A stretch of DNA of 64,000 bases. It comes from Candidatus Poribacteria bacterium. Lineage in GTDB: Bacteria > Poribacteria > WGA-4E > PCPOR2b. Shown here piece by piece: positions 1 through 64,000 of this stretch (position 1 is its first letter; the number at the start of each line of letters is the position of its first letter). The translations under genes and the position numbers were made by a program. Below the pieces are notes generated by a model, which searched no databases, had not been told where the DNA came from, and was given only the letters and a program-made list of their open reading frames with translations. The stretch lies in contig OZ242326.1 in assembly GCA_965208325.1 (NCBI GenBank), positions 544,001 to 608,000 of the forward strand, written 5' to 3'.

Positions 1-258
1 ATAATTAAATGGGCGGGACGTGTTCAGAATTGCCTAGCGATTTAATCGCGCAAGTGTAGCAGTATTTCCAGGCTACGTCAACCGTAAAGGACGCTGTCAC
101 CCATGTGTAACTTCGTTCTCCTTGTTGCAACTATCCAATCTAATCGTTGTATGTGGGAATCATGTTCCTAGGCTTTGCTAACCGACGTTTTGTGGTATAA
201 TTGAAAAGCGCACGCTGCGCGTTTTTCGCTGAAAGACTACAATAGTCGGAGGTACACC

Positions 259-1080
259 GTGAAGATTATCCTGAGCCGAAAAGGGTTTGACAGGAGTAGT
301 GGCGGGTTTCCAAGCCCAGTCTTACCAGACGGGAAATTGCTAAGTCTCCCAATCCCGATAGAAAGCGAAAGTTTGTCATATGACGCGATAAGCGATCCCG
401 AGGAGAAATCGTATTCCAGAATCATTGAGGAGCTAGAGACGGGCGTCCACGTCGAAAACAAAGGAGTTCACCTAGATCCAGATTTAGTGGCGAATGTGCG
501 AGCACGGATGACGGGCTGGCGTCCGGCGTTTGGACAGTGTGGTGCTGCCGGAAGCCATCTAGACAATCGCGGCGTTTCGGAAGGCGATTTATTTCTTTTT
601 TTCGGTTGGTTTCAATATACCAAGACCGTTGCTGGACGCTTGTCGTATCGCGGTGGCATAAACGGTTTTCATGTTATATTCGGCTATATGGAAATAGGCG
701 CAATCGTTCGTTCAAATGCGGAAGTCAAGGAAAAAGGGTGGTTACTCAACCATCCTCATGCCAAACTGGAATGGGCAAATGACAGGATTTATGTCGCGGC
801 GCCGAACCTTAGTTTTCACTCGAAATTACCTGGTAGCGGTGTCTTTGAATTTGACGAGCGGCTCCGCTTAACCAAGAAAGAGGAATTCAGGCGAAGTCGC
901 TGGGATCTCGATCCAAGAGTATTCCGCAACGTAGAAATTTCATACCATTCTCAGGCATCGTGGAAGGATGGATATTTTCAGTCTGCGGGACGGGGGCAAG
1001 AATTTGTCATCAACGCTAATGGAGGCGTCATTCAGTGGGCATCTGATCTCATCAAAGACTGTTGCCTCTGGTCGGATTGA
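259..1080 (+). CDS. Nucleotide modification associated domain 3 (Nmad3)-like protein
   Basis: N-terminal MKIILSRKGFD..GG.PSP..PDG.L.SLPIP, plus HLDPDL, AFGQ.GAA..HL, GDLFLFFGWF, HPH and GRGQEFV motifs typical of Nmad3. GTG start with GGAGG RBS and an upstream TGgTATAAT at 193-201. Confidence 0.75.
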   Translation: MKIILSRKGFDRSSGGFPSPVLPDGKLLSLPIPIESESLSYDAISDPEEKSYSRIIEELETGVHVENKGVHLDPDLVANVRARMTGWRPAFGQCGAAGSHLDNRGVSEGDLFLFFGWFQYTKTVAGRLSYRGGINGFHVIFGYMEIGAIVRSNAEVKEKGWLLNHPHAKLEWANDRIYVAAPNLSFHSKLPGSGVFEFDERLRLTKKEEFRRSRWDLDPRVFRNVEISYHSQASWKDGYFQSAGRGQEFVINANGGVIQWASDLIKDCCLWSD

Positions 1081-1169
1081 TTGATCAGGTCCCCTCCTTT
1101 AACAAGGGGGATAGGGCAAAACGCCATCACGGCAACCGCGAGAATTGTGCCAACAGGAATTGACCAAAC

Positions 1170-1194
1170 GTAGGGGCAGGTACTATGCCTGCCC
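1170..1194 (+). repeat. GTAG-type REP-like palindrome
   Basis: GTAG followed by a 9-bp stem GGGCAGGTA-cta-TGCCTGCCC (one G-T pair). Confidence 0.55.
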
Positions 1195-1202
1195 ACAACA
1201 CT

Positions 1203-1231
1203 TTGTCAACCGAAGCAAACTGTGTTATAAT
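1203..1231 (+). promoter_or_regulatory. Sigma70-type promoter with extended -10
   Basis: TTGTCA(1203-1208)-17 nt-TATAAT(1226-1231), preceded by TGn. Confidence 0.65.
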
Positions 1232-1363
1232 TTATATACTTGATGGTGACGACCGGGTATGTCCTCCCTTGCATTTACTGATTCCCACCGCGGCGTTGCG
1301 CTGAAGGCATTCATCTCTTAAATCTCAGGAATACCGGCAGTCATTAAGCGCGCAGAAACCGTA

Positions 1364-2140
1364 ATGACACAATCCGAATTCAAGTTTCTCGGCATTCACC
1401 ACATCATAGTTTTAATGCTAACGGGTGTAATTCCCCTTGCGCTTTCCGCGTTGGTCCGGCGGGTAAATTCGCACAAACTCACGCGAACTGTTCGCTATAC
1501 ACTGGGAGTTATTTTACTCGGAAATGACATCGTGCACTTGGGTTATCGATTCATCAGGGGTGAGTTTAACCTGTTTCTGCGATATTTCCTCCCGCTCCAC
1601 GTCTGCGGGCTTGCAACATTCGCGACCGCCGCTACGCTTCTTTTCCAGATTCAGACGCTCTACGAGTTCGCCTATTTTTGGGGCCTCGTGGGCACATTCA
1701 ACGCTGTACTGACGCCCCAACTTGAAGTCGGTTTCCCAAATTATCGGGCATTTCAGTATTTTATAGCGCACAGCGGCATCGTTATCGGTGTTCTGTTTTC
1801 AACGCTGGGGCTTCAAATGCGGCCATCGCTCAGGTCCTTATTCCGTTCATTCGCTGTCATTAACCTTCTTGCACTCGTTATCGGCGGCTTTAATTATTTG
1901 GCGTCAGCTAACTACATGTTCCTTTGCGAACCGCCAAAGACGAAATTTCCGGTGTTTAATCCGGAATCTCCGCTCTTTATACCTTGGCCGTTGTACATAC
2001 CGATATTGGACGTTCTCGCGCTCATACTATTCTTCGTTGTTTACTCGCCCTTCCTGATTAGAGATTGGCGGAGGCGTACCGCGGGAAACGCAGATTTCGG
2101 CAATAGCACCACGGATTGCAGCAATCACCTGAGCGAATAG
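1364..2140 (+). CDS. YwaF/TIGR02206-like integral membrane protein
   Basis: Multiple TM helices with LPLHVC, YFWGL.G...A.LTP, YFIAH, ANYMFL and PWPLYI motifs. Confidence 0.8.
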   Translation: MTQSEFKFLGIHHIIVLMLTGVIPLALSALVRRVNSHKLTRTVRYTLGVILLGNDIVHLGYRFIRGEFNLFLRYFLPLHVCGLATFATAATLLFQIQTLYEFAYFWGLVGTFNAVLTPQLEVGFPNYRAFQYFIAHSGIVIGVLFSTLGLQMRPSLRSLFRSFAVINLLALVIGGFNYLASANYMFLCEPPKTKFPVFNPESPLFIPWPLYIPILDVLALILFFVVYSPFLIRDWRRRTAGNADFGNSTTDCSNHLSE

Positions 2141-2258
2141 CGAAGGTACAAGGCGATGAATATTGAGTACGGTAGTCTTCGATAATTTTGTAGGTTGAGG
2201 TCAATTTTCTGACGCCTATAAGCGTAATTTTAGATGCAATTGACTATTGAACAACGCT

Positions 2259-3608
2259 ATGGTTAAGAACGACAGAAAGACTATATTCGGCTGGTGCATG
2301 TACGACTGGGCGAATTCCGCCTATATTACCACAGTAGTCGCGGCGCTTTTGCCAAACTACTTCGCGCGCGTTATCGTCGGCGAAAAGGGCGTCCAAATCG
2401 GAAACACAACGGTCAGCGCCACTGCTTTGTGGGGCGCGATGGCAAGCGTCGCCGCGTTCTTTGTATTTCTGTGCGCCCCCGTATTAGGCGCGATATCGGA
2501 CTTTTCGTCCGCGAAGAAAAAGTTCCTGATATCCTTCGCATACACAGGTAGCGTCGCCGCGGTTTTTCTTTATTTCTGTGGGTCCGGAGATGTCTGGATG
2601 ACCGTGCTCTTCTTTCTAATCTCGCGCATTGGGTTTGTGGGGGCTAACGTGTTCTATGATGGATTCTTGCCTCAAATTGCTTCTGAAGATAAGATAGATT
2701 GGGTATCGGGCAAAGGGTTTTCTTACGGGTACGTCGGCGGAGGACTTCAATTCGCAATGGCGCTGGGGCTAGTCGCCGGCCATGACGCGATCGGCATCAG
2801 TACATCTCTTGCTGCCCGAATCGGAATTGCCATGGCAGGGGTTTGGTGGGCGGGTTTCACGCTGCTAACGTTGAAACACTTGAAAGAGAGCGGCGTTTCA
2901 GAGGAGATTCCGAAACAGTATCAATCCACGTATAAGTTTTTTGCTTATGCCTTCATCGGCGTCACCAGAATCCAGGGGACGTTGAGAAAAGTTCGGCGGT
3001 TCAAGCATCTGTTGCTATTCTTGATAGCCTTCATGATTTATAACGACGGCATCCAGACGGTCATTAGCATGGCGACGATTTACGGAACCGAGGAGTTGGG
3101 CTTGTCAGCGACCGTTTTGATGTTGACCCTGTTGGTAACCCAAATTATCGCCGCTGGAGGCGCATTGTTATTTGGCAGATTGGCTGATAGAATTGGGACA
3201 AAAAACGCCGTAATGCTGTCCCTAGTCTTCTGGAGTGGTGCGGTAACATATGGTTACTTTTTACACACAGCAACTGAATATTTTATACTCGGCGCATCCG
3301 CAGGAATCTTTATGGGAGGTTCCCAAGCACTCAGCCGTTCGCTTTACGGTTCAATGATCCCGGAGCAATCTAGCGCCGAGTTTTACGGCTTCTACTCCGT
3401 ATTTAGCAAATTCTCCGCAATTTGGGGCCCCTTGGCTTTTGGCGCCATTCGGCAAATTACGGGAACAGCGAGATTATCTATCCTTTCATTGATGGTTTTC
3501 TTTATTGTTGGTCTGATTTTGCTCTGGTTCGTCGATGTGGAAAAAGCCCAAGCAGCGAGAGGCAAAAAAGAACTTCTCGGCTCAATCAAATCAATGGAAT
3601 CGCAGTAA
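2259..3608 (+). CDS. MFS transporter, UMF1/Atg22-like family
   Basis: GWCMYDWANSAY, GANVFYD, YNDGIQT, GGSQALSRSLY and EFYGFY motifs; about 12 TM. ATG at 2259 preferred over TTG at 2247. Confidence 0.88.
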   Translation: MVKNDRKTIFGWCMYDWANSAYITTVVAALLPNYFARVIVGEKGVQIGNTTVSATALWGAMASVAAFFVFLCAPVLGAISDFSSAKKKFLISFAYTGSVAAVFLYFCGSGDVWMTVLFFLISRIGFVGANVFYDGFLPQIASEDKIDWVSGKGFSYGYVGGGLQFAMALGLVAGHDAIGISTSLAARIGIAMAGVWWAGFTLLTLKHLKESGVSEEIPKQYQSTYKFFAYAFIGVTRIQGTLRKVRRFKHLLLFLIAFMIYNDGIQTVISMATIYGTEELGLSATVLMLTLLVTQIIAAGGALLFGRLADRIGTKNAVMLSLVFWSGAVTYGYFLHTATEYFILGASAGIFMGGSQALSRSLYGSMIPEQSSAEFYGFYSVFSKFSAIWGPLAFGAIRQITGTARLSILSLMVFFIVGLILLWFVDVEKAQAARGKKELLGSIKSMESQ

Positions 3609-3978
3609 GTTAAGTTTGCTGGAAATTAAAACTGTGCTAGCCGACTCGCGATTCCGATCGCGATTCAATATTCGGTTGAACTTAGGACAATCTGAAACCG
3701 CTCAGAGTACGGTAAGATTAAACGGTCATATCGACGTTCTACACGTTAATTGAATTAAATTTAATTGTAAAATCTGTTAAATTTTGTAAACTTTTGTAAA
3801 CTTCAGTATAATTCTGTCGATTTAAATAATTGCGAGCGCACTGACCCAAAAGTTCAAATCTGCGGCGTGGTACCGCGATTAATTGCTTATAGCGGTTTCT
3901 AGCAAAGATACAAATAGTTAGGATTGTTAATTATGTCAACTAAAATTCAATGCGGAATCTAAAACCGTAAGGGGATTT

Positions 3979-4926
3979 ATGAAATACACTAATGGAACAT
4001 TATTGGCCGTTGGGGCAACTTGTCTGGTATGGCTATTGATGGGATGTCAGGGAGCAACGCTTAATATTCCCGATGTTGGCACGAGTGAAAATCCGCTAGA
4101 AAAATCAGGGGAGTTGTCCAAGAGCGAGGTCTGGGCGGGAAAAATTTTGATTACTGGTAATGTTGTCGTCCCCGGAGGAACGACGTTGACGATTCAACCC
4201 AATTCGATTGTCGGGTTTGATCCTGCTATTGGCGCCCACCAATTGATTGTGTACGGTACGCTGTTCGCGGAGGGCGAGGCAGATCGTTTCATAACCTTTG
4301 GTTCACTTGGAACGGCTGAAAATCCCCCAACAGCTGGGGATTGGCTCGGCATCTTTCTGGGAGAAACGAGCGTAAATTCACGTTTGGTAAACTGCCGAAT
4401 TCGACACGCGGATACCGGTGTTGCCTGCCGATCCGATTCAACGCAGGTCGAAAATTGTCTGATGACCGATAACGAATTGGCAATTCTTTGCGACGATGCA
4501 GCGCCATTGATTTCCCAGAACGAGATTAACAAAAACGGTACCGCCATAAAGTGTATTAACGATGCGGCCCCGGAAATCAGCAGGAACACAATTCAGGCCA
4601 ATGAGTACGGCATTGTTTGCGATGACGATTCCAGAGCGACAATAAATAACAACGAACTTTCCAGTAACTATCAGCATGCCATCGTCTGTTTCGCATTATC
4701 CTCTCCCGAGATTGTCTCAAACAATATTTTCTTAAACGGCGGGTGGGCAGTGTACGATGGCGGCCGATTGCGTGACAATTTCATTCGAGGAAATAATGAA
4801 CGGGGTTCGGACGTCATTGAACATGGAACAGGACGAGACGGCGGACAATACTACGGAGTGGACGAAGTCTTGGACCCGCGTGGTTCGCCCGTTGTTGACG
4901 CTGGCGTGCAGCGTGAGCGGTTCTAG
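3979..4926 (+). CDS. Lipoprotein with right-handed parallel beta-helix repeats
   Basis: Lipobox LLMGC, followed by repeated AI.C....P.I..N.I..N (PbH1/NosD-like) units. Confidence 0.75.
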   Translation: MKYTNGTLLAVGATCLVWLLMGCQGATLNIPDVGTSENPLEKSGELSKSEVWAGKILITGNVVVPGGTTLTIQPNSIVGFDPAIGAHQLIVYGTLFAEGEADRFITFGSLGTAENPPTAGDWLGIFLGETSVNSRLVNCRIRHADTGVACRSDSTQVENCLMTDNELAILCDDAAPLISQNEINKNGTAIKCINDAAPEISRNTIQANEYGIVCDDDSRATINNNELSSNYQHAIVCFALSSPEIVSNNIFLNGGWAVYDGGRLRDNFIRGNNERGSDVIEHGTGRDGGQYYGVDEVLDPRGSPVVDAGVQRERF

Positions 4927-5009
4927 CTAGAATTCGAGAGAATAAATAGCGACGTAAACTCATGCCGGCCTATGTTAAACTAGTTCAAATCGCAAGAACA
5001 TGAGGGAAA

Positions 5010-5789
5010 ATGAAACCTAGGGTTCTCGTCCTACGGACGGCGGGCACAAACTGCGATTATGAAACAGTCTACGCTTTTCAGCTAGCGGGCGCTAAAACAG
5101 ACTTGATTCACATAAACAGTCTTATAGCCGGCCAAACAAAGGTTATGAACTACCATGTTTTGGCAATCCCGGGCGGATTTTCTTATGGAGACGACATCGC
5201 GGCAGGAATTTTGTTCGCAAACCAAATCAAATACAAACTAGCAGATCAGCTAGTAGAATTCGTCGAGTCGGGCCGGTTAATTCTCGGCATCTGCAACGGG
5301 TTTCAGGTGCTTGTAAAAGCGGGATTGTTGCCTCGTCTTGACCGAGGAATCCTGCAACAAGCAACGCTAGCGATGAATGGCTCTGCGAAATTTGAGTGCC
5401 GTTGGGTACATTTGGAAGTAAAGAAGAGTCCATGCGTCTTTACGCAAGGATTAACTCCCCAAATATATCTCCCGGTAGCGCACGCAGAAGGACGTTTCAC
5501 CGCGCCGAACCCTATACTCGATCAAATTGAATCAAATCGGCAGATTGTCTTTCTTTACATTTCGCCGAACGGATACGCGCCGAAATATCCCGATAATCCA
5601 AATGGTTCCGATCGTCATATCGCCGGCATTTGCGACTCAACGGGCAGAATCTTAGGTATTATGCCTCATCCCGAACGCTTTCTCACGCGGTTCAATCATC
5701 CGCGTTGGACGCGAGAGAGATTACCTAAGGGAGGAGACGGATTGTCAATCTTTCGGAACGCCGTGGATTATGCGCAGTCTAACTTGTGA
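5010..5789 (+). CDS. purQ: Phosphoribosylformylglycinamidine synthase subunit PurQ
   Basis: GTNCD, PGGFSYGD, GICNGFQ, AHAEG, NPNGS and MPHPER motifs. Confidence 0.95.
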   Translation: MKPRVLVLRTAGTNCDYETVYAFQLAGAKTDLIHINSLIAGQTKVMNYHVLAIPGGFSYGDDIAAGILFANQIKYKLADQLVEFVESGRLILGICNGFQVLVKAGLLPRLDRGILQQATLAMNGSAKFECRWVHLEVKKSPCVFTQGLTPQIYLPVAHAEGRFTAPNPILDQIESNRQIVFLYISPNGYAPKYPDNPNGSDRHIAGICDSTGRILGIMPHPERFLTRFNHPRWTRERLPKGGDGLSIFRNAVDYAQSNL

Positions 5790-5894
5790 ACATAGGTATA
5801 GCGGATGATATTCTTTTTCGCATCGAGTTTGCTCTTGGATATACAATGAAACAGTTGCAATTTTTTATTTGGAATAATTAAGCGAGTAAAACGA

Positions 5895-6971
5895 ATGACT
5901 ATTCGTCAATTCCTAAGGCCGGATCTCTCAGATTTAAATCCCTATCATGTAGAACAACCGCCCCACCGATTCAAGCTCGATGCAAATGAGTCCCCCTTTG
6001 ACCTACCTACAGAACTTCGTGAAGATATAGCAAACGAGATGAAAAATATCCAATTTCAACGCTACCCGGATCCAAGTTCAGATGCATTGAGAACAGAACT
6101 TTCAGAATATTTGGGTGTCGATAAAGGTCAAATCGTTGTAGGCAATGGTTCCGACGAACTAATCGGTTATTTGGTACTTGCATTTGGGCGCACAGATGCT
6201 TGTGTCTCCTTCCCAACCCCAACGTTTGCAATGTATCACATTTTGGCTCGAATTGCGGGGTTAAAAGCAGTTGGATTTCCGCTTGACGACCAATTTAATC
6301 TGAATGAAGACTCGTGGCAATCACATTTGGATGCCAACAGGTTGAATTTAGCGTTTATCTCAAACCCGAACAATCCTACGAGCAACACTTTTTCCGCTGA
6401 AGTTATCCGCAAGACGCTCTCTCGGTCAGACGCACTTGTTGTGCTTGATGAGGCTTATTGTGAGTTTTCAGGGAAGACCTTTTTCGGCGAATTAAATCGG
6501 TACCCAAATTTAGTTATTGCTCGCACTTTTTCAAAGGCCTACGGACTTGCTGGGTTGCGAATCGGTTACTTGATTGCTCACCCGGAGATTATCAATGAAA
6601 TCAACAAAGTCCGGCTGCCTTACAACCTAAACCGGTTTTCGCAACTGGCTGCGTTGCTTCTATTGAAACAGCACGTACGGCAAGCGCAGAAATCAGAATT
6701 TTCATTGCGGATTCAGGCGATTCTTAAGGAACGCGAGCGCGTTTATGCCGCCTTACAAGCATTGGATGGCGTTTACCCGTTCCCGACAGATGCAAACTTC
6801 ATTCTCTTTCGGACAGAATCGCATGCCGATAAATGGTTCCAGCATATCTTGGATTGTGGAATTCTCGTTCGCAATCTCAGTCGTCCGGGGCCGCTGTTAA
6901 ACTGTTTACGCGTTACGATCGGCACACCCGCGGCGAACTCCAAGTTTCTGGAGGCGATGGCTTCGTATTGA
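5895..6971 (+). CDS. hisC: Histidinol-phosphate aminotransferase
   Basis: LDANESP, RYPD, GNGSDE, NPNNPT, DEAY and RTFSKAYGLAGLRIGY (PLP lysine). Confidence 0.93.
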   Translation: MTIRQFLRPDLSDLNPYHVEQPPHRFKLDANESPFDLPTELREDIANEMKNIQFQRYPDPSSDALRTELSEYLGVDKGQIVVGNGSDELIGYLVLAFGRTDACVSFPTPTFAMYHILARIAGLKAVGFPLDDQFNLNEDSWQSHLDANRLNLAFISNPNNPTSNTFSAEVIRKTLSRSDALVVLDEAYCEFSGKTFFGELNRYPNLVIARTFSKAYGLAGLRIGYLIAHPEIINEINKVRLPYNLNRFSQLAALLLLKQHVRQAQKSEFSLRIQAILKERERVYAALQALDGVYPFPTDANFILFRTESHADKWFQHILDCGILVRNLSRPGPLLNCLRVTIGTPAANSKFLEAMASY

Positions 6972-6984
6972 AAGGCGATTTTTT

Positions 6985-7455
6985 GTGAAAATTAACCTCA
7001 GAAATGCCACGCCGCATTCCATTGATAAGATTCACCGGAGACTGTTGCCTTTCTATATGCGACCAACCGTCTTAGTTGCATTTGTGTTAATTTCCTTGGT
7101 CGGACAGTTTCTGTGGATTATTGGCATCACCATTATCGGCGAAGTCCATTTGTGGGGGTGCAGTTTCGCGTTCGCACTTGGAATTATCCTCGGTTACGTT
7201 CACGGGAAATGGACGGGACGGATGTGGGCTCGCTATTATTTGCGCGTTATAAATCGAGAGATTACGTTTTGGCAGGCGAAAGGTGGAAAGGGAACTTCTA
7301 TATTTGTGCTGCTTGCACTTGGCATTCCAATTTTATGTGCGGCATTTACACGGCTGTCGTTCGACGCATTGGCTGCGGTACAATCATACATTTTCGGTTT
7401 TATCGGCGGGACGAATTTCGCGATTTGTTCGTGGGTTCGAACCTTGCCGAAATAG
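6985..7455 (+). CDS. Hypothetical membrane protein (about 4 TM)
   Basis: Hydrophobic 156-aa ORF starting 13 nt after hisC; no recognised motif. Confidence 0.6.
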   Translation: MKINLRNATPHSIDKIHRRLLPFYMRPTVLVAFVLISLVGQFLWIIGITIIGEVHLWGCSFAFALGIILGYVHGKWTGRMWARYYLRVINREITFWQAKGGKGTSIFVLLALGIPILCAAFTRLSFDALAAVQSYIFGFIGGTNFAICSWVRTLPK

Positions 7456-7562
7456 GATTGATGAATTAAGTGATTTCTTGCCGGGTTTGTTGTTCGGCCT
7501 CAAGAAATAGGAGTTGCGCAGTTGAAGGATAGTGTGTCCTGATTCGCTGCTCCATCAAGAAT

Positions 7563-7584
7563 GCGGGAAAGATGCCCCGCCTAC
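7563..7584 (-). repeat. GTAG-type REP-like palindrome
   Basis: Minus strand reads GTAG-GCGGG-gcatcttt-CCCGC, in a convergent intergenic gap. Confidence 0.45.
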
Positions 7585-7666
7585 AAAGGACGCAGCGTCT
7601 GACAATGCCCTTCGACGCCTTATGAATCGCCAATCTTCAATCTGAAGTGTGTAAGTCCTAAATGTA

Positions 7667-9223
7667 TTAGGAGTCTGACAGTCGGCGGCATTGCCTTTCC
7701 GCTATCCATAACGTCACGAATGAGATTAGCGTCGAAATTAAAACCAAGCGATACGCGCTTGCCTCCCAACCGATTGTAAAATAGTTGAATATTGCCAAGG
7801 ACAAGGTCTGCGTTTTTCCAGGAATGTTACCCGCTACCATCATTGTCGCACCGAACTCGCCGAGACTCTTAGAAAAAGCGAGAATTCCGCCACCCACAAT
7901 TCCGCGATACGATAAAGGTAGAGTCACGGTGAAAAATACTTTCAATGGGTGCGCGCCGAGAGTGCGCGCGGCGCTTTCTAACTTCGGACTCACACCTTCC
8001 ATAGCAGTCACAGCACTTCGGACAAATAGTGGAAATGAAATCACAGAAATCGCTAATACAACCGCGGCCCACGAGAAGATAACCTCTCTGCCTAAAAGTC
8101 GGTATAAAATGCTTCCAAGCGGTCCTGCTCTGCTAAATAGCATCAATAGAAAATACCCGCTAACTACCGGCGGCAGCACTAGAGGCACCATCACTATTGT
8201 ATTGAGGAACGATTTTCCCCGAAATGAGTTCTTCGCGAACGCCCAACTGACGAAGAGTCCGGGTGGGAAAATGAAAACGAGACTTAAAATAGCTACTTTG
8301 ACCGATAGAATCAGGGCGTCAACTTCAGCACTTTTAATAGTCCATAGCCGGTCGGAAGTGCCTCGCTCCACATCTTTTACCACGCCATCCGATACACGCT
8401 GGACGGACTGCGCCATTGAAAATCCATTGCTTTCAAAGATTCCAGTGGCTTCTGATGAATTTAAGTACGCGAGGAATACCTGCGCGAGTGCTTTACGGTC
8501 GGTTGTTTTCATGACTGCTGCGGGATATACTATCGGACTGTGGCTCGAACTGGGAAATTGATAAATCGCCTTGACCGATTTGCTGATTGCCGCATCGGTC
8601 TTATAGACTATCCCCACATCTACTTCACCTGATTCTACATACGCCAATGTTGACCGAACATCTGTGCCAAGAATAAATTTGCTTTGAACATCTTCCCAAA
8701 TCCCTAAACGCAGCAAAGCTTCTCTGCCATAAATGCCCGCAGGCACCGAATGTGGTTCGGCTATAGCAATACGTTCAATTGGCGGTGTAACAAGCATCCG
8801 TGGATCGGAGGCGGAAGGTATACCGTTCAAAGGGGCAATCAATACTAGACTATTGGTCAAAAGATTTCGGCGAGTATCCTCATGAACGCGCTTTTGTGCT
8901 TCAAGGGAATCCATTTGCATAGGGCTGGCGCAAATAAATATATCGGTGTATGCGCCTTTTTCAATCTGCTGCTGCAAGGTCGAAGAACCCGTGAAATTGC
9001 AATGTATTTGAATTCCGGTCTCCAATCGAAAGCGCTTACTGATTTCAGATAGTGCATCCGTCAAGCTAATTGCTGCAAAGACAACTAACTCTCCTTGCCG
9101 AGTTGGCTTTTCTGCCTCACCACTATCGTGTTCGGATTCAAAATGCCTATCGTCTCTGCAACCGGGCAGGAAAAGCAAAAAAAGATTGAGAATTATGAAG
9201 ACTTCAAAGAGGCGCAAATTCAT
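7667..9223 (-). CDS. modAB: Fused molybdate ABC transporter: substrate-binding ModA plus permease ModB
   Basis: Lipobox FLPGC. ModA motifs VFAAISL, GSSTL..QIEKGA, VPAGIYG, VYKTDA and IVYPAA are followed in frame by ModB motifs PLVLPPVVSG, ESAARTLGA and LGEFGATMMVAGNIPGKTQT. Confidence 0.9.
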   Translation of the reverse strand: MNLRLFEVFIILNLFLLFLPGCRDDRHFESEHDSGEAEKPTRQGELVVFAAISLTDALSEISKRFRLETGIQIHCNFTGSSTLQQQIEKGAYTDIFICASPMQMDSLEAQKRVHEDTRRNLLTNSLVLIAPLNGIPSASDPRMLVTPPIERIAIAEPHSVPAGIYGREALLRLGIWEDVQSKFILGTDVRSTLAYVESGEVDVGIVYKTDAAISKSVKAIYQFPSSSHSPIVYPAAVMKTTDRKALAQVFLAYLNSSEATGIFESNGFSMAQSVQRVSDGVVKDVERGTSDRLWTIKSAEVDALILSVKVAILSLVFIFPPGLFVSWAFAKNSFRGKSFLNTIVMVPLVLPPVVSGYFLLMLFSRAGPLGSILYRLLGREVIFSWAAVVLAISVISFPLFVRSAVTAMEGVSPKLESAARTLGAHPLKVFFTVTLPLSYRGIVGGGILAFSKSLGEFGATMMVAGNIPGKTQTLSLAIFNYFTIGWEASAYRLVLISTLISFVTLWIAERQCRRLSDS

Positions 9224-9541
9224 AGCGTTTTGGCCGCTTTCAGCATACTCGTGGTAACCACATATTTAGCGTTTTCTGCCTAAAAGCCGACACATCTCAG
9301 AGCATACACCATAAATGTTGCTCTGTCAATTTAGAAAACTTCTTGATTGCATGCGTGGCGAACGGGTTTTCAACTGTAACATGATTTGCACATGACTATT
9401 TAACGTTGGGCAAGGGAGTGTTGATTCTATTTTGCTTGCAACCGAACTCGTGCTCTGCTAAACTTGCTTTATCCGGTGATTAATGTAATTAGAAAGTGTG
9501 AAAATCACCGATTTAATCGGAAGTAATATAAGGTAGATTTT

Positions 9542-11215
9542 ATGAAACAGATTATATTATCAACAGCATTCATCCTTGAGTGCATGATTTTTGACGCCTC
9601 GCCATTGCGAGCGCAACCTTTTGACACGTCGGCGTGGTGGCTGGTGGTGAGTCCCACTACCGACGACCGTACTCAAGATTACCTTGATGCACTCGTTGAC
9701 TTGGTGAAGGAAAGGGGTAAAGTGCCGGCCGGACAAATTTCCCGACTCGAAGGAGAAAAGTGTACGCGCGAAGGCGTGCGGGCAGCCATTGCAAAAAAGG
9801 CCAGCCTAATGCAAAAAGGAGACCGACTACTATTTTTATATCGGGGTTTTGTTACCAAACCGCGACGATTAAATGCCATCTACTTTTTGACACATGGAGC
9901 GGCATCCGATAGTTACAAAAATGGATTTGAGATTCGGCAATTGAATGCTTGGGTAGGCAAATCGCCAAACGCCTCTATGTTAGCCATTATCGACGGTTTA
10001 ACCAACGACCGTAACTTAATGGCTTTTTACGCCAACCGCGAGGCGCCCGGAGATGCAGCTTACGTGTCGATTCAGCCGGCAGCGGAAAACGCCGGTCACG
10101 AATTTACGAAACATTTACTGGAAGCCTTTCAAAAAGACACAGCCGATTTGGATGAGAATCGGCGAATCTCAATTGGAGAACTACACGAATACATCACATC
10201 CAACGCGCCGCCTCAGCCAGGAATCTTGGCGCCGACCGGGAACATTGAGGCAACCATCCTGAAATTGAGACCCATGCTCAGCATTGTAACAATTCCTGAC
10301 GGCGCATCAATCTTTCTCAACGGAATACAATCTGCGCTAACGCCGTATCACCTTATTGACAACCTCAATAGTGGAATCTATGAAGCGGAAGTACGGAAAG
10401 CGGGGTATTTAATCCCCCCTTCTCAATCTACAGAGATTGATTTGGTTCAAGGTCAAGCAACTCGTTTGTCTTGGGATTTAGAATCTATCGCCGTTTTTGG
10501 CGATGTCAAGGCATCAGATGGCACAGCCCTTGTGGAAACTAGAGTGTGGATTGACGAGACTGAATACGAGCGAAGTAAGCAAATCATCGGAGAGAATCAA
10601 CACTATCGGCTTTTTGCAAACGTCGCCAACGAGTCTCGTGATAAGAGGGTTGACACTCAAGTTCTGGAACCGAACCGGACATATTCCTTGCATGCCGAGA
10701 GTGGTAGTTTTTACCACGTAGACACGACCTTCACGCTACCTAAGTATGAATCCATTCGGCAAGATTTAACTTTAGAAAAAATGTCTTGGTTTGAAGTTGC
10801 CCAGATGCGCTTTAATCGTGAGGAGTATGAGGAGTCCATCGCTGCGTTTCAAAACGGAATTGAGGATACAACTGACTTCCCAGCAATTACCCCGGCGTTC
10901 ACTCAAATGCTTTTTGATTCGTTCTCGTTGGCGATTGACAGACAAACTGATGAAATTAACTCCGCACACGTTGTTGCGGCGGCAAAGTTGGCGGATCGAC
11001 TCAGCCTCCACGAACATTCCAAGATTTACTGGACGCGGGTAAAGTCAATCGCCGCGAAAGGAAGCCAAGATTACATTCTTGCAACGGAGCGATTAAGAAT
11101 ACTGAATATGTCACGGTATTTGATTAACATCAGCATTGTATTTGCGTTGCTCGTTGTTTTGATATCCGGGGTTTTTACGCTGCATAGGCATCGCCGAAAA
11201 GCACGCAGTGGATAA
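9542..11215 (+). CDS. Exported, membrane-anchored protein: degenerate caspase-like (C14) domain, PEGA domain, TPR-like helices and C-terminal TM
   Basis: Signal peptide. CTREGVR...GDRLLFLYRG, AIIDG and ADLDENRRISIGELHEYI resemble the bacterial caspase fold. PEGA segment LSIVTIPDGASIFLNG...TP...G.YEAEVRKAGY. C-terminal TM with a basic tail. Confidence 0.6.
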   Translation: MKQIILSTAFILECMIFDASPLRAQPFDTSAWWLVVSPTTDDRTQDYLDALVDLVKERGKVPAGQISRLEGEKCTREGVRAAIAKKASLMQKGDRLLFLYRGFVTKPRRLNAIYFLTHGAASDSYKNGFEIRQLNAWVGKSPNASMLAIIDGLTNDRNLMAFYANREAPGDAAYVSIQPAAENAGHEFTKHLLEAFQKDTADLDENRRISIGELHEYITSNAPPQPGILAPTGNIEATILKLRPMLSIVTIPDGASIFLNGIQSALTPYHLIDNLNSGIYEAEVRKAGYLIPPSQSTEIDLVQGQATRLSWDLESIAVFGDVKASDGTALVETRVWIDETEYERSKQIIGENQHYRLFANVANESRDKRVDTQVLEPNRTYSLHAESGSFYHVDTTFTLPKYESIRQDLTLEKMSWFEVAQMRFNREEYEESIAAFQNGIEDTTDFPAITPAFTQMLFDSFSLAIDRQTDEINSAHVVAAAKLADRLSLHEHSKIYWTRVKSIAAKGSQDYILATERLRILNMSRYLINISIVFALLVVLISGVFTLHRHRRKARSG

Positions 11216-11316
11216 TATCGTTTATGTTGATTTTATCTTCCTACACCCTGTTTCCAATGGTCAGGCCATGCCCTCAGCCCTTTACGGCAGTACGTCGCAG
11301 GGGTACCAAAAAATGC

Positions 11317-11345
11317 TTGAAAACAGTATGAGGCAATGATATAAT
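11317..11345 (+). promoter_or_regulatory. Sigma70-type promoter for the TPR operon
   Basis: TTGAAA(11317-22)-17 nt-TATAAT(11340-45), with TGn. Confidence 0.6.
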
Positions 11346-11393
11346 AGCCTCTGGTTTTAGACTGCGGGCTTATGTTGGGAGGGCGGAAGAATT

Positions 11394-14300
11394 GTGTGTT
11401 GGTTTAGTAAAATCCTCACGATTGCCTATATCTTCACGTGGATAGTGCTCTCGGCGATTGCGGGAGAACGCGAGGAATATTCTTTCGCTTACAGTTTCTT
11501 TGAAAAACAGGCCTATGGCATTGCTAAAGATCGGTTCAAATCCTTCCTTCAGGAATATCCAAAAAGTGAAAACGCGGACCATGCTCGCTTTCTAATGGCT
11601 GAATGCGCGCTGCGGCTCAATGGATATGACGAAGCGATCCAATATTATAAACAGCTTCAGATTGACTATCCGGATAGTCCACTGCGTCTAGAGGCAGCAT
11701 TTGGCGTAGCTACCGCTTGGTTTCGGCAAGGCAAATTTGAAGAAGCCATTAAAGCCTTCGAAAAAGTTATCGAACAATCACCTGATGAACAACAGATTTC
11801 CCTTAGTCTCTATCTCATTGGAGAGGCATACGACAATTTAGGTCTCTACCAGGAAGCGGGTGAATTTTATAACCGGGTTCTCACAAAATATCCTCAGTCG
11901 GCAAAAGCCAAAGATGCCCTTTATTCAATGGGCTGGAGTCTTTACCGCCTCAAGAAATATCAAGCAGCCTATGACGTGTTTACCCGTTTCATTAATAATT
12001 ATTCTGACCACTACGCTGTTGTAGAGGCCTCGTACCGTGCTGCGGAATCGCTTTTCAATTTAAGACTTTGGGCAGATGCGCAAACCGCATACCAGGATTT
12101 TCTCACCACCTACGGTAAAGATGACAAAAACAGGCAATTTACGATAATCGCTCGATTCAAGTTGGGCGAGTGCTATTTTCAACAACGGTTGATGGACGAA
12201 GCCAAGGAGACGTTTCAACTTCTTTTACAAGAGCATGGAACATCGCCCATTGCCGTAGAGGCGCAATATTGGATCGCAGAAATACTGTTGGAGCGGGAAA
12301 AGTACCCTGAAGCAATTTATGAATATGGGAAAATAATCAATTTTCATCCGAAGAGCCATGTCGTTGACGACGCCCAGTTTGGAATTGCGATAGCACATTT
12401 TCGGCAAGGGGACTATGTGCAAGCGCGGATGCAGTTCAAGGTTGTCGCAGATAATCTGCGATCCGATCTCGCGGATTCCGCACGCTTTCGAATCGGTGAG
12501 TGCTACCGGTTACAGCGTGAATTTAATTCAGCAATCCTCAACTATAAGAAAGTACGTCCCGGATCATCATACGCGCCGGATTCCCTTTATGCGTTAGGCA
12601 CAAGTGCGTTTGAACTGCGGGATTATTCACAAGCCGCCCTTACTTTCAATGAACTGCTTCAATCTTATGATGCTAGCCCGCTTAAACCGTACACGCTTTA
12701 CCACCTCGGCCTTACCTATTTTTACGAGGAGGAATACCAGAAAAGTGTAGTAGCTTTCGATCGATTTTTCGGTGAGGCACGCAGCGTTGAGTTTGAGACT
12801 GCCCCGCATGATGAAGCGCTTTTCTGGAAAGCACGAGCACAATATGAACTTGGGAACTATCCGGAAGCAATTCAAAACTTTGAGCGGGTGCTTCAAGAGT
12901 TTCCAAACTCGCGACAATCTGAAGCAGAACTTTATATCGCCGAAAGCATCTTTTGGCATCAGCAAACGCAAAGCGGTTTTCAATCCGCACGGAGAAAATA
13001 CCAGAACCTTTTAGATAAACACCCGGAGGAGCAATGGGCGGAGAAAAGTCGATATGGAATTGGATGGACCCATTTCTCTGAAGCAACCCTGTCAGAGGAC
13101 GAAGCGGTTGGTGCAAATCATTACCAATCAGCGATTAATGCATGGGAGGAAGTGGTTAAAAATCACCCGGTCGGTGAGTTCGCGGATCAAGCGCAATACC
13201 ATATCGGGGTTGCCCATGTAAACCTTAAACAATACAACGATGCAATTGACGCCTTCAATCAGCTAATTACGGGTTATCCCGGCAGCAACTGGCGTGATGA
13301 TGCCCGTTATCACATTGGGCAGTCGCTTTATAAACAAGAAAAATACGAAGAAGCTATCCTCGCCTTTGATGAGATGCTCAAAGAGCACTCAGGATCTCAA
13401 TTCGTTCCTAAAGCGATTTTTGGAATCGCTAATTCCTATTTTAAACAGGGGATATTTAAAAAAGCTGTCGAATATTACGAACGGGTCGTTAATGAATTTC
13501 CAAACCCCGTTCGTGAGCCAGGTACGGAGAAGATAGTCGATCTCCGTCCCGAAGCACAATACTACATCGCTGAGAGCCATCTGAGCCTTCGGGATAATGC
13601 CACGGCGATTGACGCATACGGTAACGTGATTCAGCATTTTCCAGCGAGCGAGTGGGCAGATGATGCACAATATGGTGTCGCGTTAGCATTCGAAAACCTA
13701 GGGCAGAAAGAAAAAGCTGTCCAAGCGTATAGGACGTTGATCAAGAGGTACGCAAGCGGCGACCTTGCTCCGGACGCTCAAATTAAGATTGCCGGCTATT
13801 ACTATCAAGAAAAAGATTATACCCGTGCCATCGCCGAGTATCAAGAAGCAATAAACCGGTATCCCAATACACAAGAAGCATGGTTGGCCCAATACAACAT
13901 TGGAAAATCATACATCGCACTAGCTTCTTACCGGCAGGCGATTAAGGCGTTTGAACGAGTCGATCCTAGAAGCGAAATTGCTGCTACGGCGGCGTACGAA
14001 ATTGGCTTCGTTTGGTATGACAAAAAGAATCCAGGGAGGAACCTTGGGACTGCCGCGAACGCGTTGAACAAGGTAGCTCAACAATTCCCGAATAACCCGG
14101 ACGCGCCGCGTGCTCTATCGCTAGCCGGTAAGTGTTATCAGGAGTTAGCGGAATGGGACAAGGCGATTGGCGTGTTTCGGCAAATCATAGATAGCTATCC
14201 ACATTCGGAGGACGCGTATCGGGCGCAACTTGAGTTGGGGCATACTTATCTCGCGCAGGAGAAATACCAAAACGCAATTTCAGCTTATGATGTTATCCGC

Positions 14301-14660
14301 AAGAAAGGGACAGACGAATACCCTATTGATATCGTCATTGACGCCGTGTTGAAACTAGCAGAATCTCAATTGAACGTTGGTAATCATGAGGATGGTGCAA
14401 TTACTTATCTTCGCATTCCTCTGCTGTACAAGCAATACGATCCACTAATCGCGCTAAACGCAACGGTTCGCGCTGCTAACGCCTTTTTGGTGGCCGGTAA
14501 GAGCTATATGGCAAAGGACACTTATGAAGATGCCATTAAATTCTATGAATCAAACGCTTCAAAGGTACAGGACTCCAAAATTAGGGACGATTGGGATAAG
14601 TTATACGACACTTCGAAGACAAAACTCCAGCAACTTATCCGCCATATTGAGCAAGAATGA
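11394..14660 (+). CDS. Giant periplasmic tetratricopeptide-repeat protein (BamD/CpoB-like repeats)
   Basis: Signal peptide, then more than 20 TPR units of the A.Y..G..Y......A...F......YP.S type across 1088 aa. Confidence 0.9.
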   Translation: MCWFSKILTIAYIFTWIVLSAIAGEREEYSFAYSFFEKQAYGIAKDRFKSFLQEYPKSENADHARFLMAECALRLNGYDEAIQYYKQLQIDYPDSPLRLEAAFGVATAWFRQGKFEEAIKAFEKVIEQSPDEQQISLSLYLIGEAYDNLGLYQEAGEFYNRVLTKYPQSAKAKDALYSMGWSLYRLKKYQAAYDVFTRFINNYSDHYAVVEASYRAAESLFNLRLWADAQTAYQDFLTTYGKDDKNRQFTIIARFKLGECYFQQRLMDEAKETFQLLLQEHGTSPIAVEAQYWIAEILLEREKYPEAIYEYGKIINFHPKSHVVDDAQFGIAIAHFRQGDYVQARMQFKVVADNLRSDLADSARFRIGECYRLQREFNSAILNYKKVRPGSSYAPDSLYALGTSAFELRDYSQAALTFNELLQSYDASPLKPYTLYHLGLTYFYEEEYQKSVVAFDRFFGEARSVEFETAPHDEALFWKARAQYELGNYPEAIQNFERVLQEFPNSRQSEAELYIAESIFWHQQTQSGFQSARRKYQNLLDKHPEEQWAEKSRYGIGWTHFSEATLSEDEAVGANHYQSAINAWEEVVKNHPVGEFADQAQYHIGVAHVNLKQYNDAIDAFNQLITGYPGSNWRDDARYHIGQSLYKQEKYEEAILAFDEMLKEHSGSQFVPKAIFGIANSYFKQGIFKKAVEYYERVVNEFPNPVREPGTEKIVDLRPEAQYYIAESHLSLRDNATAIDAYGNVIQHFPASEWADDAQYGVALAFENLGQKEKAVQAYRTLIKRYASGDLAPDAQIKIAGYYYQEKDYTRAIAEYQEAINRYPNTQEAWLAQYNIGKSYIALASYRQAIKAFERVDPRSEIAATAAYEIGFVWYDKKNPGRNLGTAANALNKVAQQFPNNPDAPRALSLAGKCYQELAEWDKAIGVFRQIIDSYPHSEDAYRAQLELGHTYLAQEKYQNAISAYDVIRKKGTDEYPIDIVIDAVLKLAESQLNVGNHEDGAITYLRIPLLYKQYDPLIALNATVRAANAFLVAGKSYMAKDTYEDAIKFYESNASKVQDSKIRDDWDKLYDTSKTKLQQLIRHIEQE

Positions 14661-14704
14661 GTAAAATCCGCGATCCCAAGACGAAGTCGATATGAGACAA
14701 TTCT

Positions 14705-16423
14705 ATGCCCCGATTGGTATGCACAATACTCTGGGTTAGCCTTTTCATTGTCCGGATCGCATCTCTTTACGCCGAGGAGCCGCAAATAGACCAAGACGAG
14801 CATGTGGATGCTAAGGAGGAACAATTAGAGGCGGATTTACCGGATGTCATTCGGGCGAAAATAATTGATAAAACACGAATCGTACTTGAGCCGCGCAGGC
14901 GCTTTAGCGACCCATCAAAACCGAAATTGATTAGCGCAAAGGGAATATACGCTAAGGAGCGCCTATGGAATTTGTCTCCGGCTTCGATACCGCAAAAAGC
15001 TGTTGCACCGCAGGTGGCGCATTCAAAAACCCACGTCGTCAATTTCACGGCTTATCCAAGTTTCCCTGATTCGCTCTATTACCGTGCACTTTTTGGAGTA
15101 CACGCCAACCGATCACGGGGATTCCTTTACCTAGATGGTAAGCAGCTTGGTGACAAGCGTACAAGGCAACTGGGGGACTATAACTACAATAGTGTTCGAG
15201 GTGAGTTGAGTTATCAACACCTAAATAAGAGCGAAATTTCTCTTGATGTGGGTCTCGACCTCAAAAGCCTCAATTGGCGATCAGCACCAAACAATCAAGA
15301 GCGGGAAAAATTGCCGAAGGATTTTACATTCCTTAGTTCCGCGATAAGTTGGAAGCAACAGATTGGAGAATCGGCATGGGCGAGGCTTAATCTTGACGCG
15401 GAATCAATGCGTCTGACGCATGATGCGCCAGATCAACAGAATGATGGGACGGATCTTCGTTTCAATTGCGACGCAATGATTCCGCTGCCTTTTCAGAACC
15501 CGTTTCAGGCAGGTGATACGGTAGATGTAAATCCAATTCACATTGGTAGTGCCATTGAATACTACGCTATAAATACCCGAGGGGAACACGAGAATTGGTC
15601 GCCAATCATACGTTTATATGTACGAGATGAGTTTACGCTTTTTGGACCGTTTGCATTAAGCATGCGAGCGGAGGGGGTCAATTTTAGTGATCGGACTGAT
15701 AGCGGAGAAGATCTGACGCGATTACGTTTTGATCCCAGCCTTGCGGTTACGACCAACTTAGGTAGACGGTGGATTTTTCGTATACACGGTATGCGGACGA
15801 CGCACCAACCCAAATTGTCGTCACTTTATTTCGAAACGGATTATATCAGCTTTAATCCTTCTCTTCGACCCGAAAAGACTTGGGACGGTCGGGTAAAGTT
15901 GAAATACCATCAAGGCAGAAAATTAGTAATCGGTCTCTCAGGATTTGCAAGGCAGATTGATGATTTAGTAGTTCTTGAAAGAGTAACGGATAAACAGAGT
16001 CCGCTTGCGTGGGTGCCAGCCAACATTGAAGCTCAGATTTATGGCGGTAAACTCGATTTCTCAGCGCAAGCCACCAATCGGCTCGAGTTTCGATTGCAAT
16101 ACATTCATGAATTTCACCGCCCAAAGCAGGTAGAGAACATCAATTACAGACCCGAGGATTTAGTGAATTTAAGGGTTGAATATTATATTTCAGGCGATTT
16201 TCGATTTGAACTAGATGGAGAATTTAGCGGCGCTCGTTATGCTGAAAAAGATGAAACTTTGGATCACTATTTCTTGTTCAAACCAAGGCTGAGTAAAACC
16301 GTAGGGACATATATAGATACGTTCATCGGCTGCACATTCGCAATTGGCGAGTATGCCGTGCTCCATAAAGACCTTACATTCTCACAGAACACCGTCGATT
16401 TTGGCGTAGAATTGAGATTCTAA
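14705..16423 (+). CDS. Outer-membrane beta-barrel protein, TonB-dependent receptor-like
   Basis: Signal peptide and amphipathic strands. P.LSSLY, NPSLRPEK and YRPE are TBDT-like motifs. C-terminal FGVELRF beta-signal. Confidence 0.75.
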   Translation: MPRLVCTILWVSLFIVRIASLYAEEPQIDQDEHVDAKEEQLEADLPDVIRAKIIDKTRIVLEPRRRFSDPSKPKLISAKGIYAKERLWNLSPASIPQKAVAPQVAHSKTHVVNFTAYPSFPDSLYYRALFGVHANRSRGFLYLDGKQLGDKRTRQLGDYNYNSVRGELSYQHLNKSEISLDVGLDLKSLNWRSAPNNQEREKLPKDFTFLSSAISWKQQIGESAWARLNLDAESMRLTHDAPDQQNDGTDLRFNCDAMIPLPFQNPFQAGDTVDVNPIHIGSAIEYYAINTRGEHENWSPIIRLYVRDEFTLFGPFALSMRAEGVNFSDRTDSGEDLTRLRFDPSLAVTTNLGRRWIFRIHGMRTTHQPKLSSLYFETDYISFNPSLRPEKTWDGRVKLKYHQGRKLVIGLSGFARQIDDLVVLERVTDKQSPLAWVPANIEAQIYGGKLDFSAQATNRLEFRLQYIHEFHRPKQVENINYRPEDLVNLRVEYYISGDFRFELDGEFSGARYAEKDETLDHYFLFKPRLSKTVGTYIDTFIGCTFAIGEYAVLHKDLTFSQNTVDFGVELRF

Positions 16424-16727
16424 CGGGCAATGTGTTTTTTACCGCGAGAGCGTCCACAGTTTGTTTGAATGCAGATGGAATTGAGTTGAAAAGTTAGATT
16501 TAAAATACAGGTGTTACGCTGCAAGATGATTTTCTTTTGATAAATTGGGTGCAGATTAATTGATTTTTCATAAAAGCGGAATTTGAACAACTGTGAAGGG
16601 ATGTAAGATGGCAGAAATTCTTGTATGAAACGGAAGGCGTGACTGTTCACGCACTCAATTTTTTTTGGGGTATCCGAAGAAATAACGTGAACCGTCGCTG
16701 CACTGTATTTCATTTATCCGCTTCAAT

Positions 16728-17420
16728 TTGTCTATGGGTCAATTTGTTCATATTATTCTTTCGGGGTTAGGGCAATTAAGCGAGGGAGGCCTAATTTTAA
16801 TCCCACTAGTTGCCTTTTCGCTTTGTTCGCACACAATTATATTGGAACGCGCGTATCACTTGCGCCGCAAACGGATAATTCCTTCGCACTTTGTGACGCG
16901 TAGCATTTACAACGAGTTAGTCCAGGGCAATCCAGAAATAGCCATTAGGATGTGTGAGAAAAAACCGGGGCCCTTGACTAACATTCTTCGAGCAGGTTTA
17001 GAACATCGGGACGCGGAAGAAGAAACAATTAAACGGGCCATTCGAATCGCAACCAATACGGAGAAGCGTGTTTTAACACGATACCTTAACTTTTTGGGAC
17101 TGCTGGCTTCAGTGTCTCTTTATACGGGTTTGCTTGGCACGGTCGTCGGCATGATACACTCGTTCGGGGCATTATACGTTGGGAAACCAACTGATATTGC
17201 TGTTGGAATCTCACAGGCTCTACTAACCACCGCAGCGGGGTTGATTGTCGCATTGCCCGCTTATGTGGCGAATGATTATTTTCGAAGCAAGTTGCAGAAC
17301 TTCTTTATAGCGCTTGAGAGACACGGGCTGTCATTGGTTCGATTTCTTACTACGGAGGAATACAACCTATTTCAGGGCGAGTTTGAAGGCATTCGAGTAA
17401 TCGAGGAAAATGGTGGATGA
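16728..17420 (+). CDS. MotA/TolQ/ExbB proton-channel family protein
   Basis: IILER, GLLGTVVGMI.SF and GISQALLTTAAGLIVALPA motifs. Confidence 0.92.
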   Translation: MSMGQFVHIILSGLGQLSEGGLILIPLVAFSLCSHTIILERAYHLRRKRIIPSHFVTRSIYNELVQGNPEIAIRMCEKKPGPLTNILRAGLEHRDAEEETIKRAIRIATNTEKRVLTRYLNFLGLLASVSLYTGLLGTVVGMIHSFGALYVGKPTDIAVGISQALLTTAAGLIVALPAYVANDYFRSKLQNFFIALERHGLSLVRFLTTEEYNLFQGEFEGIRVIEENGG

Positions 17421-18316
17421 CCAATAGGCGCAGCGAAGTCGGGATGGCAGTATTTTTGACGATTGCCATTGTTGAGCATGTGATATTTATTCTTGTTTTG
17501 GCCACAGTTGTTTATACTGAACCAGTGCCAAAACCCGATCGTCCAGTTACAGTGGACATTATTCAAAATGTGCAACCGCAGGAAAAGCGGCTTTTGGATG
17601 AAAAACCAGTTGCGTCTATGCCTGTGCAACCTCAGGTGCAAGATGATTTACCCCCGATTCGCTTTACACATAACCGCCAAGAGTATCTACAACCTTCGGA
17701 CTCCAATGATAGATTGCCGGAAACGCACCAAAAACGGTTAGTCAATCCAAAATCTGCTCGGTTTTCTTTGGAGATTGCGCGTCCTCAAGGCAACAAGCGA
17801 GATTTAGTGGATAATTCGCCAAACGCTATCGTTCGCACAAAACCGCTTGTTAAAACGCCCGGGTATCATGGACCCGAACCCCGGGAACTACCAGAAACAA
17901 ATGGCGGGAAATTCACTCGAGGCACAAGGGAACAAAACTCCATTGGGCGGCTCCCCGCAAAGAGTTCGGTAAACACCCGTATCAGTCGTATCGCGGGCAG
18001 TGGCGAAGACGGAAATATCCGAATCTCTGGCGAAGTTGGCGGCAGAAAGTATCGCCTGCCTCCCGCCATTCAGACTGAAGGCAAGCAAGGTGGAAGCATT
18101 CAACTCAGTTTCAGAGTGAAACCTAATGGAACTGTTGATAGTAGCAGCGTGCGTATCGAATTTGGTCCTAAAACGACAGTCGGAGAAGTCCAATTAAAAA
18201 GAAAAGCAATACGATATCTCGTAGGAATTCGATTTGCAGCCCTTCCCAAAAACGTACGGCAAGTTAATCAATCAGGGGAACTATTCATCGAATTTTCAAC
18301 ACAATCAAGTCAATAG
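17417..18316 (+). CDS. TonB/TolA-like energy transducer
   Basis: N-terminal TM with His (AIVEHVIFILVL), Pro-rich linker and a TonB_C-like C-terminus (GSIQLSFRVKPNGTV...F). Overlaps the ExbB stop (ATGA). Confidence 0.7.
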   Translation: MTNRRSEVGMAVFLTIAIVEHVIFILVLATVVYTEPVPKPDRPVTVDIIQNVQPQEKRLLDEKPVASMPVQPQVQDDLPPIRFTHNRQEYLQPSDSNDRLPETHQKRLVNPKSARFSLEIARPQGNKRDLVDNSPNAIVRTKPLVKTPGYHGPEPRELPETNGGKFTRGTREQNSIGRLPAKSSVNTRISRIAGSGEDGNIRISGEVGGRKYRLPPAIQTEGKQGGSIQLSFRVKPNGTVDSSSVRIEFGPKTTVGEVQLKRKAIRYLVGIRFAALPKNVRQVNQSGELFIEFSTQSSQ

Positions 18317-18790
18317 GTTTTTCGTTTAGTCTTGTCATTCCTAAAATTGGCAGGAGATCGACAGCACTTTAATACAAAAAACATGAATCGTTACGCGTGC
18401 TTACGTGCTTTTTGATAATAGTTACATTTTGAATGGTACATCAATATTTCAGTCCACATTCCGATGCAACGCTGAAGACAAATTAATCGAAATTGTTTAT
18501 CAATCAGGATAATATATCTTTATAAATCTCGAATAATGGGAAATGGGCTTATACTATCCTGACCCATTGAATTGTCATTTAAAAGTTGAAAACCCATACC
18601 GCAATTTTTTCAATGTAATACCTGCTTCAACACTTTTTTATGTAGTGAAGATCGAGCGAATGTTCAGCGAGTGCGATAATTTCTGCGGCATAAGAAGATC
18701 ATTGCTTTCGTTATTCACTCGGTTGATTGCAAAGCGTCTAGAGTCTTAATTCCTCAATTTGTCAACTTTACACTAAAAAGGAGAAACAAA

Positions 18791-20173
18791 ATGAATCGCC
18801 TGAAAGTTCTTTGCCTTAATTTTGCACTTGCTGGCTTAGCTGTAATCATTGTTGGGTGCTCCGGCGGAATGAGCGGTATTGTACCCCTGAGTGCGAAAAT
18901 ACAAAACGCTGACCGCAAACTTGCGGAGGCGGAGCAACTTCAATTTAAAGGTGACACGAAAGAAGAAAAAACAACATTTGATGCAGAAAAGAAAGAACTT
19001 TACGATGATGCGCTTCGTCGATACTTGGAAATTATTGAGGCTGCACCGCAAGGAAAATATGCACAGCGGGCGCATTTCCAAGTAGCTGAAATTTACAAAA
19101 AACGTTATGATTGGGATAGTTCTGTACAACATTTTCAATCAATCGTAGATCTGTCCCCAACGGGTTATTATGCCAGCCGGGCGAAGAGCGGCATTGCTGA
19201 CATTCGCAAGAATCGTCGAATCATTCAGGAAAAACGTCGTATCTATCAAAACCGGCGCCTTCTCGAAGACGACGAAAGCCAAACTTTAGCTGCGAAAGCC
19301 TTGTATGATGTCGCGAAGGCTTATGAAACGATTGGCAATTATCCGGAGGCAGTTGAAAATTATGAGAAACTAATCGCTGAATTCTCTGAATATAAGTTGA
19401 CGCCTCAAGTGCAGTTCCAAATTGGCAACATCTATTTCTATAGGCTGCACGATTATTCAAACTCTGGCGGTTGGGGCGCATTTGTGAAGGTTATCGAAGC
19501 CTATCCCGAATCATTCGAGGCGCGCGAAGCAGAGACGCTTTTGAAAAAGTCCAGTCGAACCCTTACCCAGATAGCCCAAGAAATGGAGCTCATTGAGTCC
19601 TATAAAAATAAGAAGGCGTTTGACTATCGCGACACTGGCCGCTATGTACCATCTACTGAATTATGGAAGATGGGTTACTCCGACCATGCTGTCCAGGCTT
19701 ATCAGGAAGTCGCCCGTGGCTGGGAAAAAATGAGGAATTATACATTTGCAATCGCCGCTTACGACAAACTGGTAGAGTATATATCTCACAGAAAGTTTGC
19801 GGTTGCTGATGCATTATTTCAAACGGGGGTTTTGTACCAGAAAAACGGTGAGCTCGAACGGGCAATTGATGCATACCACCGGTTATTTGAAAAAGCGCCC
19901 GAATCAACCTGGCGCGCTGAAGCGGTATATAACCAAGCCGTCTGTTTTCAGTCTATCCGTGAGTTCAACGAAGCGTATAGGGGGTTCAAAGCTTACATGA
20001 GTCTCGGCGATGATGGTAAGTATTACCGCGAAGCGGAACAGCGTGTACGTCAGTTTGAACTTGATCAGGATGGAGATGGATATAAGTTCTACAAAGAACA
20101 GGAAGCCGGAACATCCGATCAAGACGCGGACGATTTTCCTGGGGCGCAACAGCCTGCGGCGAGCGGCATGTAA
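18791..20173 (+). CDS. TPR lipoprotein with C-terminal TSP3-like Ca-binding motif
   Basis: Lipobox IIVGC, TPR units and DQDGDGY...EQEAGTSDQDADDFP. AAGGAG RBS. Confidence 0.8.
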   Translation: MNRLKVLCLNFALAGLAVIIVGCSGGMSGIVPLSAKIQNADRKLAEAEQLQFKGDTKEEKTTFDAEKKELYDDALRRYLEIIEAAPQGKYAQRAHFQVAEIYKKRYDWDSSVQHFQSIVDLSPTGYYASRAKSGIADIRKNRRIIQEKRRIYQNRRLLEDDESQTLAAKALYDVAKAYETIGNYPEAVENYEKLIAEFSEYKLTPQVQFQIGNIYFYRLHDYSNSGGWGAFVKVIEAYPESFEAREAETLLKKSSRTLTQIAQEMELIESYKNKKAFDYRDTGRYVPSTELWKMGYSDHAVQAYQEVARGWEKMRNYTFAIAAYDKLVEYISHRKFAVADALFQTGVLYQKNGELERAIDAYHRLFEKAPESTWRAEAVYNQAVCFQSIREFNEAYRGFKAYMSLGDDGKYYREAEQRVRQFELDQDGDGYKFYKEQEAGTSDQDADDFPGAQQPAASGM

Positions 20174-20278
20174 CGGACATATTTACCTTCTCACGTCGAA
20201 CAACATGCGAGAGCCGGGACGCTTCGGCGCCGCTTAATGTTACGCCTTCCTTAGAATTGCAGCATCCATGGAGGCAAT

Positions 20279-21139
20279 TCAGATTAATAAATGCACCCGT
20301 GACCGATTCGCCGGTTGCAATTCCGCATTGATCAGCTTTCGGACGTGTTCTGAGGTATAACGCCTCGAAAAATGTGTCAAGATAATGTGTTCACTTTCAA
20401 TTGACTTCAACAATTTAGGAAGGGAGTCGAGATGAAAGTGCATTGTTTTCTTTGCATGTTCGCGATGTTCTGGCATCAGAAAGGTACACTCACAGATTAA
20501 AACTTGACACTGGTGGAGCAGGGGGTGGGAGGCTTGCGGAATGCTTTGCGTATCCCCTAAATAAGCGATTAGCGGTAATTCAATCTGATTCGAAACCTCT
20601 ACACCCGCTCTGCGCAATTGAGCAATCTCAATTCCCGGTAAACCGAGAAATTCAGGCTTCAACTTCTGCCGTGTTTCGCAAATCATGTATCCTACGGCTG
20701 GAACGCCGTGATCTGCAGGCAAGACATGTGCCACTAGGTTTCGGCGAAAAGGAATTATGTCGCCAACCTGCACCGCGGTAAGGTGGTAATCCCATTCCAT
20801 TCCACAATCTAACACAGCAATCTCATCCAAAATTCGCCTTAGCTGATCAACGCCCTCCGACGGAACGCAAATCATTCCGGGCGGAATTCCGGCAAGCCAC
20901 CGTTGGCTGACGTATATGGGCAAACCGAAATAGTGGTCTAGGTGAAAATGTGAAATAAATACATGACCGGTACCGATAAAATTCATCGGGCAGCGTCCCA
21001 AATCAAAGATTAAATCTAGCTCTCGTACTCGGAGATAGGTTGCGATAGCCGAACTTGATTCGCCTTCAATCGTTATTTTCCCGCAACGCAATAATGCCAT
21101 CCGATGAAAATTTTCCTTGAGTGTTTGTCTTCCATTCAA
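20279..21139 (-). CDS. Metallo-beta-lactamase fold hydrolase, RNase Z (ElaC)-like
   Basis: SHFHLDH, H.VP..GY, KLKPEF.GLPG.EI, YLGDT, ICECTF and THFSRRY motifs. Confidence 0.8.
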   Translation of the reverse strand: MNGRQTLKENFHRMALLRCGKITIEGESSSAIATYLRVRELDLIFDLGRCPMNFIGTGHVFISHFHLDHYFGLPIYVSQRWLAGIPPGMICVPSEGVDQLRRILDEIAVLDCGMEWDYHLTAVQVGDIIPFRRNLVAHVLPADHGVPAVGYMICETRQKLKPEFLGLPGIEIAQLRRAGVEVSNQIELPLIAYLGDTQSIPQASHPLLHQCQVLICECTFLMPEHREHAKKTMHFHLDSLPKLLKSIESEHIILTHFSRRYTSEHVRKLINAELQPANRSRVHLLI

Positions 21140-21161
21140 ACGGACAAATTTCTACTTAGCC

Positions 21162-22115
21162 TCATGCTAAAGCACCGCCGCACGACGATCCAGATCCGGC
21201 CGTGCATCCGAAACAGTGCGATCCGGTCATAATTCTCCGGTGGGCGAATAGTGAAGGTTTGAAGTCGCTAATATTTTGGGGGTAATCTTTCCCTACTGGA
21301 AGTTTAAGAGCTAAGTTAAAATCACAATCGTATAATCGCCCATCCCAACCGATACTAATCTGCCGCCGACACATTAGTCCGTCTATAGTAGCTAAGTTGA
21401 TGCTATCTCGTAGCAATTGATTGTAAGCTTCAATCTTATTTTCCCGTGTCAAATCGCTGCGAAAACGGCCTATGGGCATGTTGGCAATTGTCAGTAGGTT
21501 GGAAAATTCAACCCCATATTCTGATTTCAAATGCTGTTTGTAATCAGATTCGAGTTCAGATTGCTGCGGCGGAAGCGTCGGACCTACCGGGTTATAGACG
21601 AGATTCAAAGTAAGATGGGATTCCACCCCATATCCTAACCTATTTAGGAGTTTTAACGCTTGAATACTGTCCTCAAAAACACCAGTCCCGCGCTGCTGAT
21701 CGACGTTGTCTTCTAAGTAACAAGGTAAAGACGCGCAAAGTTGAACCTCTTGCTCTCGAAAAAAGTCCGGCACCGTTTCAAAACCTGGCTGAAGCAAAAT
21801 CGTGAGGTTCGTTCGCACCAACACGGGAAACCCTTTTCCCCGCAATTCCTTCACAAAGCGGCGAAAGTGCGGGTGCATCTCTGGCGCTCCGCCAGTGATA
21901 TCCACGAGTTTTGCGTGCGATTCCTCCGCAGCGGTTATCACGCATTTCATCGTCGCCCAATTCATCATCTCTTTCCGGCGTGGTGAAGACACTACGTGAC
22001 AGTGCGCGCATTCCAGGTTGCACTTGAGTCCGATATTCACCTGGATAGTCTCGACACACAAACTAGTCAATCCGTCTCCATTGTAACTTGAGATTGCCTT
22101 GTCAAACGTATTCAT
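21162..22115 (-). CDS. arsS: Radical SAM protein, ArsS/DUF3641 family
   Basis: CNLECAHCH, DITGGAPE, ASLPCY, QRG.GVF, LMCR, YDCDFN and HCFGCTAGSGSSCGG motifs. Confidence 0.85.
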   Translation of the reverse strand: MNTFDKAISSYNGDGLTSLCVETIQVNIGLKCNLECAHCHVVSSPRRKEMMNWATMKCVITAAEESHAKLVDITGGAPEMHPHFRRFVKELRGKGFPVLVRTNLTILLQPGFETVPDFFREQEVQLCASLPCYLEDNVDQQRGTGVFEDSIQALKLLNRLGYGVESHLTLNLVYNPVGPTLPPQQSELESDYKQHLKSEYGVEFSNLLTIANMPIGRFRSDLTRENKIEAYNQLLRDSINLATIDGLMCRRQISIGWDGRLYDCDFNLALKLPVGKDYPQNISDFKPSLFAHRRIMTGSHCFGCTAGSGSSCGGALA

Positions 22116-22366
22116 CGTTTTTTACCTTCTTGATGTGTTGAAAACCAATTGAAAATACGTTAGCGATTTGTTAGAATACGCTCCCTGTCGCGCCAAGCAT
22201 CAAAGAATTTTTTTCAAGCGAATAGTATTCCTGCTTGCAAAGAACATATCGCAAACTTAGGAAATTGATAGAATCACATGATTAACTAATGCCGTTTATG
22301 TTCCTTATGGTTAATACTATCGAATAATTCCAAACTGAATCAAGGCTTAATAAAATTGGAGGACTC

Positions 22367-23230
22367 ATGAGCGTTAAAATTGGAATAATTGGCGGTTCAG
22401 GATTTTATCAGATGGAAGGTTTAACAGACATTGAAAATATTGACGTGGATACACCTTTTGGACAACCCAGCGATTCGCTGACTGTGGGCGCGATTGAAGG
22501 AAAACGCGTCGTTTTTCTGCCCCGTCACGGTGTGGGACATCGACTTCTCCCGTCCGAGATTCCTGTGCGCGCTAACATCTACGCTTTAAAGAGTTTAGGA
22601 GTGGAGTGGATTATCTCTGTGAGCGCAGTAGGTAGCCTCAAGGCTGAAATTGAGCCACGCCACTTTGTTATTCCTGACCAACTGTATGATCACACAAAAA
22701 ATCGAGTTAACACCTTCTTTGGTGAAGGCATTTCCGCCCACGTCAGTCTTGCCCAACCATTTTGCCACATCTGCAGCCAATTCTTGTATCAAAGCACAAC
22801 TGAAATTGATGCGACTGTGCACATGGGCGGCACATATATCTGCATGGAAGGTCCATCCTTTTCGACACAGGCCGAATCGAATGTCTATCGACAACTTGGA
22901 TTCGACGTAATCGGTATGACGGCGGCACCGGAAGCGAAACTTGCCCGGGAAGCAGAAATTTGCTATGCACTTCTTGCTTGTTCAACTGACTACGACTGTT
23001 GGCATACAGAACACGATTTCGTCACCGCAGAAATGATTTTTGACAATCTAGCCGCGAATGTAGACGTGGCGAAGCGCGTTGTCAAGTCCTTAATTCCCAA
23101 GATTCCCGACAAACGTGAAGAGTGTATTTGCTCAAACGCTATTGAAAAATCAATTGCAACCAACCCATCAGTTATGCCGGAAGCCACCAAGCGGAAACTC
23201 CGCCTGCTGGTCGGCAAATATCTGAAGTGA
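22367..23230 (+). CDS. mtnP: S-methyl-5'-thioadenosine phosphorylase
   Basis: IGIIGGSG, TPFG.PSD, FLPRHG, EGPSFST.AES, IGMT..PEAKLAREAE and TDYDCW motifs. Confidence 0.93.
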   Translation: MSVKIGIIGGSGFYQMEGLTDIENIDVDTPFGQPSDSLTVGAIEGKRVVFLPRHGVGHRLLPSEIPVRANIYALKSLGVEWIISVSAVGSLKAEIEPRHFVIPDQLYDHTKNRVNTFFGEGISAHVSLAQPFCHICSQFLYQSTTEIDATVHMGGTYICMEGPSFSTQAESNVYRQLGFDVIGMTAAPEAKLAREAEICYALLACSTDYDCWHTEHDFVTAEMIFDNLAANVDVAKRVVKSLIPKIPDKREECICSNAIEKSIATNPSVMPEATKRKLRLLVGKYLK

Positions 23231-23258
23231 TGTGCTTTCAATTTGCAAGATTGAATGT

Positions 23259-23284
23259 TAGAGGGGTACAACTTGCGCCCTCTA
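23259..23284. terminator. Hairpin between convergent genes (possible bidirectional terminator)
   Basis: TAGAGGG...CCCTCTA inverted repeat between the mtnP and OmpA-family stop codons. Confidence 0.4.
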
Positions 23285-23287
23285 TTC

Positions 23288-24967
23288 CTACTCCCGTGTC
23301 AAAATAATCGTATCAATCCGACGGTTTTTATCTCTGCCAGCTTTATTTTCGTTGCTCTCAATTGGAAATTCTTCGCCTAAACCTATTGATGATATTCTTT
23401 CACTAGGCACCCCACCATCTTCGGACAAAAATTTTGCAAAGATTGTAGCTCGATCTTCCGTCAACTTGAGATTGATGTCGGTTTTTCCAACGTCATCGCT
23501 GTGTGCTTCTACTTGCACAGGGAAGTGGGCAAATGAATGGAGAATCTCAGCCAATTTAAGAAGCATTGGCAAATATTGTGGATTGATTTCCGTGCTTCCC
23601 GTCTCGAAGATATTCCCGTTAAAACGCACAAGCACTCCTTTTTCCATTTTTTTGGTGTCTGCTGCGGAAATTTCTTTTGTTGATTTAAGAATGTTTGTTT
23701 CAACGGCTTCAATCTGCTTGGCTTTTGCGATGGCATTGGTTAACGTCTCTAAGCTTTGATTGCCTAAGGTAATGGCGCGTACATAATTAGCGTTAGACAA
23801 AGCGGCTTTGGCTTGTGCAATCAGTTCAACCGCCTTTTTGTACGATTTGGAAGCAAGGTTTGGAGTTTCCGTTACCCTTGTTTGGTCAATGCTTTCCTCC
23901 GCCTTAAATATTGTGTCTTTGGCTTCGGCAATTTTTTCCTCCATTGCTTCTTTAGCAGATTGCGCGCGATCTATAGCTTCGGCGGCAGTATACGCTTCAT
24001 GTCCAACACTTTCCGCCTGTGCAGCCAACTGCAACGCCTCTTTATACTCTTCCGTTTTCAATGCGAGATTCGCTCGTTCAAGCGTTGTTTGCGCTCGATT
24101 AAAAAGCGTCTGAGCGTGTACAAACGCATTGACACTTTCTGCCTTGTCTATCTCAATTTGTGCACGAGCTATAGCGACTCTTGCGTCTGCGTAGTCTTCG
24201 AGCTTCATTAATCCTGCGGCCTGTGTTCCCACGCGCGCAGCAGTTCGAGAATCTTTTGCATGCTCCCCAGCTTTTACAGCCGCTGCTTTGGCTTCATCGA
24301 ACTTCTCTTGTACCAACAATGAAAGTGCTTGATTGATGAGGTTCTCAGCGGCTTGAAAACTATCACCATCAAAGTTTAGCGCTCCTTCAGCCCTAGCGGA
24401 ATCAAGCACAAGCTGCGCTTTTCCAATCGCCAATTGTGTTTGTGCGTTGAGTCGGGCGTTCTTCGCGTCGCGCCTCGCTGTGCCGGCTTCAGCTTGGGCG
24501 ATTGCCATGCGCTGTTCAGCATTTTCGGCTCTGAAAACGGCACGCCTCTCACGTCCTTCAGCCATTGTCCGCAGAGTTTGTGCCGTCTGAACTTTGTACT
24601 CCAATTCTTGAGCTAATGCCTTCAACATATCCTCGCGAATCTGACTTAATCGCTTTTGCGCAATTTTCTGGCGTGTTACCGCGCCAGCTACCCGTGCTTC
24701 TGTCTGAGCTTGAAATGCTAATTCTAAACTCTGTACACTGCTGCCTTCCTGCCGAGCCTGCTTCGAATCCTCAAATAATTTTACCGCATTAGCAAACATT
24801 TCGCGTGCATATTCTTCAGCTCCCAAATGTCGTGTGTCAGTAATGAAACTCTGCGCATCATTTAAACTCATGTCTAGCAGGGCCGGATCGATTTTTTCCG
24901 CACAGCCGATTCCTCCCCCCAAAATTGCGATAAAAATATGCAACCATAATATCCCTTTCGATTGCAT
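23288..24967 (-). CDS. OmpA-family lipoprotein with repeated DUF4398-like alanine-rich helical units
   Basis: Lipobox GGIGC, repeated Ala-rich helices and an OmpA C-terminal domain (F.TGS.EI, HSDDVG, NLKL...RA, GLGE..PI..N...GR..NRR). Confidence 0.85.
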   Translation of the reverse strand: MQSKGILWLHIFIAILGGGIGCAEKIDPALLDMSLNDAQSFITDTRHLGAEEYAREMFANAVKLFEDSKQARQEGSSVQSLELAFQAQTEARVAGAVTRQKIAQKRLSQIREDMLKALAQELEYKVQTAQTLRTMAEGRERRAVFRAENAEQRMAIAQAEAGTARRDAKNARLNAQTQLAIGKAQLVLDSARAEGALNFDGDSFQAAENLINQALSLLVQEKFDEAKAAAVKAGEHAKDSRTAARVGTQAAGLMKLEDYADARVAIARAQIEIDKAESVNAFVHAQTLFNRAQTTLERANLALKTEEYKEALQLAAQAESVGHEAYTAAEAIDRAQSAKEAMEEKIAEAKDTIFKAEESIDQTRVTETPNLASKSYKKAVELIAQAKAALSNANYVRAITLGNQSLETLTNAIAKAKQIEAVETNILKSTKEISAADTKKMEKGVLVRFNGNIFETGSTEINPQYLPMLLKLAEILHSFAHFPVQVEAHSDDVGKTDINLKLTEDRATIFAKFLSEDGGVPSERISSIGLGEEFPIESNENKAGRDKNRRIDTIILTRE

Positions 24968-25040
24968 ATATACTACGTCTCCAAATTCAGGATTCCATAG
25001 GTCAAGCGTGCGCGAAGTTCATCCAAACATCTTAGGTATT

Positions 25041-25466
25041 TCAATTTTCGGGGGTTGAATTAAAGCGGCCTAATTTCATGTTGGCTTGCTCAAACTCGTG
25101 CTTTGCCTTTTCCATAGCCCGCATTTTCGATGCCAATCTTTTTTCCATATTACGGGCTTCCTCTTCAATCTTTATTGCAATGGATATTGATTCCGCTAAT
25201 TTGCCCGCGAGATTTGCACGCCTTCCTAGCCTATATGCTTCTTCCGTTTTTCCGTTGTGCAATGCCGATTCTGCGTCAGCGAGCATCCGTGCGGCTTCTT
25301 CATACGATTCAGTAGCTAAGTTTTGCGCATCAGTTGCTTGTGCAGAGAGAATCTGCGCTTTTGCATCCTGAATAATGCTCTCCGCATAACGGCTTGGCAT
25401 ACCGCATCCAATACTCACCACAACGACAAACAAACTGAAACCTGCAATTACCAACCGCTGATTCAT
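25041..25466 (-). CDS. DUF4398-like lipoprotein
   Basis: Lipobox SIGC and A...I..A....A...A...Y..A...L..A pattern, upstream of the OmpA gene as is usual for DUF4398. Start at MNQRLV. Confidence 0.7.
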   Translation of the reverse strand: MNQRLVIAGFSLFVVVVSIGCGMPSRYAESIIQDAKAQILSAQATDAQNLATESYEEAARMLADAESALHNGKTEEAYRLGRRANLAGKLAESISIAIKIEEEARNMEKRLASKMRAMEKAKHEFEQANMKLGRFNSTPEN

Positions 25467-26042
25467 ATAATTTCCCGCCGTAAATATCACGTGCATTGTG
25501 TTTTTAGGAAGCATGCTCACTAAATGTAGTAGTTTTACGGCAATTCCGACTTAAGGATTATTTGATACTCAATCGTGACTTCTGAGTTTCGCTCTATCCT
25601 TCATTCTGTATTGCCGATTCAGGAATTTCCTGGAGTGCTCACTGAAAAACTCCTATAGCTGGATAAAATTATTCTTGAAGAAAATAGGTTCTTTCCAACC
25701 AACAATGACCGGTACCCAAGCTATTTCCACGGAAGGCAACTGGCATCAAGCCTGCGGGCAAGAATATGAGATGCGTGACAATCGATAATCTGATATACGT
25801 CATGATTATTGCAATCGGTATGGCTCTAGCCGACTGGGAAAATCGTTTCCACCGATATTTATTGCTTCCAGCGCGACATTAGTCATCTCAAGACATCAAA
25901 TCTAGTCTCTTGCCTAAACTGCGCGGTTGAATTAGATTGTCAGTGATGAGTATGGAATGCATTCGCGCAAAGTTGTATTATAGCACGCCGATCAAAAAGA
26001 GATCAAGCGGGAAAACTAAACAATCGCTATGGCTTATCCGGT

Positions 26043-27295
26043 CAGGGCAAACGCATCTAAATTTTGTGCTTGACATGAGAGGAATTTGGGATATGCTTGT
26101 GTAAAATCTTCCAGAGGCGCATTCCCCATGTCTAATCCCCCTATTTCCTCTATTGAAGCGCATTTTGAGTCATTGCCAGATCCTAGACGAGTTGATTGTC
26201 GCACACCCCATAAATTGCTTGATATTGTCGTAATTACTATCTGCGGGGTTATTTGCGGCGCCGATAATTGGGTGGCAATTGAAGCATTCGGAAACGCCAA
26301 GCATGAATGGCTAGCCAAGTTTTTGGAATTACCGAAAGGCGTCCCGTCGCACGATACATTCAGGCGTGTGTTTAGTGCGATGAACGCTGTCAAATTCGAG
26401 GCATGTTTTATCAACTGGATGCGGAGTGCCATTGAAATGACACAAGGTCAAGTGATTGCCGTTGACGGAAAACAGCTTCGTCGTTCCTATGATACTCATA
26501 ACAACAAATCAGCCATTCACTTGGTTAGCGCTTGGGCCTGCCATCAAGGGGTAGCGCTAGGACAACTTAAAGTTGCCGACAAGTCGAACGAGATTCCAGC
26601 CATACCCCAATTGCTTGAAGTATTGGACGTGTCAGGGTGCATTGTTACTATTGATGCGATGGGTTGTCAAACCGACATCGCTCAAACCATTGCGGATTCA
26701 GAAGCCGACTACGTTTTCGCGCTTAAAGCCAATCAAGGACAGTTGTATGAAGATGTTCAACTTCTGTTTGATGGCGTCTCAACCGGCGGCATAAGAGATA
26801 TAAAGGTCGACTCGACGCAAACAATTGACGGCAATCATGGACGTATTGAAACCCGTTCTGCTTATGCGATTGCAGACCCCGGTGTAATTTCCACGCTTAG
26901 AGCAAGTGAAAACTTTGTCAATCTCAACTCAATCGTCAAAGTTATTGCCGAGCGCGAAGTCAACCAAAAGATAACCACGGAGTCACGTTACTACATTTCT
27001 TCACTTCCCGGTGATGCACAACAGTTGCTTGAAGCCACCAGACATCACTGGCGGATTGAAAACTCATGTCATTGGGTGTTGGATGTTGCTTTCCGTGAGG
27101 ACGCCTCTCGGATTCGTAAAGATAACAGCGGAGAGAACTTCGCCATTATCCGACGCATCGCGCTCAATTTACTCAAGGCTGAAAAGTCAACCAAACTTGG
27201 CGTCGCAAACAAACGGCTCAAAGCCGCATGGGACAACAATTACTTGACTACTATTTTAGAAACTCTATTCTGAATAATCAGGTGCGTTTGCCCTG
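26043..27295 (+). mobile_element. Complete ISAs1-family insertion sequence (1253 bp)
   Basis: Terminal inverted repeats CAGGGCAAACGCATCTAA (26043-) and TCAGGTGCGTTTGCCCTG (-27295), 16/18 match. Flanked by the 10-bp direct repeat CTTATCCGGT at 26033-26042 and 27296-27305. Confidence 0.95.
26128..27273 (+). CDS. ISAs1-family DDE transposase
   Basis: DPR, PSHDTF.RVF, IAVDGK..R.S, KSNEIPAIP.LL, TIDAMGCQ, LK.NQ, HGRIETR and HWRIEN.CHWVLDV.FRED motifs. Confidence 0.96.
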   Translation: MSNPPISSIEAHFESLPDPRRVDCRTPHKLLDIVVITICGVICGADNWVAIEAFGNAKHEWLAKFLELPKGVPSHDTFRRVFSAMNAVKFEACFINWMRSAIEMTQGQVIAVDGKQLRRSYDTHNNKSAIHLVSAWACHQGVALGQLKVADKSNEIPAIPQLLEVLDVSGCIVTIDAMGCQTDIAQTIADSEADYVFALKANQGQLYEDVQLLFDGVSTGGIRDIKVDSTQTIDGNHGRIETRSAYAIADPGVISTLRASENFVNLNSIVKVIAEREVNQKITTESRYYISSLPGDAQQLLEATRHHWRIENSCHWVLDVAFREDASRIRKDNSGENFAIIRRIALNLLKAEKSTKLGVANKRLKAAWDNNYLTTILETLF

Positions 27296-27554
27296 CTTAT
27301 CCGGTTGCTTTTCGATTGACACTTGTTCTCTTTTTTGATAATCTGCCAAGACCAGAAATACAAATTTCAGAGCAAATTTAATATCTAGTATGCGAAACTG
27401 GACGGCAAATAAATGAGATACAACTCCATGACACTATCCTACAATCACGAAGTCCATTTCGAGGTCAATAACATGTGCCTTGTAAGGCGGGAATATCTTT
27501 CTCGTCCGGTCAATCAATGTGAATAAACCCTTTCAAAATCTTGGGAGTTTCATT

Positions 27555-28340
27555 ATGTCTGACTTCAAACTTACGCAGCAGCAACTGAATTTTATGGAAA
27601 CCTTTGGATATCTGTGCTTTCCCGGCCTGCTCAACGACCGAATTGATCAGATTATCGAAGCTTTTGAACAGGTTTGGGTGGACTTGAATGTAGAACACCC
27701 TGAAACACAGCGTACTTACATTGTACCGTTTATCGGACAAAGCGAATATCTCAGTTCGCTGCTTGACGACGATCGCATTGATGGAATTTTCAGCAGCCTT
27801 TTGGGGGAAGATTACGTTTACTTGGGCAGCGACGGCAATTTCTACAGCGGCGATTCTGGATGGCACTCGGATGGCGGTTGGCCGCGCCGCATTCGTCACT
27901 GCAAGATGGCGTTCTACCTCGACCCGTTGACCGCAAACACCGGCGCTTTGCGATTCATCCCTGGCAGCCACAGATATGGGGAAGCTTATGCCGAGACCAT
28001 ACAGCAAGGCGTTGCGACCTTGGGTGAGACCTATGGAATTGACGCTACCGATGTGCCGGCAGCGGTAATGGAGACACATCCCGGTGACGTTGTGGTGTTT
28101 AACCAAGGCTTGAAACACGGTTCATGGGGCGGTAGCACGCAACGCCGTATGTTTACGATTAACTGTAGTTATCGGTATAAAGAAGATCAGATGGATCTTC
28201 TCCAGAAGGAAGTAGGGATGACAATAGGTCATGAAGGCAAAATTTACGGAGAAAAAATGCTTGCGACAGCGGGGCCGCGAAGACTCGTACATCTTGAACA
28301 GCCTTTATCAATTGCTCCGGGTGGCGTGCCGTTGGGTTAG
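27555..28340 (+). CDS. Phytanoyl-CoA dioxygenase family (Fe(II)/2OG) protein
   Basis: GWHSDG (HxD), GALRFIPGSH, PGDVVVF, distal His in KHGS, and RR. ATG at 27555 with GGGAG RBS. Confidence 0.85.
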   Translation: MSDFKLTQQQLNFMETFGYLCFPGLLNDRIDQIIEAFEQVWVDLNVEHPETQRTYIVPFIGQSEYLSSLLDDDRIDGIFSSLLGEDYVYLGSDGNFYSGDSGWHSDGGWPRRIRHCKMAFYLDPLTANTGALRFIPGSHRYGEAYAETIQQGVATLGETYGIDATDVPAAVMETHPGDVVVFNQGLKHGSWGGSTQRRMFTINCSYRYKEDQMDLLQKEVGMTIGHEGKIYGEKMLATAGPRRLVHLEQPLSIAPGGVPLG

Positions 28341-28583
28341 AGCAGTTCAACCTTTCCACGGCCTTCAATGATTACATTTGGCAGTTACATCGATTGTGCA
28401 TCCTGCTAAACAAAATTGTGGCTGATAAATAAAAAATTTAAAATTTGGGCGTTACAGATTACAAATGTTTCCGCCAATATCATTGTCGCTTCGTTCAAAC
28501 CCGTCAAGAATTTTATTGAATGACTCTTGCTGTCAGTGTAAGTGAATTTGAATTCGATATGGTAAAGAGAAGGTTGGAATGAA

Positions 28584-29726
28584 TTGAAAAGCACATTCTT
28601 AAAAGACATGGCATTCCGCAAAGCACGCATTGCAATGACTGTAATCGCTATCACTGTTTTGATTGCACTAATTCTGATGTTGGGCGGAATTATGAACGGC
28701 ATGCGTATACAAGCGCAGCAGTACGTCAAATCTACGGGGGCGGACATTTGGATTTCCGCTGAAGGCTCAGGTGGCGCGTTCGTTGGCTTTTCAATGCTCA
28801 ACCCGGAGTATCTTGCGTTTCTAAATAATGCCAAAGATCTGAAACCCAAATCTGCATCACAACTCGTTTTTGCGCAAGCGCGGCCTGTAATCAAAGGTAA
28901 GACCGGCAAAGCCATTGTCGTGGGATATCAAAACGGAAAACTCGGCGGCCCCGTACGTTTAGTCGAAGGACGTTTGTTCACTCCGAGTCGATTCGAGGAT
29001 TACCGGCCGGAAGATATCCCGTCACCCGAGGTCGTCATTGATGAAAATATGGACCTCGAAATAGGCGAACGACTATCCATCGGCGGCAGCGAACTAAAAG
29101 TCGTCGGCAAAGCCAAAAGCCTGATGTTTGTACTTGACACTCCGCTGTTATTTATGGACATCCGCACCGCGCAAAATGTGATGTTAGACAACATACTGTA
29201 TGTCAATATGATCATTTCAAAAGCCGCGGATGGACGTCCGTCCGACGAAGTTGTGGAAGCCTTAAATCGATCGGATGCAGAATCGAAAATGATTGAAGTT
29301 TATACGCTTAAGCAGACTATTGGTGATATTCTCGAGACCTACGTAGATGAACCAATGAAGGCGGTTCAGTTCTTGCGCGCGATGCTGTGGTTAGCCACCG
29401 GAATTATCGTTGCCATGATAACTTACGTCACGACACTTGAAAAGACGCAGGAGTTTGGTACATTGAAAGCCATCGGCGCGTCAAATTCCTATGTGATATC
29501 CCTGATTCTAAAGCAAGTCGCTTTAACTTCGCTGATTGGGATAATTTTTGGGCTTCTCTTATCGTTTATCTTTGCCGCCGCGGCTCCAATCTTTGTTTCA
29601 ATCAACCTAGTCGAAGCGGTTATCGTGGCGATTATCAGCTTCATTGTCTGCTGTAGCGGCGGTTACCTCGCTGGGCGAAAAGCAATTACTGTCGATCCGA
29701 TGGTCGCATTCAGAGGAGAAATTTAA
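28584..29726 (+). CDS. ABC transporter permease (FtsX/MacB family)
   Basis: N-terminal TM, periplasmic domain (GADIW), EK..EFGTLKAIGAS and C-terminal VDPMVAFR. Confidence 0.88.
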   Translation: MKSTFLKDMAFRKARIAMTVIAITVLIALILMLGGIMNGMRIQAQQYVKSTGADIWISAEGSGGAFVGFSMLNPEYLAFLNNAKDLKPKSASQLVFAQARPVIKGKTGKAIVVGYQNGKLGGPVRLVEGRLFTPSRFEDYRPEDIPSPEVVIDENMDLEIGERLSIGGSELKVVGKAKSLMFVLDTPLLFMDIRTAQNVMLDNILYVNMIISKAADGRPSDEVVEALNRSDAESKMIEVYTLKQTIGDILETYVDEPMKAVQFLRAMLWLATGIIVAMITYVTTLEKTQEFGTLKAIGASNSYVISLILKQVALTSLIGIIFGLLLSFIFAAAAPIFVSINLVEAVIVAIISFIVCCSGGYLAGRKAITVDPMVAFRGEI

Positions 29727-30400
29727 TGGGCGCAATCGTACAGGGAAAGGGCTTAACCAAGCGGTTTGGCGAAGGCGATGCTACCGTAATGGCTGTTGAT
29801 AGCGTTGATGTTGCAATTGAGGCGGGCGAATTGGTCATGATTATGGGAGACAGCGGATGCGGAAAAACCACCCTGATTAGCTTGCTCGGTTGCATTCTCA
29901 CACCGAGCGAGGGCAATCTGTGCATCGATGGGAAACCAGTTGAATACGGTCACCAAAATCTTTCTGTCATTCGCCGGGAACAAATTGGCTTTGTATTTCA
30001 ACTGTTTAATCTGATCCCTTACCTGACGGCAATTGAAAACGTAATCGTTGCGATGAACATTGCCGGAATCAAAGGCTACAGTGCAGAGGCGCGGGCAAAG
30101 GAGTTGCTTACTCGGGTAGGGTTGGAACAGCGCTTATATCATCGTCCTGCGCAGCTCTCCGGGGGTGAAAAACAGCGTGTGTCCTTTGCGCGTGCGCTTG
30201 CAAATAACCCTAAAATTGTCTTCGCCGACGAACCCACTGCAAATCTTGATAGCCGTCAAAGTGCAAATTTAATGAATCTTATCCGCGAACTACGTCAAGA
30301 ACACCAAACAACGATTGCGATTGTGACTCATCATGAAGGGCTGAAGCAGGATGCAGACCGTGTCATCCAGATGAAGGATGGACGAGTCGTATCGAGTTAA
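29726..30400 (+). CDS. ABC transporter ATP-binding protein (LolD/MacB-like)
   Basis: GDSGCGKTT, GFVFQ.FNL, LSGGEKQRV, ADEPTANLD and VTH motifs. Confidence 0.93.
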   Translation: MGAIVQGKGLTKRFGEGDATVMAVDSVDVAIEAGELVMIMGDSGCGKTTLISLLGCILTPSEGNLCIDGKPVEYGHQNLSVIRREQIGFVFQLFNLIPYLTAIENVIVAMNIAGIKGYSAEARAKELLTRVGLEQRLYHRPAQLSGGEKQRVSFARALANNPKIVFADEPTANLDSRQSANLMNLIRELRQEHQTTIAIVTHHEGLKQDADRVIQMKDGRVVSS

Positions 30401-30483
30401 AAAATCGTGTGCCGAGTGAATTCGCTTACCGTGTAGGGATTCGGTTAGATTAGTCGGTACGAATGCAGGCATGAGCATGACCT

Positions 30484-31899
30484 ATGAGTCGAAACGACTT
30501 TTTCGTGTTTTGGGTCGTCATTTTGGTGCTTCCCTGCACGATTCAGGTTTATGGACAAGTTGAGTCAAGCGAAATCCAGCAAACCGAGAATGAATCCGCA
30601 CTATACGAATCACCGTCGGGATTGGAAGAGGCAACCCTCCAGCAAACTAACCTTTCCGGAGTTGGATTAACCGTCATCAACGAAGATCCGTTTTTCCGAA
30701 TGCAGTTGCAGCCGGAGGTCAACCTTGGCAAAATTGGGTTTGGGTTAGGTTTCGTGGTTTTGTACAATCCGAGCGCTGAAAATGACGAGGATAAAATCTT
30801 TACTGAAGATGCTGAGAACTGGGACAATCCCAGTTCCTATCTGCGAACCGTCCGGTATGTGCGTTTTGGACACCTCGGCGATTCGTTCTACACCCGATTC
30901 GGAGAATTGGATTACGTCACCATCGGGTATGGATTCATCATGTCCGGCTATTCCAACCACGATCGGCGTGGAATACGACTGAACCTAAGCAATGACACTA
31001 AGAAATACGGTGTAGAGACTGTCATAAACAACGTCCGCAATCCGACGGTGTTTGGTGGGCGGACATACATTCGTCCACTGCGGAAAGAGCATGAGTCGGC
31101 AATCCTTAACCGTCTGGAATTCGGGGGTACCTATCTTACTGATATTGACCCATCATGGGGCAATCAGAATGAAGATCCGCTCGTGGCGTTAGGTGTGGAT
31201 GTCGGACTCCCGATAATTCACAACAGGCTCATGCGGGTAAACTTGTACGATGAAGTTGCTTTCCTCAACACGAAACCGACTTCAGATTCGACCGGCACGA
31301 TTGAACTCGCAAGGGGAAACGCCATCGGGATCGGTTTATCGATTTTTCAAGCCTTGTTCAAAGTGGAGTATCGGACCTTTGGCGAGGCATTCCCTCCTAC
31401 CATTTTTGACTACACCTATGATGCGGCTAAGGCAAATGTACCAGATTTTCTAGGAATGGATCCAAACACCCAAATTGACGGGCCAGGACGCGGATTCTTC
31501 TCACTGCTAGCCTGGCGGCCGACCCCAATGGTACATCTGCTAGGCACCTTTGAAGATTACAATACGACCGAGCCGAAGTTATACATTGGCGTTACTGAAT
31601 CTGGCCTGGTAGATAAGATGTCGTTCCGAGCGTTTTATGTCAAGCGTAACATCGGCGGACCGGATTCAGGATACCCGGATGGCATCGGAAGCAAAGACCC
31701 GTTATTCTTCGAAGATCTGTTCCGCCTTGATGAAAAATCCGCGTTCACCGTGCGGATTGGGTATGAAGCATATGCACCCATTGAGGTAGCAGTAATCCGA
31801 GAGTTTCGGTTCCGGCAGGTGGAAAAACCTGATAAGAGTTTTGGCTTCGAGCCAATTCGGAAAACCACAGTCGAGGTAGGAGTGAATCTCAAATTCTAA
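30484..31899 (+). CDS. Probable outer-membrane beta-barrel protein of unknown function
   Basis: Signal peptide, alternating aromatic/Gly strands, IGYGFIM..Y.N motif and C-terminal VEVGVNLKF. Confidence 0.6.
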   Translation: MSRNDFFVFWVVILVLPCTIQVYGQVESSEIQQTENESALYESPSGLEEATLQQTNLSGVGLTVINEDPFFRMQLQPEVNLGKIGFGLGFVVLYNPSAENDEDKIFTEDAENWDNPSSYLRTVRYVRFGHLGDSFYTRFGELDYVTIGYGFIMSGYSNHDRRGIRLNLSNDTKKYGVETVINNVRNPTVFGGRTYIRPLRKEHESAILNRLEFGGTYLTDIDPSWGNQNEDPLVALGVDVGLPIIHNRLMRVNLYDEVAFLNTKPTSDSTGTIELARGNAIGIGLSIFQALFKVEYRTFGEAFPPTIFDYTYDAAKANVPDFLGMDPNTQIDGPGRGFFSLLAWRPTPMVHLLGTFEDYNTTEPKLYIGVTESGLVDKMSFRAFYVKRNIGGPDSGYPDGIGSKDPLFFEDLFRLDEKSAFTVRIGYEAYAPIEVAVIREFRFRQVEKPDKSFGFEPIRKTTVEVGVNLKF

Positions 31900-31994
31900 G
31901 CCGGAAGCGGGGGACAATTTGAAAGAAGGATTTACCCCTTATCAAAGTACATTCATCGCTGTTGGAGAAATGGACCGGAGCACAAATACGCGTG

Positions 31995-32732
31995 ATGAAT
32001 AGATGGTTAGAAAGCCTAATCACGTTTATCTACCCCGCAAAATGTCGGTGCTGCGAAATGCCTATGGGCGTTGGTGGCGTCCACTACATCTGCGACACCT
32101 GTTGGGAAAAAATTGAGTTTCTGTCAAGACCGTGGTGCGGAATCTGTGGCACACCGCTCAACTCTCGCGCATCAAATAATAACGATGTTTGCGCAGATTG
32201 TCGAAAGCAGCCGCCGTGGTATGGCAAACGCCGCGCCATCGCATTTTATGAACCCACTGTGCGTGGGGCTATCCATCTCTTCAAATACGAAAAGAAGCAA
32301 ATTCTGGCAAAACACTTGAATCAGTTAATTCAAGTGCATCTTCCCACGGATCTCTTCGCCGCCGACTATGATTTTTTAATCCCCATCCCTCTTCATACTC
32401 GTCGGCAACGCGATAGAGGATTTAACCAATCCGAACAGATTGCCCAGAGTGTTGCGGAGATCTGGAACGTGCCAGTCCGGGTGGATATCCTTTTTCGCAT
32501 TAAAGACACCGCACCGCAAAGCAGCATGAATTCTCGCGAGGAACGTATTGAAAACATCGCTGACGCCTTTGAAGTCCGCTCGATAGAAAGCATTACCAAT
32601 CAACGAATCTTGCTAGTCGATGACATCTATACAACAGGTACAACCGTAGACGAAGCGTCAAGGGTTCTCCTGATCGGGAACCCTACTGAAGTCGATATAT
32701 TGACGCTTGCCCGAACGAGACCGGCCAGATAA
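31995..32732 (+). CDS. comF: ComF family protein (Zn ribbon plus PRTase-like domain)
   Basis: Multiple CxxC, FKY, PIPLH..R...RGFNQS and ILLVDDIYTTGTT motifs. Confidence 0.9.
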   Translation: MNRWLESLITFIYPAKCRCCEMPMGVGGVHYICDTCWEKIEFLSRPWCGICGTPLNSRASNNNDVCADCRKQPPWYGKRRAIAFYEPTVRGAIHLFKYEKKQILAKHLNQLIQVHLPTDLFAADYDFLIPIPLHTRRQRDRGFNQSEQIAQSVAEIWNVPVRVDILFRIKDTAPQSSMNSREERIENIADAFEVRSIESITNQRILLVDDIYTTGTTVDEASRVLLIGNPTEVDILTLARTRPAR

Positions 32733-32751
32733 TAATTTTGGAGATTACAAG

Positions 32752-33459
32752 ATGAAACTTCTAATCACTTCTGCAGCTTCTGATTTAGGTCAATCATTAG
32801 CCGCAACTCTCTCCAGCAAATATCAGGTTCGCCTGACAGACCTGGTTGATGTCGAAACCGATCTCGAGTTCGTCCGCAGCGATCTCGGGCATGGTGAGGC
32901 GACTAACCAGCTAGTGCGGGGAATAGATACCATAATCCATTTAGCGGCGTTGTCCCCCGTCCTGCTTTCAGAATCATGCGATGCAGCAAATTTGGAAATA
33001 GACTTTTTGACGCGGTGCACCTACAACTTGCTGTTGGCTTCCGCTGCCGAGAATGTATCGCGAGTCATCTACGCGAGTACACTAGGTCTAATGGAGCAGT
33101 ATGATGCAGATTGGACGGTCACTGAATGCTGGCGTCCGCTTCCCACAACGGAGCCTTCCACTCTTTCAAAGCACCTCGGCGAATTCGTGTGCCGCGAATT
33201 TGCCCGCGAAGGATTAATCAACATCACTTGTCTTAGATTGGGTGCATTAGTCACCGAAGCCAAAGTCTCAAACCAACCATTTGACGCGGCATGGCTTGAA
33301 CTGAAAGACGCAGTCCACGTATTTGAGTGTGCGCTAAACGCGCCTGACGCAAAGTGGGAAATATTCCACGTCCAATCGGAATATCCAGATTCACGCTTTT
33401 CCATCCTCAAGGCGAAGGATTCCCTAAAATTCAATCCGCAGTTTTCTTTTGAAAGGTGA
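32752..33459 (+). CDS. NAD-dependent epimerase/dehydratase (SDR) family protein with degenerate motifs
   Basis: ITSAASDLG Rossmann-like start, IIHLAA, RVIYAST and CLRLG. The YxxxK position reads STLSK. ATG at 32752 with GGAG RBS. Confidence 0.75.
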   Translation: MKLLITSAASDLGQSLAATLSSKYQVRLTDLVDVETDLEFVRSDLGHGEATNQLVRGIDTIIHLAALSPVLLSESCDAANLEIDFLTRCTYNLLLASAAENVSRVIYASTLGLMEQYDADWTVTECWRPLPTTEPSTLSKHLGEFVCREFAREGLINITCLRLGALVTEAKVSNQPFDAAWLELKDAVHVFECALNAPDAKWEIFHVQSEYPDSRFSILKAKDSLKFNPQFSFER

Positions 33460-33462
33460 ACA

Positions 33463-34191
33463 ATGAAAGTACTAATTTTGGGCGGACACGGTTTTTTAGG
33501 CCCACATCTTGTGACGGCATTAGAGCGATATCACCATCTGCGCATCACAGATATCAAACCGATCGAAACCGAACATGAATCAATGCACGTTGACGTTGAA
33601 TCGCTGGATGAAGTTTTGAAAGCTGCGGAGGGGATGGACGCTATCATCAACTGTTCGGTTTTGCGTGAGGATCGCCAGCTCGCGTTTGATGTGAACACAC
33701 GCGGGTGCTACAACGCCATGTGCGCCGCAGTAAAACACGGCATTCGGAGAGTGATTAACACCGGTCCGCATTTTACGATCCAAGGAAGTTCTTACACGGA
33801 CTTCGACTACGAAATCAATCCGGATGTGCCTCCGCATCCGGGCACGCTCCTTTATGCAATCTCAAAGGGACTTGGGCAGGAGATTTGTAAAGTTTTCACA
33901 GAGAATCATGACATTCATGTGCTCTGTTTTCTTTTTCTAGCGTTCTATTCACATGATGTTGCGGGCGAAGGGACAGATATTAATGCGTTCTCTGTCTCGT
34001 GGCGAGATGCGGCAGAGATATTCAGGTTGGGATTGGAGATTGACCTTGCCGAACTTCCGTCGCGGTGCGAGGTATTCAATATCTTTAGCAATTTACCGCA
34101 TCGGCAATTCTCTAACGACAAAGCAAAACGGATTCTCGGTTTCAACCCGCAAGACAACTTTGAGAAGAAATGGCACAGGTATCGGGCATGA
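33463..34191 (+). CDS. NAD-dependent epimerase/dehydratase (uronate dehydrogenase-like SDR)
   Basis: GGHGFLG, DVNTRG.YN, YAISK and AKRILGFNP motifs. Confidence 0.82.
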   Translation: MKVLILGGHGFLGPHLVTALERYHHLRITDIKPIETEHESMHVDVESLDEVLKAAEGMDAIINCSVLREDRQLAFDVNTRGCYNAMCAAVKHGIRRVINTGPHFTIQGSSYTDFDYEINPDVPPHPGTLLYAISKGLGQEICKVFTENHDIHVLCFLFLAFYSHDVAGEGTDINAFSVSWRDAAEIFRLGLEIDLAELPSRCEVFNIFSNLPHRQFSNDKAKRILGFNPQDNFEKKWHRYRA

Positions 34192-34395
34192 TGAAAATTG
34201 CAAATACGAAACTCGCTTCGTGGCGCACAGGCACTTGGATTTCGGTTGTTGATAAAATCTTGGTTTTTTACTGCAATTTAGTTTGAATGCGGGTTTTAAT
34301 CCCAATGTCGCGCCTCACGTGCCGAGAACCATGACGGATCCTACAAACAAAATTGTTAATGCAATCGAATATAGCCGCGTGGTGTTACGCGCAAA

Positions 34396-35388
34396 TCACA
34401 CCGGAAACAACAATTGCTGATCGAAGAAAACCTTGCTGACAGATCGATGTTGGTGAATCCTCAAGATGGCTTCAGCGACCAGCGGAGCGATGGAAAGCAC
34501 CTTAATCTTCCCGTGTAGCTGTTTTTCTGCCGGAACAGGAATCGTATTGGTGACGACCACCTCTTGGATGCCGGGGTGACTTAGTCGTTCAAGTGCAGAA
34601 CCGACGAGTACGGGATGGGTAACGCTTATATATGAGGGATTAGCGCCCGCTTTGGATAGTGCTTCGACCTGTTTGTAAATCGTACCGCCAGTCGCAATTT
34701 CATCGTCAATAATTATGGGGGTTTTGCCCGCGACATCACCGACGAGTTCAACAAATTCAACCTGCTGACCGCCCACGCCGCTGCGCCGTTTGTGCATTAA
34801 GGCTAACGGTAGTTCGAGCATATCCATGTACTTTTCTGCTAACTTAGCGCGTCCAACGTCAGGAGAGGCAATAACTCCATTTTCGATATGCTTCTCTCTG
34901 AAATAGTTCACCAATATTGCGACAGCAGTTAAATGATCCATAGGAATATCGAAGAAACCTTGAATCTGCGATGCGTGTAGGTCCAGTGCCACGACACGAT
35001 TCGCGCCTGCGGTGGTCAATAGATCTGCAACCAACTTTGCGCTAATCGGTTCCCGCCCAGTGGTTTTGTGGTCCTGGCGGGCGTAACCAAAGTACGGAAT
35101 AACAGCGGTAATCTGTCTTGCAGATGCACGTTTCATTGCGTCGATGGTAAGGAGTAATTCCATCAAGTGGTCGTTAGCTGGTTCGCACGTTGGTTGAATG
35201 ACATAAATATCCGTACCGCGAATACTTTCTTCAATTTGGACGCTGGTCTCGCTGTTTGGGAATTGACGGATTGAAATCCTTCCAAGCTCAACGTCCAGAA
35301 TGGCAGCGACCTCCTTTGAAATCTCCGGATTCGCACGCCCTGAGAATAATCTGAAATCGCTGCCAACCCTTTCCATTTTCATGGACAT
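34396..35388 (-). CDS. prs: Ribose-phosphate pyrophosphokinase
   Basis: VIPYFGYARQD, DLHASQIQGFFDIP, SPDVG and IDDEIATGGT motifs. Confidence 0.96.
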   Translation of the reverse strand: MSMKMERVGSDFRLFSGRANPEISKEVAAILDVELGRISIRQFPNSETSVQIEESIRGTDIYVIQPTCEPANDHLMELLLTIDAMKRASARQITAVIPYFGYARQDHKTTGREPISAKLVADLLTTAGANRVVALDLHASQIQGFFDIPMDHLTAVAILVNYFREKHIENGVIASPDVGRAKLAEKYMDMLELPLALMHKRRSGVGGQQVEFVELVGDVAGKTPIIIDDEIATGGTIYKQVEALSKAGANPSYISVTHPVLVGSALERLSHPGIQEVVVTNTIPVPAEKQLHGKIKVLSIAPLVAEAILRIHQHRSVSKVFFDQQLLFPV

Positions 35389-35451
35389 ATTGCTATAACC
35401 TCCGTGATTTTTTCGTGCTTATCACATTGGAATGAGGCACACACCCAATGC

Positions 35452-35970
35452 CTAACCAATGTTCATTCTATGCGGTAATCCCCACTGAAGAACAATTTCA
35501 GGCGGGAAAACACATGATTCAATTTCGGAAATCAGATTTTGTAGCATATTCCTTGCCTTCTCTGCTACATCGCCCCGTATCCAATTGTGCAAAATCGCGT
35601 TCTCAAATTCATCTTCATCATGAAGTTGATATCTTCCATCCGGCGAAACCCACAAATCCAAAAATAAATCTGTAATTTCGAAATGCGTTTTTGTTCGATT
35701 CATCGGCATAATTATGTCACAGTAATAACCCGTGAGTTTATTGTCAAGATCATAAATCTTGCCAATGTCATACCATCGGTTGGCGAAGACAAACCAAATG
35801 GCGGTAAAGTCATTCCCAAGCACAGTCACTCCGTCAATCACGATTGGCTTTGAAGGGTTGACCTGCTGAAGGGTTACGATTAAGTCTTTGTCTTCATGAA
35901 GCAAGTCCTGTTGAAAATGGCTAACGCGATCCGGCAAACGTCTGTAGATTAGTTCGATAGTCTGCGTCAT
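35452..35970 (-). CDS. DUF402 (FomD-like) protein
   Basis: WYDI...Y, GYYCDI..P and DLFLDLWV.PDG....L.DEDEF motifs. Confidence 0.85.
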   Translation of the reverse strand: MTQTIELIYRRLPDRVSHFQQDLLHEDKDLIVTLQQVNPSKPIVIDGVTVLGNDFTAIWFVFANRWYDIGKIYDLDNKLTGYYCDIIMPMNRTKTHFEITDLFLDLWVSPDGRYQLHDEDEFENAILHNWIRGDVAEKARNMLQNLISEIESCVFPPEIVLQWGLPHRMNIG

Positions 35971-36588
35971 TTAAACTGTTGTTGCTCTCACGGCGTCAAT
36001 AAATGCCTTGATTTTGGCAGGATCTTTGCGGCCCGGGCTTATTTCAACGCCGCTGCTGACATCAACACCATACGGTCGCACCTGCAGAATCGCTGACGCA
36101 ATGTTTTCAGGATTTAGCCCCCCAGCCAAAATGATCCGACCATATTGTCTTGCCTTTACTGCTAGGTTCCAATCGAAAACTCTACCTGTGCCGCCCATTG
36201 CCCCTCTGACATAAGCATCCAATAAATACGCACTGACGCGAAAATCGCCCAAACGAGACAGGTTCGATTCGTCTTTAACACGGAATGCTTTGACAACTTT
36301 TCGTTTCAATGATAAGCATAATTCCGGCGACTCTTCACCGTGTAATTGTATCGCATCTAAAGAACAGTCGATTGCAACCTTATTAATTTCGCTCAATTCG
36401 GCGTTAACGAACAGTCCGACGGTTGTAATGAAGGGAGGTAAATCTTCGATAATTTCTGCCGCTTCATCGGGATGGAGATATCGGGGTGTGTTTGGGACAA
36501 ATATAAAACCGAGCGCATCTGCACCTGCCTCCACCGCAATCAATGCATCGACAAGGTTCGTTGTTCCACATATTTTGATGCGAGTCAA
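35971..36588 (-). CDS. trpF: Phosphoribosylanthranilate isomerase
   Basis: IKICG, GADALGF, QLHGEE, GGTG..FDW, LAGGL and GVDVSSGVE motifs. Confidence 0.96.
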   Translation of the reverse strand: MTRIKICGTTNLVDALIAVEAGADALGFIFVPNTPRYLHPDEAAEIIEDLPPFITTVGLFVNAELSEINKVAIDCSLDAIQLHGEESPELCLSLKRKVVKAFRVKDESNLSRLGDFRVSAYLLDAYVRGAMGGTGRVFDWNLAVKARQYGRIILAGGLNPENIASAILQVRPYGVDVSSGVEISPGRKDPAKIKAFIDAVRATTV

Positions 36589-36795
36589 CGTGCAATCCTC
36601 GGGTCTTATCGGTTTTCCTTTGTAATCTTATTGTAACAAATTGTCAAAGTATAGATCAAGCCATAAGTCATTCAAAGATTCAAACTTTAATTTAAAAAAA
36701 TCTGACATTTTTCTCGTTTGAATTGACTCCCCATTTCTAAACTCGTTAAAATTCTCAAGCTCATCTCAGTTGAATCTAACAAGATAAACTGTCAA

Positions 36796-37581
36796 CTACG
36801 AATGCGTTGAATTCGTTGTACTCGTTCTATGTTCAAAGTGTGTTTGTAGAGCGACGCTGCTAGACAAGATATGTTGAGTCATTGCTTGCTGTGCCTCTTC
36901 AGCATCCCTGTTTTGGAGCGTTAGGAGAATTTTCTGGTGCTCTCGAACCGACAAAATTGCGCGTCTTTCCGCTTTAGGAATTGGGGGTTCGGCTAGACTC
37001 CCTTTAATCCACGTTTGCAGGTAATTGCGTGTCATGTTTAGTAGGTTATAAAGTATCGAATTCTGTGTGGCTTGAGCAACCGTAAGGTGGAACTGCACAT
37101 CGAATCCTAAATATTTCTCGGGCTGCTGAATTGATGCTTCCATTCCCTTAAGCGTTAGCTCGATTTCGTCTATGTTCTCGGACGAAGCCCTTTGTGCAGC
37201 TAGAAATGCGGTTTGGGATTCCAACATCAGCCGAGTTTCAATCAAATCTTGGATTTTTTTTCGGTCGAGCAACAAACTCCACTGCAGGGCTTTTTCTAAA
37301 TACCGCTCGTTGTCGTTGGAGACAAAAGTGCCGTCACCAACTCGTCCGTCTAGTATTCCCATTACGGTAAGAGAACGCAGCGCTTCTCTTAACGAACTGC
37401 GCCCCACTCCAAATTGTCTACATAGCGCACGTTCAGAGGGAAGCCGGTCACCGGGTTTAAGCACATCTCTCGAAATCAGGTCGACAATTTGAGATACAAT
37501 TTCATCGCTAAGAGACGTACGAGCAATAGGACGCATCTCTTCCATGGCTGAGTTTATCGTGTTATGGTGTCTCATATTCAT
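36796..37581 (-). CDS. FadR-subfamily GntR transcriptional regulator
   Basis: LKPGDRLPSER.L...FGVGRSSLREAL, G.GTFV and an FCD domain (ETR..LE, D.QFH..V..A..N, EH..I). Confidence 0.92.
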   Translation of the reverse strand: MNMRHHNTINSAMEEMRPIARTSLSDEIVSQIVDLISRDVLKPGDRLPSERALCRQFGVGRSSLREALRSLTVMGILDGRVGDGTFVSNDNERYLEKALQWSLLLDRKKIQDLIETRLMLESQTAFLAAQRASSENIDEIELTLKGMEASIQQPEKYLGFDVQFHLTVAQATQNSILYNLLNMTRNYLQTWIKGSLAEPPIPKAERRAILSVREHQKILLTLQNRDAEEAQQAMTQHILSSSVALQTHFEHRTSTTNSTHS

Positions 37582-37662
37582 TCACACTGCCTCGTGTTTT
37601 CCATTTAACAATTCAATAATACCGTGCATGCAACCATAGTCAAATTGCACGAAAAAATTTGC

Positions 37663-37717
37663 TTTACAATTCTATGATTTTGCGATAAAATAACTAAAGG
37701 TCAGACCATCAGTTATT
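37663..37717 (+). promoter_or_regulatory. Promoter and FadR-type operator of the methyltransferase operon
   Basis: TTTACA(37663-68)-17 nt-TAAAAT(37686-91) overlaps the palindrome AATAACT-aaa-GGTC-a-GACC-atc-AGTTATT (37689-37717). The core GGTCAGACC matches the FadR/PdhR/LldR GGT-N3-ACC motif. Confidence 0.75.
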
Positions 37718-37808
37718 ATGCTTCTAACTTTCTCTGTTGTCAAGTAAATTACATTGTGAATGAACAGCCGAGAATGCGATTAAATCATTACCCGAGAGGA
37801 TTTAAACC

Positions 37809-38444
37809 ATGGGTGAGACGATCGATATTGGAAGGCGGATTGAATTGGTTCCGATGGATTCCCATTTTCAAGACATTACTATTGGCTTGTACAGCCAGGA
37901 ACAGGATGAGGGTCCCGCGTATTTAATTCATACATATAGTCGCCTGGACGGCACCGAGCAGCGCATTGCATTTGTGCGAAGGGCGATGAAAATTTTGGGA
38001 GGCTTGGAATGTACTCTTGATGGGTTGCTACGGTTTCCTTGTAAGGCAAAACATGAACTTGCTTGTAAACGCATTTTTCTGGAAGCATGCAAGCTCAACC
38101 CGGACAAGCCGATCACGCCGCGCCCTCTAAATACTCTCGACAAGAAGTCCGGTTTTACTATCACGGTTCTCAGTCTCGGAAACGGGGTTTATCAAATCAC
38201 GGCCGATGGCGAGGGGCGTCACAGAGCAAAGCGCATATCGGCTATTGGCGGAGGTTTAATTAAACTCGGGCAGATGGATGAAACAGGTGAAGATGCAGAT
38301 CGAGTGGCTTTTTCTTGTGGACACGTCCACGATGCCATGGTTGGACTATTACTGGTTCGTGCGCCGAATGTACGCGCCGTAATGCGGGAACAGCAGGCGG
38401 TTGCATCACGAGGGACGCTGTCAGCACCCAGCCAACAGGAATAG
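37809..38444 (+). CDS. Hypothetical protein with an internal two-fold repeat (F-x-C-x3-H)
   Basis: GAGGA RBS; first gene of the operon. Repeats end in LRFPCKAKH and VAFSCGHVH. Confidence 0.75.
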   Translation: MGETIDIGRRIELVPMDSHFQDITIGLYSQEQDEGPAYLIHTYSRLDGTEQRIAFVRRAMKILGGLECTLDGLLRFPCKAKHELACKRIFLEACKLNPDKPITPRPLNTLDKKSGFTITVLSLGNGVYQITADGEGRHRAKRISAIGGGLIKLGQMDETGEDADRVAFSCGHVHDAMVGLLLVRAPNVRAVMREQQAVASRGTLSAPSQQE

Positions 38445-38493
38445 TCTGAACGCAAGTAATGACTAGTCCTTTTTACGTTAGGAGAAAAACGAG

Positions 38494-39549
38494 ATGCAAA
38501 CTCAATCAATGACGAGTCGCCAACGTGTCCTTGCAGCGTTGCAAAGAGCACCGGTGGATCGGACGCCCATTTGCAATCCGACATCTGTGGCCACGGTGGA
38601 ATTGATGGACTTGGTAGATGCGCCGTTCCCTGAGGCAAACCGGCAGCCGGACCTGATGGCACGGCTAGCCGCGACTGGTTATACTGAGTTAGGATTCGAC
38701 ACGATTATGCCGGTTTTCACTATTATTCAAGAGTCTTCCGCACTCGGTTGCAAGATTCAATGGGAACAAAAGGATAACTGGCCCACTGTGAAAATGCGAG
38801 AACCGATTTGGGAAGACGTTGAGGACATCAAAATTCCGCCCAATCTCATAACTCACCAAGATACTCGCTGCGTGACCGATGCGATCCAAATCCTCAAAAA
38901 GGAGTACGGCGAAGAAGTCGCTGTGATCGGCAAGACGATGGGACCCTGGTCGCTCGGATACCACTGTTTCGGGGTCGAGCCTTTTCTGCTGTTGTCCTTA
39001 GACGATCCGGAAAAAACGAAACTCGCGCTGGATAAGATGAAAGAAATCACGATAGCGTTTGGGTTAGCACAGATTGAAGCCGGGGCGGATGCGCTAACCT
39101 TGCCCGATCACGCAACTGGGGATTTGGTCAGCGGCGAGTATTATCAGCGGTACTTGCGGGATCTTCACATTGAGTTTGCCGAACGCCTTCCAATCCCGCT
39201 AATTCTACATATTTGCGGGCGCACGGTCGACCGTATGGAGTACATCGCACAAACTGGTTTCGCAGCTTTCCATTACGACTCCAAGAATGCCCCGGATGAG
39301 TCCATGGCAGTGATGCAGAAGCGAATTGCCCTAGTCGGGAATATCAACAATCCCGAAACGTTGTTTGCAAAAGGCCCTGAGGAAGTGCGCCAGGAAGTCT
39401 ACAAAAATCTTGATGCAGGTGTCGAACTTGTAGGTCCTGAATGTGCGATTCCGCTGCAAACTTCGATTGAAAACCTAAAAGAGATTCCCGCGGCCGTCAA
39501 TGATTGGCACCGGCAAAATGCGAGTTTGATTCAAGAAGAATATATTTGA
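38494..39549 (+). CDS. MtaA/CmuA-family (UroD-fold) corrinoid methyltransferase
   Basis: MTSRQRVLAAL....VDR.P, ESSALGC, GPWSL, Zn ligands LHICG and GPECAIP, and LVGNI motifs. Confidence 0.88.
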   Translation: MQTQSMTSRQRVLAALQRAPVDRTPICNPTSVATVELMDLVDAPFPEANRQPDLMARLAATGYTELGFDTIMPVFTIIQESSALGCKIQWEQKDNWPTVKMREPIWEDVEDIKIPPNLITHQDTRCVTDAIQILKKEYGEEVAVIGKTMGPWSLGYHCFGVEPFLLLSLDDPEKTKLALDKMKEITIAFGLAQIEAGADALTLPDHATGDLVSGEYYQRYLRDLHIEFAERLPIPLILHICGRTVDRMEYIAQTGFAAFHYDSKNAPDESMAVMQKRIALVGNINNPETLFAKGPEEVRQEVYKNLDAGVELVGPECAIPLQTSIENLKEIPAAVNDWHRQNASLIQEEYI

Positions 39550-39567
39550 AACTTAAAGAGACATACT

Positions 39568-40332
39568 ATGCCTGAAATTACCGACATCGTAAATGATTTC
39601 ATTAGGGATGAAATCGAAGAATACATTGAACGTGCCGATGAACGTACGCGCACTATCAATATATTGGCGCAAGCAAGTCCCGCGATGCAAGCAATTGCTG
39701 CCGCACTTGTTGACGGGGACCACCATACCGTGGATCGATTAACAAAAGAGGCTTTGCACGCGGGTACGGAGGCTTTGGAGATTATGGACGATGGCCTCAT
39801 CGCTGGGATGGGAATTGTTGGAATAAAGTTTCGAGAAAATTTCATTTTCGTCCCGGAAGTCCTCGCTTGTGCGCGCGCAATGAAGGCCGGCATGGCGTAT
39901 ATCGAACCGATACTGTCCGCGTCGGGGATTGAGCCAATTGGTACCGTTATCATGGGGACAGTGAAAGGAGATCTGCACGATATTGGCAAAAATTTATGCA
40001 TCATGATGCTTCGCGGCGCAGGATTCGTTGTACACGATTTGGGCGTCGATACTTCAGACGACGAGTTTATTGATGCCGTGGAAGAACACGGTGCGCCGGT
40101 GCTAGGAATGTCGGCACTCTTGACTACGACGATGCCCAACATGGGTAAGACGATTGAAGCTTTCATTGATGAAGATCTCCGCGAAGATGTCAAAATCATG
40201 GTCGGTGGGGCGCCCGTAACCCAAGAGTTTGCCGATGATATGGGTGCGGACGGATATGGGAAGGACGCACTTGCGTGCGTGGCGCTTGCCAAGCAACTGT
40301 TTGTAGAACTTAGAGACGAAGGAAGGCTATAA
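39568..40332 (+). CDS. Corrinoid (cobalamin-binding) protein
   Basis: Cap domain (GLIAGM..VG..F....FVPEV...ARAM), GTVKGDLHDIGKN, MSALLTTTM and VGGAPV motifs. Confidence 0.93.
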   Translation: MPEITDIVNDFIRDEIEEYIERADERTRTINILAQASPAMQAIAAALVDGDHHTVDRLTKEALHAGTEALEIMDDGLIAGMGIVGIKFRENFIFVPEVLACARAMKAGMAYIEPILSASGIEPIGTVIMGTVKGDLHDIGKNLCIMMLRGAGFVVHDLGVDTSDDEFIDAVEEHGAPVLGMSALLTTTMPNMGKTIEAFIDEDLREDVKIMVGGAPVTQEFADDMGADGYGKDALACVALAKQLFVELRDEGRL

Positions 40333-40520
40333 ACGGTTTTACACCAGTCTTGCTTTATGCTCCCACCGTGCTATTCTGATGAAGTAACTAAGCAAAAATT
40401 AGCCAAACAAGTGAATTAGCACATTGTTGGCCTTAATCGCTAATCGGCGAAGTTCTTGAGCTGATATTTTGTCACTGCCAAGATTCACGTCTGTGTGTTG
40501 AATTTGCGGAAAGGTTTAAC

Positions 40521-42434
40521 ATGCCGAGGATTTCCAAGGAAGAATATCGGAAACGGTTGGACAAAATTACGGAATTGTTCGCTAGCATCGTGGGACACGC
40601 CGATGAACAAGCCGCATATAGGTGTCCCTACAAAAACCGGTTCGATCAATGTACTGCCAAATTCGGCTGTAGGAATCAGCGTAAACCTCGTGAAAAAGGG
40701 AAGTCATTGATGTGCGGCGGCGACGATAAGCTTGACTATCGCAGCGCATGGGATACTGAGGCTGGTGTAGGTGTTTTTATTGAGAGTGAAGGCGATTATG
40801 GAAAGGGCACTATAACGCATGACGGCACAAAGCGTAACCTTACAGCCGGGAAAACAGTTTTCGACTATGCTGACGAATTGGCGGTACAGGTGCCGACCTC
40901 CTGTTTTCGTACGGGGCAATGTCACGAGTGTATCGTTGAGATTAAGCAAGGCATACAGGCATTGCGTCCACGCAACGAAGCTGAGTCGTTTCTTCGGGAA
41001 AATTACCGTCTTGCTTGTCAGGCAGTTGTCGAAGACCCCGATACCGATGTACAGTTTTCGCCGCTGCGCAGAAAGCCTAGGATTCTCACACTTACCCAAG
41101 AAAAGCCCGCTGAACTCGAACCGATGGTCACCCGCCAGGGCGATACAGTCTACTACGATAGGGAAGCTATCGACACATACCGCGGGCACCTTTACGGTCT
41201 TGCCATAGATTTGGGTACCACAACCGTCGTAATGGATTTGGTAAATCTTGAGACCGGCGAAAGCGTGAGCGTCAACTCCTTTGAAAATCCGCAGCGGTTC
41301 GGCGGCAGCGATGTGATGCATCGTATTTCATACGACGGTGTGTATGCCGGTGAGTTACGCAAGGCGGTTACCAATGCCCTGAATCACGAAATCGCCGAGA
41401 TGGGAAAACGTTTGGGCTTCGTCCGTCAGGAAATCTACGAGATTGTTGTTGCGGGCAACTCGACTATGCGCGATATTTTCTTCAAGTTGGACGTGCAGAG
41501 CATCGGCCAAAAACCCTATAAGTCCGTGATTGAACACGCGTACATCGCAGAGGAACTCAACACGACTTCGCTTGTTGAGAAAACGCGGCGTTTAGGGCTT
41601 CGGGCGAATCCAAGAGCCCGAGTTTATGGGTTGCCGTTGATTGCAAGCCATGTGGGTGCCGATGTTGCAGCCGATTTGGTCGCCATTGACATGGTATCGC
41701 AGAAAAAAGCGGTCATGCTGGTAGATGTTGGTACTAACACTGAAGTCGTTGTGGGACACGCGGGACGGCTGATAACAGCGTCTTGTCCGGCAGGTCCCGC
41801 GTTTGAAGGCAGCGGAATTAAATTCGGTATGCCAGGTTACGAAGGAGCCATCGAGTCAATTCGGTGGGGTGACGGCCAAATCAATTATGACACTATTGGC
41901 GGTATTGCACCACAAGGCATCTGTGGATCGGGATTAATCGACCTGTTGGCAGAACTTCGCCGCCATAATCAGATGACAGCAAAAGGTGTTTTTGCTGATA
42001 GAAAACAGTATGACATGACCGTTGTGCCCGAACATGGCATTACGCTTTCCCGGGAAGACATTAGCAACTTGGCTCAAGCCAAGGCAGCCAATTACTGCGG
42101 ACAATTGATAGTCTTGCGAGAGTTCGGTATCGACCCATCGGAAATCAATCGGCTTTATTTAGCCGGTGGATTCGCAAATTATGTGGATGTTCACAACGCC
42201 GTCGAAATCGGTTTTCTTGCGCCAGTGCGCGGCGATAGAATCGTCAAAGTTGGAAACGCAGCGGTGCAGGGCGCGCGGGAAGTTCTCCTATCACGGAAAA
42301 AGCGTGACAATATTGAGCATCTGGTTAAAGGAATTGAACATGTCGAACTAGAGACAACGCCCGATTTCTTTGAGGTGTTCGTGGAAGGGTGCCAGTTTAA
42401 ACCCATGCCGAAGGAGTTAGCTGACATATCATGA
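40521..42434 (+). CDS. ASKHA-domain reductive activator of corrinoid proteins (RACo/RamA-like) with a 2Fe-2S domain
   Basis: SC...G.C.EC...RLACQ ferredoxin, AIDLGTTT, NPQ..GG.DV..RI, GNSTM, VDVGTN.E, AGPAFEG, GICGSG and LAGGF motifs. Confidence 0.92.
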   Translation: MPRISKEEYRKRLDKITELFASIVGHADEQAAYRCPYKNRFDQCTAKFGCRNQRKPREKGKSLMCGGDDKLDYRSAWDTEAGVGVFIESEGDYGKGTITHDGTKRNLTAGKTVFDYADELAVQVPTSCFRTGQCHECIVEIKQGIQALRPRNEAESFLRENYRLACQAVVEDPDTDVQFSPLRRKPRILTLTQEKPAELEPMVTRQGDTVYYDREAIDTYRGHLYGLAIDLGTTTVVMDLVNLETGESVSVNSFENPQRFGGSDVMHRISYDGVYAGELRKAVTNALNHEIAEMGKRLGFVRQEIYEIVVAGNSTMRDIFFKLDVQSIGQKPYKSVIEHAYIAEELNTTSLVEKTRRLGLRANPRARVYGLPLIASHVGADVAADLVAIDMVSQKKAVMLVDVGTNTEVVVGHAGRLITASCPAGPAFEGSGIKFGMPGYEGAIESIRWGDGQINYDTIGGIAPQGICGSGLIDLLAELRRHNQMTAKGVFADRKQYDMTVVPEHGITLSREDISNLAQAKAANYCGQLIVLREFGIDPSEINRLYLAGGFANYVDVHNAVEIGFLAPVRGDRIVKVGNAAVQGAREVLLSRKKRDNIEHLVKGIEHVELETTPDFFEVFVEGCQFKPMPKELADIS

Positions 42435-42514
42435 CTTTAGAAACGTGTCGGGCAGCTCACATACCAGATAAGAAGCCTACAGGAAAGCTGACCACATATC
42501 TTTAGGAGACGAAG

Positions 42515-43552
42515 ATGAAGCTTAACGGTCTAGAATTCATAATTATTGGTGAAAATGTGCACACTACTCGTGTGGTGCGTCGAAAAGGGAAGCTCGTTAC
42601 GAATAACGCTGACGGTGTCGAATCCATTCGCTATCTAGATAGAAACAAAAAACGCCGGTATCTCGTCATCCCCGATAGCATCAGGAAAACTCAGGACTAC
42701 GAGGAAGGGCGCATTAAACACGTCAAGATCGCCATTCAGGCAGCCATGACCGAAAAAAATCCTCATGCCGGTGAAGGGCTCGAGTACCTGATGCGACTGG
42801 TGCAACGTCAGTTAGACGCCGGAGCCGATTACTTAGACTTGAATGTAGACGAGGTCTCATTGCATCTTGAGGAACAAAAGGATGCCATGAGATGGCTTGT
42901 GCAGGCCGTGCAGGAGATGTATTCTATTCCATTGTCGGTGGATTCATCCAATACGGAAATCATACAAGCGGGACTTGAGGCCGCTGATGGCAAAGTTGTC
43001 CAAACTATGCTAAATTCAGCAGCACCTGAACGCCTTGATACCCTAGATCTTGCGAAACAGTACCATACGAGGGTCATTGTTCAAGCAGCGAGCGTAAACG
43101 GTATGCCAGAAAACGCCGAAGAACGGGTGTCCAATGCCTCTTTCATGGTGGAAAAAGCCTTAGATAAAGGGATTGCGATTCATGATATTTTCATTGACCC
43201 CGTAATCTTTCCAATCTCAGTCGACAGCCAATACGGCAATCACTGCTTCGATGCGATACGGCAAATTCGCGAGAAATATGGTCCCAATCTCCATATTAGC
43301 GGCGGTTTCAGCAACGCCTCATTCGGTTTACCATGCCGCCGCCTCATTAACGATGTATTTATGATGTTAGCCATTGAAGCCGGTGCGGACAGTGGGATCA
43401 TTGATCCTGTCACGAGTGACCCTCGAAAGATTATGGCAATGGATCGACAGTCAAAGCCCTACAAACTCGCTGAAGATATGCTTCTGGGTAGGGACGAATA
43501 TTGCGCTAATTTTATAAAAGCATTTCGAAAAGGGGAATTGGAGCTCCGCTAA
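42515..43552 (+). CDS. Pterin-binding methyltransferase (methyl-THF:corrinoid, AcsE/MetH pterin-domain-like)
   Basis: IIGEN, Q..AGADYLDLNV, PLSVDS, NSA, IFIDP, GGFSN.SFGLP.R and G.DS.IIDP motifs, with an N-terminal insertion. Confidence 0.85.
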   Translation: MKLNGLEFIIIGENVHTTRVVRRKGKLVTNNADGVESIRYLDRNKKRRYLVIPDSIRKTQDYEEGRIKHVKIAIQAAMTEKNPHAGEGLEYLMRLVQRQLDAGADYLDLNVDEVSLHLEEQKDAMRWLVQAVQEMYSIPLSVDSSNTEIIQAGLEAADGKVVQTMLNSAAPERLDTLDLAKQYHTRVIVQAASVNGMPENAEERVSNASFMVEKALDKGIAIHDIFIDPVIFPISVDSQYGNHCFDAIRQIREKYGPNLHISGGFSNASFGLPCRRLINDVFMMLAIEAGADSGIIDPVTSDPRKIMAMDRQSKPYKLAEDMLLGRDEYCANFIKAFRKGELELR

Positions 43553-43555
43553 ACC

Positions 43556-43834
43556 GTGGCTGAATATCAAATATTGTACTGGAAGGGCATTCCAGCCCAA
43601 GTGAGAGTTCTTGAGGGAAAGAAAACAATCTCGCGAGAGATGCCCGCTCGTTTCCAAGCTGACATCGATCGAATCGCAATGCAAGAAGGTTTGTACGGAA
43701 GTGACAATTATCTTGACCAATGGGAATGGACCGAGAAACGCCAGCGGATCGGCGATGCCAAACTAGTATTAGATTCGATCTTACGTGAACTCGAAACCGA
43801 TTACGACGATAAATTTAGAAAACCGAAAAAATAA
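43556..43834 (+). CDS. Small PF13769 (virulence factor)-like protein of corrinoid methyltransferase loci
   Basis: ILYWKGIPAQV, RFQ..IDR.AM..G....D.YL..W motif; GTG start. Confidence 0.78.
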   Translation: MAEYQILYWKGIPAQVRVLEGKKTISREMPARFQADIDRIAMQEGLYGSDNYLDQWEWTEKRQRIGDAKLVLDSILRELETDYDDKFRKPKK

Positions 43835-43842
43835 TTTCAATA

Positions 43843-44889
43843 ATGCCCAATTTCTCACCTGAGACACTTCGTCATATCGGGTACCAGCTTTTTGAAGCCG
43901 CGGGCTGTAAACCCGAAGATGCGCACGTTGTGGTTAATCACCTGATCGAATCCAATCTCTTTGGTCATGATTCTCACGGCGCTATTCGGTTTGGCGAATA
44001 CCTGCGCGCTATTCGAGAAGGTCGGTTCCAACCTCGTGAAACACCTGAGACTGTAAGCGAAAACCCATGTACCGCGGTCGTTGACGCCCGCGGCGCACTA
44101 GGGCAAATCGGCGCGTCCTATGCGATGAACTTGGCAATTGAAAAGGCTGGCCGCCACGGTGTTGGCACGGTGACCTTACGGAATACAAGCCATGTTGGGC
44201 GCGTGGGCGCCTATCCTTTAATGGCCGCTCAGACAGAGATGATTGGTCTTGCCTTTGTCAATGCGGGCCGGCTCGGTTACCAAATTGTTCCCTTTGGAGG
44301 CATTGATGGCCGCCTAAGTACCAACCCAATTGCATTTGCTGCCCCGCGCCGGGAAGCCCCGCCTATTTTTGTTGATATGACTACCTCGGTATCTGCCGAA
44401 GGTAAAATTCGGGTTGCTATCAACCAGGGAAAACAGGTTCCCGAGGGCTGGATCATTGATGCTCAAGGCAATCCCACCACGGATCCGAAAAATTTTAAAG
44501 GTCCTCCGCCCGGAGCCATCCTTCCACTAGGCGGAGTAGTAGCACACAAGGGCTACGGTTTGAGTATTGTTGTAGAACTCTTGGGCGGTGCCTTGAGCGG
44601 TCAAGGTTGTGCCGCTGGTGAACGTTCAATGGCAAGCAATGGTGTGCTATTTACCGTATACCACATTGAGCATTTCACCACTCTTGATGCTTTCTATAAC
44701 GAAGTGGAATTACTGCTTAATCACATCAAATCGAGCCGACTAGCCCCCGGGTTTGTGGAAATCTTAGCGCCTGGTGAACCTGAATTTCGTAACGCTCAAC
44801 GGAAAATGGTCGAAGGAATTGATATTGATGAGACAACTTGGAATAATATCTGCGAAGAAGCTCTCGCCTTCGGGATTAATCTAGAATAA
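43843..44889 (+). CDS. Ldh_2 family (malate/L-lactate/ureidoglycolate-type) oxidoreductase
   Basis: GHDSHG, H.GR.G.Y, TNPIAF..P, DM.TS...EGK, GW..D..G.PTTDP, HKGYGL and PGEPE motifs. Confidence 0.9.
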   Translation: MPNFSPETLRHIGYQLFEAAGCKPEDAHVVVNHLIESNLFGHDSHGAIRFGEYLRAIREGRFQPRETPETVSENPCTAVVDARGALGQIGASYAMNLAIEKAGRHGVGTVTLRNTSHVGRVGAYPLMAAQTEMIGLAFVNAGRLGYQIVPFGGIDGRLSTNPIAFAAPRREAPPIFVDMTTSVSAEGKIRVAINQGKQVPEGWIIDAQGNPTTDPKNFKGPPPGAILPLGGVVAHKGYGLSIVVELLGGALSGQGCAAGERSMASNGVLFTVYHIEHFTTLDAFYNEVELLLNHIKSSRLAPGFVEILAPGEPEFRNAQRKMVEGIDIDETTWNNICEEALAFGINLE

Positions 44890-44941
44890 TGGTGTACCAA
44901 CGCAATGTAATTGTCGAAATTTTAAAATTAGAGCACTTCAA

Positions 44942-45943
44942 ATGAGGACGTTTCTTGAGAGGTTTGCCGACCCAAGCCCTATGATTTACGATGGCGGATT
45001 TGGCTCAGAACTGTTTGCCAGAAGGATTGAGCTGACGAATAGCGAACTTGCGAACGAACTGCATGCAGACGCGGTAATGAATATTCATTCTGATTATATT
45101 GAAGCAGGCGTTAATGCCCTAGCATCAAACACTTTTGTAGCTTCAAGGCTGCATCTTGAAATGGCAGGAATAGAGGGGCATGTGGCGGATAAAACCGCCC
45201 AGTTGGCGGTAGAACATGCCAAGGTAGCAGTTGAAAAAGGTGGCAAGGAAATATATATCGCAGGATCGTTTGGACCTTCGCCCGGCGCAATTGACGCCGA
45301 TAGCGGCGATATTGATTTTGGAATCCCGATCGCTGTTGTCAGGGATGTTTATGAAAGGCTAGCGAACGTTCTGGCAGATGGCGGCGTTGGCTTTTTCGGT
45401 ATAGAAAACATGTTTTCCGCGAGGGAAGCCGCAATAGCAGTCGATGCTACCAGAAAATACGGGCTTCCTATCGCCGTAAACTTGACATATAAGCGCACGA
45501 AGGACCGCGCTAGCGGCAACGTCGTTTACCGTACAGATTGGGGGCATTCGACGGCGAAATTAATAGGCATATTGTCAAGCGGGGAGTTCTCCAATGGTGA
45601 TAATCTGTTGGATTATGTCCACATATTAGGTCTAAATTGTGGTGCGGAAGTCAAGCATGAGCAACACACTGGGATGCCCTATGCGATAAATGGAATACAA
45701 CAGTTGAAAGAAGCATTGGCGATGAATAATGTTCAATCGAAACGGTTGATGGCTTATCCAAATGCAGGTATGGCACGCCTGGACCAGAATCAGCGTACAT
45801 ATAATTCGCAATCCGCATAAGAAATGGTGATTTTCTTACCAACACTTCTCCTAGCAGGTGCATACTTTGTCGGTGGATGCTGCGGCTCTGGATTTTCCCA
45901 CATTTAAGCCTTTCGTGAAATTATCTCCCCGATAAACAATTGA
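44942..45943 (+). pseudogene. Homocysteine S-methyltransferase (MetH N-terminal-like) interrupted by two in-frame TAA codons
   Basis: DGGFGSEL, H..YI.AG....SNTF, IAGS.GP, GLNC and AYPNAG precede TAA at 45818-20. The same frame continues EMVIFLPTLLLAGAYFVGGCCGSGFSHI*(45905-07)AFREII..., with TGA at 45941-43. Confidence 0.85.
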
Positions 45944-45992
45944 CGTAATACCGCTCCAATCCAGATAGCCCCGCGGTACGTAGCAGTTTTAA

Positions 45993-46021
45993 TTGACAAA
46001 CTCCCAATAGAGTCGTATACT
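45993..46021 (+). promoter_or_regulatory. Near-consensus sigma70 promoter upstream of the 845-aa FBPase gene
   Basis: TTGACA(45993-98)-17 nt-TATACT(46016-21). Confidence 0.7.
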
Positions 46022-46216
46022 AACTATTTATAAAAATGCTGTTGCCCGCCTTCTTTAGGCTTTTGTTTTTCCCGTCTTAATACATGTCTCTAGTGAAAAC
46101 TTGCCTAACTTCAGTATGTATAGTTTAGTCTAATAAGCGGCGATCCGAATTCATCCGCGGTTTTGAAAACGGTAAGATGTATAAGGGGCGGTGACAGCAA
46201 CTTTGGAGGTGAATGA

Positions 46217-48754
46217 ATGTCCGATTCCTTTGATGAATCTAGAGAAAATCGTCCACACGGACAATCTAATGTCACCATTGTTACTCTCGATTTGGGGCGT
46301 TGGATTCATGGTGAATTGCCCAACCAGATTGTAGAATTGGCACGCAATGAACTTCAAGGCGGACAATTAGAGAACCGGTTGCGTGGTGCGTGGGTACGAG
46401 GATTTGCGGGGGATTTGCATCTGCACATAACAACCTACAACGAAGATTTCATCGTAAACGGCGCGTATACGAATCATCCTATTGAGGCCGCGGTGCGAGC
46501 CGCTGTCAATGCGGGCCTCATTGCGCTGGAAGAAGCCGTTAAAATGCAACGCTGTACTGACGCGGCAAAGGAAGTCCTGACACTTGATACCGAACAGCAA
46601 GCCGAGGCGTTGCGGCCGTATTACCTAAACTTCCCCTTTACCGAGAGAGGCGCCGAACCCATATTTGCTGCGAAGGCTATCAACGGAAGCTGGGGATTCT
46701 TCAACCGCGCCGTTTTTAATCTGTTTTTCAACCCGGATAAAGGTTCCGGGAGGCGCATTGAGGGAAATGAATTTTTGGGTGTAGTTGAATCAATTGCGGA
46801 TCTCAAGAACGGCGTGGATAATGTACGAACCTATGAGTTTGGCCCTGGAAACCTTAACGAAATGGTCGCATTAATTGCCGACGCCGATGAATGGCGACTC
46901 AGCCGCGTATACGCAGTCCGCGGTAAGTTCGGTGAAAGTGAACTGCGTGGAGAACCCGCCCTTGTGGTCGAAGGTGCCAAAAACCCAGTTTTGGTAGGTC
47001 GCTCTCAGTCAGGTCTTCCCGCTGTCGGTGAATTCACTCAAGCCGTTGGAGAATTCTGCTTTGGACCAGGAGGCGGCGCAGGCAAATACCGGGTTGGACT
47101 CATGCCCGTTAATTTTGAAGAGGCACGCTGCAATTCAATTCCTCAAGGTACAGCGAAAATAGTCGCCTATGCCTATCAGTCCTACGACTACGGAAAGATT
47201 CCGAGTGATTCGGATGTGGTTGACGTTTTTGACCAAAACCGCCCTGAGACTAGGCGTTTACAGCGAGATGCAGCAGACCTAATCGGAAAAATGGTCAGTC
47301 ACGGGGAGTTTGAGCCTTACGTGAACCCAATGGCCGCAGAAGATACCGCCTCACGCGAGGCGCAACGTTTGGTGACACGCTTTGAATCAATTCCTGAAAC
47401 TTCTGACCTTTTGTTAGAAGCCGCAAACAAAAAGGCTATCTTCACACTATCTGATATTAAAGCCGACAGCGGCGGCAAAGTTGGACATACCACGCCCCCT
47501 CACATGTTCCGATATGTTGCGGAGGCTAGTCTGCAAGAAGGGAAAGAAGCAGGGCTAATCTTCGAATCGTCCGAAATCATTGAAGTTGGGGACGACGGAC
47601 ATCTGTTGATGAGTCATAACCGCGGGGCAGATAGCAATGAAATTCATCTTTTCGCTTACCGTACTTTTTTCCGGCAAGTGTGGGTAGCCGAGGTATTGGG
47701 ACAAAAGTGGTATGGTTTGGGGCAGGATTTGGTCGGAGAAACGACGGCTGGACATCCTACCGAAGAATTGGCAAACCTAAACGATGCTTTTCTCAAATTA
47801 TTGCCCAAATTCCTGCCTGCCGCGGAACGTGCACACATAGGTCAGCTTGAAAACGCGTATAGAGTGTGGAAGACTGGTGAAGGCAAAGGGCATAACGTAC
47901 TTCACGTTTTTTCAGGTAACATCTCAGGACAAGGTCCCGGCTTTGCGGAACTCCCGTTGTTTCGCCCTGGTAGAATTGGGCTGCTGGCGATTGACAAAAC
48001 AGGGCCCTCAGCCTTTAATTTGCCGATATGGTGGAGCTTAAATCAAGCATCAGCATCGGGCGCCCTCACTTCCTATCTCAACCAGACCGGGTCAGTAGGC
48101 TGCGTATTGGAAATTTGGGATGTGGAGCATCATCGTCGTATTTTCCTAGACTTCAAGAGTGAAGCAGAAATTGCGCAGCATTTACTTGGCGCGGTCGAAA
48201 GGTTTAACATCAAGCGAATTTGGAGCTGTCGAGCGAATAACTGGAACGCAGAAAGCCCATCGGACGGACTGGGTGAGGTGCTTTTGGCGGCCTCAACTGA
48301 GAAGCTCGCGGTCATTACCGGCGGAGAATACCGAGGGAAAGATGACCCTGTTTTGCTTGCAGTGGAGCCTTTGGCGGACGCGCTCAACCTATTCATGCGC
48401 GATTGCTTTTACATGACCCAGGGAGATGGCCGAGGTTCTCATTTCATGTTCCCGACGCCGCTGCCCTTCCAAGATGCTATAGCGACGGTCAACAGCCGCG
48501 CCGTGGCGGTGTCCGCTTGGGTTAGCATTAATCCTGACGGTCAGATCTGTGGGTTGCAGGACGTTTTTTCGGATGCAATCTACGAAAACGCACGGGATCG
48601 AGCTTACCGGTTAAATAAAGCAATCTGGGATGCTCAAGGCGGCAACTTTATTCCCGTCGGTGTAGGTTCAGCCAAGGTAGAACAATCATATCCTCTGGCA
48701 AAAATGCTGGACCGCATCACTGCCTCAAATTCCGAGTTTGCTTCCAAGCACTAG
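46217..48754 (+). CDS. Tandem-duplicated fructose-1,6-bisphosphate aldolase/phosphatase (class V FBPase) family protein
   Basis: The C-half has IKADSGG.VGH, VGDD..L.M.H, YGLGQDL, FSGN..G.GPG.AE, DKT.P.AFNLP, STEKL....YRGKDDPV and RGSH. The N-half has FTER..EPI, RSQSGLPAVGE, LMPV and HGEFEP. GGAGGTG RBS. Confidence 0.82.
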   Translation: MSDSFDESRENRPHGQSNVTIVTLDLGRWIHGELPNQIVELARNELQGGQLENRLRGAWVRGFAGDLHLHITTYNEDFIVNGAYTNHPIEAAVRAAVNAGLIALEEAVKMQRCTDAAKEVLTLDTEQQAEALRPYYLNFPFTERGAEPIFAAKAINGSWGFFNRAVFNLFFNPDKGSGRRIEGNEFLGVVESIADLKNGVDNVRTYEFGPGNLNEMVALIADADEWRLSRVYAVRGKFGESELRGEPALVVEGAKNPVLVGRSQSGLPAVGEFTQAVGEFCFGPGGGAGKYRVGLMPVNFEEARCNSIPQGTAKIVAYAYQSYDYGKIPSDSDVVDVFDQNRPETRRLQRDAADLIGKMVSHGEFEPYVNPMAAEDTASREAQRLVTRFESIPETSDLLLEAANKKAIFTLSDIKADSGGKVGHTTPPHMFRYVAEASLQEGKEAGLIFESSEIIEVGDDGHLLMSHNRGADSNEIHLFAYRTFFRQVWVAEVLGQKWYGLGQDLVGETTAGHPTEELANLNDAFLKLLPKFLPAAERAHIGQLENAYRVWKTGEGKGHNVLHVFSGNISGQGPGFAELPLFRPGRIGLLAIDKTGPSAFNLPIWWSLNQASASGALTSYLNQTGSVGCVLEIWDVEHHRRIFLDFKSEAEIAQHLLGAVERFNIKRIWSCRANNWNAESPSDGLGEVLLAASTEKLAVITGGEYRGKDDPVLLAVEPLADALNLFMRDCFYMTQGDGRGSHFMFPTPLPFQDAIATVNSRAVAVSAWVSINPDGQICGLQDVFSDAIYENARDRAYRLNKAIWDAQGGNFIPVGVGSAKVEQSYPLAKMLDRITASNSEFASKH

Positions 48755-49134
48755 CACGAGTTTCAGGAAAGAAAAAACAACTCGAAACTACCAGCCCACG
48801 CCCCTTTGGTTTTAACCCTGCCAAGTTTGCACAAACTGCGAATTCAAAAACGTTAACTGTGTAGCAAAGACATTCATTGCAAAGGGTTTTGGAATAGAAT
48901 GATTGTGCGTGCTGACCTACCAATGGAGGACGTTTTAAATAGATATGGTATTGTGAAACCAAATCTATACGCCGCACAGTTTCGCATTGGGTTTACAAAT
49001 CTCTTCAACTCCAAATGTGAATATGCCGTGTTGGAATAGCGTTTGAAACATTGCTGACCAAACCCATGCTAACTGATGCATGTTCCACGCAAGCGTTGTC
49101 CTTCGGGGACAGAAAAAATATTTGAACAAAATTA

Positions 49135-49177
49135 TTGACAAAGCGAAAGTCGTCTGTTATACTTAACGGCGTTAAGT
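49135..49177 (+). promoter_or_regulatory. Extended -10 promoter with overlapping TetR operator
   Basis: TTGACA(49135-40)-17 nt-TATACT(49158-63) with TGn. Perfect inverted repeat ACTTAACG-g-CGTTAAGT at 49161-49177. Confidence 0.8.
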
Positions 49178-49206
49178 TAAATTACGATGTAAATTATGGT
49201 TATGTA

Positions 49207-49812
49207 ATGGGCGTTAAAGAACGCAGAACAAGGGAAAAAGAGCAGTTACGGCGTCAGATTCTTGCTGCCGCGCGAGAGTTGTTCGTCAATGAAGGCTACG
49301 AAAACGTCTCTATGCGAAAGATTGCCGATAAGATTGAGTATTCGCCGACGATGATTTACCTCTACTTCAATGGCAAAGCAGATCTTTTGGATTCCGTTTG
49401 CCAAGAAACCCTCCTGAACCTATTGAATACCCTTGAGCTGCTGAAAAGAGATAAAAGCGACCCCATTGAGAACCTGAGAAAAAGTGGTAAAGCCTATGTC
49501 GAATTCGGTTTAAAGTACCCGCAAGATTACAAGCTGACATTTGTCGTCCGTCCTCAATACCAGGAGGGTTTAGGTCTGCCAGAAGGATCGGTTGGCGAAA
49601 GAGTGTTTAATTACCTGAGTGCAATGGTCTCCGAATGTGTTCGACAGAAGACCTTCCGCCAAGTGGATGTCGAAATCACCGGACAAGCGCTGTGGTCAGC
49701 AGTTCACGGAGTTACCATGCTCCTGATTGATTTCCCCGATTTCCCTTGGGCAGCGAAAGATAAATTGATTGATACGGTGATACACACGATGATCAGAGGT
49801 TTGAAGGCGTAG
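49207..49812 (+). CDS. TetR/AcrR regulator with WHG-type C-terminal domain
   Basis: MGVKERR.REKE, ILAAARELF...GYE.VSMRKIA..IEYSP...YLYF..K and LWSAVHG motifs. Confidence 0.92.
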   Translation: MGVKERRTREKEQLRRQILAAARELFVNEGYENVSMRKIADKIEYSPTMIYLYFNGKADLLDSVCQETLLNLLNTLELLKRDKSDPIENLRKSGKAYVEFGLKYPQDYKLTFVVRPQYQEGLGLPEGSVGERVFNYLSAMVSECVRQKTFRQVDVEITGQALWSAVHGVTMLLIDFPDFPWAAKDKLIDTVIHTMIRGLKA

Positions 49813-49858
49813 AATTTGAATTATTGGGCGAGGTTTAATATATTTTTTTGGCACTCTG

Positions 49859-49871
49859 TTAACACTGTTAA
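49859..49871. promoter_or_regulatory. Second TetR-type operator
   Basis: TTAACA-c-TGTTAA shares the TTAAC-N3-GTTAA core of the site at 49163-49175. Confidence 0.65.
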
Positions 49872-49892
49872 TTTAATTATCTATGTTAATAG

Positions 49893-51581
49893 ATGAAAAA
49901 TACCGAAAGGAAAACAAAAATTAATAAGTATATCCAATCCTACAAACACTGTCTTTATGCAATTCTTATCTCGCCAAGCAATCAGGCGGACCGCTACCGA
50001 CGAAGTCTGCTTTCCATAGTGGTTCTTGGAGGGTTCTTATCGGGCTGCACGCCACTGTTCGGCAAAGAGGTTAATCCGATACCCCTTGCCTCCGAGGAAT
50101 TTTCTCTCAAGCATTACGAAATCGTCATTGGCACAGCAAAACACCAAACCGTTTTGACAGGATTTCTTCTTGGCGGTATTACCGCGGAACTTGTGGTGGT
50201 GAGCATCGACACGGCGCATAATCGTCGGTTATTCCTGTACAAATTTGACAACGAAAGTTGGGCGATAACGCTCGACGCATCGCTGCGACCGGAAGTGCTG
50301 TTCGTCGACGTGGTTAACATCAAGGGACGCGACCGATTGATTACTTATGAGCACGGTCGCATTAATTGGTTCGAGCCCGAAACATCAATCGAGCACTTGC
50401 TGGTTGAGGTTAGTGCGAAAATCCCGCCTCCCAAAATTGAAGTCCCGCATGTTGATATTACGCGGGACCTCAACGGTGATGATCGAGACGATATAGTCCT
50501 GCCGGATGCCGACGGCTTCTGGGTGTTTATCCAGTTGAACGATGGTGCATTCGCCGATCCGGTAAAGATTGGTCCCTCGTTTAAGATGGATGAAATTTAC
50601 ACGGGCGACGGGTACCGGTTCATCCCGTGGAATGAAAGTCGCGTCCACGAGGTGGACTATAACCGAGATGGGCGCATTGACCTCGTCTTCTGGCGTGATG
50701 ACCACTTTGTAGTTCATCATCAAGATGAGAATGGGCTGTTTTCTCCAGATACGGAGACCTTCTGTACGGAGGTGGGATTCGATTCGGACGACCTTTCATC
50801 GCTTGTCGCGCCCGAGGGGGTGCGTGGCAGGCGTTTTGATCACGGTGCCCCTGGAGTCATGACGGGAAGAGTGTTGCACGAATTGACCGATATGAACCAT
50901 GACGGTGTCGCCGACCTGGCAGTATTTTCTTTGCAGGCGGGGAATGGCCGCCTATTCGGTCAGACATCCAAGTTGTGGGGTATGCGCTCAACTTACGAGG
51001 TGCACTTTGGGGTGCCGGCCCCGGGCGCAACTGAATTCGGATTAGAGGTTGACACCATGATTCGGGCAGACGGAATCCCGTTCGAGATAGCTGCGCGCGA
51101 CTTCGACCACGATGGTCATGTCGATGTGATGTTCACGGTCATTAATCCGGGTATCTTCAAAATCATCGGTATGTTGGTAAGGGGGATGGCCACGGATTCC
51201 ACGTTGCTAGATCTTAATCTCTACCGCTTGAAAGACAACTCGTACTCCGACAAGCCCAACACTACTCGCAAAATCAAAGCGTATACTCCCGGTGATTCAG
51301 GGGAGAAAGCCATGCACTTTCCGTCGTTGCTCTGTGGGGACGTATCCGGCGACGGACACTCGGACCTTTTGGTACAGAATGGACGGAAAGAACTGTACGT
51401 CTTCATCGGCGAGCGCGGCCCAAATATGTTCGTTCGGAAGCCTAAAAAGCTAGCAGTCAACATGCCGTACGAGGAATACACCCAGTTGATAGATCTTAAC
51501 GGCGACGGCTTGTATGATGTCCTCATGCATCACCCGTCTTTCGCAGAACCGCATCGGGTGACGATGCTTATTGCTCAATGA
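49893..51581 (+). CDS. FG-GAP/VCBS repeat lipoprotein (beta-propeller)
   Basis: Lipobox FLSGC and six D-x-[NDS]-x-D-[GD]-x2-D motifs (DLNGDDRDD, DYNRDGRID, DMNHDGVAD, DFDHDGHVD, DVSGDGHSD, DLNGDGLYD). The true start may lie downstream. Confidence 0.8.
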   Translation: MKNTERKTKINKYIQSYKHCLYAILISPSNQADRYRRSLLSIVVLGGFLSGCTPLFGKEVNPIPLASEEFSLKHYEIVIGTAKHQTVLTGFLLGGITAELVVVSIDTAHNRRLFLYKFDNESWAITLDASLRPEVLFVDVVNIKGRDRLITYEHGRINWFEPETSIEHLLVEVSAKIPPPKIEVPHVDITRDLNGDDRDDIVLPDADGFWVFIQLNDGAFADPVKIGPSFKMDEIYTGDGYRFIPWNESRVHEVDYNRDGRIDLVFWRDDHFVVHHQDENGLFSPDTETFCTEVGFDSDDLSSLVAPEGVRGRRFDHGAPGVMTGRVLHELTDMNHDGVADLAVFSLQAGNGRLFGQTSKLWGMRSTYEVHFGVPAPGATEFGLEVDTMIRADGIPFEIAARDFDHDGHVDVMFTVINPGIFKIIGMLVRGMATDSTLLDLNLYRLKDNSYSDKPNTTRKIKAYTPGDSGEKAMHFPSLLCGDVSGDGHSDLLVQNGRKELYVFIGERGPNMFVRKPKKLAVNMPYEEYTQLIDLNGDGLYDVLMHHPSFAEPHRVTMLIAQ

Positions 51582-51619
51582 CTAAAACAACTAAAATAGA
51601 TTGATAGGAGGAATTTACT

Positions 51620-52186
51620 ATGGGATTCACAGCGAAACACGATTCAACCCGAAATTCAGCGGCAATATTAATCGCAACATTAGCTTGTGTATGTTTGGCT
51701 TTAATTTTCAGTTTTTCGACGCAAGCACACGCATCTGATCTCACCAAAAATTTTGGTATCGGACTTCAGGGAGCCACACCTGCATTTGGCGGAATTAGTT
51801 TTCGCTACAACGCGCTTGCCCCCGTCTATCTTCAAACCGTTGGACGTTTTATTCTCAATAATCAGGACAGCGACCATATGTTAGGCGCTGGCGTTTCTTA
51901 TGCCATTTTTGAGCATAAAGGCAGGCGGAACTTAGCCCGGCTGTATTTTAGTTTAGAAGGTGGCTGGCGGTATGAAGAAGAGCAGAAGCACGGCGGCTCA
52001 ATGGTGGAAACCACAACACTAGCAGCAGGAATCGCTTTTGGAGGTGAACTGGTGTTTTCATTTGGAGGGATTCCACTCGGCTTAAACGCGGAAGTAGGTC
52101 AAGGGTTTGGCAGGGAAAAAGACACTTCTCAATCCAACGGTATTGCCGGCGTTTACGTAGGAACGGGAATACATGCCTATTTTTGA
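51620..52186 (+). CDS. Small outer-membrane beta-barrel protein
   Basis: AGGAGG RBS, signal peptide ending AHA, Gly/aromatic strands and C-terminal GIHAYF. Confidence 0.7.
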   Translation: MGFTAKHDSTRNSAAILIATLACVCLALIFSFSTQAHASDLTKNFGIGLQGATPAFGGISFRYNALAPVYLQTVGRFILNNQDSDHMLGAGVSYAIFEHKGRRNLARLYFSLEGGWRYEEEQKHGGSMVETTTLAAGIAFGGELVFSFGGIPLGLNAEVGQGFGREKDTSQSNGIAGVYVGTGIHAYF

Positions 52187-52305
52187 ATCTCAATAGGCAT
52201 TACGCAGTTGATCGCTTAGTAGCCTCGTGTTGTTAATTTAAACCTCGTAATAAGTGGTTTTTTGGCGGACGCAACCCATGCCATCACCAATTCCGGACAC
52301 ATATG

Positions 52306-53622
52306 TCATGTTAAATAAGGTTTGATGTAGGCGAGCGTCCGTTGGGTAGCTCCCAGATTTTCCTCAATGGTTTCCATCGCAATTTTCCCCATTCGATCGC
52401 ACAGACCTGGGTTGGATAGAAGCAATTTAATCACATCAGCCATCTCTTCGACAGTATTGACCAAACGTGCCGCGCCCTGGTTTTTCAGTAGGTATGCTTC
52501 ATGCGCATTATGGATGGTAGGACCGAATAATATAGGTTTTGCCACTGCGGCTGGCTCCATCACGTTGTGTACGCTTCCGTTAAAACTTCCGCCGACAAAC
52601 GCTAAATTTCCCAGGCGATAGAGTTTTGCGAGCATACCCACTTTGTCAATTACGATTGCATCAATTTTGCTTAAGTCGTCCCCTGCTTTCAGCTGCGAAT
52701 AACACGTATGTGTAAGTCGTTGCCGATCCAATTTAGTCCGAATTTCTGAGATTCGTACCGCTGTAGGCTCGTGGGGGACCAGGATTAAATGCGGCATGTC
52801 CTGCGGCGAATCTAAGCGTAGGAGACGGCATGCTCCAAGCAGAACTCGTTCATCTGTCGAGTAAGTGCTTCCCGCGATTAATATGGGACGCTTTAAGGTA
52901 GATTGCCCGGGGAAGAATCCATCGTCGGAATCAACCGCGGCAGCATGTTGATAAACCCGATCAAAACGAGTATCCCCCGTAACTTGGATTTGAGTGTTTA
53001 ACGGGCAAATGCGGCGAAACCGTTGCGCGTCGAGGTTTGAGATAACGCAATGCACCGAAATGTGACGATGGACGCACTTGAAAAAAGACCGGGCTAAGGG
53101 CGTCAACCGTTTGGATTTTGCATGCAGCGATCCGGCGATGAGGATGATTGGTACCCCAAGTTTGGATGCGGTCCAGACTAAATTGGGCCATATGTCGAAC
53201 TTGGAAAAGACTAGGACGGACGGCTTGATGCATTGAATGAGCCGTTTAGTGTTACGAATGGTATCAAGAGGAAGATAAGAGGCCGCATCGAAATGCGGAT
53301 ATTTTGCAATGTTGGGATGAACCGAAGGGGAGAAGTAGGTTAGAACGATGCGCGTGTCGTCTTTAACGGCTTCGATTAGCGGTTTGGCTTGCTCGAATTC
53401 GCCAACGGATGTGAAATGAAACCAAGCCGTTCGGTCGAGGTCTCGTGTGGACTCCAACTGGCTTTTCAAATTCGTTATAACGTATCGTCTGCCGGTTATC
53501 CCCTCACGAGCCTTTGCGTTGAACCTTGCACTTATGTGGAATCCGACGAACAACGCGGGAACTACGATTGTGTTATAGAACGCTCTCCAAATTATAGCCA
53601 TCGAAAATGCGTTCCTTAACAA
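52306..53622 (-). CDS. waaA: 3-deoxy-D-manno-octulosonic acid transferase
   Basis: WFH..SVGEFEQ, YLPLD, WPN, TGDTRFD, AGST, VPHEP and FVGGSF...HN..EPA motifs. Confidence 0.92.
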   Translation of the reverse strand: MLRNAFSMAIIWRAFYNTIVVPALFVGFHISARFNAKAREGITGRRYVITNLKSQLESTRDLDRTAWFHFTSVGEFEQAKPLIEAVKDDTRIVLTYFSPSVHPNIAKYPHFDAASYLPLDTIRNTKRLIQCIKPSVLVFSKFDIWPNLVWTASKLGVPIILIAGSLHAKSKRLTPLARSFFKCVHRHISVHCVISNLDAQRFRRICPLNTQIQVTGDTRFDRVYQHAAAVDSDDGFFPGQSTLKRPILIAGSTYSTDERVLLGACRLLRLDSPQDMPHLILVPHEPTAVRISEIRTKLDRQRLTHTCYSQLKAGDDLSKIDAIVIDKVGMLAKLYRLGNLAFVGGSFNGSVHNVMEPAAVAKPILFGPTIHNAHEAYLLKNQGAARLVNTVEEMADVIKLLLSNPGLCDRMGKIAMETIEENLGATQRTLAYIKPYLT

Positions 53623-53699
53623 TTGAACGAATGGACCGGGCGCAATACGTAAAGTGTTTCCGTTTTACGCATTGTTGCCTCCGTTTCGCTATCCATTAT

Positions 53700-54026
53700 C
53701 TACAACGCGGAGAGAATCTTTTCCTTCAACGCGCCTTTTGGTAATGCGCCGACAATCTGCCCTTTAACCTCCCCATCACCAAACACTAGCAGCGTGGGGA
53801 TGCTGAGGACGCGGTATTTCATTGCAGTTTCACGATTGTCATCAACATTGAGCTTGCCGACTTTGAACTGGCCGGTATGTTCGTCGGCAAGTTCTTCCAA
53901 GATTGGCGCAATCATCTTGCACGGTCCGCACCATTCCGCCCAAAAATCAACAACGATCGGCATTTCCGAATTTAAAACAGTTTCCTCAAATGTGTCGTCA
54001 GTTATTTCTAAAACATTTTTAGCCAT
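53700..54026 (-). CDS. trxA: Thioredoxin
   Basis: VDFWAEWCGPCK and SIPTL motifs. Confidence 0.97.
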   Translation of the reverse strand: MAKNVLEITDDTFEETVLNSEMPIVVDFWAEWCGPCKMIAPILEELADEHTGQFKVGKLNVDDNRETAMKYRVLSIPTLLVFGDGEVKGQIVGALPKGALKEKILSAL

Positions 54027-54323
54027 TGGGATTTCTCCTAATCAACTCATTTAATCACAAAAAATAAAAACCGAGGTGTTTGCCGCGCCGTGAACTTCTG
54101 CAATCTACATTGAAATTGCCAAACTCAAATATTTTTCAATAATTGTCAATGGATACCTAATATGATACCCTAGAAAAGAGGATTTATCATTAGGCACGCG
54201 ATCTAGCATTTGGGACGATGACGAAGCGCCCAATTAGTCTAAGCCGCCCGCAAAATTAATGGGGAAAACAATGACGGAGTGCATTCTTAACACTTTGATC
54301 GGTGCACCGCGGAGTGTAGTCTG

Positions 54324-55136
54324 ATGCTGATTCGTTCTACTTCAAACTTACACATCAAATACATTCGGATGTTGTGCGAAAAACGCATGGCGCGGAATAC
54401 CCACTATGAGTTTTTCGTAGAAGGAGTACGCGCAGTCTCTGAAGCAATCAGTCACGGTTGGAATGTGAAAAAACTGATTTTTTGTCCGTCGCTGGTCCGA
54501 TCAGATTGGGCAAAGAAGATAGTCGCTGAATCCGATCGATTAATTCACCTTCAAATTTCAGAAAACCTGCACAGCAAATTGTGCGACCGAAACGATTTAG
54601 AATTGATGGCAATCATTTCGCAAGTTGAGGACGATATTGACCGCATCCCGATTGAATCAAATCTTCTTGTCATCGCAGCGGAAAATCCGCAGAATCGAGG
54701 CAATTTGGGGACAATCATCAGATCCGCGGACGCTATGGGCGCACACGGAGTATTAATAATGGAGCCCGCTGTCGATCTCTATGATCCCAAAACAGTTCGA
54801 GCCACGATGGGATCTCTGTTTGCATTACCTGTAATTCGGATTAAATGCCACTCATTCTTCGGGAGTTGGCGTGAAAAAGTTCGTGCGGCTCTCGGCGCAT
54901 TCCAAGTCATTGGAACTAGCCCACATGCGTCAACAACAATCGACAAGGTCGACTTTACGGTTCCAACGCTGCTAGTTGTTGGGAATGAACAATCCGGAAT
55001 CAGCAAACAGCTTGAAACAATGTGTGATGCGTTGATTTCTATCCCAATGTCAGGGTCGGCGGATTCTCTGAACAGTGCGATCGCTGCGTCAGTCGCCCTC
55101 TACGAAGCCAATCGTCAACGAATTGCAAGCAAGTGA
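54324..55136 (+). CDS. TrmH/SpoU family RNA methyltransferase
   Basis: VEG.R.V.EA, GNLGTIIRSADA.G, VRATMGS, VGNE..G and IPM.G.ADSLN.A motifs. Confidence 0.92.
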   Translation: MLIRSTSNLHIKYIRMLCEKRMARNTHYEFFVEGVRAVSEAISHGWNVKKLIFCPSLVRSDWAKKIVAESDRLIHLQISENLHSKLCDRNDLELMAIISQVEDDIDRIPIESNLLVIAAENPQNRGNLGTIIRSADAMGAHGVLIMEPAVDLYDPKTVRATMGSLFALPVIRIKCHSFFGSWREKVRAALGAFQVIGTSPHASTTIDKVDFTVPTLLVVGNEQSGISKQLETMCDALISIPMSGSADSLNSAIAASVALYEANRQRIASK

Positions 55137-55199
55137 AACAATCGTGCCTGCTATTGTTCATCCAGTCCAATCACCGCGTAAAACCGCTAAATTTAAAAC

Positions 55200-55304
55200 T
55201 TAAGCCGTCTTTTTTAACGTCTGTTTTTTTCTTTTTAGGCGGCGTTTTTGTTGCTGATGAATGAGTGTCCTTCGTCGAACTCGTCCACTCTTGCTGCGCG
55301 CCAT
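55200..55304 (-). CDS. Small, highly basic 34-aa protein (absent from the ORF track)
   Basis: MARSKSGRVRRRTLIHQQQKRRLKRKKQTLKKTA*, preceded by the Shine-Dalgarno AAGGAGGTGA (55318-55309), right after the 55323 gene stop. Confidence 0.7.
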   Translation of the reverse strand: MARSKSGRVRRRTLIHQQQKRRLKRKKQTLKKTA

Positions 55305-55322
55305 TGAATCACCTCCTTACCA

Positions 55323-56366
55323 CTATTCATCCAACACCTTTGCAAGATAAAACACAGATTTACCACAGAGTTGTTCTATCTCTTGCATGGCATCGTTTAA
55401 TTGTGCCTTTCGAGGACATTGGAGCAGGAGTCTATCCGCCGTAAGGGTAACATATCGGTGCTGTGTTTTGTGTGAATATTGAGCTTGTTGTTCCCCATCT
55501 GTGGTGAGTCGATATCCATCTCCCAATTCGAACGTCTGACGCACTCTCTCCCAATCCAAGTTCTTGTACAATGCTTTTGCAGGCAACTCCCTCGGTGTAG
55601 GCGTCTGAGATGTCTGAGTGGGTTCATCTTCATCCGAAAAATAATCTGCAATATCGCTCGATTTTTGAAAGCCATTGTCTAAGCCGTCAGAAACCTGTTC
55701 ATCAATTGTGTGTATCTGCCGATCTCGAATGTTCTCACCCTGGCTTATCGCTAGTAAATCGTAAATTACCCATTGTATCGCTTCGTGCTCATCCCGTCCA
55801 AGTTGAGATTGGGTAGACACGGTTTCAAGCGTACGAACACAAATGTTCAAGATGAGTGGATGGAAATTAAGTGATGCTGGTTCAGCAAGATCAAAAAACA
55901 TTCGCGTAACCACTGCAATCTCCGCTTTTTCCCTAGCGCCAATACGTTTTAGCCGCGTTTCGCAGGCTTTAAGCGACTGGGAAATTAGTTGGAGGAAATT
56001 GGGTGTAATCAGGCAGGGCAGCACTTCGTCGCGGAATTTTTCAGAAATCGTTTCCATCCAATCCTCGCCTCGCGTCAATTCGTCCTGGTCTTCGGATCGC
56101 ACGAAGTTTGGAGGGGGGAGGTGAAGCAATTCACGAATTGCTTGATAGAGGCGCTCTGTATTAAATCTGACTTTCTCTAGTTCAGGTTCGTTAACTAGCA
56201 ACCCGCTTTTCATAATTCTGTCTTGTAACTGTTCTCCATCTGATTTTGCACTCTCTAGCATGCGCTGCTTTCTGAATGCCATCTGCCGCTGCCGGGATTT
56301 TCCAACCTGATTCCGTTTCGCACGTTTATGTGCAATATTGAGTTGCCGATTCTTTTTTCTCGCCAT
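55323..56366 (-). CDS. Hypothetical protein with a basic N-terminus
   Basis: Long ORF, likely starting at MARKKNRQ (56366); no recognised family. Confidence 0.65.
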   Translation of the reverse strand: MARKKNRQLNIAHKRAKRNQVGKSRQRQMAFRKQRMLESAKSDGEQLQDRIMKSGLLVNEPELEKVRFNTERLYQAIRELLHLPPPNFVRSEDQDELTRGEDWMETISEKFRDEVLPCLITPNFLQLISQSLKACETRLKRIGAREKAEIAVVTRMFFDLAEPASLNFHPLILNICVRTLETVSTQSQLGRDEHEAIQWVIYDLLAISQGENIRDRQIHTIDEQVSDGLDNGFQKSSDIADYFSDEDEPTQTSQTPTPRELPAKALYKNLDWERVRQTFELGDGYRLTTDGEQQAQYSHKTQHRYVTLTADRLLLQCPRKAQLNDAMQEIEQLCGKSVFYLAKVLDE

Positions 56367-56660
56367 TTTTGATCCGGATGCCACGGTGTCAGTGCGCGTT
56401 GTTCCAATTTGTTGGATCGAACGCAGGAAAGTATACAAAATGAGCACAAAAATGTCAACACAAGGATTTCTAGGTTATGGTATGAAATCTCAAGCGTAAA
56501 ATGTAGCCCAAATAGATTCCGAATCCTTATCAATTCAAATGATCACGCCCTCATCTTTCGCGCAACGATCCTGTGCGGAAGCGTTTTGGATTTCACGTTA
56601 GTTGGACTGTGAAGGTTTAAATTCTGCCCGAATATTCCTTCCATCCAAATGCACCCTGTT

Positions 56661-59036
56661 CTAATGTCTTGGGCTAAGCGCTTTTGCAAAGACCTGGTCA
56701 ACCCGGTCTACAAACACGAAATCAAGCCCTTCTTTTGCATCATCTGGAATTTCTGCGAGATCTATTTCATTTCGCTTCGGAATAATAAAGGTTTTTATTC
56801 CCGCTTGTTTAGCCGCGAGGATTTTTTCCTTTACGCCGCCAATTGGTAGTACACGTCCTCTTAATGTAATTTCTCCTGTCATGGCAATTTCAGGATTAAC
56901 GCTTTGCCCAGTGGCAAGCGACGTGAGCGCTGTCGCAATTGTGATACCGGCAGAAGGTCCATCTTTCGGAATGGCGCCCGCTGGCACGTGTACGTGAATG
57001 TCATTCTTCCTGAAGAAATCCGGGTTAAATCCTAATTCTCCGGCTTTAGACTTGACGTAACTCAAAGCTGCCTGAGCAGATTCCTGCATCACCTCACTAA
57101 GATGGCCCGTCAAGACGAGTTTGCTTTCACCACTCATGCTTGTCGCTTCAACAAATAAAATTTCCCCGCCAAAAGCGGTAACCGACATTCCCGTTGCGAC
57201 TCCCACTTCTTCCTCTTGTTCGGCAATTTCAGAATGGAATTTGATTGGACCGAGGTAATCCGAAATCCCGATGGGGGTCACATGTGTAAATTGGGCGCCG
57301 CGTTCGGCAATCTTGCGGGCGGCTTTCCGGCAAATTGCTCCCAACTCACGTTCAAGATTTCGGACGCCTGCCTCACGAGTATACGCTTCAATCACTGTAC
57401 GAATCGCGTCGTCCGAAATTGAGAGCAATTCGCTACTGATTCCGTGAGCTTCCAATTGTCGTGGAATAAGATACTGTTTGGCAATTCCCGTTTTTTCATT
57501 AGTGGTATAGCCAGGCAGCTCCAGAATTTCCATACGGTCTCGTAGGGGGGAAGGGATGGTGTGAAGCTGGTTAGCGGTTGTAATAAACATCACTTTTGAC
57601 AAGTCAAACGGGGTGTCAATGTAGTTATCCACAAACGTATTGTTTTGTTCAGGGTCAAGCACTTCAAGCAACGCCGCCGCGGGATCGCCTCTAAAATCCG
57701 ATCCGAGCTTATCGATTTCGTCTAACATAAAAACCGGATTATTGGATTCTGCTTGACGCAGTCCTTTTATAATTCGCCCCGGCATTGAGCCGATATATGT
57801 TCTCCGATGTCCTCGAATCTCCGCTTCATCGTGTAAGCCGCCTAAAGAGATACGGACGAAATTCCTACCCATGGTTCTCGCAATTGATTTCCCTAATGAA
57901 GTCTTTCCGACCCCAGGAGGACCCACAAAGCAGAGAATCGGCCCTTTCATATCTTGCTTGAGCATGCGTACGGCTAGATATTCCAAAATTCGATCTTTGA
58001 CTTTTTCCAAATCGTAGTGATCTTCGTCAAGAACCTGCTGAGCATGAGAGATATTGAGTTCATCTTCAGCGCAGACTGCCCATGGCAGATTAACTAGCCA
58101 ATCCAGATAATTCCGGGAAACTGTGGATTCCGGAGAGGAGGCGTGCATTTTAGACAAGCGATTGAGCTCCTTTTCCGCAACTTTGCGCGCCTTTTCGGGC
58201 ATATTTGCAGCTTCGATTTCCTGGCGAATCTCTTCCACCTCCAGTAATAAATCATCAGCCTCGCCCAACTCCGTCTGAATCGCCTTCAGTTGTTCCCGAA
58301 GGAAATATTCACGCTGTCCTTTGTTTATCACAGCTTCCGCATCCGACTGTATCTTGCTCTCTAGTTCGGTAAGATCTAACTCCTTGGTAAGTATTACAAT
58401 AAGCTGATTTAACCGGTCTTTGATAGGAATTGTTTCCAACAACAACTGTTTATCGTCGGGTTTGAGATCGAGCACTGAGGTGATATAATCCGCAAGACGT
58501 TCCAAATCATCTAAATTATCAGCGATGATACCTAGCTCTTCCTGGTATCTTGACGATAGCTTGACGATTTTTTGAAACAGTTCAACCGCAGTTCGCTTAA
58601 GGGCTTCAATCTCAATGGTGGTTTCCTCTTTTTCATCTTGCTCAACAATTCGAACCTGTACTTTCACAAACGGTTCTGTTTGAATGACCTCTTCGATTTG
58701 AACCCTGGCACGACCTTGCGCGAGAATCAATACATTTTCATCATCTGTACGGTACTTAATTATATGGACTAACGCTCCAACCGGAGCAAAATCATCAATC
58801 ACCGGTGAATCTGTTTCCTTCAGTCTCTTAAAGACACAAATGCTTCTAGATGTGTTGATCATCGCATCATCGACAGCGGCTGTGACTGTCTTCCCAGATA
58901 ACGCTAGATGATGAGGGGAAAACGGCGGAACGGGAGGCATGTGAGGGAAAATGACGAGATCGTTCACAATTAGAACCGGAAGTTCTTTCGGAATCTCCAT
59001 ATCCGTTTTTTGTTCATTCACGAATTCATCCACCAT
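56661..59036 (-). CDS. lon: ATP-dependent protease La
   Basis: LON N-domain, [33 protein letters not shown] and IGGVKEK motifs. Confidence 0.97.
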
Positions 59037-59523
59037 GATTCGCCTCCTTTAGGTCCTGTTCGTTTTTTATCTCTTTTTCATTCTGACGGCCAATTTCTTC
59101 CGATTGTTCACGATTGACTTTGGGAATATCAATCTCAAGGAAACCGCCGGCGTATCTGGCTTGAGGTTTTATAGAATCTGAGAGAACGTCTGGTAGTGCG
59201 ATAGATCGCTCAAACCGCCCATAGTTTATCTCGGCCTGATGATAATGTTGCTTTTTTAATGCGGTCCGATCTTGTCGATTACCGTTAATTGTCAAGATAT
59301 TCCCATCCAGACGAATTTGGATGTCCTCTTCCGCCTTTAGTCCAGCAACTTCAATCTTAATAACGAAGCTTTCGACAGTTTCGTAAATATCCATTGGCGG
59401 CCGCCACAGTGCGGTTTCTGGCGTCAATTTTTGGGCCGGCCGCGTAAAGGAGTCAAAATGGATTTCAAGCTCCTCCTGCAATTCAAAAAACCCCGTGATG
59501 AATTCACTGGGATTTGATTTCAC
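59026..59523 (-). CDS. Hsp20/alpha-crystallin small heat-shock protein
   Basis: W.PPMDIYET, L.I.G.R, EI.YG.FER.I.LP and A.Y..GFLEI.IPK motifs; overlaps the lon start. Confidence 0.92.
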   Translation of the reverse strand: MKSNPSEFITGFFELQEELEIHFDSFTRPAQKLTPETALWRPPMDIYETVESFVIKIEVAGLKAEEDIQIRLDGNILTINGNRQDRTALKKQHYHQAEINYGRFERSIALPDVLSDSIKPQARYAGGFLEIDIPKVNREQSEEIGRQNEKEIKNEQDLKEANHGG

Positions 59524-59695
59524 CTTCTTACTCTCCTTTTGCGCGATGATTTTTTGTTAGCGTTTATCGGCGGGGAAAATCTTGGCGGCGTAAGGCGTAA
59601 TAAGTAATTTTCAATGCAACCTGCGCTACGTGATGTGCCGACCGCGAGAGTCGAATTTTAGCGGATTCACCGCTGCAAAATTAACCAAAGAAGTG

Positions 59696-60319
59696 CTATT
59701 CAGTCAATTCCGTTTCGTTCAAGCCTTCCCCTTCCTTGAGTTTCATTCCGAGGGCGATTAGATTATTCGCCAATGTCAAACGACTAATTTTATTGTCATC
59801 CAACGAGTCCGTCTCAGTAATTAACTCATTCCTCAATGTGTCGCAGTTTCGTCGCATTTGGTCGCGCAACTCAGCTATTTGAACGGCATTTGAATTGTTA
59901 ATTTTGTCAATTTTTTCCTGCACCTCCTGGACCAACGTTTCCGCCACTATGGAAATTTTGCGAGCATCTGCGATTACTTCTCCAATTACTTGATTAATCT
60001 GTTCATTGATTTTGTTTTCAAACTCTCTTAACTCTTCATGCAAATCCACAGTCAATTCGTCAATTTTATTGGCCAATTTTGTGTCGACATCTTGGGAGAG
60101 TGCATTAAACGATTGTTGGAGGTTTTCTAACTCTGTTTCTATTACACGGAATCGGTTTTCATCCTCACGCAGCTTGGGCCCAAGAATTACTTCGCGGATA
60201 GCATCTGCTGTTTCTGTGGAAGGCGCTGATTCACCGGTTGGCGAGGGGGCAATGGTTGTTTTTTCATCTTCATGCTCATCAGAGTCTAGCGTCGGACGGG
60301 CAGGGTCAATTCTACTCAT
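59696..60319 (-). CDS. Hypothetical coiled-coil protein
   Basis: AAGGAG RBS, acidic N-terminus, IREVILG...RE.E.RF segment, then heptad repeats. Confidence 0.7.
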   Translation of the reverse strand: MSRIDPARPTLDSDEHEDEKTTIAPSPTGESAPSTETADAIREVILGPKLREDENRFRVIETELENLQQSFNALSQDVDTKLANKIDELTVDLHEELREFENKINEQINQVIGEVIADARKISIVAETLVQEVQEKIDKINNSNAVQIAELRDQMRRNCDTLRNELITETDSLDDNKISRLTLANNLIALGMKLKEGEGLNETELTE

Positions 60320-60348
60320 CTAGTTCTCCTTATCGGGACGGTTTATCG

Positions 60349-60374
60349 GACTGGCGGTCAGCACAGCAGTCTAC
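60349..60374 (-). repeat. GTAG-type REP-like palindrome
   Basis: Minus strand reads GTAGACTGctgtgctgaccgcCAGTC, an imperfect stem. Confidence 0.4.
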
Positions 60375-60454
60375 AAGCATATTCTATCAAAGGCTTTAAA
60401 CGAATGTCAAAGAAATCAGGTTGATTATGGCACGCTTGCAGGAGTCAATGCTGA

Positions 60455-61495
60455 TTACGGATAATTATACAGATTCTCATCCTCATTGTGATGCTCTTGT
60501 GGAGGAGACTGGTTCTGCCGAAATTCACGGAGAATGCAATCGATAATATCTTTATTGTAGGCTTGAGCATTGATTCGTTTCTGATTGGCTTCCCACGCCA
60601 TTTGCGCGGCTGCTTCAAAATATTCCGCATGCTTATATGCATCAAGAATGTCTGCACCGCGTGAGAAGGTTCCATGTCCAACCCAACATAGTATATGACG
60701 CATTTCGTGACGTTGATTGGATGGTAAGTCTTCCTTTTTGAAGAGGCGCAGATTTTCATAAGAAAGCTCAGGTATACCTGGCGCTTTCTCTTGGACGAAA
60801 CCGATGCCGCCAGATTTTTCATAAATGATTGGCGTTTCTGGTTCGTAACCCCTCAAGAAATCGTAGAATCGTGAGGGACTCCCATACTCACTCCGAGAAA
60901 TTAGGTTCAAAAACTTCGGCTGCAAATGTACAAGCGCCTTGAACCCGTGATTTTCGAGTTGGTCAAATATCAAGAGATAGTGGAATAATTCGCTGGTTGG
61001 TTTGGGCGCTGTAATCTGTCCTTGTTCCAATATGGACACTGGAGGCGTGCCATATCTCATTCGGTAATGGCGTCCATCGTCATCGATTTCAACAATTGTT
61101 AAATTCAGTGCTGGATGTTCTACTGCAATGGCGTCTAATCTTGATCCGGACTTGGTAATCAGCACGCGCCGCCCCGCAAGCTGTTTTACAGTAATGGCTG
61201 CCGGCAAGGAGTAACGCGGGGATTGATCGCGCGGAACCAGACAGCGTAAATCAATGGCTTCAGAGAGCAATGCACCCATATTGCCGGCTGTTCCCCACAG
61301 ATAACCGCGGGCATGTGCTTGGCTTCCCATCCACCCCATCTGTCCAACGAGAACTCCCATTTCGCTATCGGACGACATCGGTTGCAGGGCAGCTTGATAT
61401 CCGCGCGCTTGCCACTGCCGGTAGCGGAAACTCCTCGGCGGAGGCGGCAGTAAATTGTTGGTGAGATAAGGATTTGATGGCGATATTCCACGCAT
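60455..61495 (-). CDS. Class II aldolase/adducin family protein, rhamnulose-1-phosphate aldolase-like (divergent)
   Basis: G.....AGNM, LITKSGS, KPTSEL..Y, LVHLQP, PE, PG..EL, W.GHG.F..G and EYFE.AA motifs. Start MRGISPS has an AGGAG RBS. Confidence 0.7.
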   Translation of the reverse strand: MRGISPSNPYLTNNLLPPPPRSFRYRQWQARGYQAALQPMSSDSEMGVLVGQMGWMGSQAHARGYLWGTAGNMGALLSEAIDLRCLVPRDQSPRYSLPAAITVKQLAGRRVLITKSGSRLDAIAVEHPALNLTIVEIDDDGRHYRMRYGTPPVSILEQGQITAPKPTSELFHYLLIFDQLENHGFKALVHLQPKFLNLISRSEYGSPSRFYDFLRGYEPETPIIYEKSGGIGFVQEKAPGIPELSYENLRLFKKEDLPSNQRHEMRHILCWVGHGTFSRGADILDAYKHAEYFEAAAQMAWEANQKRINAQAYNKDIIDCILREFRQNQSPPQEHHNEDENLYNYP

Positions 61496-61774
61496 CGTTT
61501 TTCTCCTAGTAACATGAATATTATATTCCGATTCGAAAGAAGAATATACCACGCTTGATTGAACTTATCAACTGTTTTCTGTGACCAATTTCGATCTAAG
61601 CAGATGTTCTAACTTGAGCAAAGCACCCCAAAAATGATATAATCAGATGGTTAAGTAAACATTCAAGGTTTGTAGATCTAGATACACGGTTTCAATACTC
61701 AAGACCAATAGCATTCAGATCTTCCCTTTGTTTCAATACAGCAAATATGAATAGAATTTCTACCGGAGGAGTAG

Positions 61775-63166
61775 ATGGACACACGAATTGAGAAGGACAG
61801 TATGGGTGAAATTGAAGTTCGCGCAGATCGGTATTGGGGTGCGCAGACGCAGAGATCTATCCAGAATTTTAAGATTGGCGGTGAACGGTTCCCACGCGAG
61901 ATGATTTGGGCGCTTGGAATCGTTAAATGCTCGGTAACCGAAGTGAACGCTGAACTAGGTCTGCTTGAAAGAGATAAAGCGGATGTAATTTTGAAAGCCG
62001 CACAAGAAGTGATTGACGGCCTTCTTGACGATCACTTCCCGCTTGTGGTCTGGCAGACCGGCAGCGGTACACAGACGAACATGAATACGAACGAGGTCAT
62101 TGCTAATCGGGCAATTGAAATGCTGGGTGGCAACCTGGGGAGCAAAGGGCCCATTCATCCGAACGATCACGTCAACAAGTCTCAATCGACCAATGACGCA
62201 TTTCCGACTGCAATTCATGTGGCTATCGCAGACCGCATCCACCATAACCTTATTCCAGCGGCGACTGTCCTACGTGACGCGCTCAATGATAAGGCGGAAG
62301 AATTCAATGATATCGTAAAAATCGGACGTACGCATTTACAGGATGCGACGCCCCTGACATTGGGACAAGAGTTTTCCGGGTACACAATGCAGATTACCAA
62401 CGCAATTCGAACAATCGAAAATTGCCTCCCACACCTCTATGAATTACCGATTGGCGGCACGGCCGTAGGGACGGGATTAAACAGCCATCCAGAGTATGCC
62501 GCAAAAGCTGCAGCGGCAATCGCTAAGCGAACGGACTTTCCGTTCGTGTCGGCGCCGAACAAGTTTGAAGCTCTCGGTGCACGAGATGCTGTTGTCGAGG
62601 TGAGCGGTGCTTGCAAAACATTGGCGTGCTCACTCAACAAGATTGCAAACGACATCCGTTGGCTTGGGAGCGGACCGCGTTGTGGGATTGGAGAGATTTC
62701 CCTACCAGAGAACGAACCGGGGAGTTCCATCATGCCGGGGAAAGTCAATCCAACACAATGCGAGGCGATGACGATGGTTTGCGCCCAAGTCATTGGCAAC
62801 GATACGACGATAGCACTCGCCGGCGCCTCAGGAAATTTTGAACTAAATGTGTTCATGCCTGTCATCGCCTTTAACGCGCTGCAATCAATTCGCCTTTTAG
62901 GAGACGCCTGCACGTCATTCACGCAAAATTGCATTCTTGGCATTCGCGCGAACCGCGAAAAAATCGACCAATATTTGAATGACTCCTTAATGTTGGTGAC
63001 GGCGCTGGCGCCTAGCATCGGGTATGACAACGCCGCTCTAGTAGCAAAAACAGCCCATACGGAAAACAAGACGCTGCGCCAAGTCGCACTTGAGTTGAAT
63101 CTATTGACCGAGGAAGAGTTCGATCGCTTTGTCGTTCCCAATAAAATGATTGGTCCAAACGTGTAA
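61775..63166 (+). CDS. fumC: Class II fumarate hydratase
   Basis: [43 protein letters not shown] and GNFELNV motifs. Confidence 0.97.
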
Positions 63167-63269
63167 GCGAACTAACTTTACGCTTGAATTGAACTGATTG
63201 AACATTAGACCTCGAATTCTTTGAACGAATTGCGTATTGGCTTTATTGAGATGTAATTCGTCACATGTT

Positions 63270-64000
63270 ATGCCCCCTATTGAAAAACTGATTGCTGATT
63301 TTGATGGAACGGTGTCTGAGGTGGATACGCTGGGTCTATTGGTGCAGAACGCCGCAAAACATCGGGCAACTGGCGGCGACATGGGAGCGCAACCGTCATT
63401 CTTAGAATGGCGTGAAACGGTGGAATGGTATTCAAAACAGCACGCTCGGATTGTGAACGAATGGCTTACCAATGACAGCGGGGGAACGACCGGCACGGAG
63501 GACAATCTAGAAGTTCACCCAGACCTAGCTGGACTCCGGAGATTCCTTGATGCCGCTGAGGTCCTGGAATATGACGCTACCCATAGAGTCATAGAAAGAA
63601 AATTCCTGTCAGGGCTCACAAAGGAGACGCTCCGGAAGATTGGCCGGTGCGTTCAATTGAGATCTGGGGTATTCACGCTAATGGAGGCGATGCGCGCGAA
63701 TGGTGTAAAGATTGAAATACTCTCTGCTAATTGGTCAAAGACCTTTATTCAAGGCGCGATGGGAGAGATGTGCGATCAGATTGTAACCAATAGCCTGATA
63801 TTTGATAAATCAGGGCGTTCAACAGGGGAAATTCATTTACGCGTGATTTCGGCACAAGATAAACTGAAACACTTTTTGAGGCGGAAAAGCCACCGCAATC
63901 AATTTACACCCTCGCAGGATGTGAAGGAACAGTACCGCAAGCTACAGCCACGGATCGGACGCACATTGTACATCGGTGATTCAGTTACAGATTTACTCGC
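63270..64000 (+). CDS. HAD-superfamily phosphatase (truncated by the window end)
   Basis: MPPIEKLIADFDGTVSEVDTL (motif I DxDGT), ILSANWS (motif II) and LYIGDSVTDLL (motif IV). The frame is open to the window edge and is not in the ORF track. Confidence 0.82.
   Translation, partial: MPPIEKLIADFDGTVSEVDTLGLLVQNAAKHRATGGDMGAQPSFLEWRETVEWYSKQHARIVNEWLTNDSGGTTGTEDNLEVHPDLAGLRRFLDAAEVLEYDATHRVIERKFLSGLTKETLRKIGRCVQLRSGVFTLMEAMRANGVKIEILSANWSKTFIQGAMGEMCDQIVTNSLIFDKSGRSTGEIHLRVISAQDKLKHFLRRKSHRNQFTPSQDVKEQYRKLQPRIGRTLYIGDSVTDLL

Follow-up and report, generated by a model that had tools for sequence, protein, structure and literature searches.

Four-component corrinoid O-demethylases of acetogens and of Desulfitobacterium are encoded in one operon, which supplies methyltransferase I, a corrinoid protein, a methyl-THF-forming methyltransferase II and an activating enzyme. 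Phaeobacter inhibens reportedly has a three-part split MetH, and this too we count among the closest known systems. Corrinoid hubs for both methionine synthesis and demethylation were first described in 2025, with a substrate arm of the MttB family, according to the accessible part of the report (PMC12478193). As presented there, the MtgB-MtgC-MtgD-MtgE/RamA hub of Ruegeria pomeroyi uses one corrinoid protein both for methionine synthesis and for the demethylation of an outside methyl donor, the latter by way of a substrate-specific methyltransferase (PMC12478193).

The locus described here lies at positions 36796-45943 of a window of 64,000 nucleotides, the whole stretch of DNA that was analysed (Candidatus Poribacteria bacterium GCA_965208325.1, contig OZ242326.1, positions 544,001-608,000). 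It is a regulated vitamin-B12 methyl-shuttling operon in a sponge-type Poribacteria bacterium, and it combines split methionine synthase parts with a methanogen-type methyltransferase and an undescribed 211-residue protein, here called U211. Like the R. pomeroyi hub, as far as the accessible part of that report describes it, the operon encodes corrinoid, pterin and homocysteine proteins separately together with a RamA/RACo-type activase, and in relatives of the operon, as in that type of hub, a metF paralogue lies beside the pterin gene (PMC12478193). The substrate arm differs, being the MttB-family MtgB in the same account of R. pomeroyi (PMC12478193) and an MtaA-type zinc enzyme of the URO-D fold with U211 here. 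Also unlike that hub, the corrinoid protein falls below the MtgC cut-offs, a PF13769 protein is present and the homocysteine gene is broken. The O-demethylases of acetogens and Desulfitobacterium, as generally described, have the same four-component operon layout, whereas here the operon occurs in sponge symbionts that look aerobic, and U211 and the homocysteine methyltransferase link are extra. What is new in this locus is a known type of corrinoid hub with a different arm, whose partner protein, U211, has no known family or fold.

Components shared with known corrinoid systems

All nine genes and the palindrome of the first-pass annotation were recovered in place, with reading frames and families in agreement; one point had been overlooked, namely two in-frame TAA codons in the homocysteine methyltransferase gene. 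Its four-component logic was borne out, in that a methyltransferase, a corrinoid protein, an ATP-dependent activase and a pterin methyltransferase are all encoded. The corrinoid (cobalamin-binding) protein (39568-40332, + strand) has a cap and a Rossmann domain (PF02607, PF02310) and covers positions 642-862 of the MetH model. Among curated models MtgC_2 comes closest (197.9 bits, cut-off 370), the MtgC-specific models all scoring below their cut-offs, and the genome encodes no other corrinoid protein of the methyltransferase type. The reductive activase of the RACo type (40521-42434, +) carries an N-terminal 2Fe-2S (Fer2) domain and matches PF14574, PF17651 and PF00111 with 226, 141 and 32 bits. 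The pterin-binding methyltransferase (42515-43552, +), a methyl-THF:corrinoid enzyme resembling MtgD and the folate module of MetH, scores 82 bits with PF00809 and 207 bits with NF005719 (cut-off 259), and covers MetH model positions of about 368-614. In 21 related loci an MTHFR gene lies between the activase and pterin genes, a placement that fits methyl-THF oxidation.

The small PF13769 protein (43556-43834, +; 67 bits) is encoded in 39 of the 80 related loci that were compared, and in all the layouts read its gene stands beside one for a homocysteine or a pterin methyltransferase. It has no cysteines, its aromatic residues are conserved, and its AF2 model (pLDDT 89) found no match in the PDB. 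A search of the entire genome (completeness 95.6%) found neither MttB (PF06253) nor MtaB, so that the earlier remark that no enzyme of the MttB/MtaB type is present holds genome-wide.

The U211 and MtaA-like pair and the direction of methyl flow

The conserved unit is not the cassette proposed in the first-pass annotation; the constant part proved to be a pair of genes. U211 is followed directly by the MtaA-like gene in 79 of the 80 loci, compared with 50 that have the corrinoid protein, 48 the RACo activase and 22 the GntR regulator. The pair occurs at 272 places in a species-level genome collection and, in records that carry the labels of four phyla, is conserved at about 80% identity. Within the Poribacteria, 149 of 168 genomes encode U211 (107 of 110 in family f4), and none of the 11 outside the order of the analysed genome does. 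No transporter or other substrate-revealing gene conserved across phyla was found in the related loci. Loci of the Gemmatimonadota type have sugar-acid-type genes as neighbours (DHDPS family, NagB/PIG-L and xylose-isomerase-like), common to that one lineage only.

U211 (37809-38444, +) matches no family in Pfam or NCBIfam, has no sequence relative in the PDB and gave no convincing fold match (AF2 model, pLDDT 86). It is made up of two related halves, which align to each other with 93% probability (E 2.6e-7) and each contain an F-[PS]-C-x3-H motif. C78, H82, C94, C170 and H174 are invariant, as is a disordered C-terminal tail, SRGxLxAPSQQ. It has 892 homologues; the 269 representatives at 50% identity are nearly all of 200-230 aa, and no fused form was found. 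U211 may bind zinc and may pair physically with the MtaA-like enzyme.

The partner enzyme (38494-39549, +), an MtaA/CmuA-family zinc corrinoid methyltransferase of the URO-D fold (PF01208, 217 bits), passes TIGR01463 (248.5 bits, cut-off 235.4) and NF004889 (260.1 bits, cut-off 244). The equivalog models for methanogen MtaA (MtaA_Meth, 235.5 bits against 400) and for MtbA (196.8 against 600) are both missed, and orthology to either was rejected. Among solved structures the closest match is 4ay7 (MtaA of Methanosarcina mazei, E 3.5e-52), with which the H-x-C...C motif (LHICG and PECA) aligns residue for residue. We take these residues to be the zinc ligands of the MtaA-type site, presumably the site that MtaA uses for a thiol. 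H239, C241 and C317 are invariant in 20 orthologues, among which mean column identity is 87% over records labelled as four phyla, and the genome has only one such gene. By curated cut-offs and by the aligned motif, the methanogen enzymes MtaA (4ay7/4ay8), MtbA and MtpA (10.1101/548461) belong to the same family, and their partners likewise include a separate corrinoid protein and an activase. Their hosts are methanogens whereas the host here is a bacterium, and the accessible part of the report on the methanogen enzymes mentions no partner such as U211, which here is a constant neighbour of the MtaA-like enzyme (10.1101/548461).

In our view the locus is, with a probability of roughly 0.55, a repressor-controlled corrinoid methyl-transfer hub in which U211 and the MtaA-like enzyme form a demethylating substrate arm. 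One corrinoid protein, held as Co(I) by the ATP-dependent activase of the RACo type, would serve several methyltransferases. The pterin-binding enzyme would connect it to methyl-tetrahydrofolate and, in relatives with an unbroken gene, the homocysteine methyltransferase would connect it to methionine; these two enzymes, with the corrinoid protein and activase, would amount to a methionine synthase split in the manner of MtgC/MtgD/MtgE-RamA. The MtaA-type zinc enzyme, acting with U211, would replace the MttB-family enzyme as substrate arm, and the pair would most likely demethylate a small methylated compound, either a methyl thioether or a methyl ether, and load the methyl group onto Co(I). 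From the corrinoid the methyl group would then pass to THF and, in relatives, also to homocysteine. The identity of the substrate would show which methylated compound is used or produced by uncultured symbionts of sponges and corals, and would give B12 methyl-transfer biochemistry a new type of component.

A bolder version of this proposal, and something of a long shot, is that U211 is a new zinc-binding subunit that turns a thiol methyltransferase of the MtaA type into a demethylase of an abundant marine methyl-sulfur compound, for example methylmercaptopropionate from DMSP, and delivers the methyl group directly to a corrinoid hub that forms methionine and methyl-THF. The second demethylation enzyme, for DMSP-derived methylmercaptopropionate, has, to our knowledge, not been identified in aerobic bacteria. 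If this version were true, sponge symbionts of several phyla would share the activity as a core trait.

In zinc-thiolate enzymes of the MtaA type, transfer from methyl-Co(III) to a thiol runs more easily than its reverse. For MtpA the reverse step, from MMPA to Co(I), is described as thermodynamically unfavourable in the accessible part of the report (10.1101/548461). Because of this preference the flow could be opposite to that proposed, with methyl-THF methylating the corrinoid and the MtaA-like enzyme and U211 passing the methyl group to an acceptor that is a thiol or is bound to a thiolate (a mercapto-acid, sulfide or methanethiol, for example, or a metalloid on the cysteines of U211), as part of a methylating or detoxifying system. 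We consider this unlikely. It would agree with the action of the closest characterised relatives (MtaA, 4ay7), which methylate thiols from methyl-cobamide, with the direction favoured by MtpA as far as that source goes (10.1101/548461), and with the five invariant Cys/His residues in U211. Four genomes have a cassette of homocysteine methyltransferase, PF13769, U211, MtaA-like, corrinoid and RACo genes without a pterin gene within 10 kb. Both methyltransferases in cassettes of this kind look like thiol methylases, which leaves no evident methyl donor and counts against demethylation. Reverse flow would there be without a methyl donor unless the homocysteine methyltransferase-like enzyme supplied one from a sulfonium compound. 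The MTHFR and pterin genes found within many operons suit a catabolic route to folate at least as well as they suit reverse flow.

Regulator and oxidoreductases

The divergent gene upstream of U211 (36796-37581, - strand) encodes a GntR-family protein with an FCD domain (PF00392, 65 bits; PF07729, 86 bits). The curated models closest to it are NanR (148.9 bits, cut-off 260) and LldR, neither of which reaches its cut-off. A divergent FadR regulator had been noted before, and a divergent regulator is confirmed, but it is not FadR proper, the fatty-acid regulator: the two FadR models give 54 and 51 bits where 189 and 249 are required, and the FadR_C domain PF07840 reaches 18.8 bits against 23.6. 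Its sequence makes it no more than a GntR regulator with an FCD domain, belonging to the FadR subfamily in the broad sense.

The operator-like palindrome between the two divergent genes (37689-37717; AATAACTAAAGGTC-a-GACCATCAGTTATT), with 14-nt arms that are 86% complementary and a spacer of 1 nt, was recognised in the first-pass annotation and is genuine. Its core, GGTC[A/T]GACC, and conserved flanks lie upstream of the U211 gene in every one of the 22 related loci where the regulator is divergent to that gene, and also in two further loci, L070 and L079. Promoter-like hexamers, which are consensus matches only, flank it at 37663-37691 (+) and 37743-37715 (-).

The Ldh_2-family NAD(P)-dependent 2-hydroxy/2-oxo-acid oxidoreductase (43843-44889, +) belongs to its family on the strength of PF02615 (357 bits), and it reaches the cut-off of none of the specific equivalogs (YbiC-type 274.5 against 336, sulfolactate dehydrogenase 218 against 500, AllD 197 against 496). 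The first-pass annotation had proposed it as part of the cassette, yet the neighbourhood comparison found it in only nine of the 80 loci, all from Poribacteria and all with the gene between those for PF13769 and homocysteine methyltransferase. It is a lineage-specific insert near the latter gene, a family-level addition outside the core. Nineteen other loci have an ApbA/PanE-type oxidoreductase, non-homologous to Ldh_2, directly before the homocysteine methyltransferase gene, and for this reason some oxidoreductase link may be real, although any such link goes with that gene and not with the MtaA-like gene.

These observations bear on the pathway first suggested, in which a methylated organic or sugar acid would lose its methyl group, Ldh_2 would oxidise the resulting 2-hydroxy acid and the FCD regulator would sense an acid. 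The suggestion was made to depend on Ldh_2 and FadR accompanying the methyltransferase genes in other genomes, and this was found only in part, as the counts of nine and 22 in 80 loci show. The affinity of the regulator to NanR and LldR agrees with an acid pathway, as do the retention of the Ldh_2 place in two genera of family f1 (75-76% identity) under purifying selection (dN/dS 0.12 against the closest relative, L001), the analogous ApbA/PanE enzymes and the sugar-acid-type neighbours in Gemmatimonadota-type loci. We nevertheless think it quite unlikely, given the rarity of both genes, the confinement of the sugar-type neighbours to one lineage, the position of both oxidoreductases beside the homocysteine methyltransferase gene and not the MtaA-like gene, and an H-x-C...C site that we take to be the thiol site of MtaA.

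The broken homocysteine methyltransferase gene and split methionine synthase

The last gene of the operon (44942-45943, +) is of the homocysteine S-methyltransferase family, resembling MtgE and the Hcy module of MetH (PF02574, 105 bits over the open part). Its frame is open only to 45820, whereas a full-length gene would end naturally at 45943. As the read-through translation and an alignment of the DNA with L001 show, in-frame TAA codons occupy 45818-45820 and 45905-45907, and L001 has GAA and AAA in their places. The same letters cover the stops in contigs of runs X1, X3 and X4, from two samples (X1 and X3 are one sample, possibly the source of the assembly, and X4 a second from the same study). 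The GGCC zinc motif lies downstream of the first TAA, and GGCCG stands at the end of all full-length orthologues. Thirty-two orthologues were listed, one of which (L031) is incomplete because the fetched locus stops within it; the 31 full-length rows, including L001-L003 of the same genus, have the gene intact beside the U211/MtaA pair. No second PF02574 gene was found in the genome. As the gene is truncated before its zinc site, methyl transfer to homocysteine, a step in the pathway first suggested, cannot run in this genome. The dN of this gene (0.043) is the highest in the operon, the remaining genes being under purifying selection. The hub can thus persist in this lineage without its methionine-forming arm.

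It is distinctly improbable that the operon is purely a split methionine synthase, with U211 and the MtaA-like enzyme as an alternative homocysteine-methylating or cofactor-handling module and no external donor. In favour of this reading, full-length MetH is absent from this genome, and none was found when families f1 and f2 and genus g12 were sampled (35 genomes); U211, like a housekeeping gene, occurs almost throughout the order; and the canonical homocysteine gene is broken while its neighbours are under purifying selection. Against it, homocysteine methyltransferase is intact beside the pair in relatives, and a 342-aa core-MetE-like gene encoded in this genome could supply methionine. Complete MetH is present in 26 of 61 genomes of the same order, among them all 23 sampled from family f4, and elsewhere in all four checked genomes with the pterin-less cassette, which lie outside Poribacteria. 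Much of the cassette does resemble a split MetH of the MtgC/D/E-RamA kind, as had been allowed for, but it is not simply that, since relatives with full-length MetH keep the U211/MtaA pair, which is therefore not merely a MetH fragment.

Composition, layouts and control of the cassette

ORF calls and profile scans confirm the gene list that the first-pass annotation gave for positions 36796-45943. A divergent GntR/FCD regulator is followed by eight co-oriented genes encoding, in order, U211 (a 211-aa protein without family, 37809-38444, + strand), an MtaA/CmuA-family methyltransferase (the MtaA-like enzyme, 38494-39549, +), a corrinoid protein, a RACo activase with a 2Fe-2S domain, a pterin-binding methyltransferase, a PF13769 protein, an Ldh_2 oxidoreductase and a homocysteine methyltransferase of the S-methyl_trans family (HMT, PF02574, 44942-45943, +). 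No RNA family, riboswitches included, was matched within 33000-50000 of the window at E values up to 0.1.

U211 matches 272 places in a species-level genome collection, and conservation was assessed over 10 kb on either side of the best 80 of these, all in MAGs labelled Poribacteria, Latescibacterota, Gemmatimonadota, Opitutales or merely "bacterium". An MtaA-like gene lies directly 3' of U211 in 79 of the 80 loci. Some loci end at contig ends, so that the remaining counts are lower bounds: at least 50 loci carry the corrinoid protein, at least 48 the RACo activase, at least 39 the PF13769 protein and at least 33 HMT, followed by the GntR regulator (at least 22), MTHFR (at least 21), the pterin methyltransferase (at least 20), an ApbA/PanE-type oxidoreductase (at least 19) and Ldh_2 (at least nine). 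The cassette as first described is thus conserved in its U211-MtaA pair, far less so in its regulator, and not in Ldh_2. Outer neighbours (beta-lactamase-like, PQQ_2, GNAT, DHDPS, NagB/PIG-L and others) were rejected as parts of the cassette because their synteny is lineage-specific.

Four layouts, A, B, B' and C, recur among the related loci. Layout A runs GntR / U211-MtaA-corrinoid-RACo-(PhyH)-MTHFR-pterin, then HMT and PF13769, and in the Poribacteria family f1 Ldh_2 stands between these last two. Layout B, PanE-HMT-PF13769-U211-MtaA-corrinoid-RACo, is without a pterin gene; layout B', found in Opitutales, is the same minus PanE, and layout C consists of the U211-MtaA pair alone, surrounded by unrelated genes. 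Genes for PhyH-type Fe(II)/2-oxoglutarate dioxygenases recur near the cassette in two layouts (L020 14604-15401, L072 2444-3430 and 14 further loci), lying between the activase and MTHFR in Poribacteria (12 loci) and about 7 kb upstream in loci of Gemmatimonadota type (15 loci).

The palindrome noted previously is present at 37689-37717, with 14-nt arms, and promoter-like hexamers, which are consensus matches only, flank it on both strands. The core GGTC[A/T]GACC, flanked by A-[AT]-[AT] on one side and AT-[CT] on the other, is found upstream of U211 in all 22 regulator-bearing loci, and the same core occurs in two more loci whose sequence ends just upstream. Without its flanks, the 8-base core is a common sequence (33 matches against about 46 expected in the 1.5 Mb searched), and it is therefore its position and flanks, rather than its count, that constitute the evidence. 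The regulator had been called FadR; it is indeed a divergent GntR/FCD protein, but not FadR proper, and it falls below every curated cut-off, with NanR and LldR as its nearest models.

Two genes near the operon may be mentioned. A DUF402 protein (35452-35970, - strand) lies just upstream of the regulator between trpF and prs; L001-L003 of the genus and locus L005 share this gene order, and there is no sign of DUF402 membership in the operon. An 845-aa ORF (46217-48754, +) has as its sole family the fructose-1,6-bisphosphate aldolase/phosphatase FBPase_3, whose 361-position model matches it in three stretches, best over residues 558-804. The protein exceeds the usual length more than twofold and could represent a tandem or an extended version. 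No intein family was reported in it.

U211 and the MtaA-like enzyme

The U211 family comprises 892 homologues; clustering at 50% identity leaves 269 representatives, almost all of them 200-230 aa long. Of 168 genomes in the window's phylum with a completeness of 80% or more, 149 carry it: nearly every genome of one order, and none of the 11 outside that order. Residues C78, H82, C94, C170 and H174 are invariant, as is a C-terminal tail, SRGxLxAPSQQ. In the AF2 model (pLDDT 86) a strand-strand-strand-helix...helix unit occurs twice, and the tail is disordered. The halves of the protein are related to each other (hhalign local probability 93%, E 2.6e-7), and each contains the motif F-[PS]-C-x3-H. 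Pfam and NCBIfam gave no match, and a Pfam search of 22 members at E values up to 5 returned single chance hits only. The best E value of a profile search against the PDB was 0.58, and a protein atlas gave no usable match. Foldseek (best E 0.04) assigned no fold, and the best VIA-align result, to urea carboxylase (Z 6.5, with 88 residues superposed at an rmsd of 3.1 Å), does not rise above what the tool itself declares as noise.

The PF13769 protein also has a confident structure model and no PDB match (E 0.5 at best with Foldseek, Z 3.4 at best with VIA-align). It shares no profile similarity with U211. A similar order of strands and helices had suggested that U211 might consist of PF13769-like units in tandem, but this was rejected at an hhalign probability below 1%. 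Fused forms of U211 above 370 aa were not found, which is weak evidence; P0203 (345 aa), in which part of U211 is joined to the start of a URO-D domain, has the appearance of a gene call with a frameshift.

Identity of the MtaA-like protein across records labelled Poribacteria, Latescibacterota, Gemmatimonadota and Opitutales is 77-98%, with a mean column identity of 87% among 20 sequences, and the window's genome has one such gene besides hemE. A plasmid collection held no copy of U211, and its matches to the MtaA-like enzyme were of 24-25% identity only. Our literature searches turned up no account of the U211-MtaA pair.

A disrupted homocysteine methyltransferase gene

The HMT frame closes at 45820, short of its natural stop at 45943. 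Two in-frame TAA codons, at 45818-45820 and at 45905-45907, interrupt it; the earlier reading overlooked these premature stops, where L001, the nearest relative, reads GAA and AAA. The GGCCG motif, found in all 31 full-length orthologues of the 32 listed (the gene of L031 ends at the locus edge), lies 3' of the first TAA in the window. Against L001 the gene has the highest dN of the operon (0.043, the other eight genes ranging from 0.008 to 0.032), with a dN/dS of 0.29. Contigs built independently from sequencing runs X1, X3 and X4 are identical to the window, letter for letter, throughout the part that they cover. X1 and X3 represent one sample, possibly the source of the window's assembly, whereas X4 comes from another sample taken in that study; as the contigs of the two samples agree, the stops are not an error of one assembly. 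None of the runs listed for this part of the window is registered as RNA. HMT is the sole PF02574 gene of the window's genome and is intact in the other three genomes of the genus (L001-L003).

Elsewhere in the genome, at G000:C1:4260851-4261828 (locus L086 1477-2505), a small 4Fe-4S protein gene precedes a core-MetE-like gene of 342 aa that matches PF01717 only. "Core" methionine synthases, which are of this size, accept methyl groups from corrinoid proteins (PMC7857596), and the 342-aa protein could be the source of methionine in this genome despite the broken HMT.

Direction of methyl transfer and relation to methionine synthase

The corrinoid, pterin, HMT and activase set corresponds to the parts of the split MetH of Phaeobacter and of the MtgC/MtgD/MtgE-RamA corrinoid hub of Ruegeria pomeroyi (PMC12478193). 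By analogy, the RACo activase would hold the corrinoid protein as Co(I), the pterin enzyme would exchange methyl groups with THF, and HMT, in the relatives, would yield methionine, with the MtaA-like enzyme and U211 probably forming the substrate-specific arm. We favour, with a probability of roughly 0.55, a flow in which Co(I) receives the methyl group of a small ether or thioether, since the hub works in this direction elsewhere, many of the operons include MTHFR, and layout B would otherwise be without a donor. Set against these considerations is the reverse direction, thiol methylation, which MtaA-type enzymes favour; transfer from MMPA to Co(I) is reported as unfavourable (10.1101/548461). 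We regard thiol methylation as unlikely, though a serious rival.

The first-pass annotation had placed Ldh_2 at the centre of a FadR-controlled demethylation operon, processing the demethylated product of a methylated organic or sugar acid. Its statement that MttB- and MtaB-type enzymes are missing can be extended to the whole genome, in which neither was found. The pathway itself is made distinctly doubtful by the rarity of Ldh_2 among the loci. Even so, the gene directly adjoining HMT encodes an oxidoreductase both in the window (Ldh_2) and in 19 other loci (ApbA/PanE, which is not homologous to it). As a lead, this may mean that the HMT arm acts on a 2-oxo or 2-hydroxy thiol acid.

The same annotation had recognised that the cassette might simply be a split methionine synthase. 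In the window's genome the MetH model matches only the corrinoid, pterin and HMT proteins, none at cut-off, the corrinoid protein being the one of its type, and complete MetH is found in none of 35 sampled genomes of families f1 and f2 and genus g12. It is present in 26 of 61 sampled genomes of the window's order, including all 23 of family f4, a family that retains U211-MtaA in 107 of 110 genomes. Each of four genomes with layout B or B' also has a complete MetH (>1600 bits) away from the cassette. The presence of the pair in MetH-bearing genomes argues that the cassette is not merely a split MetH, and weakens a pure methionine-synthase role, which we regard as improbable.

In genus g7, MetH-less Poribacteria of family f1 encode separate proteins, about 281 aa long, whose one match is to the activation domain of MetH (model positions 890-1182), and some encode proteins of 589 aa that combine a B12 with an activation domain; neither form occurs in the window's genome. 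In many Poribacteria (G018-G026, G078-G104) open frames of 896-949 aa hold a B12-binding match, several with stop codons listed within the match, and their size of about 900 aa, the sum of the corrinoid protein and RACo, suggests a fused corrinoid-activase gene.

Follow-up and report, generated by a model that had tools for sequence, protein, structure and literature searches.

Positions 46217..48754 on the + strand of the window, the whole 64,000-nucleotide stretch of Poribacteria DNA that we analyzed, hold an 845-aa open reading frame (ORF) for a two-copy homolog of class V FBPase, the FBP aldolase/phosphatase (FBPA/P). The assignment comes from the ORF call, from profile matches and from the intactness of the frame in independent contigs. 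A GGAGG ribosome-binding site (46205..46209, +), read from the sequence, lies 7 nt 5' of the ATG. Farther upstream is a promoter-like site, TTGACA-17-TATACT (45993..46021, +), a consensus match only, with 11 of 12 positions matching; the region contains four promoter-like sites, versus 3.9 expected from shuffles. An Rfam scan of 45700-49300 gave no RNA element match, a terminator scan 3' of the ORF yielded nothing useful, and inspection of the N-terminal sequence by eye revealed no signal peptide. We rejected a shared operon with the corrinoid/methyltransferase genes that lie upstream, because the synteny is kept only inside Poribacteria.

The idea that the ORF arose by misassembly, or by reading through from one gene into its neighbor, is refuted, and we give it next to no credence. 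No point in its favor emerged. There are 235 homologs of near-equal length, an ORF of 845-867 aa is present in all four genomes of the genus, and in three independent sponge-metagenome studies the region 46000-48900 is covered by single contigs, with no gap and no indels inside the ORF. The linker between the copies (residues ~390-409; 47385..47443, +) is also fixed in length, with 21-22 residues from F389 to T410 in 99 of 101 proteins.

Both halves of the protein score on their own against the Pfam profile PF01950 (cut-off 25 bits), with 183 bits for the C half and 63 bits (E 3e-17) for the N half (residues 1-409); the whole protein reaches 241 bits. The original prediction, which had proposed two class V FBPase-like copies and expected two PF01950 matches, is borne out on this point, and aligning the halves to the S. 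tokodaii and T. neutrophilus enzymes, as it had suggested, identified both copies as class V FBPase homologs over their full length. In the N-type copy (residues 16-396; 46262..47404, +), profiles recognize the FBPA/P fold over its full length, although the catalytic residues have been lost. In hhalign, the N-half profile matches a canonical single-domain profile with a probability of 99.7 and an E of 6.5e-27 over 358 columns (N residues 16-396 versus canonical 4-369), and its match to S. tokodaii ST0318 (3r1m) has an E of 7.8e-19 and covers chain residues 4-364. The C-type copy (residues 409-843; 47441..48745, +), catalytic as judged by its motifs, matches the canonical enzymes by profile with a probability of 100 and an E of 1.6e-59. 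Compared directly, the two copies are only weakly similar (BLASTP E 0.14, hhalign E 0.0044), so the homology of the N copy rests on profiles. An ESM Atlas search returned PF01950 clusters only. NCBIfam NF041126 has an equivalog cut-off of 520 bits; the full-length protein reaches 231, with 175 for the C half and 60 for the N half, so it is not an equivalog by the NCBI rule; many diverse single-domain representatives, at 322-522 bits, are also mostly below 520.

We numbered residue equivalents after the alignment to T. neutrophilus 3t2b and scored them in 101 proteins of ~840 aa from Poribacteria, Acidobacteriota, Latescibacterota, Planctomycetota and Dehalococcoidia, all of which share the motif pattern described here. 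The residue roles (Schiff base, metal binding) are those known from the S. tokodaii and T. neutrophilus enzymes and are presumed to hold. In the C copy, KADSGGKVGH (47459..47488, +) carries D417 and H424 (= D11, H18), G458-D459-D460 (47588..47596, +) carries D459 and D460 (= D52, D53), YGLGQD (47711..47728, +) carries Y499, Q503 and D504 (= Y91, Q95, D96), and D593-K594 (47993..47998, +) corresponds to D132 and K133. YRGKDD (residues 705-710; 48329..48346, +) follows with Y705, the Schiff-base Lys K708, D709 and D710. Every one of these motifs is found in 101/101 proteins, and R739-G-S741-H742 (48431..48442, +; R739, S741 and H742 = R266, S268, H269) in 100-101/101. In T. neutrophilus we take D11, H18, D52, D53, Q95, D132, D233 and D234 to be the Mg-binding set, and this class V set is complete in the C copy as D417, H424, D459, D460, Q503, D593, D709 and D710, all 101/101. 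The Schiff-base Lys232/Tyr229 pair is present as K708/Y705 (101/101), the Tyr229 numbering being confirmed by structure entry 3t2g (Y229F). The counterpart of the C-terminal-loop Tyr is uncertain: in the alignment E822 falls on the Glu of the canonical E-Y pair, and the Tyr that is invariant, Y825, comes two residues later. In ST0318 the C-terminal-loop Tyr347 is needed for both activities, according to the available part of PMC8740755.

The C copy also differs from single-domain enzymes in length. An insertion of ~57 aa specific to this copy (residues 507-563; 47735..47905, +) separates GQDL from FSGN, such that D504..F565 measures 62 residues in 92/101 proteins; the closest single-domain relative (P0190) lacks it. 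A second insertion, of ~12 aa, lies near residues 672-683. After GKDDPVLL, 4-5 residues are deleted where R-x-Q-x-G would stand, and RxQ occurs there in 0/101 proteins.

The N copy holds the two segments that the C copy lacks. The first is ERGAEP (E143-P148; 46643..46660, +), the canonical ER..EP, with E143, R144 and P148 in 101/101. The second is RSQSGLPAVGE (R262-E272; 47000..47032, +), which aligns to R240-E250 of 3t2b, with R262, Q264 and S265 in 101/101. HGEFEP is retained as well. The catalytic motifs have been replaced, with I155-N156 for DK, A254-K255-N256 for KDD and AGKY for RGSH; the Schiff-base Lys/Tyr are gone, V250 and A254 occupying those positions, and the alignment contains no equivalent of the C-terminal-loop Tyr. 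D66, the first Asp of GDD, is the only invariant metal-set residue left in the N copy (101/101). A further set of invariant N-copy residues, K175, R180, E182, N184 and D195, is particular to the two-copy family and is not conserved in canonical enzymes. The original prediction had the C copy keeping the metal and Schiff-base motifs but missing R-x-Q-x-G-L-P-A-x-G-E after GKDD, and the N copy missing the catalytic motifs but keeping ER..EP, RSQSGLPAVGE and HGEFEP; our alignments agree, its coordinates for RSQSGLPAVGE and YRGKDD are right, and the retention of D66 is an addition.

The survey of homologs for this reciprocal pattern, another of its suggestions, returned the pattern in all 101 proteins and in 45 N-to-C units within signal-peptide-like megaproteins of 900-6393 aa. 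Among the 101, the N copy has ER..EP in 101 and RxQxGxP in 100, and the C copy has either motif in none; ER..EP and RxQxGLPAxGE thus never share a domain with the catalytic residues in the two-copy family. Across the 45 distant units, N-type domains retain R144/R121 in 43-45, R262/R240 in 41-42 and Q264/Q242 in 44-45, versus 0/45 for each of R121, R240 and Q242 in the C-type domain. The only N-copy positions to reach 45/45 are R144, N163 and Q264. Catalytic positions of the C-type domains in the distant long proteins are kept in 43-44/45, except for H269 (38/45). The order is N then C in 56 of 57 proteins of at least 900 aa, the exception (P0173) having a C-type copy only. The 845-aa protein thereby shows what defines an as yet uncharacterized N-C tandem FBPA/P module: a dead N-type copy, a live C-type copy and reciprocal residues.

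A further comparison used 58 canonical positions with conservation of 85% or more among 16 single-domain representatives. The C copy alone retains 34 of them, both copies 14, the N copy alone 6 (R144, E147, G178, R262, P268 and L385) and neither copy 4. The N copy retains 6/10 of the positions lost from the C copy, versus 14/48 of the others, a marginal enrichment (Fisher one-sided p 0.07).

The arrangement that we favor, at slightly less than even chances, is a cytoplasmic single-chain pseudo-heterodimer of class V FBPase with one composite active site, predicted to serve as gluconeogenic FBPase and anabolic aldolase. The C copy would be the catalyst, with K708 forming a Schiff base with DHAP, Y705 beside it, and D417, H424, D459, D460, Q503, D593, D709 and D710 holding the Mg ions that hydrolyze the 1-phosphate; the net reaction would convert triose phosphates to fructose 6-phosphate. 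The N copy would be non-catalytic yet an obligate partner, packed against the C copy like the neighboring subunit of the canonical oligomer and supplying E143/R144 and R262/Q264/S265 to complete the C-copy substrate pocket, giving one composite active site per chain. In ST0318, the Gln-His/Ser pair of the RxQ segment presumably touches substrate in the neighboring subunit's site, and donation of this loop by the N copy to the C-copy site fits the motif pattern. Canonical enzymes show almost no variation in the two segments (conservation of R121 and R240 is 88% or more across the 16 representatives, and RxQHGLPAxGE is found in essentially all of 119 archaeal canonical sequences), so the C copy should need a substitute for ER and RxQ. 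The 45/45 retention of R144, N163 and Q264 fits ligand contact better than packing.

Ligand contact could also mean a regulatory pocket in the N copy, which is a serious rival. The N copy would then be a regulatory or scaffolding pseudoenzyme domain that adds nothing to the C site, and the C copy a self-sufficient FBPA/P; the N copy would keep the phosphate-binding half of the old pocket (ER, N163, RxQS) and bind an effector, for example a sugar phosphate, or else fix the oligomeric state. Such a domain might be expected to look much as the N copy does, with likely ligand-binding residues kept, metal and Schiff-base residues gone (D66 excepted), and its own family-specific invariants at K175, R180, E182, N184 and D195. 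RxQ is moreover near its own copy's Schiff-base loop in the sequence and may act within that copy; in the canonical enzyme R240/Q242, 8-10 residues past the Schiff-base Lys, could serve their own subunit's site. We nevertheless consider a purely regulatory or scaffolding N copy less likely than a composite site, for it does not predict the loss from the C copy, in 101 proteins and 45 units, of the very two segments that are under the strictest conservation in the N copy and that canonical enzymes hardly ever vary.

In a phylogenetic tree, all N copies form one clade (support 100), as do all C copies (support 99), and the two subtrees are congruent. The C-copy clade lies within the single-domain enzymes; the N-copy clade stands apart on a long branch. 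The proposed duplication-fusion stands in part: there is a two-copy chain with complementary loss, but these placements do not bear out a simple internal duplication. Both halves are under purifying selection, with dN/dS of 0.12-0.21 for N and 0.06-0.09 for C, and stand-alone N-type proteins are rare (35 matches of 220-700 aa, mostly fragments). We had entertained a eukaryotic origin for the long homologs and dropped it, since their N-termini, judged by eye, are bacterial and signal-peptide-like. Carriers of the two-copy form are mesophilic, sponge-associated and soil bacteria. In the window's family, class I FBPase is present in 15/20 genomes of the sister genus versus 0/4 in the window's genus, which most likely acquired the two-copy gene by horizontal transfer, replacing class I FBPase.

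The window's genome has a single PF01950 locus. Profile searches of that genome for FBPases of classes I, II and III and for class II aldolase had no match. The one aldolase of the DhnA type that it encodes scores as LsrF-like rather than as an FBP aldolase; a PFK, possibly reversible, is present. The search for class I aldolase (PF00274) was uninformative, as the control also had no match in any genome. Class I and II FBPase (PF00316, PF03320) are absent from 11/11 carrier genomes checked (G000, G003, G007, G038, G151-G155, G239 and G286), versus presence of PF00316 or PF03320 in 92/148 other Acidobacteriota genomes. The missing alternative is weaker evidence in the window's own phylum, because 129/151 genomes of our sample there carry none of class I, II and V. 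A gene for pyruvate phosphate dikinase (PPDK) lies directly downstream on the same strand at 7/14 loci, comprising 6/6 from Acidobacteriota and one unclassified. In a set of 151 Acidobacteriota genomes, the canonical form is present in 15 and the two-copy form in 3, and no genome carries both, with 0.3 co-occurrences expected by chance. Indirectly, the absence of class I/II FBPase in the 11 carriers and the adjacency of PPDK make it probable that the two-copy gene supplies the organism's gluconeogenic FBP aldolase/phosphatase.

It is conceivable that the function has changed, so that the C-copy chemistry acts on another sugar bisphosphate, or on a phosphoprotein, and the protein is not a gluconeogenic FBPase. 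The available part of PMC8740755 describes a precedent in Coxiella burnetii CinF, a single-domain homolog (39% identity) that has kept the fold and lost FBPase activity, so that conserved motifs are no proof of substrate. Like the 845-aa protein, CinF, as presented in that part, has the PF01950 fold and a function that similarity by itself does not reveal, but it is a single-domain secreted effector, whereas the 845-aa protein keeps all catalytic residues and has the phyletic pattern of a housekeeping FBPase. A change of function would suit the NF041126 score far under the equivalog cut-off, the 57-aa insertion beside active-site motifs, the lost RxQ loop and the presence of the N-C unit in signal-peptide-like megaproteins, an odd site for gluconeogenesis. 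We find it improbable all the same, given that the canonical catalytic residues are all invariant, that the two-copy gene is the only PF01950 gene in carriers without class I/II FBPase (11/11), that it is paired with PPDK in Acidobacteriota, and that it never co-occurs there with the canonical enzyme, chance alone predicting only 0.3 cases.

Extending the composite-site reading to the whole family, we tentatively suggest, with rather less than even confidence, that the ancient one-domain FBPA/P gave rise to an obligate intramolecular heterodimer, to whose single active site C contributes the catalytic set and N the phosphate-binding elements ER and RxQS. It would have spread horizontally as the sole gluconeogenic FBPase of mesophiles in at least five phyla and would also have been recruited into exported megaproteins. 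In archaea and deep-branching bacteria, FBPA/P has been discussed as an ancestral gluconeogenic enzyme adapted to heat. There is a second, fused form, conserved from Poribacteria to Planctomycetota, which appears to be the only FBPase of its mesophilic carriers. The pipeline label "fructose 1,6-bisphosphatase" hides the dead copy, and pathway surveys would count a canonical enzyme.

A literature search, covering names without a slash, retrieved no paper describing a two-domain or fused class V FBPase, and 'PF01950' as a keyword retrieved no paper. The available text of a FEMS review (PMC12525153) contains neither 'fusion' nor 'duplicat', and the available parts of PMC12965863 and PMC10725452 hold nothing relevant to a two-copy class V FBPase. 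The two-copy form is widespread yet unstudied, being already in databases with no descriptive paper found. Calling it a new architecture, as the original prediction did, is too strong, since hundreds of such proteins are in public data, automatically annotated as "fructose 1,6-bisphosphatase".

The closest known system is the canonical FBPA/P (PF01950, NF041126; ST0318, 1umg/3r1m; T. neutrophilus, 3t2b-g). Both copies have its fold by profile, the C copy shares all of its metal-binding and Schiff-base residues, and the presumed role as sole gluconeogenic FBPase is alike. The canonical enzyme, however, is one domain of ~360-390 aa that forms a homo-oligomer, whereas the two-copy form combines two differentiated copies in 845 aa, and its catalytic copy, unlike the canonical one, has no ER..EP or RxQxGLPAxGE and bears insertions of 57 and ~12 aa. 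Their hosts differ too, with thermophiles carrying the canonical enzyme and mesophilic sponge-associated or soil bacteria the two-copy form. The 45 megaprotein units, in proteins of 900-6393 aa, have the same N-type-to-C-type arrangement and the same reciprocal residues, but the 845-aa protein consists of the unit alone, with no signal peptide or flanking modules, and is predicted to be a free cytoplasmic enzyme. It provides a tractable soluble model for the N-C unit of these giant signal-peptide-like proteins. Trypanosomatid AdoMetDC/prozyme and deoxyhypusine synthase pairs consist of a catalytic paralog and a dead paralog that completes an interface site. The two-copy FBPA/P would resemble them in reciprocal loss after duplication of a putative interface-site enzyme; if its copies do share one active site, nature has provided in it a clean example of how duplicates can degenerate reciprocally. 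Those pairs are separate polypeptides, whereas in the two-copy FBPA/P the partners are fused in a fixed order.

The ORF at 46217-48754 on the + strand encodes an 845-aa protein. A GGAGG lies 7 nt 5' of its ATG, a promoter-like consensus match (TTGACA-17-TATACT, + strand) lies upstream at 45993-46021, and no flanking Rfam elements were found. The original prediction held that this protein consists of two class V FBPase copies. PF01950 (FBPase_3) was the sole Pfam family on the protein, split over three stretches, and when the halves were searched separately each matched, with 63 bits for the N half (E 3e-17) and 183 bits for the C half. The NCBIfam equivalog model NF041126 gave the two-copy protein 231 bits versus a cut-off of 520. 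Relatives with solved structures come from T. neutrophilus (3t2b-g) and S. tokodaii (1umg/3r1m). Compared directly, the two copies were only weakly similar (BLASTP E 0.14; hhalign E 0.0044, 340 columns). An alignment of 13 N-half sequences nonetheless matched one of 20 canonical, single-domain sequences in hhalign with probability 99.7 (E 6.5e-27, 358 columns), and the N-half profile matched residues 4-364 of the S. tokodaii chain, ST0318 (E 7.8e-19); for the C copy, probability was 100 (E 1.6e-59). At the level of sequence profiles, the N copy is thus, as predicted, an unambiguous full-length homologue of the class V FBPase family.

We numbered motifs by alignment to 3t2b (3t2b residues in brackets), with the Y229F entry 3t2g as anchor. 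By this numbering, C-copy residues include D417 (D11), H424 (H18), D459/D460 (D52/D53), Q503/D504 (Q95/D96), D593/K594 (D132/K133), Y705 (Y229), K708 (K232), D709/D710 (D233/D234) and R739/S741/H742 (R266/S268/H269). In the N copy, H18 is replaced by G32, D53 by L67, DK by I155-N156, Y229 by V250, KDD by A254-K255-N256 and RGSH by AGKY, while E143-R144..E147-P148 (E120-R121..E124-P125) and R262-S-Q264-S265-GLPAVGE (R240-E250) are kept. At the ER..EP site the C copy has FRPGR-I instead; it has lost R-x-Q-x-G through a deletion of 4-5 residues and carries a conserved insertion of ~57 aa (residues 507-563) and another of ~12 aa. The motifs and coordinates first read from the sequence were correct for both copies. 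As aligned, one copy is shown to have a complete catalytic set, and the other lacks it while keeping two canonical segments that the first has lost.

A near-length search yielded 235 homologues, the best 120 of which were 747-875 aa long, 58-93% identical and all matched by PF01950. In an alignment of 101 near-length homologues, each of the C-copy catalytic residues named here was conserved in 100-101 proteins; Y.GKDD occurred in all 101 C copies, and RxQ after GKDD in none. In the N copy, E143, R144, P148, R262, Q264, S265, G266, A269 and G271 were invariant (101/101), ER..EP was present in every protein and RxQxGxP in 100, the exception being the homologue P0136. Linker and insertion lengths were fixed across homologues. 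The reciprocal motif loss first seen in one protein holds across the 101 aligned. We also scored 58 positions with a conservation of at least 85% among 16 single-domain representatives: 34 were kept by C only, 14 by both, 6 by N only and 4 by neither. N retention was higher at positions lost from C than at those kept (6/10 versus 14/48; Fisher one-sided p 0.07); as a count, the excess is marginal.

This pattern suggests to us that the N and C copies would pack as neighbouring canonical subunits do, with the N copy completing the C-copy pocket. The model leans on the RxQ(H/S) segment of the canonical enzyme, which we take to act on the neighbouring subunit's site. RxQ lies only 8-10 residues past the Schiff-base Lys, however, and could therefore serve the site of its own subunit; were that so, a regulatory, ligand-binding role would be more likely for the N copy.

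An exhaustive representative search gave 272 clusters, among them proteins of 900-6393 aa with PF01950 as their only Pfam family. Scored with one HMM per copy type, 56 of 57 proteins of at least 900 aa had an N-type followed by a C-type copy; the exception, P0173, had a C-type copy only, and P0122 (3495 aa) carried the N-C unit twice. For residue counts, 45 units passed thresholds. In their C-type domains, D11, H18, D53, Q95, D96, D132 and K133 were present in 44 units, D52, K232, D233, D234 and S268 in 43, H269 in 38, and R121, R240 and Q242 each in none. N-type domains had R121 in 43 units, R240 in 41 and Q242 in 44, and the only N-copy positions conserved in all 45 were R144, N163 and Q264. 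The unit sits between long stretches without a Pfam match, and most of the long proteins have, by eye, a signal-peptide-like N-terminus. The architecture had been predicted to be new. We found no paper on a two-copy class V FBPase in the openly searchable full-text literature, and passages of a 2025 pathway review do not describe one, but hundreds of two-copy proteins are already in databases, where they carry automatically assigned FBPase names.

A tree built from 15 N copies, 15 C copies and 16 single-domain proteins placed the N copies in one clade (support 100) and the C copies in another (99), the latter nested within single-domain enzymes and adjoining P0190. N branches were roughly double the length of C branches, and the N and C subtrees were congruent. 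The two clades and their congruence suggest that the fused unit arose once; the tree does not show that C was recently duplicated to give N. In comparisons with three Poribacteria orthologues, dN/dS was 0.12-0.21 in the N half and 0.06-0.09 in the C half. Stand-alone N-type proteins were rare (35 matches, mostly fragments). P0190 (458 aa), the nearest single-domain relative of the C-type copy, is a single-copy PF01950 protein with a signal-peptide-like N-terminus and all motifs, including ERKAEP and RAQHGLPAAGE. Another single-copy protein with such an N-terminus, P0233 (798 aa), has a 410-aa N-terminal region matching neither copy-type model.

The nearest loci (82-96% identity) were on Candidatus Poribacteria MAG chromosomes, and loci at 60-68% came from Acidobacteriota, Latescibacterota, a Dehalococcoidia bin and a Gemmataceae genome. 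Sequencing runs containing the stretch were sponge metagenomes from 12 studies, in three of which single contigs crossed the ORF without indels. Counting the genomes that seeded the search, the two-copy gene occurred in 4/151 genomes of the window's phylum (all one genus; canonical gene in 0), 3/151 Acidobacteriota (canonical in 15), 2/121 Latescibacterota (1) and 1/151 Planctomycetota (6), and was rare and patchy in each phylum sampled. No genome among the 151 Acidobacteriota had both forms. Poribacteria and Acidobacteriota form sister clades. Such a patchy spread is of the kind produced by horizontal transfer.

Upstream, a GntR/FCD regulator precedes a + strand cluster (36796-45820) encoding a URO-D-like methyltransferase, a B12-binding corrinoid protein, a RACo reductive activator with a 2Fe-2S domain, a pterin-binding (MeTr-like) protein, Ldh_2 and a homocysteine S-methyltransferase-like protein; the cluster resembles a corrinoid-dependent system for methyl transfer or demethylation. 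Synteny with the three Poribacteria relatives covers its downstream part, RACo activator through methyltransferase-like gene; the cluster genes before that part fall outside the relatives' loci. Two Latescibacterota loci (L012, 9364-10419; L017, 9412-10419) encode a homologue of the pterin-binding protein (42515-43552; 44% identity) ~0.9 kb downstream of the two-copy gene, so this gene pair lies close together in two phyla. Downstream in the window, a TetR regulator gene (49135-49812) has its own TTGACA-17-TATACT site (49135-49163); past it, 49893-51581 encodes an FG-GAP repeat protein of 562 aa whose N-terminal part includes a hydrophobic stretch.

The window's genome, one contig and 95.6% complete, has one PF01950 locus and no match to PF00316 (class I FBPase), PF03320 (class II, GlpX), PF06874 or PF01116; PF00274 also gave none, but its control was silent too, making that result uninformative. 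Its DhnA-type aldolase and PFK loci are G000:C1:928168-929025 (L018 1420-2277) and G000:C1:1344483-1345682 (L020 1240-2439). The sole DhnA-type aldolase scores as an LsrF-like thiolase (316 bits versus a cut-off of 297), not as an FBP aldolase, and its gene adjoins a Zn-dependent dehydrogenase. There is a DeoC and one PFK, the latter under every subfamily cut-off; PFK is present, and FBP aldolase has no recognisable candidate. Class I or GlpX FBPase was absent from all 11 two-copy carrier genomes checked, compared with class I or class II FBPase in 92/148 other Acidobacteriota; the two Acidobacteriota FBPase tallies each contain one genome flagged as unpublished (G178, G300), of which all other claims are independent. 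In the five carriers checked for this, PF01950 matched nothing but the two-copy ORF, and there was no class II aldolase. Within the window's family, class I FBPase occurred in 15/20 genomes of the sister genus and 0/4 of the window's genus. Absence of another FBPase is nevertheless common in the phylum, since 129/151 sampled genomes lack class I, class II and class V forms; one candidate for the FBPase step in those genomes would be a PPi-dependent PFK working reversibly.

PPDK (~912 aa) lies directly downstream on the same strand in 7/14 two-copy loci (L007-L011, L015 and L016: all six Acidobacteriota and one unclassified bin); in the window's genome a PPDK homologue lies elsewhere. Upstream of the two-copy gene, on the opposite strand, all five of these loci that were scanned encode a KAS III-like protein and an AMP-binding enzyme, with an alpha/beta hydrolase gene between them in L008, L009 and L011. 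The accessible text on CinF (PMC8740755) indicates that the PF01950 fold can change substrate, a precedent which warns that the two-copy enzyme may have done likewise; the phyletic and neighbourhood evidence for the two-copy gene argues against such a change.
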